From Dipteris shenzhenensis (Eukaryota), in the NCBI GenBank assembly GCA_047967505.1, contig CM106538.1: a stretch of DNA of 64,000 bases. One strand, given 5' to 3'. Both the position numbers and the translations under genes were made by a program. The notes beneath the pieces were generated by a model that worked only from the letters and a program-made list of their open reading frames with translations, did no database searches and was not told where the DNA came from. Positions 1 through 64,000 of the stretch are shown here, one piece after another; the first letter of the stretch is position 1; the number at the start of each line of letters is the position of its first letter.

Positions 1-536
1 CCCTCCCCCGTCATCCCTCTCCCCCCCCGTTGCCCCCCTCCCCGCTGCCCCCTTCTCCTCCGCCCTCCCTCTCCCCTGCCAGCCCCCCCACCCCCTTCTC
101 CTCCCCTGCCCCCCTCCCTTGCCCTCCCTCTCCCCCCCCCAGCTGCTCTCCCCCTCCCCGCTGCCCCCTTCTCCCCTGCCCTCCCTCTCCCCCGCCAGCC
201 CCCCCGCCCCCTTCTCCTCCCCCACCCCCCTCCCTCCCCCTCCCTCTCCCCCCCCGCTGCTCTCCCCCCCAAGGAGACCCCCCTGGAAAAAAAAAGAAAG
301 AAAAAAAAACCTCCTCCCTCTTTCTCCTTGCCCCCTTCCTTCCTAACTTAGCTCCCCACGCCTCCCCCTCAGCCTACCTCCGTCTCCTCCTTCAGTCTAT
401 CCTCTCCTTCCCTTCCCCTCTCTCCTATCCTCTCTTTCTCCTTCTTCCTGCGCCCGCGTTCAGGGCGTCCTGGGCAGTAGTTTCACGGACGGAGCTTTTC
501 AAGTGTTGGAATCGGCCTTTTCACATCGATTGGCGA

Positions 537-2937
537 ATGGATCCCCATTCAGCCAATCTCCATCCACCTCCACCTGCCGCGAGAACCGTCATTTTTTCAG
601 AAGACGAGCTGCAGCAGCTCAAGAAATATGTGGAATTAGAGGGCTCCACATCACTTTTCGCCCGCATCTTTGGGTCACACCCTTCCAGATCACAGGCTAG
701 AGACTGGATGCTAGCGGCGTTACCAGGAGACCTCGCCCCACACCTCAGGGATATTCGACTTTTGGGACGTGGATTCTTCCAAGTGGTTTTCGACTCCCAC
801 GAGTCCACAACCCTTGTTCTCAAAGCTAATCCCCTGGCTTTGGGTTCGAGGAGGATCTTTCTTTTACCGTACACCTTGGGCTTCGATCCGGTCGAGCAGG
901 ACAGGCAGGTCACATCACTGTTCATTAGATTTCCTGGTCTTCCTCAGGTCTACCATCGACTGCTTGCCACTATCAGAGCCACATTCGGAGTGGTCACTAA
1001 GATCCCATCCCTTCCTGGCATGCCTTCTTCCTCGGCAAAGGCAGTCAGTGTAGACGAGGTGCCTCGTGTTAGGGTCATTGTCTCTGACCCTAACATCTCA
1101 GATGACCACATTATGCTTCAGCGTCCAGATGGCTCTCTCTTTCGATAGAGAGTCGAGATTTCAGGTAGACAGGACCAGTGCAGGATTTGCAGGACCCTTG
1201 GGCACTTTGCTAGAGACTGCCCAAGGAAGAGAAAAAGACCCAAGAGGTCTTCTGGTGCGGCTCCTTCACGTACTACCACGATTGCACCTCCCCAGCACCC
1301 TGTACTATGCATCTAGGACCGCCAAGAGCAACAAGGCGCCCTGCTTCGCGCACCCCAGGACCACCAGGGGCAGCAGGGTGCCCAATGCCCACAGCACACC
1401 CAGTACCACGATGGAGAGCTATCAGAGCGGCTCCCTTACCTCAGGAGGAGACTTTTGATCCTGTTCAGACAGACGCCTTCCAGACTCCAGAGGTGGATGT
1501 TGCTGCAGCCCCAGACACTACAGTTCCACATCAGGAGGGGCCTTTAGATCCACCAACCACAGTCACTTTGGTTTCTGACCCCTTGGTTTCTTTTTTTTCT
1601 TTTTCCAAGAAAAAGACTTCTATTAAGTAAGAGAAAAAACCCGCGAGAGCAAGCTCAAAGCAGAATACATCATGAAATCATGAGGATAAACAAAAAATCC
1701 CCTCAGAGTGAGGTGGAAAACAACCAAGGCTGAGGCTGAAAGTGCCACCTCAACCCTGTAGTAGTCTCAGAGAAGAAAGGAGAATCCTTCCATTCCCTGA
1801 AGAAAGGAGTCCTCCTAGCTGAGGCTGCACGGGAGTCTCCCTGCATACTAGTCCATACGGCCATCAAAGTATATACGGTGTCTGTCCAGATACTAGCCAA
1901 TGTGTGCGAGGGATGAACCTGAGTACCCTCCAAAGCCTTTGTGCATCTGGCTCTGCAGATATGCCAGGATGCTATGCTCGCTAGAATCTCCCAAGAAGTA
2001 TCCACAGAGGCATGTACAGCTGTAAAAGGAAGGTGTGGTACCACATCCAACGAACAGGACTCAGTCCGATGATGTCGAACCGAAATGGCCCGAGAGGAGT
2101 CAAATCTCTCATAAAAAACCTGAGGTCCTGTAAGAGAAAGCCAAGCCACTGAGCCCCATGTCATAAAAAATGGGGAGTGGGCAAAGTGACTGAAAATCCT
2201 GGCTACCCCCATCCAAATCATCCTCGCCTGTCTGCAATCCCATAAGCAATGCTGAATAGTCTCCGAAGCAGAGAGGCATTGAGGGCAAGTAGGGTCAGCT
2301 CCGAACCTGGACCTCCAAAGGTTCACTGCAATCCCACCATGGATAGAAAGCCAAAAGAAGATAGTGATCTTTCTATTCCTGTGGGATTTCCAGAGTCTCC
2401 TCCAAAAGCACCTCTGCAGATCCGCAGTGATATCAAATGTCTCCCAATGAGGAAGACCCCTTGGTTTTTGACCACGAGGGGGCTACAAGTACTTCCCCGC
2501 AGACTGTTCCTGCCACATTCAGGACAACCGAGAAAGTGCATGCGCAGATGAAGGCTCCTGATTCCTCTTCACCCTAGCCAGAGGCCTCCTCAACCCCCAG
2601 CTCCAATTCTGCTGATAGAGGCCTGGCAGGTCCTTCTCCTCCATCTTCCACGAGTCCACGTCTTCTTGGCACTCCTCGGCCAGACTTGCTTATCATGAAT
2701 TCTTTTTCGGCACTGGCAGATTCGGCGACTTTCATGGATGATGAGGAGTTTGTGCCCTCCACCTTAGGGGTCCTGGTCATTGGGATTCCTTCTGACAGGG
2801 CCTCCCTTTCAGCAGGTGTGGGGATCCTTTCACCTGTTGAGTTTCCTGCCCTCAGCAGGAGTGTTTCGGCCCAGGGGAAGCTGGTCTCCTCTACTAGGTC
2901 AGGTAAGCCTTTCCATCCAGCATCCTCCTGTCGATGA
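537..2937 (+). pseudogene. LINE ORF1 (RRM/DUF4283-like + zinc knuckle), disrupted
   Basis: Premature TAG at 1146-1148. The reading frame DPLV|FDHEGATS resumes across the nested insertion. The C-terminal NSFSAL...TRSGK motifs are shared with copies B and C. Confidence 0.85.
1590..2454 (-). mobile_element. 5'-truncated LINE (zf-RVT + 3' UTR + A-rich tail) nested in ORF1 of copy A
   Basis: ORF 1703-2326(-) has CPQC...ETIQHCLWDC. There is a T-tract at ~1590-1604 and a 13-bp TSD GACCCCTTGGTTT at 1577-1589 and 2455-2467. Confidence 0.93.
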
Positions 2938-4741
2938 GGATAGTCAGCTGGAACATACAGGGCCTAGGCGGAGTTCCACACCGTCGCCGTAGGCAGCTGA
3001 TCCAGAGCCAGCTTCATCTAGGCATCATTGGAGGTGCTATTGATATCCTTTTTATCCAGGAACACAGGCTGGATGCCATTGATTTCTCTAAGTTTGGCAA
3101 ACTGCTTTCAGGACATACCTTCTGGTCGCCTGCTATGGGCACAAGGGGAGGTACTTGCATTTCGGTCTCTCTTTCTATTCTCCCCTTGGTTGCTGGTCAT
3201 GGTATTATCTCCCCTTCTGGAGCTCAATGGATCATTATTTTGATTGGAGGGCGTAAGATTGGTCTTCTCAATCTTTATGCTCCCAACGACAGAGGGGAGT
3301 GGATCTCCCTTTGGAAGGAGCTACTCTCTTGGGCCCCCATTGTAGATTCTTGGATCATTGTGGCGACTTCAACATGGTTGAGTTGCCTTCAGACAAAAAG
3401 GGAGGCAGATAGGATGGAATTCATTCTTTGGAGAGGGCAGCCTGGGATGCCTTCCTCTTTCAGTTCAGTGGTAGGGACACTTGGTTGGATGATGCCTTTC
3501 ATATTATGCCACAGTCACTCCTGTACTCTTGGTCGAACAAGAGAATACACATGCCCATTCATGCACGGATTGATAGATTTTATGTAGACGATTGGGCACT
3601 TGACGGAGGAGGATCTGTGTGCATTTCTACTGAGGTTTCCACCTCAGATCATTTTCCAGTGGTGTTGCAGATTCTTGAGCCTCATCGGAGAGGACGCTCT
3701 GCCAGTGTCAGGATTCCGGATGCTTTTTATGTAGAGGAGAGCCTTACGAAGGATATTTTACAGATTTGGGTTTCTCACATACAGGGTGGAGCTGTCCACT
3801 CATCTTAGGTAGCTGCAGCCTTATCCGGAATTAGTGACTATTATCATACAGTCGTCGCTGATTCTAGGAGACGTGAGATTCTCAGATGTGAGATTGGTAT
3901 ACGCCAGTAGTTAGCGTCCCTTTAGAGGGAAGAGCAGAAGAGGCCCACAGATGCTTGGATTCAGGAGCGCCTTGCTGTAGCAAGGGCTCATTTGCAGACA
4001 TGTTGGATCAGAGAGCAGAATATGCCTTTCATGCACGGGAATCCTTTTGGATTCAGATGGGCGGTAGGGTCAACAAACACTTTTTCTCTACTCATGGGCC
4101 CAAACATAGTAGAGATAGTGTTTCGCAGCTTGTTGACTTAGACGGGGTGTTACAGTCAGATCTTGATGCTGTCATGCGTGTAGCTTTAGATTTTTTTGCA
4201 TCCCTTCTTACTGCAGATCCAAGCACACAGGACATTGATGATGCCAGAGAGGTTATTTGGCAGTGTATCCCTGTATTAGTGAAGGATGAGATGTATGTTT
4301 CTCTGGATGCACCTTTCACCAATGCAGAATTCAAGACTGCATTACTTGCCCTTCACAAGGGCAAGTGCCCAGGTTCAGATGGACTTACCCCCTCCTTTTT
4401 TATTACTTTTTGGAAGCAGATTGGTGATCACATTACATCAGCCCTACAGGGCGTGTGGGACTCTGGTGAGATGCCGGACTCACTTACAGATAGTCTCATT
4501 CATCTCATCCCAAAGGGGGGTAATAGGAATCTTGTGTCTCAATGGAGACCCATCACTCTATTGGGCACTTTTTACAATATTCTGGTGAAAGCCATTAGTC
4601 TACGGCTACAGGTTTTTCTTCCAGATTTGATTCATGACACGCAGACAGGGTTTGTGCATGGCAGAAGTATTTTTGATAATATTTGGGAGGCCTCAGAATG
4701 GGCCATGCAGAGCTGCCAGAGATTGGCCATTCTACTCTTGG
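2934..4741 (+). pseudogene. LINE ORF2 fragment (APE endonuclease + RT N-terminus), frameshifted
   Basis: ORFs 2934-3587, 3428-3808 and 3955-4782 join into EN-RT through frameshifts and stops. Confidence 0.92.
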
Positions 4742-7700
4742 ACTCCCCGCCGCCAAGCAAAATAAATCCAATGCTGTCCTGAAAGAAGTGAGCGTCTGTG
4801 GAGTGGCATCCAAGTAAACTGCTGTGTCATCTGCCAACTCACTGTCAAGTAACTCTTCTTCCCTTCTAATGGGATGTCTCAGCCCAATGATGTCAGCTTG
4901 AAATCTAACATAGATACTCATAGCTTCGGCCACGAATAAAAAAAGGAAAGGAGCAAGGGGGCATCCCTGACGGACTGATCTGAAAATCTGAAATCTCTCA
5001 CCCCTTACCCCACCAATAAGTACCTGGCTGTGGGCTGATCTATACAAGGAGGAAACACCTCTGATCCAAGCATTAGTAAACCCAAAACGTAGAAGGGTGC
5101 CCTCCAAAAAACCCCAATCTACTCTGTCATAAGCTTTCTCAAAATCCAAAAGTAGAATGGCTAGATTCTGACCGCTCTGCATGGCCCACTCTGAGGCTTC
5201 CCAGAAAGAGAAAATGTTATAAAAAATGCTTCTGCCATGCACAAATCCCGTCTGAGTTTCATGAATAAGATCTGGGAGAAGGGGCTGCAATCAGAGGCTG
5301 ATTGCCTTGGCCAGAATTTTGTAACAAGTCCCTAGAAGTGTGATAGGCCTCCATTGGGACACTAGATTTCTGCGACCTCCTTTCGGGATAAGGTGGATGA
5401 GACCTTCTGTAAGTGACCCGGGCATCTCACCAGAGTCCCAAATACCCTACAAGGCTGAAGTAATGTAGTCTCCAATCATATCCCAGAATGCAATGAAAAA
5501 AGAGGGGGTAAGGCCATCCGAACCTGGGCACTTGCCCTTGTGAAGGGCTGAAAGTGCAGTCCTAAACTCTGTGTTGGTGAAAGGTGCATCAAGCAAACAT
5601 GCATATCCGGTTTCACCAACAAAGGGATGCTCTACCAAATAACCTGTCTAGCATCCTCTCTATCCCGTGCCTCGGGATCAGCAGTAAGAAGGGCGGCATA
5701 AAAATTTGAAGCTATGCGCAAGACATCATCAGGATCTGTCTGTAAAACCCCATGTGAGTCAATAAGTTGGGATACACTCTCTCCACTATGTCTAGGGCCA
5801 AGAGTAGAGAAAAAGTGTTTATTGACTCTGCCACCCATCTGAATCCAGAAGGACTTCCGTGCATGAAAGGCATACTCTGCTCTTTGATCAAGCAATACCT
5901 GCTAATGAGCCCTTGCTGCAGCAAGGCGCTCCTGAATCCAAGCATCTGAAGGCCGTTTCTGCTCTTCCCTCTGCAAAGCTGCCAACTGCTGGCGAACACC
6001 AATCTCACGTATAAGAATATCTCGTCTCGTGGTACAAGCAACTGAGAGGTAGAAGTCGCTGATACCAGAAAGTGCAGCAGCTACCTGTGATGGCAATGGC
6101 TGCCCACCTTGGACATGAGAAACCCATATCTGCAGGGCTGCCTCTGTAAGGTCCTTCTCTATGTACAAGGCATCCGGAATCCTGATGCTGGTAGATCGGC
6201 CTCTCAAGTGAGGCTCTGAGATAGCCAGCACAACAAGAAAGTGGTCTGAAGTGGAAATCCCAGCAGCAATGCATACCGATCCACCTCTGTCAAGTGCCCA
6301 ATCATGTACATAGAATCTGTCAATACGTGCATGATAGAATCTGTCAATATCTGCATGAATAGGCATCTGCTGTCTCCTGTTCGACCAAGAGAATAGGAGG
6401 GACTGTGGCTGAATAAGAAAGGCATCGTCCAACCAAGTATCTCTGCCACAGTAGTGAAAAAGGAAGGCATCCCAAGCTGCTCTCTCCAAAGAGTGAAGTC
6501 CTCCTTCTCTACCCCCTTTTTTGTCTGACGGTAACTCAACCATGTTAAAGTCACCTCCAATCACCCATGAATCCGCAATGGGGGCCCAGGAGAGAAAATC
6601 CTTCCACATAAAGACACGTTCCCCTCTAATGTTGGAGGCATACAGGTTAAGGAAACCAACCTTACACCCTCCAATCAAGAGAATAATCCACTGAGCTCTA
6701 GATGGAATAATGACTCGTGTCCAACAACCAAGGGGAGAACCAACTGCGAAATTGAAATAGAAGTGCCCCCCCTGGTGCCCAAGGCAGGCGACCAAAAAGT
6801 ATGACCAGAAAGCAGTTTGCTAGACTTAGAGCAATCACTGGCATCCAACTTGTGTTCCTAATAGCACCTCCAGTGACACCTGGATGAAGCTGCAGTTGCC
6901 TACGGCGACGGTGTGGAATGCCGCCTAGGCCCTGTATGTTCCAGCTGACTATCCTCATCGACAGGAGGATGCTGGATGGAAAGGCTTACCCGACCTAGTA
7001 GAGGAGACCAGCTTCCCCTGGGCCGAAACACTCCTGCTGAGGGCAGGAAACTCAACAGGTGAAAGGATCCCTACACCTGCTGAGGGGGAGGCCTTGTCAA
7101 AAGGAATCCCAATGACCGAGACCCCTAAGGTAGAGGGCACAAACTTCTCCTCATCTATGAAAGTCGCCGAATCAGTCAGTGTCGAAAAAGAGTTCCTGAG
7201 AAGCAAGTCTGGCCGAGAAGTGCGAAGAAGACCTGCACTCGTGGAGGAAGGAGGCGAGGATGATCTGGAAAGGTGTTGCTAGGATTTTCAGTATCTTTCA
7301 TACAACACCTTTCTATATGACCTAGGGTTCAGTGGCTTGGTTATCTCGTACTGGCCCTCAGGTGTTTTTCGAGGGACATGATCTAGATCCAACTCTCATT
7401 GTACGACGACACTCAGTGGAGTCTTGTTCCCTCTAGGATGTTCCCTTCACTCCTTTCAGAGCTGCTCATGCCTCAGTAGACACGTCTTAGGAGATTCTGG
7501 CTAGCATTGCAGCTTGGCATATTTGGAGAGCTAGGTGTACAGAAGCTATGGAGGGTATCCAGGTCTATGGCCAGTATTTGGACCGACACAGTACACACTT
7601 TGATGGCCATATGGGCGAGCATGCAGGGATCTTCTAGAGCAACCACTGCCAGGAGAGTTACTTTTTTCAGAGTTTGGAGAGGATCTCCTTTCTTCTTTGA

Positions 7701-7870
7701 GTCTCCCTCAGGGTTGAGGTGGCATTTTCAGCCTCCGCCTTGGTTTTTTATTAGCTCATTTTGAACTGTTTTTTCCTCATGCATTGCATGATGTACTCCT
7801 GCATTTGAGCTTGCTCTTGCAGTTTTCATGCATACTTAATGAAGTAATTTTCTTGAAAAAAAATAAAAAA
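4742..7870. mobile_element. LINE copy B with 5' inversion: ORF1 end, EN and RT on minus (4742-~7255), then the 3' end and poly(A) on plus (~7255-7870)
   Basis: Minus ORFs 6955-7206, 6698-6958, 5902-6795 and 4595-5290 (LDFEKAYDRV, VRQGCPLAP, LADDT). Plus strand from ~7258 reads MIWKGVARIF...LRWHFQPPPWFF, with an A-tract at 7856-7870. Confidence 0.88.
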
Positions 7871-8170
7871 GAGGCTCATGTCTCAGCATGGATGCATGAC
7901 CAACTCATCGTTCTAGGAAACCAATGCATCACCATCCTGGAGCTCATATGCCAAGCTTGATAACTAGACCCTATCAATGCCAATACATGGCTCCCACAGT
8001 ACATCCCCATCTTGACTCCAGGGACTCATGAGGGACATGAAGTCACACACAAAAAAAAAAAACATCATTCTAGGAGGACTATCCAAGGCAAAGAACCTTA
8101 TTAACTTAACACACATCATTTATTTCATTCATTTTTTGGAAACAACCCAGGGCAAAGTACCCAAATATTA

Positions 8171-9295
8171 CTAACCATTATCTATTACTTTGGATAGATC
8201 ATGCAAAACAATAGATAAAGCTTGTCGGTCAGGTCTAGTAGATGTGACGTAAAGATTCTCGAACTTGGCTTTGATTTCCGTGGCTGAAGCAGTGGGGTCA
8301 AAGTAACGAAGTAATTTGTTATCCAACCTCATACCGATACAAGCCAATGCTTTCTCCCTACATGATATGACTTCTCCACGAGGACGAGCCTCCATGGTAC
8401 CAAATCGATCTAAGGTAGTGAAGTGGTGGACTAGTAGCTCCCACAGCTAGAAATCCAACGGGCAGAAGTGGTAGATGGAGCAGCAAATCGGGGGCACCAA
8501 TCAAGGCAGTTGGCAGCTGCAAATGGTACTTCAATTGATGTAGTAGATGGAAGTGCGCACGGGAATTAGCAGCAGGTTTGGGCGTGCATCCCGAGGCTAG
8601 AAGCAGCTGCAAATGGCGCGGTAATCAAGGCTGAAGCAGCTATTGTTGGCGGCAGTCTTGAGGCTGATGGCAAGGGCAGGAGCGTGAGCAGCAGTCCCGA
8701 GGGTAGCAGCTCCAAGGCGGACGGGCAGGTACAACTATACGGACAGCTTGGTAGAAGCGTACGGAGGGCTGGTACAACAGATCAGTAGGCCTGTTGTACG
8801 GCGCACCAGCCCGTACAGCCTGTATCGCTGTATGGGCTGGCTGTACGGCTGATTTGCACCTGATGGTGAGGCTAAAGGAGCGGCCGAATGCGAGGCATAG
8901 GTCTGGAAGGTGTAGCTGATGGAAGGGAGGCTCTACCTTGGAGGAGAGGGGAGCTTCCATTTGCGGGCTTCTCTCATGCTCTAGGTAGAGGAAGAAGAAG
9001 GGGAAGGTAGGAAGGGAGGTAGGGTGGACTAGGGAGAGAGATAGTGATACTCAAAGAGAGACTTAATGAAATGGAAATAAAATGACTAAAGCAATGAACA
9101 AAATGAAAGTACTCACATGTAGACGAAAGAGCTTGTACCTTGATACTTGATTGATTTGACACTAGACAAGTACAACTCTTATATAGAGCACACACACACA
9201 TATGAACACCAATGCATATTGGGTAACTCCCAATGTGACACGTGGCATCCATAGGACACACTAGACTAGAACTCACACTTAAACTCACTAGAACA
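8171..9295 (-). mobile_element. Truncated copia-like LTR retrotransposon fragment (LTR-like segment, leader, gag remnant)
   Basis: ORF 8171-8395(-) resembles copia gag (EKALACIGMRLD...SATEIKAKFENLY). The minus strand begins TGTT at 9295 and carries CTATATAAG. The PBS is not cleanly recognisable. Confidence 0.5.
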
Positions 9296-9319
9296 CACCA
9301 AACTGACTCATCTTGACGC

Positions 9320-9846
9320 CATTTCCTAACACTCTTGAGTCGAATATCTCCTCATCATGTAGCTGCATGCCCGCTAGACCGATAAGGAAATAGCCCAATG
9401 CCGCCATTGTGAACAAAAAACAAAAAAGAGGCCCTCCATCATGAACAAAAAATAGAAAAGGGGCCAAGGGGCAGCGCCTCTTCACTGGGGAGGAGAGAGA
9501 GAGAGAGAGCCTCCTCCTTGTGACCTAAAATCAACATCTAGCTGGAGTTGCTTACATAAACAACAGAAATCCTCATACCCACTGGTTCAAGAAGTTTATG
9601 GTCCCCTCCAAGAAGACCCAATGGGTCTTTCAGGGCTGCTATTGCCAAGATATCTAGTTGTCCCTTTTTCTCAGAGGGGTTACTATAGGATTGAGATGGC
9701 ATTTTCAGCCTTCGTCCTGGTTTTTTGGTTGACTAGAGCCCTACCTTTCAGTTTATTTTCATGCTATGCATGATGTATTTCTTGCCATGATTTCTGCTCC
9801 TTGGGGGGTTTTATTCCATACTTAATAGAAGTCTTTTTTCATGAAA
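9320..9846. mobile_element. Short degenerate LINE with an inverted RT fragment (minus) joined to a plus-strand 3' end
   Basis: Minus strand gives RRCPLAPFLF and EEIFDS (RT). Plus 9660-9846 matches the family 3' end (ttgagatggcattttcagcct...tacttaatagaagtc). Confidence 0.65.
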
Positions 9847-10157
9847 TGTCTTGTTTAGGTATCCTAGGGGGCCTACAAGTGCAAAGAAGAGGGGATGAAG
9901 GACAATGATTGTTTGTTTTCAACAACATTCAAAGTTATTGTTTCCATTATGTTGTTGTCATCATACGTGCATGTTTTGTATGTACGGCCTTACCCTTTCT
10001 TTAAAAGGTCCTTGGAAAACAATTTACATGGACTATCAAATGTTACCTCTGGGAGCCAAGATTCCTTGATAGAGGTGGGGGATCCTAAAAATGAGCTCTT
10101 GACATCAAGCTACAACAGAGTCTAAGAAGTCATAAAAGGGAAGAAGCAACAAGACAC

Positions 10158-10810
10158 TAGGTTGATTGAGTCACGTCAATTGCCGGAAGAGGAACTAAAC
10201 AAGAGTCCAGAGAAAGAGACTCCCTCAGGTCTTGGAGAATGTAACTCTAAACCTATAGGGCAGGCTGACACCCATGAAATACTCTGAAAAAACTGACTGT
10301 CTCTTGGAGAATGTAACTCTAAACCTATAGGGCAGGCTGACACCCATGAAATGCTCTGAAAAAACTGTCTGTCTGTCTGTCTGTAAGGGATGCACAAGGC
10401 CTAATGCAGAAAGAAACTCTGGATCTGATAGGGGAGCATGAAAATTGAGCACGTGGAGAAGAGGGAGGGACTGCCTTGATCAAGTTGCAAAAACTGAGTC
10501 TTGCACCAAATGTCAAACCTGGTTGATTCAGTCACATCGATTGCTGGAAGAGGAACTAAAGTGGAGTCCCATTTCCCATGAAATACTCTGGAAAAACTGT
10601 GCTAGGAATTGTTTGTAAGGAATGCACAAGGCCTAATGCAGAAAGAAACTCTGGAGCTGAGAATAGAGTGGAGCATGAACCTCAAAAAGAGGTAACCTCT
10701 GAAGTAGGAGGCACTCAAGATTCCATGTCAAGCAATGGGGGTTGCGTGAGTTGATGGGGAGAGGGAGGGGCTTCCTTGATTGAGCAGCAAGAACTGAGTC
10801 TGCCAAACGA
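10158..10810. repeat. Degenerate tandem duplications (72-bp unit x2 inside a ~360-bp duplicated block)
   Basis: tcttggagaatgtaactctaaacctatagggcaggctgacacccatgaaat occurs at 10230 and 10302. ggttgatt-agtcac-tc-attg...gaagaggaactaaa occurs at ~10161 and ~10521. Confidence 0.8.
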
Positions 10811-12926
10811 AGATCAGGTCAAGGGGCTCTTCCACTGTTCTTTTGGCGCCGGCATTGTTTCTGAGAACGAGAATGAAGTAGGGGTGGATCATCCTATATT
10901 TGATGCCAGGTTTTGGGCAAAGAGGAAGGTTCTCCCACTTTTTTGACATTGATGAAAACAATGAGAGAAGGCTTACTGACGAGGCCAGTCACCTGATGAG
11001 GTGAAGGCAGAGAACAAGGCAAGTGTCCCTACAGAGATGGAAGGGTGATCATCTTAGACGGGAGTGAGAACAGCTCATTGACTATGACCTTGAGGATGTC
11101 CAAGTGTAAGAGAACTACATTATAATCGATGATGGATCTTTAAAATTTCATGGGCATTACCTACCTGAGCCTCCAAATAGAGCATTGATCTGGGAGACTT
11201 CATAGGTAACAAGATGGAGCAAATAAAGTTTTCCTGGTTTCTTGATCTAACTAGATCGGGTTTCTTGATCTAACAATTCTCACTCTAATGAAGTAAGGGT
11301 TTGAGTTGGTGACTGCCCAGGATGATCTAGTGAATACTCTTTTTTACAATGTGATTGATGTACTGGCATCACATGAGATGAGTCCAAGTCTCTAAGAATT
11401 TAGACAGCATAAGGCTAACTGAGGGCTGAGGTATACTCCCAAAAAGGGAGAGGATTCAGAGCAAGGACCCATTGTGTCTAATCTCAAGATTCTAGCTGAA
11501 ATCAGGAGAAGTCTCTACTTAAAAGACGTGAGAAAGTATTGGGTCACTCTCTAACTGCTGAGTCAGACAGTTCAGATGTTGGGAGTCATTGCTGTGACAT
11601 TGATGTTGCGGGTGGTTTGTAGCTACTGATGCCTCTGGGGTGGTGTCATACAAACCTGCATATTTTCCCTCGAAACTCCCTCCTACACCACCTGTGTAAG
11701 CAAACGACTGTAGCTATCAGCTTCTCTTTAGCAGAAAACTACTGCGCACGATTTGCGCTCCAGAGTCCAAACCCCCTTCTACTCTACCTGTGTAAGAAAA
11801 CAGCTGTAACTAGCAACTTCTCTTATGTAGCAAATTTCAATCATGGAGTGGGGTACAAGATGTTTTGGATAGGCTAAAGTAGGAAACCTAGATTCCAATC
11901 ATGGCTTTGGGCCAGTCACTGGTGGAAGAAGATCTCCTACTACTTTTCTCTAGTGGTGCATGGAGGCCTTTCCATAGGTCCTTGGATTCCACATATCAGT
12001 GTGGCACAATCGGGGCTGAGGAGATGATCTCACACTGCTTATGGAGCGGCCCCTCAGCTCTGGAGATGTAGCAATGTCAACTCCATATCATCTCATCACA
12101 TATCTCTGTATGTTTAAATTGAGCCTTCTTAATTTGTTCTTTACCCTTTGACATATTCTCTGCAAATTGGTCAGCAGCAAGAACCCTTCCCTCAATTTAC
12201 ATGAATACATCTGGAAGGGTTTGATCATTCATAATTTTGAAGGGAGACTTGTTTGGTAGATATATGAGTAGAAGGTTGTAAGCAGCCTGTAGTCAAGGCA
12301 AGTAACCTAATGATAGCTCTATTGGAACTAATATATTATGCTTGACAAACAATATAAGATCAGCTATCTGTGAGCTCACCGATAAGAAGAAGCAGATACT
12401 GGCTGCTTTGCAGCCTGCTTCTAGCTCACTTCAATGATAGGGGAGCAGGTGCAGGTGATGGACTACACAAACCATCGAATTCCTCAATTTGTGAGAATGT
12501 AAAAAGGTGCTTGCAAGCCAGGCCATGCAGAATCTCAGACTTGCTCTGAGGTCTTCCCATGCACCCGGATATGTCATAGTATCAAGTCGTCACTGCCTCC
12601 TAGACATCATCCTCCACCAGCTGAGAAGAGCACTGCCTGGGGGACAATGTGATGTCAGGATCTCTCAATCATCTCCCCCACTCACTAGCTAAGCAGGGAT
12701 ATGACCTTAAAATGGAAGGTGGTCCACCTCTCTTTGAAGCAATATTCCTTGCTGTCAAGCAGTTCCAAGTAGGAGATAGGGTTCTTCCAATGAAGAATCA
12801 AATTAGTTGAAGATCACAAAAAAATAGGTAAATCTGGCAGTGAATTATCAAACAGTTTTTCTTGTCAAAAACAGATTTTATAGTAGGCTGATATTAGCAG
12901 ATTCATGGAGAATTTAGGGCACTCTT

Positions 12927-13093
12927 TTTTTTTTTTCAAGAAAGAAACTTCTATTAAGTAAGAGAAAAAACCCGCGAGAGCAAGCTCAAAGCGGAATACA
13001 TCATGAAATCATGAGGATAAATAAAAACCCCCCTCAGAGTGAGGTGGAAAACAACCAAGGCTGAGGCTGAAAGTGCCACCTCAACCCTGTAGT
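12927..13093 (-). mobile_element. Extremely 5'-truncated LINE (167 bp, 3' UTR + poly(A))
   Basis: Nearly identical to 1600-1762. 16-bp TSD AATTTAGGGCACTCTT at 12911-12926 and 13094-13109. Confidence 0.93.
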
Positions 13094-13507
13094 AATTTAG
13101 GGCACTCTTCATGTCAGCAAATTGAAATATTATAAAGAACAATCTCCCTCATAACGTTTGATTGCATTCAGGCATCAACATAATAAATTTTATCTCAAGT
13201 GCACTGTTTCCACATCAGATTGCCAATCTCATGTAAATTCTTTTAGTGATTGTGAAATTTATAAATTAGGATTCAATCATTTGCATATTTGTTTTGTTTG
13301 GTGCTATTGGTTCACAACACCATTAGTCAAATGACCAAGGTTGGGGTTTCCAGTTGGATCAACCCAATAGTTTGATATTGACCATAGAAGTATTGTGATA
13401 TGATCTGTTTTTTAAAAATTTCTCTATCTAAAGCTATCTTAGTCATTGCTCCTATGTTCAATCACTCTTTTCAAATGTGTCTGATTGCACTCATGTTATA
13501 TTTGCAG

Positions 13508-13693
13508 ATTGCCAGAAGTGCAAATGTGCCAGTTATTCTTGATGCAGGATCTCTAGAAGCACCCATTCCTGAAGACCTGTTTAAATGCATCACACTATTG
13601 AGTTCAAACGAGACACGATTGGCGCAGCTCACAAAAACACCTACAGGAAGTTTGGATGAAGTTATCCATGCTGCAAAAAAGTGCCAAGAAATG
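13508..13693 (+). CDS. RBSK: Ribokinase-like (pfkB family) internal exon
   Basis: Translates IARSANVPVILDAGSLEAPIPEDLFKCITLLSSNETRLAQLTKTPTGSLDEVIHAAKKCQEM. Flanked by tttgcag and gtact. Resembles plant ribokinase. Confidence 0.88.
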
Positions 13694-14090
13694 GTACTCA
13701 CATCTCTTTTTTTTACTTGCTTCCTTGTGTGTGTGTGTGTGTGTGTGTGGAAATTCTTCTGGATCTTTGGTTTTCATCTGTGCATTCAGGAGTTTGATCT
13801 TTTCTTTGTTTGGGTTCGTTATTGGGCACTTTGCAGTTTGTGGATAAATAGGAATTGTAAAGTCTTTGGTGATCCAACATTTTATTTATTTTCTTTCTTC
13901 AAGCGTTCTCTGCAACAATCTTTTTGTGACTGCTTGCAGACTCACTACATCGATCATGATGTATATTTAGCATATACAGAGATTTTCAGCTGATGTAATT
14001 TCTAGCTCCTCGCTTTGAGGTGGCTTTTCTTGTTATATAAACAATCATTGCTTTCACTATTAAAAAAAAGTGTGTGTGAGCGAGAGTGAG

Positions 14091-14129
<39 letters not shown>

Positions 14130-15766
14130 GCCTAAGCCTAGGGCTAAGGACTAAGTATGGAAAACCAATATGGAATAAACTCAAGGAAGAAAGGATCAAG
14201 TCGAGAAGTTGTTCCCAAAATGAAGGCTCCTTTCAAGACAATGTATTGCCAATTCCTCTATATAGCATATATTATGAAAGCGTTGGGACATGAAAAAATA
14301 AACACATCCAATGGAGCTTCTTCAGACCATATAGGAAGAGAGAATGTGAATGTAGCTAGGAATTCTGTGAAGACAACTGTTGGGTTATTTTGGAGCTAAG
14401 TAGTGTGAGCAGGGTTCTAGTTAGTGCTCTAGTGTAAAAGGGTTATTCGGTCTAGTGTGCGCTTGGAGGGTCAAGTGACCTTTCAAATTGAGATGGTCAT
14501 AATTTGATTTGTGTGTGACATCATCTATGATGTCAGTAAGATACTCTTCACTACTGATAGCATCAGTGATGATAGTGTGGGAAGATAAGGCTACCTCTAG
14601 CCTATAAAAGAGGCCATTGTACTTGCTATCAATATCAATCTGAATGAGTACTTTGCCTCACGCCTTTGCATCTCATCATGTGATCTCCTGCATTGATTCC
14701 CCTGTGATATCAGAGCTAGGTCGGATCTCATGTTTGTCTGTGCAAGTCGACACCATCTCTTAAAGGAAGATCTTCCCCGTTCCCTAGTTCTTGGCAGCAC
14801 TACCGCCATCGCCATTTTTTGGCTCTATCAAGGCACAGCCATTTTGGGGCAGAACCAGATTTGCTTGATTCATTTGCTTGGCCTGCTCCTAAGCATCCAT
14901 TGCGCAGCTATTTTTTACACATTGCCGGCCTATTTTCTCCTGGTGTGCAGAAAAGGCTTCTGTCTTCATACAGTTCTTCCCTAGCTGTTTACAGTAGATG
15001 CACATCAGGTAAAAATTGCTGCCATATTTTTAAGCTCTGTAACGGATGACAATTGTTGTCGTATGAGGAGTTCTATCGCCATTTTTGGATGAAGATGATA
15101 TGTTAAGTCTGCTACTCTTTCTCAGCATGTTGCTGCTCTCACTGCTACAACTTCTACCACCACCTAAGAACTGATGCTGTTACTCCTAGGAGGAGTACAT
15201 CTCAGATGCTCCAAACCATCACCTATCACGAAGTAGGTTAGTAATTGCTGCTGCACAACATTGTCTTCAAATCTAGCTGCCATTATTATACTTTTGTGCG
15301 CCACCTGATCCTACATTTGCTGCTTCTCTATATCTCGCTGCCATTAAAATCAGTCACCTGTTTCTAACCTGCCGATTCTTTTACCTGGCTGCTACTTGGC
15401 CGACCAGGAGTTGCAAGAAGCAACAACAAACTCAATGTTTGTTTGGAGCAATACGGGAAGTCGGGGCATACAAACCATGCAAAAGATAGGCACCTGGAGC
15501 TGGAATGCCATGTGGCAGCAACTGCAAGGTGCTTCAGACAGGACAGGTGGTTGGAGCTGCAGTAGATGTCTACGTAGGGGGAAAGACAGGTGGCTCGAAC
15601 TAATGCAGGGTTGCAGGAATTCAGCCTTTGGATCAAATCGCAATTTCCAAATTTGTGGTTTTGGCAAATCTCAATTGCAGCCAGGTGCCTTTGGTGGAAT
15701 CTCAATTGTAAAATGATGAGTCTATCATATTTCAATTTTCCTAGAGCATGCAAATCCCTAGAAATC

Positions 15767-18700
15767 TTTTTTTTTTTTTTGCAAAAAGAGACTTCTATTA
15801 AGTATCAAAGAAAAACCGTTAGAGCAAGCTCCATACAGGATACATCATGCAATGCACGAAAAGCTCAAGAGCCAAAAAGAAAGGATTGAGGCTGATAGTG
15901 CCATCTCAATCCGGTAGAAACCTTCGAGAAAAAGGGAGAACCCCTCCAAACTCGAAGAAATATAGTCCTTCTAGAAGACGATGCCGTGAAGGGCCCTGCA
16001 TGCTAGCCCATATGGCTATCAAAGTGTGAACCGTGTCAGTCCAAATACCCGTGAACACCTGTGATGTGTGTATCTGGGTGCCATCCAAGGCCTCAGTACA
16101 TCTGGCTCTCCAAATGTGCCAAGAGGAAATGCTAGCCAAAATCTCCCAAGAGGTGTCCACTGAAACATGAGAAGCTTTGAAGGGAGTAAGTGGTACATCC
16201 TGCAGAGAGCAGGGCTCTATCACCTGCCGGTGGACCGAGAGTGCCCAAGAAGAAGGCTCACCCTCATAAAACACCTGGGGCCCGGTCAGAGATAACCATG
16301 CGACCGAGCCCCAAGTCATGAAGAAAGGGGAAGTGTGAAAGATGCTGAGTATCCGAGCAACCCCTTTCCAAACAGTCCTCGCCTGACTGCAGTCCCAAAG
16401 GCAATGTCGCACTGACGACTCTGCAGAATGACATCGAGGACAAGTGGGATCAGCCCCAAATCGTGATCTCCACAGGTTCACTGCAATCCCTCCATGATTA
16501 GAAAACCAAAAGAAAAGAGTGATCTTTCTATTTCTGAGGGATTTCCAGAGACTCCTCCAGAAATTTCTACGCAAATCTGCGGTGATGAAGAAGCTTTCCC
16601 AATGGGGGGCTCTGGAGGGAATCCAACCCCTACTGTTCAGCTGAAATCTCCTTTCATTACCAACCGTGAAACGAAAGAAGGGAATCCCCCTCTCTCGGTG
16701 CCCATGATCTGTCCACTCCCACTCTCCTGGGTCCCACTGCAAGCACCTGATAGGTGCACCTCCATATAACCACAACCTCCAGGATCCCAAGGCCAAGAGC
16801 AGAGGGTCGGGGTCTAAGTACCACTGCAAGCCCGCTCCATGGTCCACAAAACCAGCAATCCTGACAGGCTGAAAGGCAACCTCAAGAAGAATGCCATCCT
16901 TGGATGTAGAAAGTAAACCTCCCCCCAAGACCTCGGAGAGCGATCACCTGTAAAGGAACTGATGTCCTCGAAAAAGCCCCCATCCAAGTGGTGGAAGTAA
17001 TAGGCAACTCAACTGTCCATTCCACCGGGATGGCTGCATCTATCTGCTGAATCCTGCATGCTACCCCTCTGAGGTGACTCACGGACTGCAGTCTCTGATC
17101 CTCCGGTAGCCTAATAAAAGATTTCCAAGTGCCTACTGTGTAGGCGGGGCCTCTCTCCCATTTAGACCACTGCATGTAATGGGAAGTGCCTAGTGGTCTG
17201 GCATGCTCGTCAAGAATACTATCATTCCAAATGATCGGCTGCCTATCAATCTCTTCGACGGTAGAAGGTGGAATCCTTCGAAGAGTGTTCCTGAAGCTCC
17301 CCCAAGCTTTCAGGATGGCAGTCATGAGAGGAGAGGTAGGAGATCTGAGAGGGGCTGAAGTGAAAATCCAGCAAGGGCTGTCCACCCAATCATCTCCCAA
17401 GGTTGGCGTGCAAGCCTGAATGCGTCCAAAAAAGAAATCCTTCCAAGGTTCCTGCCCAGGCATGAGTCCCCTCACCACCACCTTACAAAGCAATGCCCTG
17501 CACTGCAAGTCCGGGTCAATGACATTAAGGCCCCCTTCACATGTAGGGAGAATAATGGTCTCCCAGGCCACCCTTGCTGCAACATCTGCTGTGCCATCAA
17601 GTCCACTCCATAAAAAATTCCTGATTGGTCTGATGAGCTGAGTGATGCAATCCCTAGACCGGCACCAACAAGAACACACAAACCAGGAGGTGGCCAAGAG
17701 AACCTGGTTCACTATAACAACTCTAGATGCAAGGTCGAGTTTGGCAGAGCTCCAGAAAAGGAGCTTTTTCCTTATACTTTCTAGTACTGGGGCAAACTGC
17801 TGTGCTGGAGAGATGTCCAATCCTACCTGGCATCCCAAATACCTGATAGGAACACCCCTCTAAATCCAGGAAAAACCAATGTCAACTCCCCAGCCTGGAG
17901 TGTCCTCATCACTGATCCAAAACCCAAAGGATTTATGCCAGTTAATGTGTGCCCCTGCAGCTGAGTAAAAAATATCCAAGGTTGTCCGAAAAGAATCAAG
18001 TGACTACGAAGAGGCCTTAATAAAAATAGCAGTGTCATCAGCCAACTCACAGTCAAAAAGCTCCTGCTCCTGTCTCAAGGGCAATCTCAGCCCAAAAAGC
18101 TCACCCTGAGATCTCAGAAAGATACTCATAGCTTCTGCCACAAAAAGAAAGAGGAAGGGGGCTAAAGGGCATCCCTGACGAACTGATCTGGAAATCTGAA
18201 ACCTGTCACCCCTTACCCCTCCAATCAAAACCTGGCTGATCTGTAAAGGGAGGCCACCCCTCTGATCCAAGCATCTAAAAATCCAAACCGTAGAAGAGTG
18301 CCCTCAAGAAAACCCCAATCTACTTTGTCATAGGCTTTCTCGAAGTCCAAGAGTAAAACTGCTAGCCTCTGCCCACTCTGCATAGCCCACTCTGTGGCTT
18401 CCCAAAAGGAAAAGATATTATAAAAAATGCTCCTGCCATGCACAAAGCCTCTCTGAGTATCATGGATGAGGTCTAGAAGAAAAGGCTGTAATCGGATGCT
18501 GATCGCCTTGGCAAGGATTTTGTAAAGAGTGCCCAAAAGAGTGATGGGTCTCCAATGGGATACAAAATTCATGTTGCCACCTTTCGGGATAAGGTGAATG
18601 AGTCCCTCGGTCAGTGAGTCAGGCATCTCACCCGAGTCCCAAATGCCCTGCAGGGCTGAAGTAATATGATCACCTATCATATCCCAAAAGGCTATAAAAA

Positions 18701-21150
18701 AAGGAGTAAGACCATCGGAACCATGGCATTTGCCCTTATGAAGGGCAGAGAGAGTAGTCTTGAATTCTTTGTTGGTAAAGCGTGCATCAAGTAAGCATAA
18801 CATCTCTGGGGTGACCAACACAGGTAAACTCTGCCAAACTTCACCTCTCTGGCCTGTGAGTTCGGATCTGCGGAAAGTAGGGAGGTATAGAAAGCTGTCG
18901 CTAAATGCATGACGGTTTTCGGATGGAACTGCAAAATGCCGTCAGAGTCAATAAGCTGCTTGACACTCTCTCTACTATGTCTGGGACCAAGTGTAGAGAA
19001 AAAGTGTTTATTGACTCTCGCTCCCATCTGTATCCAAAAGGACTCCCGTGCATGGAAGGCATACTCTGCTCTCTGATCAAGCAAGGTCTGCAAGTGAGCC
19101 CTTGCCGCAGCAAGGCGCTCCTGTATCCAAGCATCTGATGGTCGTTTCTGCTCCTCCCTCTGTAGGGCTGCCAATTGCCGGCGGATACCGATCTCTCGCC
19201 TGAGTACCTCACCTCGCCGAGCACTAGCAACGGAGTGATAAAAGTCGCTGATACTGGCAAGTGCTGTGGCCACATGTGAAGGACTGGCCACCCCCCTGCA
19301 TATGAGAAACCCAGATCTCCAACACTGCCTCTGTGAGAGTCTCATCCGTGTATAAGGCATCGGGGATCTTGATACTGTGAGACCGTCCTCTCAGATGAGG
19401 CTCTGAGATGGACAAAATTACCGGAAAATGGTCTGAAGTGGAAACACCGGGTGCAATGCAAACTGTCCCCCCTCTATCAAGAGCCCAGTCACCCACATAG
19501 AATCTGTCAATCCGAGCATGGATGGGCATCTGCACCCTATGATTCGACCATGAAAACAAAAGTGACTGAGACTGAACAAGAAATGCATCATCTGACCAAA
19601 CATCTCTGCCACTGAACCTGAACAAGAAGGCATCCCAGGCTGCTCTCTCAAGGGAGTGGATACCACCTTCTCTGCCCCCTTTCTTATCAGAAGGTGCCTC
19701 AACCATGTTGAAGTCACCTCCAATAATCCACGAATCCGCAATGTCAGCCCACGGGAGCAACTCTTTCTAAAACAAAACACGGTCCCCTCTGTTGTTCGGA
19801 GCATAAAGGTTGAGGAAACCAACCTTACGTCCGTCAATCAGAAGTAAAACCCACTGGGCCCTGGAGGGGGTTATGGTACCATGTCCAATGACCAGAGGGA
19901 GAATAGAGTCTGAAACTGAAATGCATGTACCTCCTCTGGTTCCCAAGGCAGGAAGCCAAAAAGTCCGGCCTGAGAGCAGCTTACGTGACTTGGAGCAATC
20001 TCTAATATCCAGTTTGTGTTCCTGAAGAAAAAGAATGTCTAGGGAACCACCTGAAACACCTGGATGGAGCTGATTGCTGATCAGCTGTCTGCGACGGCGA
20101 TGAGGGATGCCGCCCAATCCCTGTATATTCCAACTGGCTATCCTCATCGGCGAGAGAAAGTGGGTTGGAATACCTTACCCGACCTGGTGGCGGAAAAAGA
20201 AACCTCTACCGGAGCAGACCTCCTGCCATACACACGAGGTCCAAGGGGAGGAAAGTCCACAAGTGAGAGAGAGAAGGATCTCTCAAGAGGGATGCCGATA
20301 ACTGGCTCTCCAAAAGTAGAGGGTACAAAATCATCATCTGGGAGGCTAGAGAGGTCCTCCAAAGCGGAAAATGAGTTCCGCTGAGCCAGTCCTGGGGAGG
20401 GGGTACGAAGGATTCCTACCGAAGCAAGAAGAGAATGTAAAACCCCCTTCCCTCTATCCAAAGAGGGAGGCACCTGTACTGGATCCTGATCAAAAAGTGG
20501 TGCGGACGAGGTGCCAACAACCTGCGCTGCTGAGGAAGGTACAGCTTGATCCAAGGGTGGAGTCGAACAAGGCTCCTGAACAGTAGTCTCCTCCTGAGGC
20601 TCCAAGGGGGTAGCCTCCGAAGAGGTGGAGGAGTGAACTAAAGTAGAGGGCCTAGCCACGACCGTAACCCACCGTGGGCTAGAGGTGGTGCGGGGTGCCG
20701 AAGGGACTCGAGTAGCCCTAGGAGAGGGGGGAGCCCGTGTCTATGGAGCGGTAGGTCCTGCTCCAGCTATCTGTCGTAAGCTAGTACGAGCTGGTTGCTT
20801 TGTGGGCCTCTTTTTCTTCTTTGGGCAATCTCTGGCGAAGTGCCCTGAGGATCTGCAAATCCTGCACTGGTCCTACCGACCTGCAACCTCAAATCTCTGG
20901 CGGAAGAAAGACCCATCGGGTCGCTGTAGCATGATGTGGTCATCTGAAATATTGGGGTCCTGGACAATGACCCTAACCCTGGGTACCCTTCCATCCTGAC
21001 CGCCTCAGCAATCGAAGAGGGCTCGCCAGGGAGAGGAGGGATCTCTGCCACCATACCAAACCTCTCGCCAATAGCTGAAAGAAGCCGGTGATAAACTGAG
21101 GGAAGACCAAGGAACCTGATGAAAACAGAAACTCCCTGCTTGTCCTCTTC
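15767..21150 (-). mobile_element. Near full-length L1-type LINE (copy C), antisense in the ribokinase intron; ORF1 5' part missing
   Basis: T-tract at 15767-15780. ORF2 runs from ATG 20147 (MRIASWNIQGL) through EN, RT (LDFEKAYDKV, VRQGCPLAP, LADDT) and zf-RVT (CPRC...HCLWDC), with several frameshifts. ORF1 C-terminal half at 20144-21150. Confidence 0.93.
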
Positions 21151-21493
21151 TTTAGCACATGTCAAAGCAGCCATGCCTAATATTAAATGGAAGGTTGATG
21201 ATGATAAGGATGATGATGATGATGATGATGACGGAGCAACTAATATTTTGCACTCCATAGGACATGCTATCCTTACACTTAAGTCGCGAGATTTACGGAT
21301 CAAGCTTCTTCGACAATCTTACAAGTTGAAAGGGACCAAGATATGGATAGTTGAGGAACTTACACGAGCTCAATTGAAGAATAAGGCAACAGAATTAGCT
21401 GAAGGCTGGGCTTCTAGGAAGGATGCAGTTTCCCGTGAAGTCATAGCACTAATCAAAGAGTTTAAATCCAAACCAAAAGACTCTCAGTCGTAA
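21150..21493 (+). mobile_element. Fragment resembling ORF1 of a different non-LTR clade
   Basis: RIKLLRQSYKLKGTKIWIVEELTRAQ resembles the C-terminal kLkgt-i-i-edLt motif of RRM-type LINE ORF1 proteins. Confidence 0.45.
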
Positions 21494-22029
21494 ACTAATG
21501 TATGGCTGATTACTCTTTCAGACTATTATGTAGGTACTCTAAATAATTGGGGTTGCTTTTGCACTCCTTGGGAGTTGCCTTGTGCCCTCCCTAAAGCAGA
21601 TGTACTAGATGGTTTTTTGTTGTCCCATAGACCTATTGGTCTCCCGTGGACATAGACTTTCTTTCTTTCTTTCTTTCTCCCCGACTCCTCTCTATAGGAT
21701 GTCTCATAGGTGGCGTGATGCGACTACTGTCGAGATCCTATGATGATGGTATCCCAAATTGGATGAGTGCTCTTGGGGCTTATGTCTGATTTCCTATTAA
21801 CCTAGCATGCCAAAAAATGGAAGTATTGGTCTTCAACGTCTTTCAACCCCCTCCTTTCTTGTGAAGAATTCTGTAATTCTCTTGCTATCTAGGGCCATGC
21901 CCCTTAGCTGATCTCATGAGTCTAGATCTGATTTTGGTGACCTTGTGTGCAAAGAGTCTGGCGCATTTCTGGTTTGGGGTCACTAACTCTCATATTTTAC
22001 ATAGATGGTGACCTCCTAGATGTGGTCGC

Positions 22030-22790
22030 CTTCTAGTGCTAAGCTCGCCTAGATCCACTCTCTCACCTGTCTCTTCGTGGTAGTGAGGCCCACAATTCTG
22101 CCCACGACTGCCTTGTCCTGAAGTGACTGGACTGCATGCTGCACCTGTTGCTTGTCGGTTGGAGAAAGGATAACCTTAACTACTATGGGATTCGAGGGTG
22201 CTGCCATAGAGCCCCTTTGGCTAGACCAAGGGTCACCACCAAGATTTTCTTTCCCAAACAAGCACAAAAACTCCCGATGCGAAGAAGGGGAAGAGAAAAA
22301 GAAAAGACACTTGGAAGGTGGGTAGGGAAGTTGCCTCACCCCCAAGAAAGGCTAGGGAGAGCCCTTGAAGAAAGAGGCACCTCGAAGCAGCCCCTACGAC
22401 CCAAACCCGAACACACCCAAGGCTTGAGGGTCGAAGGAGGAGTCGAGAAAGGGCTGGAAGGCTGCAAGGAGGTCCTTTGAAAAAGGAAGCAGGAGCAGAG
22501 AGGAGGGAATGGGGGGGAAGGAAGCGGAGGGGAAGGAGGCAGAGGGGAGGCGGGGAAGGAGGCGAAGGAAGTAGAGGGGGAGGCGGAGAAGGGGGAAGGA
22601 GAGGGGGAAGGAAGCGGAGGGGAAGGAGGCAGAGGGGAAGGAGGTAGAGAAGGGGGGTGAGAAGGAGGCAGAAAGGTGGCGGGGGAGGAGGCGGAGAAGA
22701 GGTGGGGGAGGAGGCGGAAGATGGAGGGGGAAGGAGGCGGCGGATGGCAGGGAGGAGGGAGATGGCAGGAAGGGCGGGTAACGGGAGCAG
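22030..22790 (-). mobile_element. 5' end of another LINE (pyrimidine-rich 5' UTR + ORF1 N-terminus)
   Basis: VILSPTDKQQVQHAV...AVVGRIVGLTTTKRQVREWI aligns loosely with copy A ORF1 (VIFSEDELQQL...LFARIFGSHPSRSQARDWM). C/T-rich tract at ~22490-22790. Confidence 0.7.
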
Positions 22791-23769
22791 CTAGGGAGCC
22801 ATAGACACTGATATTGAACAATGCTCAGTAGATAAGAAACAATAAACATGTATTGCCGCAAAGATGTAGATGACATTATGAAAAGGGTGTGCTCAATGTG
22901 CCACCATCTAGCAAATAGAGTACTGCCTAGATGTGGAACCCCTCTTCCTGGCATCTGTAAAACTCTTTCAGTCCATGTGTTCCTATAGAGCTTCAGTGGG
23001 CTTCTTAGATACCTCAGATCCATCATACCACTAAGCTTGTGGGATAATTCAACAATGTCATGGCATATTCCTACGCTCGCATAGTCCCACCTTTAAAAGA
23101 TGATTCATAGATAGGTCCACCTGAAACCATTTACAACTTAGGGAGAGAGTCTACATCATGAGCCAGGGTTGCTTCATCCCATCATAGCAATTTCCAAAAT
23201 GCAAGATGAGAGATCACTCACTATGTGATCGGTTTGACAACAAGACAACTGGCCTAATATACTTTCTCTAGGGGATACAGGTTGCATCCTTTCTGCTGCA
23301 ACCTCTCATCTCATCCAGAGCAACCATGTTTTGACAACACTCATGAAACACATCGGATTATTGATCATGTCATTGAACTTAATAATGTTCACTTGCCATC
23401 CAGGTCAAAAAACAAAGCAGCTTTGAACTGTCAGACTCAACTATAATACAAAGTCAGACAACTCAGCCTTTTTCTCATCAGCTTAAGGGCAACCCAGCTA
23501 TGAAAGAGCTTATTCAGATATATATGTACCTAAATATAGCATCCCTTTTGTATCAGTGGTTTTGAGGTGTATTATACGTCCCTTGACCCAGGGTATTACA
23601 CATCTCTCTGCACAGGTAATAGTCTATAAGAAACTTGGATTTCTTGCACCTGGTTGGGCTTTTAAAGATGTTGATGAGCTTAATTTTTCTCTGATATTTT
23701 ATTTATCTGACTCATTTAACATTTTTTTCAACTTCTAATCAATTCCTAAAGTTCTCATTGCACACATAG

Positions 23770-23965
23770 GGCATTAAGCAAGTTCTGGTGAAATTGGGTG
23801 AACAAGGATCAGTCCTGCTGACGGAAGGTGGACAAATCTTTGTGCAATCTGCTATTCCTGCTCCAAATGTAGTGGACACTACTGGAGCTGATGATACTTT
23901 TACTGCTGCTTATGCTGTAGCCCTTGTAGAGGGCCAAACACCAAAGGATGCGCTTAAGTTTGCAG
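23770..23965 (+). CDS. RBSK: Ribokinase-like penultimate exon
   Basis: Translates GIKQVLVKLGEQGS...VVDTTGADDTFTAAYAVALVEG...ALKFA (pfkB signature 2). AG at 23768-69 and GT at 23966; phase is compatible with the preceding exon. Confidence 0.9.
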
Positions 23966-24083
23966 GTGCATCTCATCATTCTCCTCTAGCTCTGATACCT
24001 TGTCATTACCTTTTAAATATTTTCTGCCATAGCTGATTTTTATGGATACAGAAAACCTTGAATACATCATATTTTTTCTGCAG

Positions 24084-24175
24084 CTGCTGCGGCATCTCTT
24101 TGCATTCGAGCCAAAGGGGGTATTTCAAGCATGCCAGAGAGGAAAATGGTGATGCAACTTTTAAACGAATTGTAA
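24084..24175 (+). CDS. RBSK: Ribokinase-like last exon
   Basis: Acceptor ttttttctgcag. Translates AAASLCIRAKGGISSMPERKMVMQLLNEL*, with the stop TAA at 24173-24175. Confidence 0.88.
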
Positions 24176-25029
24176 CTTAAGCGTAGGACTGGAGAAAATA
24201 AATATTGGAGTGTTGATACAAAGAAAGGGGCTGGAATCTGCTGTTCTATTAGTAAAGTACTCAAGCATGTTAGGATGATATACCACCACAACACTATCAG
24301 TGGACTTCTAAGTGTAAATTTGCTACAAACCCCCTTTACTTCCTTGCTTGGGGGTTGAGGCTTGTAATGTCACAAAAGTGTAAATTGAGTTTCATACAAA
24401 ACTTTTTTGGTCATGCTTATGCAATAAGTATGATAAAATTTGAAGAGAGATTGTCATTTATTGCGAAGAATTACATGCATTTTAAATTATTTGCTGCTTT
24501 TTTCCTTATATTCTAGAGTACTAAACTTTAAATAAGGATGATTTAAAGATCACCTTTTAAGACTCATGCTGAATGTCACACAATGGTTGACAGGTTGGTA
24601 TGTCAGATTATTACGGACTTACCTATGATCTGTTGCTGATCATTTTGATGGAAATTTTGTATGTTGGATGGTAAGTGGTAGGGATTATTGGAACTATTTT
24701 TGTAAAGAGGGAACCATCAGAATCATGCTTCAAAAAAATTATAGAATATCAGCTATGTGCGAGGGCCCTGACAAAAAAGAGAGACCAGCTTCTTTGCAGC
24801 TTGCTTATCAAGATTCCAGCTCACTACTGCCTAATGTAGTGCCTAAGGTAACCCAGGAGTAGGTGCTGGCAAACAATGTTTATACAGTTAAGAAAATACT
24901 TAATAGTCATGCCTTGCATAACCATTGATGATGGTCGTGTTCTACTACTTTGTCGAGCACAAGGTTTATATGATATTCAGCCAAATATTGACAAGAGTGG
25001 CAACATGTCAAATCTGTTCTCTCGCCAGA

Positions 25030-27250
25030 AGGTTGTAATGCGGGTGCCATGTAGATGTGATATTGAAAGCGAAATCCCATCCCGTTGCTCTCTCACACTC
25101 CTGAAGCTTGAGTCCAAAGCTCCTCGCTGCTCCTCTGGATTGTGTCTGCCACCTAGGTATCCCAACCACCTGCTTGGGGGCTCTCTGGCTGCTGCCAAAT
25201 CTCTACTATGGCGTGTTGCACCGCATCCTCCTAAAGCAAATCATCTAGGACATGGACCCCCTTTATGAAAAGGGAGTGATCTAACATCGTCATCTGTGCC
25301 AAAATACTCCTGGCCCCCCCTTTGTGCAGTGCCCAATCTCCACATAGAATCCTTCAAGTCGCTCTAGTAGACCATTATGCCACTGTTGACCAAAGGAGAA
25401 GCGAAGACTACTAGAAGTCTGCAGAGCTCAACCTCCCTACATGGGTCATGACCAATTAACTGTGAGATGAACTACTCCCACTGAACTATTCCCACATGCT
25501 CCTCTAAGCCATAGGCATCGCTAAGGAGGAGGCTCCGCCTCCTCAAACTCTAGATTGTTGAAGTCACCTCCACAACAATCCAAGAGTTGATATATGGGAG
25601 GCTCTCGGTAATTGCCTCTAGAAAGAAGGGTGATGTTGTCTACAAGCAGGGGCATACACATTCAAGATCTTGATCTTGGAGTCACCCTACCCATAAATTG
25701 ATCCACACTGCACACCTTATAATAAGCTCGCCTTGGTCAAATACCTCTGGGCCAAAGCTTGGGATATTGAAATGTAAACCCCTCCACTCTTGCCCACTAT
25801 CAGAGACCACACCTCAAGGTCTCCTTGGGAGGAAACGGTGCCGTCATCTAATGTCTGATGTTAAAAACAAGTGCTCTTGTATCAAGGGAAAATCTATTGC
25901 CTGTCCCACCAGACGCTCCTGTCAAAGAATCAACTATTTGCAGTTGCTGCTTTACATGTTCTAGCTCCCCATGGTCCAACTCATTTGGGGGGGGGGGGCT
26001 ATGAACAAGGCCCTCCTATGTGTGGCCCTCCTATGTGTGGAAGTCTATGTAACAACTGTGGAATTTTGAGTTTTTGGGGGGGCTTGGAAGGTGACTAGTC
26101 CATGTTTGTGCAACGACACGCTGAAGGCATGACTTGGGTTCAAGGCCCTACCTTTAGTGCCCACTACATCAACCAAGAACGCACACCTAGTTGATTAGTG
26201 CATCGGCTTAGTGGCCAGTGTGCAGTACCTTTGAGCTGCATTTTTGTCTCTAGGTGAACCATCATCGTTGATGCAAGGCCCAAATCTCTCTTGTTGGGAG
26301 AAAATGCCAACTAGAAGTTAGTTGTGTCTCCATGCGTGATCTACAACTCCTTTCCCTACTAACCCATCCAAATACTCCATCATCTTGAACATCTAATCCT
26401 CATCATTAAATCAAAGAGAATGGGGGTCTATTGCTCCTCACCCAAGGACACAAAGTTGAAGCCCCAGAAAGGTCAGATCGGGCTTCCAACTACGATGATG
26501 GAGCCCCCTTTCCGGGGTTGCAATATCAAGACAGACGCCCTCAATGTAAGTAGGTAGTTGTCTGGGACGTCCAGATAATTCTAGGGCCCCTATTGCCCTA
26601 AACAAGGCTTTGGCCCTCTAGTCATCAGGAAAGGGGATGGCTCATATGCCTACTCAAGGGGGGCCCGTCCAGAACTCGAGAGGAAGAGGTTTGAGACTAG
26701 GATGACAAGGTTGAGCTTTGCCCCATTGGCCTCAATAGAGGCAGGCGCTCTGCGACTAGCGAAGTAGAAGCAGGGGGACGGGAGGCAGAAATGGGGCTTC
26801 GGAGGGGAGAGCCGAAGGAGAGGTTGTGACAACGGGAAAGGCGGGGGGGGAGAGGAGACAGAGGGATGGTGGAGGAATTGATAGTGAGGGTGATCTCACG
26901 CCTCATGGCGGTGGCATTTGGGGGGCAAACATGGATTCGTAGAAGAGATCGAAGGGGTGGAATATGGAGGGGCAGCGGGGAAATAGGATCCAGCGGCAGA
27001 GGTAGGGATGCGGGGTGGAATATGGAGGGACGACGGGGAAATAGGATCCAGCGGCAGAGGTAGGGATGTGGGTGGGGAGGTGGGAAGGGGTACCTCCCCT
27101 AAACCCAAACTTGGAGCGGAGTCAAGGACCGGGCAAGAACCTTAAGGCATGGTCAGGAGAACCAAGACTACCATGAGATTGAAGAAGACATCCCCCTCTA
27201 ATGTCAAGGGCTGTCCTACGGAGGCTCCCTCCGCTCCTCGTGCGACATGG
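25030..27250 (-). mobile_element. Old degenerate LINE 5' half (C-rich leader, ORF1 and endonuclease remnants)
   Basis: Minus-strand remnants ILNVYAP (~25650-25670), GDFN (~25557-25568) and an RLDRFYV-like segment (~25340-25363). C-rich tract at ~26820-27100. Confidence 0.6.
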
Positions 27251-27268
27251 GAGCTTATGAGAGGCCCA

Positions 27269-27525
27269 TGTTGAGAGTTCATGCTCAACATCATGTGATC
27301 ATGTGTGCATAGCACCATCACGTGATCATATGTGCATAGCACTAACCTTATAGAGTGCTATAAAGGAAAGGGTTAGATCCCCTAACCCTAACCCTAAAAG
27401 GGTTTGTATATATTCTATTTTTTCAACTAAATCTAGTGTACAGTTAGTCATTTGTGGTGTGCTCTCTAGCTATGCTCTCTCTCCTCATCTCCACTCTTCT
27501 CCTATCCCCTCTTCATATTTTGTCA
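27269..27525 (+). repeat. 5' LTR of copia 1
   Basis: Direct repeat of 33318-33574. Confidence 0.95.
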
Positions 27526-29479
27526 TGTTATCAGAGCATGGTTCTGCCTTCCGTTGAGGCGCCATCCTTCTTGTGAGAGTGAGAGAGATTATGAGATTGA
27601 CAGTTCTCTTGAGTGTTCTCCGCAAGAGTCACTTCCGGTGAGAGATCTTCATCCATCCATTTGAAAGAAATTTCCGTCTACACTTGCATGAGAGATTTCC
27701 GTTCATCTCTTCTTCTTAGGGAGAGAAAGTGAGTTTTCTGAGATTTTTTGTGACTTGAATCATTTTTCTGAGCGAGATATTGAGAGAGACTCTTCACAAA
27801 GTTGTCTTGCCTAAAGCTCAAGAGGCAGCCACCCTCGACTCTCCAACAAGCCGCTCTAAGTCGGCTGACAGCACCGTATGAAGGCTGAAAATCAAGCTCC
27901 AAAGAGCTCTTAGCTCTATTGCCAGCTGCCATCAACAAGCTCATACAAGCTTTCCTCAACTGGCAGTGCTCCATAACAATAGCACAAGCGAGCTCCCAGC
28001 CTCCACAAAGGCAATGCCACAGCCTTCAACGAGGGGCGCACCAACCTACGTCTCCATCCGAATGTCTAAGCCACAAGCTTCATGGTGGCTTCTCTCTGCC
28101 TGCGCTCCAGCTTCGCTCCAGCACCTGCTCTATCTCCAAGTATCTCTGCAGCTAGCCCACGCACGGGGCAACGACCAACTCCCAACAACGCCTTCACAAC
28201 CAGCCTCTTCAACGAGCAACCACCTCATCAGCCTCTGCCAAAGAGCTCGCCACTCTGGCTCCCACTACAGGCACCTCCCACCGCTCCATTGAGCCACACA
28301 ACCAATGGGTCTTCTTCATCTCAATAGCAGCTCCATAGCTCCAGCAGCATCGGCTAGCAGGTGGTAGGGTAAGCCCATCCTTGGGCTTGGCCACAAAGCT
28401 GACACATGGCAAACCTTATCTGCCATGTCACCCTTGCCAGCTCAGTAGGACACGTCATCACCGACAGCCACGTTAGTAGTCCACGTCATCAGTGCCACGT
28501 CAGTAGCCATGTCACCTCTGCTACATCAGCACTGCTACCTCAGCTATCCAGTCAGCATTGACCCTTGCCAGGCACACACAGTGCTTCACAGTAACTTCAT
28601 GTGACCACTCCTGCCACCTCAGCACAGAGCTTCACTGGCACACCTCTTGCTAAGCACAGTGCCACATCATCATAGCATGTGGCTCACAGTGACACATCAT
28701 CATTGAGCACATTTGCACTCCTTTTGCCCCTCCACCTAGATCAAGTCATATCTCTTGATCTAGGAAGAATTTGAGGGCGCTCCAAAAAGGAAAGTCGCTC
28801 GTTTTTTCGTGCTCTACGCGCTCGTCACATCACGCACACATTTTGGCGTAAGTTACACTCACATTTGAGCCTCGTCGACAAAACCACTTCCTTCACGCAC
28901 ATTTGCCTCTACATCGACGCATCTGACCCAGCACTTAAAAAGAACAAAAGAAAAGGAATTATTTACTGTTCTTTCATCGATCGACGGTTGGTCTAGATCT
29001 AGATCAGAGTAGACTAGATCACCATAGAGGGGACGCTTTGAATTTCCCCAAGTTGCCAATCTAAGCCATGCCCGAAATTCTCGACTAGTGCCTACTCGGA
29101 GTTAGTCCATACGCTCACATATGGTTTCACATCTTTACATTACCTGAAACCTTACGTTCATCACTTCAGTGAGCAGACTTCAGAGCTCAGAGGCATTGCA
29201 GATTATTTCAGTGGGCAGATAGCATTTTATTTCACACACACATGCCACCATTGTAAATCCTATTCAGCTATCTCACGGCATCGTGTACATCATTTCAGCC
29301 TTGTAAAGCCTCTTGGCTATTCTCGGCATCATTGCCACAAGCCTTGTAATACATATCAGATTTTATATATTGCAGTTCTATCTTCACCGACGGTACAGAG
29401 ATTTTACTTGGCATATTTAGTGTATTTGCAGTTGATTCATACAGAGATTTTCACGACACTTGAGTACATTTCTTGCACC

Positions 29480-32400
29480 ATGACGACTAGCAACCTCAAT
29501 CTGGAGGCATCTGCTAAGTTAGACAACTCCAATTACGGTACATGGAAATACCGAATGGAGACCATTCTTGTGCTTCAGGACAAATGGGAGTATGTCGATG
29601 GGTCTACACCTAGACCATTGGACAATCTAGCCACCAGTAGCTCTACTCCATCTATTGTCATAGCACCAGCAACGGAATCTACATCTACACAAATAGTTTT
29701 CACACCAGTAGCAGATCCTGCCATTGCTCGAGCTCAAGCAAAATGGGATAAGAAAGACAAGTATGCCTATCACCTGATCAAGCAGAATGTGCACGATGTC
29801 ATGCTAGGACAGCTCAACACAGTCAAGACATCAAAAGAAGCATGGGATATGTTCGAAGCTCTCTACGAGTCCAAGAACACATCCAGGATTCTCACCCTGA
29901 GAAACCAGATCAACCAGAGTTTCCGCAACAGCATTGAAACCGATCATGCTTATGTACTCCGCATCAAAGACTACAACAATCAACTTGCAACAGCAGGAGA
30001 GTATGAACCCCACAGAAATGGTTCAAGTAATCCTGAATGGACTAGGAGAGGGATACGAGAATCTAGTCTAGAGTAGTGCCATCCAACGGCAAATTCCAAC
30101 ACTAGAAGAACTTCAGTCAGTTCTACTTGGTGAAGAACTCAGGACTCAGGCCATTTAAGCACGTAAAGGTCATTGTAATGATCAGGCATTCACAGCTTCA
30201 GATAGAAGCAGAGGGAGAGGCAAAGGCAAAGGTAGAGGTAGATCATACAAAAAAAGTGGTCATCATCAGCAATAAAATCAAAGTCAGCATCAGCATCAGC
30301 ATCATCCTCAGCAACATCAGAATCAGCAAAGAGGAAATCATTCCAATCGAGGAAGATTCCAAGGACGAGGGAATGCATCCACCAATGTGTCAAACATTCA
30401 GTGCAACTACTGTCACAAGTTTGGACACTATGAAAGAGATTGCCGCAAGAAGCAGTATGACCAAGGCGATCAATCTAGCAGTAATCGAGGGAATTCCCGA
30501 GGCAGAGGAAATTATCGTGGTGGACATTCTAGTCACAGTCATTTTGCAAATGAACATGGAAATATGTTTCGTGCAAGCGAGGAATTGCATCAGACTCATA
30601 CAGTGTACCTAGACACTGATTTCAATCCCAAAGAGGATTACAGCTATCAAGTCGACCAAGTGGAACAGGATCCTTGGTATATCGACAGCGGTGCATCATC
30701 TCATATGACAAATCATCAGGAATGGTTCACAGAGATGAAACCATTAGAAGGACAGAAAAATGTCATCTACAGAGCAGACAATATACCGAATCTGTTCAAG
30801 GGGGGCAGGTGTTATCCCTATGAACAATTTCACTGGTACAAAAGGATTAGTCAAAGATGTGCTCTATGTTCCAAGCTCAGCAAGAACCTTTTGTCAGTAG
30901 GTCAAATGACAGAACACAACTACAAAGTCATCTTCGACGATGATGAATGCATTATCAGAGACAAATCCAAAAGATGTCAGCTAGTAGCAAAAGGTGTCAA
31001 GGAGGATGCTTATACAGAATGCTAGCTACAGTACTAGATAAGCATGCCATGTCAGCTCAAATGCAACAGATGCCACTATCTGCAAAATGGCACAAGAGAT
31101 ATGGTCATGTCAACCTCAAGTACTTGTTAGATCTCAGGAATCAGAATATGGCAATTGGGATTCCGAAGCTACAGTTTCTTGGAAAGGTTTGTGAAGCATG
31201 CTGCTTCGGTAAATAAAAGCGAACCAACTTTGTCAGAAGTACCTCTCATGCACGAGGTATTCTTGATTTGATTCATACAGATGTATGGGGTTATGCCCAG
31301 ACCCGCAGCATCAATGGTTCACTTTACTACTTGACTTTCATCGATGACTACAGCAGATATTATTGGGTCTACTTTTTGAAAGAGAAATCTGAAGTGTTTT
31401 TCAGATTTTAAGAATTCAAAGCCATGGTAGAAAACTAGACAGGCAGAAAGATCAAGGTCATGAGATCAGACAGAGGAGTTGAATACATGTCTTCAGCATT
31501 CATGAACTTTGAAGTCACGGCATTCGAAGACAATTCACATGTGCAGATACTCCTCAGCAGAATGCAAGAGCTGAAAGGAAGAATGAGACTTTAGCAGACA
31601 GTGCTAGAGCAATGCTTAGTGAAAAGCATCTTCCGAATCAGTATTGGGCAGAAGCAATAGCTACAGCAAACTACTTGCTTAATTGGCTTCCTACCGAACC
31701 GATGCAGGGTATGACTCCTTATGAAGCATTCACTGGACATAAGCCACGCATTGGGCATCTCCGAATATTTGGTTGCATAGCATATGCCCACATACATGAT
31801 GATCATCGCAAGAAATTGGACGCGAAGTCACACAAATGCATCATGGTTGGCTACAGTGAAGAAAGCAAAGCATACAAATTGTATGATCCCATTAACCGCA
31901 AAGTCATTATCTCCAGAGATGTAATCTTTGATGAGGAATCAGAATGGAAAACCTCACCTACACAGGAGATAGAAGCATCGACTTCACAGTCATCTACAGA
32001 ACAGGTTGATGAAGAAGAGAAAGAATTGCCAGTAACACCCCAATCAAAGCCACAGCAGCTCAGATGGTCTACTAGGGAAAGCAGACCTCCAACCAGATTG
32101 ACATATGCTCAGAAAGGCAAAGCAATTCAGGTGGAAACCACCAACTATGCTCTTATGACTACCATCATGGCTACAGAAGAGTCAGTGTACTTCGAAGACG
32201 CAGTAGACAAGCCAGAATGGCAAGCTGCTATGAATGAAGAAATGGATGCTTTGTATAAGAATAATACTTGGGAATTATGCGGCCTTCCACCAGGAAAGAA
32301 GGCCATAGCAAACAAATGGGTATACAAAGTGAAGTACAATCTAGATGGCAGTATTCAGAGATATAAAACTAGATTAGTTGCAAAAGGATTTGCCCAACAC

Positions 32401-33232
32401 AGATAGCACATTCATGAGTCAGTTCAAGTATGTTGACAGTCTCCTGAAGAAGTTTTATATGGCAGATTGCAAGATTGCAGCCACTCCCATGGAATAGAGT
32501 TTGAAACTTACTAAAGATTCAGAAAAGCCTACAGTCAATGACAGATACTACAGGTAGTTTATTGGATCTCTTATATATCTGACAATCACACGGCCAGATA
32601 TTTGTTATGCAGTAAGCTCACTAGCACAGTTTATGGCAAATCCAAAACAGTCTCATTGGAATGCAGCCAAAAGAGTCTTGAGATACATCAGAGGTACAAG
32701 ACAGTTTGGGATAGAATACAGAGGAAGTCATCCACGGTTGCATGGATATTTTGACAGTGACTATGCTTGAGATCATGAGACCAGGAGATCGACACAGGGA
32801 TATGCATTTTTCCTTGGTCAAGGTGCTATATCATGGTTGTCAAACAAACAGCCAATTGTTTCTTTGTCTTCGACTGAAGCAAAATATAGAGCACTCACTA
32901 CAGGTGCATGTGAGGCTATATGGCTCAGAAGACTATTATCAAAAACAGATTACTTTGATGATTCAAAGCCAACAACAATATACTGTGATAATCAATCGGC
33001 TCAAGCATTGGCCAAAAATCCAGTATATCACTTCAGGACAAAGCACATTGATGTCAGAGAGCACTTCATCAGAGAAAGAGTGTTACTTGGTGACATCACA
33101 CTACAACATTGTGATAGCAAAGAGAATGTTGCAGACATCTTTACCAAACCACTCGGTAAAGAGCTATTCGAGAAACATCGACTAGCTCTTGGTTTGATGC
33201 AGAGGAAGGACATTCCCATTAAAGGGGTGTGA
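29480..33232 (+). pseudogene. Copia gag-pol, frameshifted, with internal deletion
   Basis: Motifs [67 protein letters not shown] and SSTEAKY...[12 protein letters not shown]. Many stops. Confidence 0.93.
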
Positions 33233-33317
33233 TGGAATGTAATGCTCAGTCCTTTGATTCCTCAGAATCATCATCTTGAGGGAAGGCCTACTTCATGATG
33301 TTGATCTTGAGGGAAGG

Positions 33318-33574
33318 TGTTGAGAGTTCACGCTCAACATCATGTGATCATGTGTGCATAGCACCATCACGTGATCATATGTGCATAGCACTAACCTTAT
33401 AGAGTGCTATAAAGGAAAGGGTTAGATCCCCTAACCCTAATCGTAAAAGGGTTTGTATATATTCTATTTTTTCAACTAAATCTGGTGTACAGTTAGTCAT
33501 TTGTGGTGTGCTCTCTAGCTGTGCCCTCTCTCCTCATCTCCACTCTTCTCCTCTCCCCTCTTCATATTTTGTCA
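33318..33574 (+). repeat. 3' LTR of copia 1
   Basis: Direct repeat of 27269-27525. Confidence 0.95.
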
Positions 33575-35058
33575 GCCTACCCCTGCCTATTGACAGTGTC
33601 GTATGTGTAGTATCTACGATTCTTTGCATCATGCTTCCCCAACTTTCTTCTATCTACCTGCAAGCTGTGTCCAAGCCCCCTCGGAAGGGGCATCTAAGTT
33701 AAATGCTACTATTTGTCCAAGGGGGAACGCCTCCCATTGTTGTCCTACACGAGTTGATGACGACGGCTCTATCTATACTACGTCGGTAAGCTCTCACCAG
33801 GTGCTCCATTATCTACAATACTTTAGACCTCGAAGAGCCCTTTGATGTGGAATCTTTTGGAGCCAAGAGAATGAGGGAAGGGAGTGATTTTGAGCATTAA
33901 AAATAGAGTTGGACATAGGAAGTCAAAAACAAAGCATCAAGAGTCTATTCATGAAGTCCAAGTGAGACCCCCTAAAATCAAGATGTTTGGGAAGTGAGCG
34001 GAGAAACTCAGTATGCAGGCGTAGCCTGCTGTCTGATTAGCAACAACTGATTGAGGTGGGTAAGATTGGCAATGTACCTTTAAAAATCATTGCCACGGAC
34101 GTAGGTCACATATGCTCCTCGAAATAGAGCTGTCCAACTGATTGTAGCCCAACTTTAGCAGATAGGTGACAAAGGGCCGAGGGGATCGTTCCACTCAAAT
34201 CTAGCTTCCTTAGGGAGCTTTCCCACGCATAGCTTGGTTGGCATTTTGCCACGGCTCTTCGCATAGCCAAGCACAGCCCGGCATCCATCCCCTCAATGGT
34301 GCTATGAGGAGTTGCAAAAGCAGACGAGCACTCCAACCATTCACTCCACACTGAGATTAGAAGGATTTTTGGATGCAAGCGGATAGAAGTGACTCCATAT
34401 AGCCTTAGCACTGTTGTGCTCGGTGGAGAGCCAATTTTCCCATCTCCAACGGAGCATTGCAGGTGCTCAACCTTGGCATTGATATATCCGGGGTCATATG
34501 TAGGAATAGGTGAAGCATAAATTTTTTTTGGCATTTAATGGCAAATATGTTGTGATTGAGTATCGGGGGAACGGGTTCTTAGGCCGGGTTCACACCACCT
34601 GCCCGACCATGGATAACTAAAATGGAGAGGAAGATGGGCAGCAAGTGTGAGAGTTCACACCACCTGCTGGACATGATATAAGTAAAAATTGCCTCATAAT
34701 TGTATCAATGGTTGATTGGCTTAGTAGTGGAAAGGTTCTTTAGGAGACAGACCACTTGGTTATGAGCATTAAAAATAGTTGGACCTAGGAAGTAAAAAAC
34801 AAAGCATCAAGATTCTATTCATGAGAGACCCCCTAAAATCAAGATGTCTGAAGCTGTTTTTGGAAAGAAACATTAACATGCTAGGAGGAGGTATCTGATT
34901 CTAAACAATATTCATGTGGGAAAGGGGGAGGAAGCCTATTCTATCCTCATAAATCTGGCTAGATGTCTTGTGTTAATCACCTTGCCCCAACTTCTTGCAG
35001 AAAGTCCATCAATTAATCGACATATTTCTACCAGGAGAGTCTAAAAATCTCCATAATC

Positions 35059-36465
35059 GTGATCTGCAAAGTCCACATGTCATTTGATGCTAATAAGTTT
35101 TCCCATACCATTGACATTTTCATAGATGGTGCGAGTATCCATGGGGCTTGCAAAGATGGAGGTGCAAGTTGTAATGATTTGCCAATGGGCATCTATGATA
35201 AACTTGGCCCTCAAGGCATGCATCGTACTCTTAATAGGATCAAGGTGGCTGATAGAAGAAAGGCTCCACCGTGGGGCATGATGGAAGGTGTGCCAATGAC
35301 ATTGTGTGGAGTAACCACACCACTCGACTTCCATGTGATGCAGATTGACAAGAGTGCCAAAGATTGTCTCATGTCTTCGGGCAAGCTTTAGCTCCATGAG
35401 TGAATGTGGTCAGTCATTTGGGAATTGGCCACATGTCAATGGCATATTCCTCAAAAAGTAATCCATTCCAATTGGGAGCACAATAAGTGAAGGAAGTAGC
35501 TTTGACTTCCACCTTCGAGACAGAAGATCAATACAATAGTGATAAGACTCTACGAATGAGACTAAAGAGGGAGAGAGTGAATATGAAGACCTATATACTG
35601 TGATTTGGAAGAGTCAACCCTCTTTAAAAAATAGGAACCTGCTAACAGATAAGAAGTGTGAGAAATGCTAAACCCACAGAAAGAGACAGAGCCAAAGGAT
35701 TATATAGAGATGCTAGAAGGGTTGCCCCAAGTCCAACTCTTATGAGGACGTAAGGCATGTAAAGGATGTCAAATATAAGATTAAAAATTTACCGTCGAAT
35801 ATAAATTTAAAAATTTCCCAAGTAGTAAGCTAGCAGCACAAAAGCTAAGAAGGTTGGGACCAATTCAATGAGGAGCCTTTTTAAGTTGCTAAATGTTAGA
35901 TTTATAGTGCCTATTGACACTTTTAAATGGGTGTCACTGGTGGTACTTAGACCTAAGAAAATATGGAAAATGGTCACGAAAGGTTGAATCAGGTGACTAA
36001 AAGAGACCATTAATAGGACCTCATCCCTAACAAGATAACAAGCATCTTTTGGATGGATATGTAGGTTACCATCACTTGAGTGAGGAAGACTACCTTCACT
36101 AATCCTTTGGATACATTTGCATTCACAGTGATGCTTTTTGGGCTAACCAATGACCCTGCCACTTTCCAACAATTGATGAATAACATTTTTGCACCTTATT
36201 TGGGTGTATTCATGGAAGTGTAGCTTCACAACTTCGTCATTTACAATACTTGACCGAGTCACTTGGAAAAGGTCAGGGAAGATTTCACAAGGATAATGAA
36301 GATGGGGGCTGCCTTAATCCTTCCAAAATTCAAATAGGGACCAAGGTGGAAAGAATGACTAGCCATATTACTCCATATAATGGACCAAGAAAGGATTAAA
36401 ACAATCCAAGGTATGAAGTTTTTCACAGAAGTTTCTCAACTTTGAGAATTCCTAGGCCTAGCAAG
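35059..36465 (+). mobile_element. Degenerate Ty3/gypsy pol remnant (aspartic protease + RT)
   Basis: ACKDGGASCNDLP (protease site). RT remnant FTVMLFGLTNDPATFQQLMNNIF at ~36120-36190. Confidence 0.8.
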
Positions 36466-36815
36466 TGTTGTGATTCAGAGTATCAACGAGTGAGTGTGAT
36501 GCATGAGTGCATTGAGTGTGACATGTGTGTGTGCACGTGCGCCAAGTGGCAGTGTGTGTGTGACATGTAAGGGATGGTACAGTGATGGATTATTCTTACT
36601 TGTGTGGGGTTAGGGGCAATGGTATATGGTTGCTTTTAGTTTACTTGTGCAATGGAAATTGACCCAGTAATGTAGTTGATAGGACAAACACACACACACA
36701 CATTATCCTAAGCATGCGATTTCCTTTCTCACCATACTTTCCATACTCCCATTTTGCTTCCCACCATGGAATGGGCCTCCCATTGTAAATGGAGATAGTT
36801 GAAAATCACACCTTA

Positions 36816-37012
36816 CCTCAATAAACTCCATTTCATCACAATGCAAAACCTTGCTTCCCTTACAACCACTTGCATTTTCCCATAATGATCCTTACATTGG
36901 TCTTCATGCACTAGCCTCAATAAACTCTATTTGATCACAATGCCATACCTTACTTCCTTTACAACCACTTGCAGTTTCCCATAATGATCCTTACATTGGC
37001 CTTCATGCACTA
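36816..37012. repeat. ~99-bp tandem duplication
   Basis: cctcaataaactc...gatccttacattgg-cttcatgcacta occurs twice. Confidence 0.8.
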
Positions 37013-38149
37013 ACCTTGAGTACTTCTATTCTTGCAACCTTGTTCTTCCAACATATGAAATAGTTCTAACTCTAGAGCAATTCAAAATATTAGAAGGAAT
37101 GCCAATCGATATAACACAACATCTCAACAGTTCTATTAGATCAAATCCTTAATAATAATATATCATTACATTCTAAATAAAACTCATAAAATTATCTCAA
37201 GCACAATCAACTCCTCCATGATGCTTGATTCAATGCCATTGAATCTTTTAGTCACATGTCAATTCCAAAGAGAGATAATAAAGACATGATGCATGGTTAA
37301 GGAGAATTTTGAATATTTTTGTTTCAAAAGAATGAAAAATTTTCCCAAATGGTACCTATTTTCAAACCTCGATGCACCAAACTCTTTTGAATATGATTGT
37401 TTTTTCTCCATGCCAATAATTTTCTCAGAATGCTAGGATAACATAAATTGAGCATGAATAAGGAAATTATGAAATATTTTTTTCTTATGAAAGCATTAAT
37501 TCATTCCCAAATCTTTAAAAGGACACTTAGTTGCCTACATAGTACCAAACTAGTGTTAACACAAGTACCAAAAGGAACACCATCCAAAAGTATCAATTTA
37601 CCAATCCATTGGGAAACATTTGCATCACTTGATAAAGCCCCATCCTACTCATCTTCAATTTGCATGGGTTCATTTTTTTATTTTTTTTGGGAAAAAAAGA
37701 GAGAGATATTATATTATCTTGAGTAGCCTTATACATCATCATAGTTCAAACAAAAGTAGTGAGCTCTATCCCCAGACAGACTTATCCTCTTACAAAAAGA
37801 GTAGCAGCAACAAAAAACATCAATGTCCTCAGTAATTATTGAGTGATGCATCAGGAAAGACTGGTGTCTTCATTGAGTCCAACTCTGAGATCAACAGGGT
37901 CAGTAGCAGGAACAGAAACAGGTCAATAGCAGGAACACCCTAGGTAGGGTCAATAAACAACTCTTTCGTAGTATGTATCTGAGAGGAGAGAGCAACATCA
38001 TCAGATCTGTGGGGGAGGGGATCTGAGTGGAGGGACTAGCAGTAGCAGGGTTGGGATCAGCTGAGGTAGGTCTTCTCTGCAGAAAGTGGGGGATCTTGAT
38101 GTGTTCATCAGAGATAAAGCAGCAACGCTTGTGTTTTGCAATGTCAGCA

Positions 38150-38990
38150 TTCAACCTTGTGTGTTTCAAGTTGTAAGCACTTATCTGAATATCAAGTCTT
38201 CTTTTTCCCTGTCCCACCATGAAGCAAACAAGGCATCAGTACATAAATCTTTATGATAGAATTGAAAATTATTTATAGAGACCCATATGAACCATAGAGG
38301 ATGTGCCCTTTTTTGGAACCAAGGCTCATGCTTGGTTTTGCATGCATCTCCTAGCAAAATAGCTTTCCAATTAATTGGTTCTCCACATTCTATCTGTATG
38401 AATTTCCAAACTCTTTTGGCATGAGTACAAGCTATAAAGAGATGAAAGCTATCCTCCATAGGGCCAAGGAATCTTTTACACTTTCCATGTCCCTTCCCTA
38501 TTCTGAGTTCTCTAGTATATGTCCATACTTCTTTGTGAAAAATAAGCCAAGCAAGACAAGACATCTTCTTTGGAACCTGTTTAACCCATAATTTGTCAAA
38601 CCTGGCATACCAAGCATCTCTACCACCCTTCAAATTCCATCTAGGATTAAGGGTTCTGAAAAGGTCGTCCATATCAATAGTTGGAGTTGGTATGGAAAGG
38701 ATAGAAGAGCAACCTACCCAACTGAACTTTTTAAATTAGGATAGAACCACTCTTCTAGCTAATATCTTCCTTCCATAGCTCCAATCTACTCACAACAATA
38801 CCCTCGTTTTGATTGGAAAGAGAAAATTCCATTCAGATTTCATGTCATGTCTTCCATCTGAAAAAGTCTCTATTTCATACTTGACCCAAAGATTGCAATC
38901 CCTTCTTAAACAAAGAAGAAGCCATAATAAATTGCTCATCAGTCAGTAGAGAGTTCCTAAAAATTGTTGAAGCCCAAACTCAATCAATGG
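38150..38990 (-). mobile_element. LINE 3' region (zf-RVT) of a distinct family
   Basis: ORF 38181-38672(-): LWVKQVPKKMSCLAWLIFH...C...EDSFHLFIACTHAKRVW. Confidence 0.75.
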
Positions 38991-41900
38991 CCATGAATGC
39001 ACCTTTGCCATAAAACTGAAGAAAATCTTTTATATCCTCAAAAGCACCCCAAATGGATTTTGGTCTATTGGGCTCTTTTTTCCTTCGCGACTCATTGTTC
39101 GTTTAGCATGGTCTGTATCTGCAAAGCCTCGAAGTCTGCCAGGAGGGTATCGTTGTGTGGTCATGTCTTCTTGAGTCTGCTGCAGCTCTTGTTCCAACTT
39201 CTTTCTGACTTCAATTGCTTAGACTCCCTGGCCTCTACCATTAGGCGCTTCACTTTCTCCTTTTAGAGAGCTGCTTTCGTCTATCCGAGCCTCTGGTGGG
39301 TCTATAATGCGATGAAATTGTGTCACATGAAAATTTATTGTCGCCGTCGGAGAATGTTCTTGGCGGCGGCTATCAAAGCCGTGATGGAGTCCATGAAGGC
39401 CATATCCTTGCTCGCAACCTAGTTTTCTTCCATCAACAACTTTTTGTACCCCTCTTGTGAAGCGTAGGCGCTGGAGGTGTAGAACTCCATGGCCTGCTAA
39501 TAGACATTGGGGAGAACGGGGGAGAGGCTGTTGGCCCGGGGTAGATGTAGGTGGTCGACGGGGGTTGGGCTCTTGTGGCTCCTGTGTAAGATCCGTTATG
39601 TCTTCTCTCTGGTCAATAGGCCTCTTCAACTTATGTTCATGACGTAGACGTTTAGCAATATCTGTAGCCATCTTCTGCTCTTCCTCTACGTGGAGCCGTT
39701 CGATTTTCCCTTGCTGTTGGAGGTCCTGTCGCTATTTTTCGTCCCCTTCCCATTGTATTTTAGGCGTCCTCTTCCTCCTGGAATCTGCATGCGACCTCTT
39801 CACCTCGCTGCCTTTTGGCAGCTACTTCCTCCTGTACCTTCTGGCTTTGCTTGTCTCTTCTCCTTTTTGGTGAGGGCTTTGTCGGCGTGGATCTGGTGGA
39901 GGGAGCTGCGAGTAAGGCCAATGTCTCTTTCCGCATCACCATAACCATCCAGAATGGGATCATCAAATAGGTGTTCTACGATGGGAATCAAGAACATTGG
40001 GTTGCCACCCTTTTTGCCGTACGTACGGATACTGATGATTTTGGTGCAAAAGAAATCAGCCCAATTTTTGGATTCTGGCTCGTGGAGACGAGCCAAAAAA
40101 TTCAGAAGCACCATGTTGTGATGCTCTGGAGCTAGATCTGCACTAATAAGGTGATGGCGCGAGCTATCTGGGCCAGTGCTGCGTCCTTGATGAGGTTGAT
40201 AGGGACTCCTCCCCTGTGTACTTTTGAATTGTAGACGACCAATGTGGCCAACCGCTTCTCCATAGCCCACAGCTTGGCAGATGGTAGGGGGTGTGCCAGG
40301 AGATTAAAGACGAGCTAAACTATTTCTACCATGAATTGGTGGTAATGATAATCTCCGTCAGTGTGTGTAGCCAGCTAGTGGTGCGTGCCGCTTGATTGTA
40401 ACAATTGATGAATTCCACTGCCTAGCGGAGAATTGAGGTGGTAGGGAAATCAATCGGTGACTGTCTGCAGTCCCACTGATCGGATATAATGCACCACCTC
40501 TAGGTCCTGGAGCGACTGGTAGGCTACCACATTGTGATAGTAGAGCCGGTAATCTTTGGCATTGCATTTGAAGTGTGAATGCATCACCACCCCTTGTAGC
40601 TATTTGAGCCGTCTTGCCCAAGAGGTGAGAATTGGGTGACTTGACCACATGCTCTGAAAAGTTATGGACATTCTGGACATCAGCAAGGTCTAGGATGCGG
40701 TGCTTGTGGAGCGTACAAGTGCTTGAGTACTGAGAATTTAATCTCATGGGTAGGTTGATGAGCGGAGTGTTCTTGCTCCATCTGGTCGGGTAGTGGCATG
40801 GAGATGATACGTGAAGATGAACGTGTGGTAGAGTGGGGGACGGTAGATGTCACTTTGTTGATTAGCTATTTGATGGAAAAGAGGTCGTGGACGCAGTGGG
40901 TAGGAAGTCATTGCATTATCCGTATAGCAGTGCGGCTGAGTTGGCCATCGCGTTGTCAATCTTGCTGCATTATTGCTATAGCAGCGACTCAATTTTATGG
41001 GTTTGATGAGGAATTTGACTGCTTGATTGACTTCTCTGGGCTTCACCTATTGTGTGCAAGTGCATGTGAAGTGGTATGGATGATGTGGCGGTGGAAGTTG
41101 AAAGTATTATGATGTGACCTTGGCCGTGTGGTGAGTGAGTGACTTGGTGAATGGAGTGTGAGTGAACTTGTGGACCCTATTCACCTAGTGGAGATGGACC
41201 AAACATTTATGGAGTGGAGGACTTGACAAGGAATGGCACATACTCATTTTTATTCGAAGATGATGTGGCATGGACCATACCCTATTCTCACCTATGATGT
41301 TGACTCTCTATTCTCACCTAGACCCTGTGCATTGGACGATGGATTGAAAACCTTAAGATTTAGAATACCTTGCATCTCTCCAGGAGGCATAGCTGCTTAG
41401 CATGCCTATAAAGAGCATTTGGGAAGCTTGCAGAAGTGGTGTCACTTATTCGTTGGTGCCTTTAACTGATTGTAGCAGGCTTGAAGCTTGTCATAAACTT
41501 GCAAATCCATCAAGATCCAGAGATTGTTATGAGGGAATTAGCATTTTAGTCCGGTGGTTGCAGCGCATGAATAACAGTTGGTTCTTGTGGGTCTGTCACC
41601 ATTTTAGGGACAGGTGTTAGTGGGTCTACTGTGTTGGCTGTTGGTGTCAAAGCGGAAGGAAAGGCTGAGATTGAGGGGATAAATTTCAAAACACACTGGT
41701 CCTCATTCTTCCCTTTGAGCATAGCAGGTTCTTGTGTTGCTGTCCCCTCTCTAGGGAAAGGTTCTTGTGTAATAGCCACAACCGCTTGTGTTGCTGATTC
41801 CTGTAGCATGATCACGTGAGGGTACAAGGGAGGGTCCCATGGTCGTATATTTTTTGTATTCGCTTGTGAGCTTCCAACAGTAGGCTCTTGTGTATCAATC

Positions 41901-42894
41901 TCATTTTTAGAGGCAGGTTCTTGTGGCACTACTATGGTCTTTGCCATGGATGATGTAGGGTGTTGAGTGGTACACATTGGAGACTTGCACGCTTTAGGCA
42001 CCCATATGCAGTTGTAGCTTCTAGCAACTTTTTGGTATCCACCGAGAGTGTTGTTGCCGTTAGCCTTTCATTGGCTTCATCTTTGGGAAATGGTCTTTCA
42101 TCGTGGCTTAGCTTGGACCTTTGTGGATGGAGAATGGGATTGGAGCGGCAGAACTGCATCCTTACTTTGTCTCGACATGATCTTGGAGGCAGAAGTGGAG
42201 ACTGTATCCTTTGGGAGCTCTTGCCTTGTGTGTTTGGTGCAGTTGTGATAGGCCCATTCTTTTTTGTCGGTATGGCTGCAGTTAGATTTGAATTAGCTTA
42301 GCGGCAGCTGGAGTAGATAAGGGAGCCACAATTGGGACCACTAGGATCATAGGCTATTTGCCAGCCTTCTTTGTTATAGGGGATGCTGGAATGGAAGTCA
42401 CTTCATTGATTGTGGCAACCGAGGTGCAGCCGTCATTAGTTAGAGTCATCATTGTTCTCGCTAATCAATTTGGCAGTTCATTGCCCAACACCATGTAATT
42501 ACCTATTCATCCATGGCACCTTCTGGCATAACATAAAATATACTTGGCATGCAATGGTTATTAATTGGTAAAGAAATCTTGATGCGACCTATAGCAGGCG
42601 AGATTTTGCCATTTACTACATGTATCATAACAAGTGTGGGTTCCAGGGTTATCTTAAATGTTAGTAGTCTGGTACACATTTCTTAAGAGATCAAGTTGTG
42701 GCTGGCACCAAAATTGATGAAGGCGTCGACGGAGCATATTGTTTTCTTGCACAGTTGAAAATCGGCTTGTACCCTTGCAGGGGCGACAGTCAGGTCCTCC
42801 ATGGGGTTGGGTATGTCTTTTCTCTGAGCGCCTTGGTCTGAGCACATTTTTCTGAGCATGGCCTATATTGTGATTTTGTAGACAATTTTATCAT

Positions 42895-43100
42895 AACATC
42901 ACACACCATTTAGTCATAAAACTACCCCAGGAAGATACTATATACATTTCTACCCCACAAAGATGCCGCTAACATCACACGCCATTTAGTCATAAAACTA
43001 CCCCAGGAAGATACTATATACATTTCTACCCCACAAAGATGCCGCTAACATCACACACCCTTTAGTCATAAAACTACCCCACAAAGATGCTATATACATT
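42895..43100. repeat. Left subterminal 76-bp tandem repeat (~2.7 copies)
   Basis: aacatcacac-ccatttagtcataaaactacccc... starts at 42895, 42971 and 43047. Confidence 0.92.
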
Positions 43101-43881
43101 TAATTACATTTCTTTCCAATAGTATTTAGGGCTTATAAGATCCCTTTATTCACAAAACTACTTTTTATGTCTACTTCATTTCAACACCCTCCACCTTCCT
43201 CATCCATCATTCATACTATCATGATAGATAGTGATTTATCGATGAAATGATTGCAAGTCACATGGTAAAGAATTTAGGGTGCAAATTTGCATGCATCTAT
43301 GCCGAAACATTTATTAGTTGCATCAAGGAGATACTTTAAGATTCAATTCACCATCATGATCATTTGTACACAACTCATAGTTTTGACATGCAAACCTTAA
43401 GTAAGATATGACATAATTGTCACATCTCTAGCAAATAGAAAAAGTTTTATGAAACCAACATGCTCAAAATTGAATATGTGATATTGAGATTAATATTCAT
43501 GGGTACTCACATGATGTACTAATAGTTCTTCAATATGATTACTACATCTCTAGCAAATGAAATAGGTGCAAGACACCACAAAAGTTATGCATGTTCAAAT
43601 CTAGGGCATCACAAGCAAAATGAATTGCTTGAAGGGAAAAACTCATGTCAAATCACTAGACTTAATCTTCTTTACTGATTTCATCCACATAGATATTGCG
43701 ACGATGCCTTCTCTCTTTGATGGGGGCATTGAATGCAATGTCATTGCACATCATCTCAGCCAGAGCACCTGCATAAGAAGGCAAAAAGCTAAAATAGATC
43801 AATCAATATCAATGCCTCATTGATAATAATATTCTCCAACAAATAGGTTTAAAAAGATAAAACAAAAGAGTAACATACTTA

Positions 43882-46800
43882 CTAGTCATCTAGAAGATTA
43901 ACAACCATTTCCACATCTTCGGAATCATTTAGAGTCCCATAGTTGCTTAACACATTTCCCTTTCCTTTCTGTCCATCCAAAAATGGTTGCAATATAGAAT
44001 AGCAAATGTTAGGATCATTCTCAATAGATAAGCATGCTCTCCCAGAATGCATGCATGCTTTTTACATAGAACCACCAGTCCCAGCACCTAAGTCCACCAC
44101 ATGTCCAGAAATTGGACACAACAACTCCAAGAAGTACAATATCATGCATGGAGCCTTCTCTAATGCACCTCTCCATGGAATACTCTCTCCATGTTTTATA
44201 GTCTGCTCACTTGTTGGTAAATAATGATGAAACAAACTACTTCCAAAAGCAATGCCCAATTTGGTACCAACCACGGAAGCATTTCTAGGATTACAAACAT
44301 AAGACATACCAGCCCAATGAAGAAGGCATAAAACCACAACATCCACCTAAAGACAAGAAAATAATTAAACTTATGCTTAGTACAAGCCATTTCATTAAAC
44401 AAGAGCATAAATTCTTTCAACAGGTCATTGTAAGACAATTGTCTCACCTTATGATCAATACCACCAACTTTGATTGTACAATATGCATCCAAGTATTGCA
44501 TGTACTTTTGACATGCAAACTCCAATCTGCTGATCCTAGCATAACGCTCAACCAAATGAAGAACATGAGGGGCACACATAATTAGGATCTAGCCAGAATC
44601 TGAAACAACTGTGGCCGCTACTAGCAAGGAGTAGCGTACATGGTCCTCTGTTAATAAATTCTAAGATGGAGATGAGGAATCCTCTACTCCAGGAGCTTCT
44701 AGCTGTGTAGGCAGATCTAGAATGACAAAATCTGTAGCCCAAGCAACACTCTTACCATTTCTTGTTTTTCTCTCACCTCCAAGACCCGCAAAGTATTCCT
44801 TCATGTCTATATAGGCTTGTGTGAAGTTTGAGACAGACAATTGCTTCCCAAACTCGACATAATCATAGCACCAAACCTTGCAATGTGAAGCATCACATGT
44901 GCCACTCCGATTCAAAGTTAGAGAGGCCAATGGAATGTACAAAAAGCGGATAGACCTATCTTTTCATTTACATCCTTTCAAAATGGGTGTAGACTGTAGT
45001 ACCTACACATCTGTATCCACACCACATATGTAAAGACACAAAGTGATAACAACATATGTTACACAAACAAATAACAGACCAAGAGGGCTTACCATTATTA
45101 GTACTAGGATTTTTTGGTGGCCTACCACCCTTCTTTAGTTCCATACTTGAATCCTTGTCCTTTTTAGTCATCTTCTCAAGTGTTTTTTGAATCTCAATGA
45201 CTGCATCATCCTCGTGGACTAAATTTGAGCTTGATGAACCCATCTCTCCCTTTTTATGCTGTGTGTACAGTTCTACCTCCTCCTCGATGCAACATCCTTT
45301 TTTCATATCGAGCCACCACGGGCAGTTCTTTCTCTCCCACTCAGAGAGCACTTACTTTCCTTCTTTTTCTATCATGTTTGAAGAGTACATACAGAATTTT
45401 AAGTCCTGAATTTTTGTCCATACTTGACATATGGGCAACAATTTTTCAATCTTACCAACGGCTTTTAAGGATTGTAAGAATCTACATACAATAAGAGTCT
45501 TAGTACAAAAGCAAAATACTTAAGGATGGATTTTTAATTGAAAAGGAAAAAACATATATTACTTACCCAAATACCAATCGTCGAGATGCCCTCGTCATCT
45601 CCATTTGTCTTGTTGCAGCTGTAACAATAGTCATTAAATCCTTTAAATCTTCATAAAGTTCAAGTCTGTTCATTGCTTGTATCTCCCCAAAATACTCTCT
45701 CAACATAGGATCTTGAGGAAGCACAAAGCTAGCTTGTTGACTAGCAACCAAGACCTAAGAGAGTAACCTCTCAGATTCACAAAGCAACTGATCCATCCAT
45801 GCCTCTTTCGCCATCCACTTTATGCATCCACTTTATGAATTCTCTATCAGCTTTTGGCATCCCATAACTTGTTCTCAAATTTGAATTTGACCCTAAGATT
45901 CTGAGGGTTGCTAGTTGTGTCTCCTTGGAGACCTTTGCAATGGAGATGTTATACAATTTTTCCAATGTGACAATGGAGGATTTATCATCAAATGGGAGGC
46001 TCCACAAGATATTAAACCAATCTTCACCATTTGTTGGTTTGACAATAGACAGAATCTACATATAAACAATACATGCAATCATCACACTCAAGTGTATTTT
46101 CTGATCATACAATACATGCATATCCCATACCTTGATCATTTTCTAAACAAAGATCATATTTACATCCTTTTTTAACGTTCTTTCTCAATCTCAAAAAACA
46201 TTTGAACACTTTAAAAATTCAACTTTATGTTAAGAATCATTAAATTAACCATACCTTGATCATTTTTCGATTGTACTTGAGATTCACATCCTTTCGAATA
46301 CTTTTAAGTGCTTTCTCCATATTAGCAACACTCAAATTTGGCTGAAGTTCCTTTAGCTTTGCCTCATAATCTTGCTTGTATAGTGGCTAAAATATATTCC
46401 AAAGAAACGAATGAGTACAATGAAGTAGTTAGTTCTAATTCAAAAGACATCCATGACAAATGGTATGAAACTTACTGCAAATACCATTCTCCCTAGCATC
46501 AGAGATGTCAAAGGATACCAAGTGCTTGATCCTTTACTGCTTTCATTTGCCCTATGCTTTTCAAGTGTCTTTTTTTCTTTCTCAGAAAAAAGTGATATGT
46601 ACTCATTCTCATCAGACGAACACATTATCTTCGTGTTGTACAAATAATCCTTGAGATTTGTTTTCATAATTGTTGTTTCATTAAGGCTAAAAAATAAAAA
46701 ATATATAGCTTCAAACATATTAAGAATTGTTCACAAAACCCTTAAAAGCTAAAAAAAAAGTAACACATATGAGCAAGAACTCGCACTTACAGATTGAACC

Positions 46801-47560
46801 TTTGAAGAGCAGTTATTAGCTTCATTTCTATTTCTTTCTCTGGAGTAATAAAACTTGTTAAAACTCGAATATGCCATGCCTTTGATGTCTTGAATTTCTC
46901 GTCGATTAGAGACATCCATGCAACAGTCCAGTGATTCCCCTCCCACACAAAAAACATCTTTCGAGACAAAAATGACCAATCAGCATCATCAACAATCTGT
47001 GCCTCAAATTCTGCATTTACATCCCTCCAACAAGAATCCCATGATTGTTCAATTTCATCTATCACCTCTTGTGAAACACCATCTGGAAGTGTTGTAGATA
47101 AAATAAACATTCCTTTCTGTTGAATATATTTTTCTGCCTCTAGAGCTTGCTTTAGGCTATCCATATCAGTTTGTAGGCCTCTCACTCTTGTGTTTACAAC
47201 ACAACGACATAATGGGATCAAGGGAGCAATCTTTCCAGGATTGATTGCAAGAGATTCAATAACATCCTTCCCCTGACCAATATCAAGTGCACCAGGAAAC
47301 TCTTGCTCAAACTCCTCGTCCAGTTGTTTATCCTCTTTCTTTCTCTTCTTAGAAGATTCCTCCACAATTATAGTAGTGTCTTCAAAGTCTTCCATCTCCT
47401 TATCCTCTTCAACTCCAATTTCAACCTCTTTTTGAAACTCTAAATTAGGTGTAGATTCCACTTGCAAACTTCTCTTGCTACTTGTCCTTCCACCTCTCCT
47501 ACCTCCTCGTTCTCCTCTTCCACCTCTCCCCCTCCTCTCAGAAGTTCTTATTTTTACCAT
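43882..47560 (-). pseudogene. ParB/sulfiredoxin-like domain + permuted (beta-class) N6-adenine/N4-cytosine DNA methyltransferase fusion, multi-exon
   Basis: Predicted GT-AG exons: 47560-46791, 46686-46476, 46386-46255, 46055-45567, 45481-45093, 45002-44448 and 44346-43882. Exon 1 has RVRGL...FFVWEGNHWTVAW (GnHR-like). Exon 6 has DFVILDLP (motif IV-like). The last exon has EKAPCMILYFLELLCPISGHVVDLGAGTGGS-KACMHSGRACLSIEND (motifs X, I, II). Several stops and a 13-bp frameshifting duplication. Confidence 0.8.
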
Positions 47561-48230
47561 CCTACCAATGTGACACAAATGCATTTAAAAAAAGAAGTCA
47601 TCGCATGGCATAGAATAGACTGACAAAGTCAATTAAGTCCCAGTGTTACTTCAATAGCATACAAAGAAAGCCCAAGAGGCTTCAAAATAGAAAATACCTG
47701 AAGCTTGATTGTGATGCTGCTAATTGAAGCTACACTTGACGAGATGATGGGGCTTGAAGAGGCTAGCTCTATAGATCCAAAGGTTGATGAGGGGGTATGC
47801 TACAAGAATTCAAAGAGAGTACAAGAACACAGAGGAAAAGATGACTAGTTATGTTGCCTTTTAAGAAAGAGATGAAGCACCTATGACTTGTGAAAATGGC
47901 GGGGCATGTGGCTCGAAACCCGAGAGGGAGGGCTTGGAAGCCTTGGATGCAAAACGAGTGAACGAGGTAGTCGAGGCCCAGAGGCGACTGGCGAACGTAA
48001 TGGAAGTTGTGAGTCCAAGGAGCAAGAGCCTCGAAGGCCAAGCGAAACCAACGCTTCTATAGCAAGAGTTTGTAGGACCGGGCAGTAGCACAACAACGAT
48101 AATGGGAGGTACAAGGAGTCTGCAGACTCCGAGGTTTGCAGCGTGGTCAGTGGGCTGCAAGGAGTAGGGCTAGAGGGCCTACTCTTGAATCAACGAATCA
48201 TCTAAGACTCAATCTGCCCAATCCTCTGCC

Positions 48231-48607
48231 GGAGAGCGGGGAGAGCGAGGGAGGGAGAGCGGGGAGAGCAGGGAGAGCGGGGAGGGAGAGCAGGGAGAGC
48301 GGGGGAGGGAGAGCGAGGAGAGCGAGAGCAGGGAGAGCAGGGAGGGAGAGCGGGGAGAGCGAGGGGGGAGAGCGAGGAGAGCAGGGAGAGCAGTGGAGGG
48401 AGAGCAAGGAGAGCAGGGGGAGGGAGAGCAGGGAGACTGGGGGAGGGAGAGCGGGGAGAGCAGGAAGAGCGAGGAGAGAGGGGGAGAGCAGGGAGAGCGG
48501 GGGAGGGAGAGCGAGGAGATCAGGGAGAGCGGGGAGAGTGGGGGAGGGAGAGCGGGGAGAGCGGGGAGGGAGAGCAGGGAGAGCGGGGGAGGGAGAGCGG
48601 GGAGAGC
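48231..48607. repeat. Purine-rich GGGAGAGC(G/A) microsatellite-like tract
   Basis: Dozens of gagagcgggg/gagagcaggg units with almost no T on the plus strand. Confidence 0.95.
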
Positions 48608-48629
48608 CTTAAAAAAAGGGCCTTAAAAA

Positions 48630-49985
48630 TTTTTCTTAAGGGCCTTTAAAAAAAAGGCCAAAAGACCCCTTTCGTCGACGAAAGGGGTCTTTTGGCCTTT
48701 CATTTTCTAAAATTGGACGAGGAGGAAAATGGCCTTTAAAAAAATTTTCTTAAGGGCCCTTGAAAAAATTTGAAAATGAAAGGGCAAAAGACTCCTTTCG
48801 TCGACAAAAGGGGTCTTTTGGCCTTTCATTTTCTTAAGGGCCTTTAAAAAAAAGGCCAAAAGACCCCTTTCGTCGACGAAAGGGGTCTTTTGGCCTTTCG
48901 TTTTCTAAAATTGGACAAGGAGGAAAATGGCCTTTCGTTTTCTAAAATTGGACAAGGAGGAAAATGGCCTTTAAAAAAATTTTCTTAAGAGCCCTTGAAA
49001 AAATTTGAAAATGAAAGGGCAAAAGACCCCTTTCATCGATGAAAGGGGTCTTTTGGCCTTTCATTTTCTTAAGGGCCTTTAAAAAGAAGGCCAAAAGACC
49101 CCTTTCATCGACAAAAGGGGTCCTTTAGCCTTTTATTTTCTTAAGGGCTTAAGAAAATTAAAGGCCCTGTCTATTGGCCTTTAATTTTCTTAAGTGCTCT
49201 CATTACAATTAAAGTTCACATTGATATTTGTAGAAATAATCATCCCTCTTCCATGATAAAGAATACCTTTTTTGGCAAGGGACCACCACATGGCCTCGAT
49301 CGACCCAAGTACTTAACGCTGGCACTCGTTTTTATTATTTCAAATCATTACAATCAATGCGTTTATTTTATTCACCATGACGGGACGACATACTAGCTAT
49401 AGAAATGCTACCAAACTATGATGTTAATAGGAACCATGACTTATAATGATTATCATACGAATTCAATTGCTAATGAGTGATCATTTAATTAAACATCATT
49501 ACTGTGTGAGGTTGATAATTTTTCATAATTGTGAGGTTTATAATTTTACTGTGTGAGGTCAACATATAATTAAATATCTTTTTAATTAATTTTCAATTAA
49601 TGATAAAGGCCAATAGACACCTTTTGGAGAAAATAATTCTTATTTATTGTTAATGGACGATAGAGGCAATTAGACCCCTTTTGGAGAAAATAATTAAATA
49701 TAGAGGCCAATAGACCCCTTTCGTCAACGAAAGGGGTCTATTAGCCTCTATATTTAATTGATGGTTCATGAAAGATAGAGGCCCATAGACCCCTTTCGTC
49801 GATGAAAGGGGTCTATTGGCCTCTACCTTTCATTAATAAATGATGAAAAATAGAGTCCAATAGACCCCTTTCATCGACAAAACAGTCTTTTGATGAAGGG
49901 GTCTATGGGCTTCTATCTTTCATAAATAATTGATGAAAGATAGAGTCCAATAGACCCCTTTCATCGATGAAACAGTCTTTTGGCA
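48630..49985. repeat. Array of ~9 long palindromes, core GACCCCTTTCGTCGACGAAAGGGGTC
   Basis: Perfect 48-bp palindromes at 48653-48700 and 48851-48898. Variants at ~48773, 49007, 49087, 49692, 49768, 49851 and 49941. Confidence 0.95.
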
Positions 49986-50479
49986 TACTTTTAACATCAT
50001 AATTTATATTCAAAAGGTTAGAGATGTGCTGACCAACCATTTCTTGTTCACCACAATTATAATTTATATCTATCTATCAACTTTAAAATACTTATATCAA
50101 ATTGTCAAAATGAATATGTAGCAATAATGCAATGTCATTGCTAGCAAGAATGGCTTGCAATAACTCCCATACGTGTCAAAGAAAGGCTGGGGATTAAAAG
50201 ATCTAAGAGTCCATGGTATTATAGTATTGTTGTTAACAAATGATGGCTAAAATTTACATCATGGTTCAGTACTATTGTCACACTTGTGCCGACTTTCACA
50301 AGACCAATCTTACAAAGTTGTGAGTATAAACAATGGGCAGTGTGTGCAAAGCATTTGTGAGTAACTTTTCTTGCGGTAGACTCTTGTTTTAAATGAGTTC
50401 TTGAAACGAACACTCTGCTCTTGATCTCGCCCTTTGGACTTCATCTCATTGAGTTGCACAGCTCAACCATTCCGTTCTT

Positions 50480-53400
50480 ATGGAATTTGTCACAATTCAG
50501 AATGAGGATAGATCTTTGCATATGTTTGTTCGCACTTCCATAGGTAGAGGAGTGTTGTCAGAGATGGTGCTTGCTAACCATTTTCGATTCACACTTGGAT
50601 CCATATCTGTCCATCAGCACTTTGGTGATAATGGGTCTGATTTGACAATGGAGCTGCAATATGAAGTCCATGATGATGGATACAAAATGTTTCACCTTGA
50701 TGTGCAGTTTGGTGATATTTTCACCGTGAAGGGAGAAAGATTCAAGCTTGATGACAATGAAATTCAAAAGACTCAAGTGCACGAAAACAAAAAGGATTTC
50801 TACTCTGTTTGCAACAAAAATGATGAGGCAAGGAAACTGATTCAGCTAGCAACATTGAGAATGACAAACAACATAGTGTCATTGAGATTATTATGCAACT
50901 ACCTATAAAGAATAGATTGCATGAGGCCTATGAGAAGGTTGAAATGCACGTCACTGTGGATGAGTTGCCTTCTACTTATGATGGTGATGTTTTCTTTGAG
51001 CTACCAGCTACTTCAATGAAACATCGCACAAAAGGTACGGAGTCAAAATTTGATGGTCATGTTTAGAGTGATCCTATTACAATAAATATAGTATTTCCTG
51101 GTGTGGTTCATAGAAAGGAATGTGGAGGTCACCTCCGTTGTATAAATGCAACTTGTGGTTATAAAAAAAGAATTGGGATAGAGAATGAGACACAATGGGA
51201 TGGGAGATTGATTAGAGTGGCCCCAGCAAATGTGTCAATTGAATCATATGGCTCCTTATCATGTATACATTGTGGTCGTCCACCAATTTGCTTGGAGAGA
51301 TGTTACTGTGAAATATTACTCTGCATGCCAGAATGTAGAGATGGTGTGAATCTTACTCGTGCAGTCATACACCATGGCCATCATAATCATCCCGTTGGAG
51401 ATGGTTTGACTAGAAGAACAAAGGATGCCATTAAAACCAAAGTTTCTGAAATGGTGAGGGCTGGTGGTGCTGTATGCCCTAAAGGGATACAAAATATAAT
51501 TGTCCAAGACATTATTCTAGAAACTTTATTGTCTAAAAAAGTGCAAGATGGGATTAAGATGTCAGATGTTGAGCTACAAGATTTGCTAAAACAATGTGAA
51601 CCTTTGCTCAACAAAAGAAGGTAATTACCATAATATTTGTTATTGCATTGGTTTATTAAATTATGTTATTGATAATGAATATTGACCAACTTTATGTCTG
51701 TGTATAGATTATCAAGATGGATCGAGGAGGCTCGACGTGACTCTCGACCTATGTCAGATGGGCTAGATGGAATTTTATACTTGAAAAGACATTGTAGATA
51801 TAATTATTTCCAAAGTGTAGTGTTTCCTAGACAATTGCAACAAAGTTCATTTAGCAGGTGTCATGTATTTAAAATGTCTACCCAAGGTTCTGGTTCACGG
51901 GTTGATTTGGTAAATAAAATGAGACCTGGAGGAGAATTGGGTCATTGTTGGGTGTTGTTTGACTTTGTGAAGCGAATGAATGATTGGAAAGATGGGAGCA
52001 GTTCTGCAAGGCTTGGCCTGCAGGCATCTTCTACACCCTTTCCACGGGGGGATATTTGCTGGATGCATATGCCACCACCCTAGTTGTTAGCCCCTGTTCC
52101 ACAGATTCCCTAGGCTGTGCGCTCGGTTCTCTAGGAAACAGGCTAGTTATTTCTGACAGCCAGTTGTTTCTCTTGTACTTAACTTCCATAGTTCCTTTTG
52201 GCAGCTGAGTTGTACGATGTTTTTCAAGCATTAGTAGAAGCTTCCTTTTTCTAGGGGGGAAAAAAAAGTTTCGTGAAACATGTTTCGTATTTTTTGCATA
52301 GAAAAGTTTTGTGATTTTGATAGGAGTTTCGCCTAGGAACACGCTCTGTAAAATGCAGCAACTTGTGATCAAGGTGGAAGATACTGATGCACAAATTCTA
52401 TTTTGGGATACTCTCAACAAAGTAATGGTTTCAGAAGGGTTTAACAATGCTGAATTCAAAGGGTTCATGGCAGATGAGGCCCAAGCCAACTGGAGAGCTG
52501 TACATGCCACTTTCAATGGTGGCCCAGACAATATAATGGAAGGGAAAGAGCGTTCTTGCCTTTTCCATTGGGAGCAAAGTCTTCATTCCCATGCAAAGGC
52601 ATGTATAAAAGTTGGCAGCCAAGAGGAATTTAAAATCCGATGTAGACGTTGGAAGGATGCCTCTACAGAGCAAGCTGTAGAAGTCAAAATGAGAAGCCTA
52701 AGGGCATGGTGGAATGCAGGCCATGCAAGTGATTCAGACTTGCCACGGCTTGAAACTTGGTTTGCATGGTGGCATGCTAGGATTTCCCATTGGGGCCACT
52801 ACATTATAGAGGTTGGTTTTGTATTTCTCTTGAATTTTTTTAAATCATGTTTATAATGTAATTTTGCCATTACAATATCTCTGCAATGCTTGGTTTGCAG
52901 AGTATGTTAGATAACGAGAAGTACTTGATACCTCAAACAAATCTAGCAGAGTCTATTCATGGTAGTTGGAGGGCTGGATTGAACCATGTCAAATATGTTG
53001 GTCTCTACAATGCCTCTATCAGTGACCTCTCAAATGCAATTTTACAAAGCTCTAGATACACATCTTTTTTGAAGGGCCAGTTTATCGGAAGTGGGCCGAG
53101 TCTAGAGACCTTAAAAAAAAGATCTTCAAAATCTCGGATTGACATTAGTGCCAAAACAGTTGTTGATCTAACAAGTAATGTTGCAAAGGAAATGGGTGTT
53201 GTATCTGAAGTATGTTTTAATGATGGAGATGACAAGACTATGCGAAGGAAAAGGCCAAAGTCAATGCCTTCAAATATATGTGAGGATGATAGTCACCGCC
53301 TTGAGTACAGTTATGCAAATAAGAAAAGATACTCCATGTCTCCAAAATCTAGTACTAAATTTGCAACAGAGAGTTTTGAGGATGATGATTCCAAGAGTGT

Positions 53401-54232
53401 ACAAGAATATGAAGTGCATGATGCAAATTGGGCATTACGAAGAGTTCCTATAGCAAGCCAAGTCTGTTGCCAGGCTTGGCTTGGACAAGGAGGAAAATGT
53501 AACAAGCTTGTCAATATAAAGGATCATGAAAATTGACGTGGAGTTGTTGCACCATCATTCTTTGGGAGGATTCAAACACCAATTGGAGTGCACTCCCAAA
53601 TGATTTGGTTTTGTGGAAATGATGTAACCCACACGTGGAAGCCATCGACTAGCATTACAAGTATTCCAGGACCATCACCAGGAAGGTGGAAGGTTCAATC
53701 AGGAACATCCTTGACAAGTGTAGAGATTGCCAGGTTGACAAGCTCGGGGTTTGTCATATTAGGAGTGTCAACTCCGATGGTGGGTGCAAGTTGTGTTTCA
53801 CCAATTCAAGCCCATGATGAAACAATAGTATTGCATGACGATCGACCTCGGCGTCGAGATGGCAAAGCAATCAGATGACGAAACAAATTCTCCAAAGAAA
53901 TGGAAGATAGAATTCAGAGGTCATTGGTCATGAAATGCATTGTTAAGGACGCAACCGTCGTGAAGGCCATGGAGCATGCTAAGTTTATTATTTCTACAGA
54001 AGGATCAATGCAAAAAGGTATTGAATACAAGGTTGACATTTCTCCATTTCCTTCTTGCAATTGTGAAGACTTCATTGGATGATCATGCAAATTGGATGCC
54101 TATATTCCATGCAAACATATTTATTACATCTTCCTTTCATACCTTGGATTGGATAGCAGAAATAATATGTTTGTTCACCAAGCCACCTTGAGTAAAAAAG
54201 AGATATTCCAGGCATTGTCCCGCATGCCTTGA
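50480..54232 (+). pseudogene. MULE-type DDE transposase with N-terminal GCM/WRKY-like zinc domain and C-terminal SWIM finger
   Basis: Motifs CGGHLRCINATC...CIHC...C-C...HGHHNHP, VLFDFVKR, FMADEAQAN, SCLFHWEQS, TNLAESIH and SCNCEDF...PCKHIYYI. Introns at 51621-51707 and 52812-52900. Premature stops at ~50906, 51064, 53534, 53876 and 54080; foreign segment at ~51990-52335. Confidence 0.87.
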
Positions 54233-55260
54233 GGTTTAGTTTTTGGAGACTGTACTTTCATGATGGTCAACAGAAAATGGAAGGGCTATTATAATAATCC
54301 TTTTTCCATGAGGATTTTGAACCACAAAAATGGTATTTTTTTTAGGACTGAACCTTCATGATGTTGAATACAAAATGAAAAGATATCTATAATAATCCTT
54401 TTTTCCATGAAGATTTTGAACCACAAGAATAATGTTTTTGGAGCCTTTTGCATTTCTCCTTGTGTAAAATTTTGGTTTGTTTCTCTACTTGTTGATAATT
54501 GTGGCAGGACACTTTGTAGAAAATTTATTTGAAATAACATGAACTCAACACATCTAGTAGCCAAATACCAAACTATGAGTAAAATATTGACTTAAAATTT
54601 GGCTATATTTGTTACATTTCCTTTCGTACCTTGGATTGGATATAAGAAATCCTTTTTTCCATGAGTAATTTGATAATTGTGGTAGGACATTTTGAAGGAT
54701 GATTTTACATCACAAAAGTTTGAACATGTCTTCTATGTGATAAATTATGTCTTCATTTTCATTTGCATAGGTTGAAAACTTATTTGAAATAATATGAACA
54801 TGTATTGGAATATACAACAAATAATAAAATAGAAAATATTGTGAGTGTATTTGACTTAAAATTGGGCTATATTATTTACATATTACTTATATGGATAGAA
54901 AAGATAATATTTTTGGTCACCAAGCTAACTTGAGTACAAAAGAGATCTTCACAGCATTATCTTGCATGCCTCAAGGCCTGGTTTTTGCAAATTGCACACC
55001 TTCATGATGTTGAACAAAATTTGAAAGGACTATTATAATAATACTTTTTGCGATGGAGATTTTGAACCACCAAAATAATGTTTTGGAGTCTTTTTCAATA
55101 CTCCTTATGGAAACTTTGGGCTATTTCTATACTTGATACTTGATAATTGTGATAATTGTGATGGGACGCCTTATAGGATGATTTTACAATCACAAAACTT
55201 TGAACGTGTCTTTTACGTGATAAATCATATCTTCATTTGTAGTAATGTAGGTTGGAAACA
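54120..55260. repeat. Mosaic tandem duplications of the transposase 3' end/3' UTR
   Basis: 54150-54240 recurs at ~54893-54980. tataataat-ctttt...gattttgaaccac occurs at ~54290, 54388 and 55033. cctttc-taccttggattggata occurs at 54133 and 54620. Confidence 0.8.
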
Positions 55261-56000
55261 TATTAAAATTGTCAATATAGAATAATTAGAAAACTATGAG
55301 CTAGTGTAACAAAGATGCAGAATACTTGATTTTGCTAAGGTCGAATGTAATCTTTCTTTTTTTTGGTGGATTATACATCCCATTTAATCAAAAAAGGGGT
55401 CTAGCAACTTCAAGATTTGTTTTTTGGTTATTGGTTGTTGTGGTTTATTAGTTTACAAGGTTAACCACTTCTTTTATTGAGCAATATGGACCCTTCATTT
55501 ACAAAACAGTTTCATAATCATGGCCTCATTTCATGAACTTCAAGAGGTAGAAAACTTGTTTAGTCAGAAATGAGGATATCTATTTCATTTCTTAAGCAAT
55601 ATGACCCCTTTATTCACAAAAGGGGTCCATACACTTGGATTGTTTTCATAAACTTTGACACAAAAAAACTACATTCTAATCCAATTTGCTCAAATGCTCA
55701 GATGGTTTTGCTCAAAAATTAGAAATCCCCCATGGGGTTTAACCCTTCCACGGATGCTTTATAAATTGATATAAGCCCTAAATTCTTTGCGTTGGCTTGA
55801 AGCACTCTAGCCTCTTCAGATGCTTGTTGCTTCATTCGAGCGACATCCTTTTTAAGTTCCTGTTCTCGATGGATGGCATGTAACGTTTGCAACGTTAAGG
55901 GGTGGTAGTAGTACTTAAGCTTACTACCATTAATATAGCCATCCATCTCAGTACTCGGAAGGAGGGCTTGACACTCATGAAGGGAGTGGGAGCACCATCA

Positions 56001-56203
56001 GCTTTGATACCATGATGAAGAGAGAGAGAGAGAGAGAGGAGTGCACACATTATAGCTACATGTACACTATGTTGTATTGAACATAAACATGAATATATAC
56101 ATGAGAAATCCTTAGGGTTAGTGTTAGGGTTAGGATAAGGGCTAGGGCTAGGGTTTGCCCTATGAGCCCTATCTAGATAGTACAATTTACACTGTCCTCA
56201 ACA
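56001..56203 (-). mobile_element. Truncated LTR element: one LTR (56013-56203) plus PBS
   Basis: Minus strand TGTTGAG...TCA is followed by TGGTATCAAAGC (tRNA-iMet PBS-like, 56001-56012). Contains telomere-like TTAGGG motifs. Confidence 0.7.
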
Positions 56204-56654
56204 TGTCTTCGAATTATTGCAAACTTCAAAGAATCAATATGAGCATGAAAGATCAGGTCCCAGTTAGGTGCTCGCAAGATCGAGGCTAAGGCTAGGACAA
56301 GTTTAAGGGTTTCATAGGAGGTTTGACTCTCTTCCGTCTAGTAGAAGATGACCAATAGTTTGTACAATGGGCGGGCAATCTCAGCATAGTTGTATATGAA
56401 TCTACGATAGTAGCCTGTTTGCTCGGTAAACCTTTGTCAACGTTTGAAGATTGGCATATTGTGTCACTCTGCAACTCAATTGGATCCCATGCACATCAGT
56501 TCTGCTTGCGTCTGTATGCTTGGAGGTTTCTTAGTCTTGAGGGTATCGGGAGTAGATTCTCTACTGCTTACAGTTACTCGATCCCCCTTTTTCTCCTAGC
56601 TGGGGGCCACATGCATCTAATAAAGGTCAAAACACTATCAAGTCAGGATGACAT

Positions 56655-59600
56655 TGTGGGGGTTAAAGGTCACTGTGCCTTAACCCCGGTTATGTACAAT
56701 ACTCAAACACATATATAAATGAATGAAAAAGAAGATTAGGGTGGTTCTGCACCCACCAAAACTTGTGTGGCTCTCTGTCTCTCTCTCTCTCGCTCTCTCT
56801 CCTTCTTCCATTCTTGCTTCCGTTGAGAGCACTCTCAACTGGTATCAGAGCCCGGGTGATCTAGCTGAGCGTGCGTGAATGCTTGAAGCTCAGCAGCTCT
56901 GTGGGAGGAAGGAGAAGCTTTGTGGGAAGCTTTGTGGGTGACTTTACTTGCATCCGAGTGTGCAGAGACCTTGGAGGAACCTTTGGAAAAGTCACTTTGG
57001 CTTTGCGAAGTGGTTTTGAGAGCCTGTTAAGAGCTTTCAAAGAAAAAGTCGTTTTTTGAGCTTTTCCCTGTTCCGTTCGATGACAGAGACTCCGTATTGA
57101 CTTGTAGAGGCAACTATTGCTTGCTTTTGGTGTCCACATTACTTCAGGAGCTTGGAAACACCTTCATTCTTGAATCTGGGATCATTTCAGTGGATTTCTG
57201 AGTCACTGTGTCAGTTCCTGCGTTTTTTGCCCGGGTGTTGGAACTCAAGTTTGGAGCAACCATTTGCAGATCTGTCAGTTCCGGTGGACTCAGGAGGTCC
57301 TAAAACTTCTATGTTGCTCATCATTCGCACTCCGGTGGAGTTTACAAACAGCTCTGTTTCTAAAAACGTTTTTCAGCCCGTGTGTTGGACCCAGTGATTG
57401 AGACCACGGTTTCCAAAACCGTCTGTCCCATTGCATTCCGGACGCCCAAAAACCCCTACCTATCAGTTCTTGCGTGAATCGGTGGAGGATTTTCAGAGTT
57501 ATAAATCTCTGTGTATTCGATTTCGTCTCTCTGTTATGCATTTTTCATACTAAGGTTTTGAAACCTTAGATTTATGCCACATGGCAGTGGATAAGTGTTG
57601 ACTCCCATTTCTCACTCATCGGTTGGGATTTTGGAGTTCTGGCAGAAGAGAGATATTTGCAGATTTTCTTGCTGATTTCGATTATGCAATGGCGCCCATG
57701 TTTTGAGGCATCTCAGGTTCTATTTTCAGTAGCGCTCATTACCGTGGGACTATGATTTCTTGAGCATACCTTATGCAGATCACTCTGGTTGCAGTTTGAG
57801 TAGTGTGCGCTCATTCGTGGTATGCATTGGGTTGCAATGGATGATTTATAGGCCATTTGGATGCATTGCGGTCCTTGTTGGATGCGCTGATAGGCCCAAA
57901 TTGCCTTATGGGATGCTATTTTTTATGGACGCTTTGCACATGGATGCTATTTTATGCTGAGGGACAGCTTTGAAACATTGCAGGTGATGCACTGATAGTG
58001 CTATGCTCTCTTGGATGAGACATTATTGATGCATATGCCAGTGGACAGTGTTTATGCTTGAGTCATTTGGCACTTATTGGCATTTTCTTTTGGGCCAGAT
58101 TTGCTCATATGGATGCATAGTATATGCACATGAGTCAGATGCTTTGAGCTTTGAGTTTTGGTGATATTTCACTCTATTGTGGCATACACATTTGGGTGCA
58201 CCTAGTATTTGGTGTGATTCTCTCTTGCAGGCACTAGCATTTGGGATTTTGCTTTATTTGCATCATGGCATCCTCTTCCACATCTGAAAAGGAGTTTTTC
58301 AGCATTAGAAAGTTTGATGGGACAAACTTTTCTTTGTGGAAAGAACAAATTAGGGATGTGCTTATTCAAAAGAAGCAGATTAAACCCTTGGCAGGGATTG
58401 AAGCTAAGCCTGCAAATATGTCTGAGGATGATTGGAATGAGTTGGATGCATTAGCAAAGTCTACTATTAGACTTCATCTTGCAGAGTCAGTTTATTTCAC
58501 AGTAGTAAATGAGAAGACTACGGAAGATTTGTGGAAGAAATTGTGTGCCACTTATGAAAATGAAACTGCCTCTAATAAAGTTTACCTCATGAAGAGGTTG
58601 TTTGAGCTGCAGATGAAGGAAGGGGTCTCCATTGCTTCTCACTTGAATGAATTCAATATTATTTTCAGCCAGCTTCAGGCTCAGAAAATGAATTTTGATG
58701 CGGAGACTAAGGCAATATTTCTCTTATGTTCATTGCCATCCTCATGGGATACCTTCCGTACAGCTGTCAGTAACTCTGCACCTGGTGGAGTACTGAAATT
58801 TGATGATGTTGTGGGTAGCTTGTTGGCCGAGGAGATTAGACGGAAGTCTATGGATGGCAACAAGCAGGATGCAGCCTTAAATGTGCAAAGGGGCAGATCA
58901 CAGTTCAGGGGGAAGTCCCAAGAAAGAGGGAAGTCTCGTAGCAAATCCAGGGCACGGAACATTGAGTGTTACCATTGTGGCAAGAAGGGCTATATGAAAA
59001 AGGATTGCTACAAGTTGAAAAGAGAGCAAAAGGATAAGAAAAAGAATGCAAATTGGGGTGCAAATCAAAAGGAAGAGAGTCCAAGGGAGGACAAAGGAAA
59101 AGTGAAGATCGAGGAGATCAATGCAGTCACACGTGATAGTGACAATGATGTTCTCTTCATGTCTAGTTTATCTGCAGAGTTGCTTACCACTTCAGATGAT
59201 GCATATTCCCAGGATTGGATTTTGGATTCTGGTGCTTCATTCCATGTTACTCCCCATAGGGAATGGTTCTCCACTTATGATAGTGGAAAGACAGGTTGTG
59301 TGCATCTTGGAAATGACTATGCATGTGACATAGTGGGAGCAGGTGACATAAAGTTTTCTTTTGCAAATGGGTCTGCATTTGTTTTGAAACATGTGAGACA
59401 TGTGCCTAAGCTGACCAAGAGTCTTATTTCAGTGGGTCAGCTAGATGATGCTGGTTTTCACACCACTTTTGGCTTTCAGAGTTGGAAAATTCAGAAGGGC
59501 TCTATGCTTTTGGCCAGGGGTGCCAAGTGTGGGACTTTGTATCCCTTACATGTATCAGGGGTATTTGATCATGTTGTTGCAATAACCGAGCAGCCAAGCA

Positions 59601-62572
59601 CTTCTTTGTGGCATTGCAGGTTGGGGCACATGAGCCAGAATGGAATGAAACTCTTATGCCGTTTGGGTTATGTACCGCGTTTGAGTTTCTCTGATTTTGA
59701 ATTTTGTGAGCACTGTCTCTATGGGAAGCAGACTAAATCAGCCCATAAAAGAAGGGGAAAGAAAGAGTTTGAAATGCTTGATTTGGTGCATTCAGATGTA
59801 TGTGGTCCCATGCCTACACGGTCATTAGGCGGGGCTGAATACTATGTGACATTCATTGATGATGCAACTAGGAAAGTGTGGGCTTATGCTATAGCTCGGA
59901 AGAGTGATGTTTTCCAGGTATTTCAGAAATGGCTGGCCTTGGTTGAGAATCAGTCAGGTAGAATGCTTAAATGCCTACGGACTGACAATGGTGGAGAGTA
60001 TCTCTCTCATGACTTTCAGCATTTCTGTGATACACGTGGGATTAAGAGGGAGCTCACATCCCCTCCAAAGCAAAATCCAGTTGCAGAAAAGATGAATCGT
60101 ACCATTCAAGAAAGGTTGCAATGCATGCTTTCCAATGCAAGTCTTTCTGGTGGTTTTTGGGCTGAGGCAATGAAGACTGCAGTGCATGTGATCAATAGAT
60201 CACCTAGTAAGAGTTTGGATGGTGGTATTCCTGAAGAGGCATGGAGTGGCAAGAAGCCCTCTTACTCTCATTTGCGTATATTTGGGTGTGAGGCATATGC
60301 ACATGTGCCAAAAGAGCTTCGAAAGAAGCTAGATCCTAAGTCTAGGAAATGCATCTTTCTGGGTTATGGTGAAAGTGGAGAGATGGGCTATCGTCTCTGG
60401 GATCCAGAAGCAAAGAAGATCATACGCAGCCATGATGTGGTCTTCAATGAGAAGAAGATGCATAAGGCACCCATGAGGGATGTGGAAATGAGGAGAATCA
60501 CTTTCCAGGATGTGAATCCACCTGCATATGTTGATAGACAACAAGCTGTCCATGCACCAAATGTGCAAGAAATGGTACAACCAAGTACTCCCACAGGTAT
60601 ACAATCAAGGGTAGATGATGGATCATCTATTGGTGGAAATGATGAGCCAAATGTGGCTGATATGCAAGTGGGACAGCAAACTGAAATGCCATTGAGAAGA
60701 TCATCTAGAGTGTCTAGACCGCCTGATAGGTTTGTTCCAGGGGTAGACTATGTGATGCTTACTGATTGCGGGGAGCCTTCTTGCTACAAAGAGGCTATGA
60801 TGCGTGAGGATCAACGCAAGTGGGAGTATGCTATGCAATCAGAGTATGCAATCAGAGATGAGTTCACTTATGAAGAATAAGACTTGGGACTTGGTTTCTT
60901 TGCTACATGGAAAGAAAGCATTGCCATGTAAATGGGTCTACAAAATGAAGGTCACAGGTGATGATGTGCCTAGATACAAGGCCCGTTTGGTTGCTAAAGG
61001 GTTCAAGCAAGAGAAGGGTGTGGACTTTGATGAGATATTCTCTCCGGTTGTGAAGATGACCACACTTAGATGCATGCTTGGACTAGTGGCAGTAGAGGAT
61101 ATGGAGCTTATGCAAATGGATGTCAAGACAGCTTTCTTGCATGGGGATTTGCATGAGGAAATTTACATGGTGCAGCCGGAAGGCTTTGAAGAAAAGGGTA
61201 AAGAGCATTTAGTTTGCAAGCTGAAGAAGAGTCTCTATGGTCTTAAGCAAGCGCCTAGAGAATGGTATCAGAAGTTTGATGCTTTCATTCGGTCCCAGGG
61301 TTTCAGAAGGAGTGAAATTGATCACTGCCTCTACACTAAAAGGGCTAAGGATAATAGCCTGATAATCCTGGCACTATATGTGGATGATATGCTATTGGCT
61401 AGCAAGAATACTTATGAGCTAGATGCTTTAAAGGCCAAGTTGCATGAGGCCTTTGATATGAAGGATTTGGGACTTGCAGGTCATATTCTTGGTATGCGCA
61501 TCATGCGTGATCGGAGTAGGAAATTCCTTTGGCTTTCACAAAAAGAGTATGTTACAAAAGTATTACAGCGTTTCAATATGGAGGGGGGGAAGGCAGTGAG
61601 TACTCCATTGCCTCCATATGTGAAACTGAGTCATACAGATAGTCCCAAATCAGATGAGGAGAGGGCCATGATGGCCAAGGTTCCTTATGCATCAGCAGTT
61701 GGGAGTCTTATGTATGCTATGATAGCTACTAGACCAGACATTGCATTTGCAGTGGGAGTTGTTAGCCGGTATATGGCTAATCCAGGAAAGAGGCATTGGG
61801 AGGCAGTTAAGTGCATCATGAGGTACATGAAGGGTACCAAGGAGATGTGCATCTGCTTTGGTAAAGGAGACATGCGTGTACTTGGGTACACAGATTCAGA
61901 CTATGCAGGGCATGTGGATAGTAGGAGATCCACTTCTGGTTATGTGTTCATCTTTGCAGGTGGTGCAGTGTCGTGGATGTCTCGCGCACAGAAGTGCGTT
62001 GCTTTGTCTACCACAGAGGCTGAGTATGTTGCAGCCACAGAGGGTTGCAAGGAGGCTATATGGCTTGATCGGCTAGTGGGAGATTTGGGGATTCATACAG
62101 GTGTACCGACATTGCATAGTGATTCCATGAGTGCTATTCAGCTAGCATGGAATCCGGTCTTTCATGCAAAGACCAAACACATTGAGGTCAGGTACCATTT
62201 CATCAGGGAGGTACTTGAGGACAAGCGCATAGAGCTTGTCAAGGTTCATACAGATGATAACCCTGCAGATATGCTGACGAAGAGTCTACCTAGTCAGCGG
62301 TTTGAGTATTGTCGTGTATTGATGGGCATTGGATAGTATGCTCACTGGTTCTTCTCCCTTAAAGGCACATTGTCCTTTAAGTGGGAGGTTGTGGGGGTTA
62401 AAGGTCACTGTGCCTTAACCCCGGTTATGTACAATACTCAAACACATATATAAATGAATGAAAAAGAAGATTAGGGTGGTTCTGCACCCACCAAAACTTG
62501 TGTGGCTCTCTGTCTCTCTCTCTCTCGCTCTCTCTCCTTCTTCCATTCTTGCTTCCGTTGAGAGCACTCTCA
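56655..62572 (+). mobile_element. Ty1/copia LTR retrotransposon, recent insertion
   Basis: Identical 183-bp LTRs at 56655-56837 and 62390-62572. Perfect TSD GACAT, PBS TGGTATCAGAGC at 56840-56851, PPT before 62390. Confidence 0.97.
58265..62336 (+). pseudogene. Copia gag-pol (gag, protease, integrase, RT, RNase H) split by one frameshift
   Basis: Motifs FDGTNF, WILDSGAS, HSDVCG, FIDDATR, TDNGGEY, LYVDDM and STTEAEY. The frameshift is caused by the 13-bp duplication at 60832-60857. Confidence 0.95.
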
Positions 62573-63589
62573 GACATACCAATTGACTCATTCATGCAAA
62601 TTTGCACCCCTGCAACAAAATGTCCTCGATGAATCTCGACCAATGCAAGTGCATGAGGATTTGGTGACTAGAATGCGACAAGTGCATGTGAGTGAAATGG
62701 AGTGCCATATGATATTGAACTGTAGCTACATATGGTAAATAAAACTTAAAAACCCATCACTTCCCCAACAAATGTAGCTATGAATTGGCGACTTGAGTCT
62801 CGTGTGTTCCCATAAATAATAAATAACAAATCATTCATTATGTAAATATCCAGTTGTTAAGAGCAGCCCATCTCACATTTGTCACACTTGCCCCTCAAGC
62901 AGCACAAGACTCCACACACATTGAGTTCCTTGTAATCATTAGGTAGATACCATATCTCTTCATAATTCTCATCATGTCATCCCATCATTGCAACCACATA
63001 ACAAGATAAGAAGCATACAATTCATTTTGAAGGTTGGTTTCATGTTGTATCCCTTTCAAGTAAGCTAGGACCCTCATGAGTCATGTAACCATGGAAGACC
63101 AAGCACAAACACAAACATTCTCATATTCTCATCAAGTCTCAACCCTCAATGAGGCAATATTATCTCCTCTTAGAACTAACCTTATCATCAACCACCAACT
63201 TTTAGAGAAAATAACTTTCTATTAATGCAACCATACAAATAAGCAATCCACGAGGCACTGACCATGAGAAAAGAAATAAAACAAAAATTAGTTGTCCAAA
63301 AAAACAGAGCCTCTTTCTAAAGAGCTCACCTCATTGCCTAGGGAATCTCTAGAATAGGCGCTAACAACCAAGGTGGAGGTCTATACATTCGGAAAATACC
63401 TCACTCATAAAACATAAAGGTGTTTGTAGGCCAAGCCTTGCTAAAACACTCCGACTTTCGGTGGTTTCCCTCAATCCGAAACTCCCGTGCTACAAAATGG
63501 CACCTAGAATGTAAACGATGTATTTCCAAATGGCTACCAAGGTGGCTACTTGGGGAAGCCTCTGGCCTGCCATTACCAGATTATAGCGA

Positions 63590-63900
63590 GCAACCTAGAT
63601 GTTCCAGGAAACGATGCTAGACAACATCTCTAGACACTATCCTTTAGCAAAGGCAAAGGGCACAGGTGGGAATTTGCCAGCATATCCTATGCTTCTATCC
63701 TAAAAACTCATTGACCTTGGATCTTGTAGGCTAGAGAAACTTTATCACTAGACTATAGGGGCAACCTAGATGTTCTACGTAGTGATGTTAGGCACCATCT
63801 CCCCAACACTATATCTGGCAAAGGCAAAGGGTGTGGGCGAGATGGAGGCATTACATCCTGTGCCTCTATCTTGAAAACTCATTGGACCTAGACCTTGGAT
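63590..63900. repeat. ~170-bp degenerate tandem duplication
   Basis: gcaacctagatgttc...gcaaaggcaaaggg...aaaactcattg occurs at ~63590 and ~63761. Confidence 0.7.
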
Positions 63901-64000
63901 GGAGACAGATCAATGGAGAAGGCATGAACCCCCTCCATAAGCCATGCAACCAACCCCCAAGTAAAGGCTTCTTGATCCTCTGTGGGATGGCCACAATCTA

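Follow-up and report, generated by a model that had tools for sequence, protein, structure and literature searches.

What does a fern genome encode where it reads like a bacterial DNA methyltransferase cut up by introns? The question arises at a locus of Dipteris shenzhenensis, within a stretch of 64,000 nucleotides that we call the window. Beta-class amino-methyltransferases are typical of bacteria and phages and make N6-methyladenine or N4-methylcytosine in DNA. The papers cited below describe just two eukaryotic recruitments, rotifer N4CMT and Marchantia DN4MT1. A preliminary description of the locus proposed a beta-class methyltransferase domain interrupted by spliceosomal introns. The reading we consider probable is that the locus holds a decayed copy of a multi-copy fern gene, whose C-terminus has a beta-class fold and which is most likely the cargo of a mobile element.

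The window locus is a broken copy of a gene of about nine exons on the minus strand (47584-43662). Three Adiantum proteins (P0032, P0028 and P0031) match it collinearly in tblastn from 47413 to 43900, with E-values down to 5e-81. The stretch that was first described is the 3' half of this gene, which is collinear with Adiantum hypothetical proteins of 730-1008 aa. The gene model and its defects are as follows.

46791..47584, minus strand: exon 1, an ORF open for 265 codons from the ATG at 47584, starting with an acidic/basic low-complexity N-terminus and continuing into a conserved domain that ends with FFVWEGNHWTVAW; tblastn to P0028 36-246 and P0032 139-315 (44-45% identity), RNA joint 46672/46791 (3 reads)
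46673..46790, minus strand: intron 1, donor GT present, AA in the window at the expected acceptor AG; joint in RNA run X18 (skips 118, TT..AC)
46476..46672, minus strand: exon 2; tblastn to P0028 244-316 and P0031 112-181
45567..46055, minus strand: middle exon(s), frame shifts near 45819-45823
45093..45483, minus strand: Cys/Trp-rich 'WERKNCPWW' exon; tblastn, RNA joints 45483/45569 and 45010/45093
45354-45352, minus strand: in-frame TAA in the 'WERKNCPWW' exon
45011..45092, minus strand: intron, GT..AG; joint skips 82 (CT..AC, 3 reads)
44448..45010, minus strand: exon with the N-terminal half of the methyltransferase-like domain, motif IV D-L-P-T at 44717-44706
45005, 44966, 44663 and 44591, minus strand: in-frame stops in exon 44448..45010
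44347..44447, minus strand: intron within the methyltransferase-like domain, GT..AG, 101 nt
43883..44346, minus strand: exon with the SAM-binding half, E-K-A-P at 44160-44149, VVDLGAGTG at 44100-44074, GRACLSIEND at 44043-44014
44064-44062, minus strand: in-frame TAA in exon 43883..44346, with three extra bases at ~44071
43789..43882, minus strand: last intron, GT..AG; joint 43788/43883 (4 reads)
43662..43788, minus strand: last exon with the terminal TAA at 43664-43662, matching the C-terminal tail LLPCFAADEANFM... of P0029 and P0028

The spliceosomal introns are real. For RNA run X18 seven joints are listed, five of which are skips with GT..AG ends on the minus strand. The reads splice out the intron between the two halves of the domain, 44447-44347 (joint 44343/44445, cut +3, 3 reads). 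In the last intron a second acceptor is in use at 43770/43769 (joint 43766/43881, 5 reads). The 'TAG' at 43884-43882 is not a stop, because the donor GTAAGT begins with its G; our reading-frame check continues past it to the TAA at 43664-43662.

The frame itself is broken. Besides the six in-frame stops, two of which fall between the two motifs of the domain and one inside 'GAGTGGSM*KA', the middle exon(s) contain two tblastn pieces that are contiguous in the protein and in the DNA, yet lie in different frames. This frameshift is due to 13 extra bases in the window, an insertion near 45812 that is missing from a high-depth DNA contig and from two RNA reads. The preliminary description was right about introns and fold but missed the stops and the insertion. 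The window copy is a pseudogene, decayed and non-functional, and in itself an ordinary one. Hence no product is made from the window locus.

RNA reads have sense codons at three of the six stops (45354, 44663 and 44064). At 45354 both the RNA reads and the DNA contig have a G, giving CAA in place of the stop, and both read the TAG at 44663 as TGG (44662 T>C). At 44064 the RNA reads have A>G (CAA), and they lack the 3 nt at 44071. Run X18 contributes 110 reads of at least 90% likeness to the window gene, 68 of them at 95-99%; runs X19 and X20 contribute 4 and 0 aligned reads. Near-identical copies of the gene are thus transcribed and spliced. The RNA reads also have a 7-nt deletion at 45400, absent from the DNA contig, so that an intact expressed copy is at best putative.

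Logan DNA contigs of run X1 span 43402-47768 and are 2.5-4% diverged from the window. Six Logan contigs have a uniform word depth of 480-513 in a run of 1.7 billion letters, where word depth is not the same as copy number. The family resembles a high-copy repeat, and the surroundings in the window are rich in transposable elements. The window gene thus belongs to a repeated family, probably carried by transposons, and is not a single host gene.

How far does this family extend? With the C-terminal exon (154 aa) as query, phmmer matches 24 proteins at E <= 1e-3, and the top match has an E-value of 1.7e-21. All 11 matches of one homologue search are Adiantum hypothetical proteins; another gives 8 of 14, the remaining six being unnamed fragments. 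The homologue search with P0001 among longer proteins gave no match. Adiantum nelumboides has at least 12 separately annotated paralogues, many of them truncated. All named relatives come from ferns, and the protein has ~950-1000 aa (730-1008 aa in Adiantum), of which the last ~280 residues are a permuted methyltransferase fold. The subfamilies are mutually just 24-27% identical. Three long repeat proteins (P0016, P0018 and P0023), matched in 8-10 short stretches, were excluded from all alignments; Pfam finds unrelated domains in P0018 and P0023. Eleven short fragments (P0006, P0007, P0009, P0012-14, P0017, P0020, P0021, P0025 and P0027) stand outside alignments A1-A3 and enter the motif count only.

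The order of the motifs is what first suggested a beta-class enzyme: a DFVILDLP segment was said to lie N-terminal to EK-P...VVDLGAGTG...GR...IE-D. Minus-strand translation bears this out, with DFVILDLPT at 44732-44706 (DLPT at 44717-44706) before WRGALEKAP at 44175-44149 and GAGTG at ~44088-44074. The motif IV-like element and the GxGxG element lie in different frames, and the intron 44447-44347 lies between them. A chance resemblance of the motif pair is ruled out by homology, since phmmer matches 24 proteins at E <= 1e-3 (best 1.7e-21) and the tblastn matches are collinear (to 5e-81).

Sequence profiles place the pair within known enzymes. Aligned by hhalign with nine reference enzymes, the family reaches E-values of 1.7e-4 (local), 5.7e-5 (permissive) and 1.1e-6 (global). 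The alignment puts DLPT on DPPY, as the preliminary description had read it, E(K/R)SP on TQKP and LELGAGT (ExGxGT) on LDPFAGS (DPFxGS). Against the methyltransferase half of five phage ParB-methyltransferases we find the same mapping (E 3.8e-4). In P0029, DLPT stands at residue 186, just after the model strand 180-186, and ELGAGT at 358. Identity to the reference enzymes is 10-15%, and ~60 columns can be aligned confidently. A PHROG search gives a best DNA-methyltransferase match of E 7.5e-4, on one protein only.

No curated family model recognises the methyltransferase-like domain. Pfam matches none of three window pieces, and among 21 family members PF01555 matches one, at 13.3 bits (E 0.084; gathering threshold 26.7 bits). 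Searches against PDB sequences give a best E of 0.54 with P0002 (phmmer) and of 0.5 and 1.5 with profiles A1 and A3.

In the AF2 model of the relative P0029, residues 124-400 mostly have pLDDT > 85; this fold is a prediction for P0029, whose identity with the exons of the window is 32-35%, and the alignment behind it is shallow, with 18 sequences. The VIA comparison of the model gives Z 20.1 to M.BceJIV (218 aligned, rmsd 3.0), 19.9 to CcrM, 19.7 to MboIIA, 18.2 to rotifer N4CMT, 17.8 to PvuII and 17.2 to RsrI; MT-A70 enzymes reach 13-14. The 20 best entries (Z 15.5-20.1) comprise nothing but DNA amino-methyltransferases and Mod subunits. Foldseek on the PDB ranks CcrM first (E 8e-11), with M1.HpyAVI, M.BceJIV, MboIIA, RsrI, PvuII and rotifer N4CMT all below 2e-7. 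A structure search of a viral library ranks Pandoravirus and phage N4/N6 methylases first. Thus the model of P0029 has a class I Rossmann-like fold with beta-class topology. The comparison with M.RsrI-, M.MboIIA- and M.PvuII-type folds that had been proposed (Z 17.2, 19.7 and 17.8) comes out in favour of such a fold: the best matches are beta-class DNA enzymes, and neither an unrelated class I methyltransferase nor the absence of a Rossmann fold is what the model shows. The modelling supports a permuted, beta-class-type amino-methyltransferase fold. Hence the proposed beta-class domain stands as a fold (AF2, VIA), but not as a Pfam assignment, with PF01555 failing in all members (best E 0.084, 1 of 21 matched).

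Likeness to the PF01555 enzymes (M.BceJIV, CcrM, M.MboIIA, M1.HpyAVI, M.RsrI and M.PvuII) goes beyond the predicted fold with its ~200-235 aligned residues and Z of 17-20. The order is the same, from motif IV through a variable region to motifs X, I and II. A hydrophobic strand is followed by D-x-P, with W-(N/D) after the loop, and a K/R-x-P box precedes a helix, a G-x-G-T loop and an acidic residue ending the next strand. In contrast, identity is 10-15% and the fern family stays under the Pfam threshold. The fern motif IV is D-[L/F]-P-T, and motif I is E-[LM]-G-x-G-T, not D-P-F-x-G-S-G. Furthermore, the fern domain sits at the C-terminus of a ~1000-aa eukaryotic protein encoded with spliceosomal introns and in many copies.

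Could such a domain still methylate DNA? The proposed check of motif IV against a family consensus gives D-[L/F]-P-T in each of the 13 sequences that span the segment; none has (D/N/S)-P-P-(Y/F/W). The aromatic residue (Y43) is invariant in the nine reference enzymes and is Thr in the fern family. Hence the family lacks the aromatic side chain for stacking on the flipped base, which counts against ordinary N6A/N4C catalysis. A swap from aromatic to non-aromatic at this position strongly lowers activity in several amino-methyltransferases. The SAM-binding half is conserved. The near-invariant columns of the family (S818, C857 and D863 of P0028, >= 90%) all lie in it. A scan of 41 family sequences finds E-x-G-x-G-T or a close variant in 26; many of the remaining sequences are fragments without the region. 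The glycine loop of motif I, the acidic residue after it and the K-P box before it are all found in the family. This box aligns with TQKP...DPFAGS...GIE (E 1.7e-4); its His-Pro is absent.

From these positions we can sketch what an intact copy might do. Its C-terminal half would still bind SAM, the best-kept positions being E-(K/R)-S-P, E-x-G-x-G-T and the acidic residue ending the next strand. Its N-terminal half would present the loop D-[L/F]-P-T-G where the canonical D-P-P-Y stands, with the Asp and one Pro retained and the stacking aromatic replaced by Thr. From a loop of this kind one would expect a nucleic-acid-directed SAM-binding module with atypical or weak methyl transfer. In our estimate, some DNA amino-methylation by intact copies seems quite conceivable, a role as a non-catalytic binding subunit conceivable, and another substrate a minor possibility that takes up the rest.

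At one extreme, intact members would be fully active DNA N6-adenine or N4-cytosine methyltransferases, with D-[L/F]-P-T-G as a working variant of motif IV and the window copy as a dead paralogue. We regard this as doubtful. The nearest structures are those of active DNA enzymes (Z 17-20), conservation within the family peaks at the SAM-binding positions, and the loop keeps its D, P, T and G in 13 of 13 sequences across subfamilies of 24-27% identity, which suggests that it is under selection. Annotated phage methyltransferases likewise vary at position 2 of motif IV (DIPY and DILY in alignment A4). Yet the fourth residue, aromatic in 9 of 9 references, is Thr in the ferns, and no Pfam model passes. 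Loss of the stacking aromatic in all 13 sequences would suit a pseudo-enzyme: a non-catalytic subunit, binding SAM and/or DNA, that would help the element, for instance by recognising its ends or by assisting another enzyme, much as METTL14 and MTA9 assist their catalytic partners. The structural matches include MT-A70-type complexes that contain inactive partners, and long extra N-terminal and middle regions without an assigned fold make up two thirds of the protein. This account, drawn by analogy, also seems somewhat unlikely: a pure scaffold would be less expected to conserve motif I and the acidic ribose-binding position, as the family does, and a partner is not known. Very improbable, in our view, is a substrate other than DNA (RNA, protein or a small molecule), whether for an MT-A70-like enzyme that makes m6A in RNA or for a class I methyltransferase of generic type. 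It would explain weak Methyltransf_23 matches in 4 of 21 members (best E 0.017), a match of P0022 to a corrinoid-protein methyltransferase (E 1.1e-4) and the MT-A70 enzymes among the structural matches (Z 13-14). These generic matches span just 40-60 residues around GxGxG, whereas the top 20 VIA entries are all DNA amino-methyltransferases or Mod subunits (Z 15.5-20.1) and E-(K/R)-S-P aligns to the HPTQKP box typical of PF01555 enzymes.

How did the gene reach so many copies? Three features of its neighbourhood bear on the question.

48222-48648: GA-rich minisatellite beside the palindrome array
48645..49980, no strand: palindromic repeat array with units of ~40-60 nt and core GGCCAAAAGACCCCTTTCGTCGACGAAAGGGGTCTTTTGGCC, between the two genes; repeat families D1-D5 and I1-I25 in a repeat search, and self-BLAST
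50453..53536, plus strand: MULE-type transposase-like gene in five ORF pieces, divergent to the methyltransferase-like gene

The MULE-like gene lies ~3 kb upstream of the methyltransferase-like gene and runs in the opposite direction. Its assignment is a lead only: in a protein-atlas feature search of 52302-52856, 24 of 30 matches are MULE clusters (top score 0.93), and Pfam gives no match at E <= 0.1 on 50453..53536. Around the two genes we find no TIRs, LTRs or target-site duplications by repeat search, self-BLAST and comparison of the flanks. Inverted matches between 40500-43700 and 53400-56700 yield none that qualify as element ends (best 17 nt, E 0.11). A copia insertion at 56654, for one, may have truncated the element. 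The MULE-like gene may belong to the same mobile element as the methyltransferase-like gene, the only link being adjacency.

The missing element ends would fit an ordinary, expanded host gene family, with the window copy as a pseudogene, processed or duplicated, whose position between transposons is accidental. The many introns, the transcription and the fact that annotators of two Adiantum genomes kept members as genes would fit it as well. We consider this improbable. Against it stand DNA contigs across the entire gene, diverged by 2.5-4%, of which six have a uniform word depth of 480-513 from just 1.7 billion letters, the many truncated paralogues and the adjoining MULE-like gene. We therefore keep to the reading that a high-copy mobile element, possibly the Mutator-like one, most likely carries the methyltransferase-like gene as cargo. 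A bolder version, in which a fern transposon, possibly Mutator-like, carries a horizontally acquired, intron-bearing beta-class methyltransferase that still writes 6mA or 4mC via D-L/F-P-T-G, strikes us as distinctly unlikely.

Mutator-like elements with a second, non-transposase gene exist, for example maize MuDR with mudrA and mudrB. The fern locus resembles them in having a MULE-like transposase gene beside a second large gene. It differs from them in its divergent orientation, and TIRs and target-site duplications were not found.

Among eukaryotic enzymes, the closest parallels are rotifer N4CMT (PDB 8s9m/8s9o; Z 18.2) and Marchantia MpDN4MT1a/b, which likewise combine a beta-class domain with an intron-bearing gene. 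PMC8885841 describes N4CMT as a permuted N6_N4_MTase with five introns and states that it has no eukaryotic homologues; the Marchantia preprint groups MpDN4MT1 with prokaryotic N4C enzymes. Both are single or duplicated host genes, recognisable as PF01555 and with demonstrated 4mC activity, and N4CMT has a chromodomain. In contrast, the fern family is high-copy and escapes Pfam, with a non-canonical motif IV and a function that is predicted only (MpDN4MT1 was compared by description). MT-A70 enzymes (METTL3/METTL14, ciliate MTA1/MTA9) share the permuted Rossmann topology and include inactive partners with a degenerate motif IV. Their Z of 13-14 is below that of all beta-class DNA enzymes, and the fern D-[LF]-P-T is not of the DPPW type. 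MT-A70 enzymes also lack the K-x-P box and the C-terminal GxGxG arrangement that can be aligned in the fern family. In our literature search no N6_N4-type family from ferns or on transposons came up; where PMC9477723 mentions a 'DNA methylase', CMT genes are meant.

Here, then, a beta-class fold occurs in a transcribed, spliced, multi-copy fern family with a consistently altered active-site loop. If intact members are active, they would be a transposon-linked source of 6mA or 4mC in ferns. If they are inactive, the family would be a natural case of a DNA methyltransferase fold repurposed on a mobile element. Should the family be both transposon-borne and active, the element would mark DNA itself, for instance regulating its own transposition or interfering with host silencing. 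It would also be a third, independent eukaryotic recruitment of a bacterial or phage-type amino-methyltransferase, after N4CMT and DN4MT1.

The N-terminal part of the protein invites a comparison with phage fusions of a ParB-CTPase fold and an N6_N4 methyltransferase, which also join an extra N-terminal domain to a C-terminal beta-class methyltransferase (methyltransferase halves E 3.8e-4). PMC12704722 reports ParB-methyltransferase fusions to be enriched in phages. The fern N-terminal domain, unlike theirs, has no detectable ParB similarity. The idea of an N-terminal ParB/Srx domain came from 'FFVWEGNH(R/W)T(A/V)(S/A)W', whose 'EGNHRTA' presumably resembles the ParB GxxRxxA box. It is unsupported: Pfam, PHROG and NCBIfam give no match, hhalign against seven phage or prophage ParB domains gives E 0.18-0.88, and the AF2 model of the N-terminal half (pLDDT 41.9) is unusable. 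Separately, DUF6824 matches weakly in 5 of 21 family members, with a best E of 0.041.

Translation of the minus strand recovers, each in its place, all four motifs that the preliminary description had named:

44732-44706, minus strand, DFVILDLPT
44175-44149, minus strand, WRGALEKAP
44100-44074, minus strand, VVDLGAGTG
44043-44014, minus strand, GRACLSIEND

The two motif halves lie in different frames and are split by a GT..AG intron of 101 nt (44447-44347). Three Adiantum hypothetical proteins, P0032 (1008 aa), P0028 (958 aa) and P0031 (854 aa), are collinear with the window from 47413 down to 43900 (tblastn, 30-50% identity, E down to 5e-81). By this collinearity, the motif stretch is the 3' part of a predicted gene with about nine exons (47584-43662).

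We reached these full-length relatives through the long matches of a phmmer search with the C-terminal exon. Among 1.84 billion representative proteins, the exon has 24 matches at E ≤ 1e-3 and 6 at E ≤ 1e-10, the best at 1.7e-21 and 47% identity. In one follow-up search all 11 matches are hypothetical proteins from Adiantum nelumboides or A. capillus-veneris. A second returned 14 matches, eight of them Adiantum hypothetical proteins and the other six unnamed short fragments.

Sequence libraries say little about the C-terminal domain. Pfam does not match the window pieces, and PF01555 matches one of 21 family members at E 0.084. PDB sequence and profile searches give nothing below E 0.5. No DNA-methyltransferase model of NCBIfam matches; its weak matches are to unrelated methyltransferases only. 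PHROGs contributes a single DNA-methyltransferase family (E 7.5e-4, residues 819-868 of P0028).

Structure prediction is decisive for the identity of the domain. The intact relative P0029 (469 aa, C-terminal half), modelled from an 18-sequence alignment, has a mean pLDDT of 69 and a pTM of 0.61, with residues 124-400 mostly above 85. Foldseek against the PDB ranks beta-class DNA amino-methyltransferases first: CcrM (8e-11), then M1.HpyAVI, M.BceJIV, MboIIA, RsrI, PvuII and rotifer N4CMT. In VIA-align the best match is M.BceJIV (Z 20.1, 218 residues, rmsd 3.0), followed by CcrM (19.9), MboIIA (19.7), N4CMT (18.2), PvuII (17.8) and RsrI (17.2); MT-A70 enzymes reach only 13-14. Pandoravirus and phage N4/N6 methylases lead in a viral structure library. 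The predicted fold thus bears out the beta-class assignment, for which MboIIA, PvuII and RsrI had been proposed as comparisons. Base specificity cannot be read from this ranking, as N6A and N4C enzymes lie at most about three Z units apart (17.2-20.1).

Profile comparison with E. coli YhdJ and eight phage methyltransferases places the motifs. The family aligns to these references at E 1.7e-4 over 60 SAM-binding columns (hhalign), and over about 230 columns at 5.7e-5 (permissive) or 1.1e-6 (global). In the two longer alignments WSVDLCLVDLPTG of the family falls on SVDLIFADPPYN of the references, DDNGW...VMC on KKQGS...IMN, EKSP on TQKP, LELGAGT on LDPFAGS and VIDND on GIEIN. The methyltransferase halves of five phage ParB-methyltransferases give the identical mapping (E 3.8e-4). 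In the P0029 model DLPT (residues 186-189) directly follows the strand 180-186.

No fold can be assigned to two thirds of the protein, comprising an N-terminal domain whose end reads FFVWEGNHRTASW, a middle part that is helical, and a segment rich in Cys and Trp ('WERKHCPWW'). The AF2 model of the N-terminal half is unusable. PMC12704722 reports a phage ParB-methyltransferase architecture, which a ParB/Srx domain in the fern protein would have matched. Such an N-terminal domain is unsupported by Pfam, PHROGs, NCBIfam and hhalign (E 0.18-0.88 in the last).

What might the domain do? Conservation within the family is highest in the SAM-binding half, where S818, C857 and D863 (P0028 numbering) each reach at least 90%, and E-x-G-x-G-T or a near variant occurs in 26 of 41 sequences scanned, many of the others being fragments that lack the region. 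This conservation suggests that SAM binding is probably retained. The motif IV reading DLPT instead of DPPY, noticed in the single copy, holds for the family: all 13 sequences with the segment carry D-[L/F]-P-T-G, including subfamilies only 24-27% identical to P0029. The second position is not critical in itself, since the phage references include DIPY and DILY. The fourth residue, an aromatic, is invariant across the references and is Thr in the family. In amino-methyltransferases this aromatic residue packs against the target base once it is flipped out, which makes canonical N6A/N4C catalysis doubtful. The strict conservation of the altered loop nevertheless argues for a function. Some DNA amino-methylation by the family is a serious possibility, somewhat short of an even chance; a non-catalytic role in SAM or DNA binding is a tentative reading; and we leave the rest to another substrate.

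The family's nearest known counterparts are the beta-class enzymes of bacteria and phages and, among eukaryotes, rotifer N4CMT and Marchantia DN4MT1 (PMC8885841 and bioRxiv 10.1101/2021.02.12.428880). The fern family shares their permuted order and, by prediction, their fold. In contrast to them, it falls below the family sequence threshold, departs from the motif IV definition, is multi-copy and probably mobile, and has at most a putative methylation activity. A full-text literature search of main texts found no description of it. The interest lies in this family, not in the window copy.

The window copy itself cannot make the protein; it is an ordinary pseudogene. Spliced according to the RNA reads, the last four exons form a frame that reaches a terminal TAA (43664-43662) and contains six in-frame stops (45354, 45005, 44966, 44663, 44591 and 44064). 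Further upstream the frame is also broken by a 13-nt insertion near 45812, where two adjoining tblastn pieces fall into different frames; neither the DNA contig nor two RNA reads contain the extra bases. No stop is formed by the 'TAG' at 43884-43882, whose G starts the last intron's donor, GTAAGT.

We aligned three RNA raw-read runs, which share their species label with the best-matching DNA runs, and one DNA run to 43400-47800 at a likeness of at least 90%. Of the RNA runs, X18 contributed 110 reads (68 at 95-99%, 40 at 90-95% and 2 at or above 99%), X19 contributed 4 and X20 none. X18 reads are spliced at these joints:

46672/46791
45483/45569
45010/45093
44343/44445
43788/43883, alternative 43766/43881

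Each joint has 3-5 reads; with two exceptions the ends are GT..AG on the minus strand, confirming the spliceosomal introns. Because their differences from the window sit at fixed positions, the reads come from close paralogues, not from this locus. Among the rows listed, three of the six stops are replaced by sense codons in the reads: TGG through 44662 T>C, and CAA through both 44064 A>G and 45354 A>G. Three bases at 44071 are missing from the reads as well. All four RNA reads covering 45400 have a 7-nt deletion there, its bases being present in the window and in a high-depth DNA contig. The reads thus do not demonstrate an intact expressed copy; expressed paralogues may be frameshifted themselves, or the reads may stem from a different subfamily.

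In the DNA run (X1, 1.7 billion letters) Logan contigs span 43402-47768 in pieces. Six have word depths of 480-513 and a minor one 11.5, depth not being a copy number. The main contigs are 2.5-4% off the window (11/440, 31/841, 43/1243 and 51/1198 letters). Depth that high and uniform, in a run this small, indicates a high-copy repeat, one decayed member of which lies in the window; the many truncated Adiantum paralogues indicate this too.

The window is transposon-rich, with LINE-like reverse transcriptase and endonuclease ORFs, copia-type polyproteins and a zf-RVT domain. One neighbour is divergently oriented:

50453-53536, plus strand, MULE-like gene in five ORF pieces, three kb upstream of the gene and in the opposite direction

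These ORFs look like a MULE-type transposase. None matches Pfam at E ≤ 0.1; in a protein-language-model atlas search, a lead only, 24 of 30 matches of 52302-52856 are to MULE clusters (top score 0.93). One piece is Cys/His-rich and ends in ...HHGHHNHP; another reads 'FMADEAQANWRAV...CLFHW'. Neither terminal inverted repeats nor other shared ends were found around the gene within the window. We therefore only infer that the gene is transposon cargo, and adjacency is its one link to the MULE-like gene.

Between the two genes lies a GA-rich minisatellite (48222-48648, period about 9 nt), reading GRAGRAGE/GERGE repeats in several frames. In the same interval, about ten near-perfect palindromes of about 40-60 nt (core GGCCAAAAGACCCCTTTCGTCGACGAAAGGGGTCTTTTGGCC) form two clusters at 48645-49980; they are candidates for nested MITE-like insertions or for binding sites of the element. 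Three tandem 76-nt units (42894-43121) follow closely on the gene's 3' end; compared with the first, the other two are 99% and 70% identical.

A copia-type LTR retrotransposon occupies 56654-62572. Its 184-bp direct repeats (56654-56837 and 62389-62572) are 100% identical and enclose ORFs for gag-protease-integrase (880 codons, 58238-60880, open) and RT-RNase H (511 codons, 60801-62336). The element has probably inserted very recently. LINE-like ORF sets (endonuclease, reverse transcriptase, zf-RVT-like tail) at 1700-6800 (both strands) and 15900-20200 (minus strand) have similar protein sequences and are decayed non-LTR retrotransposon copies.
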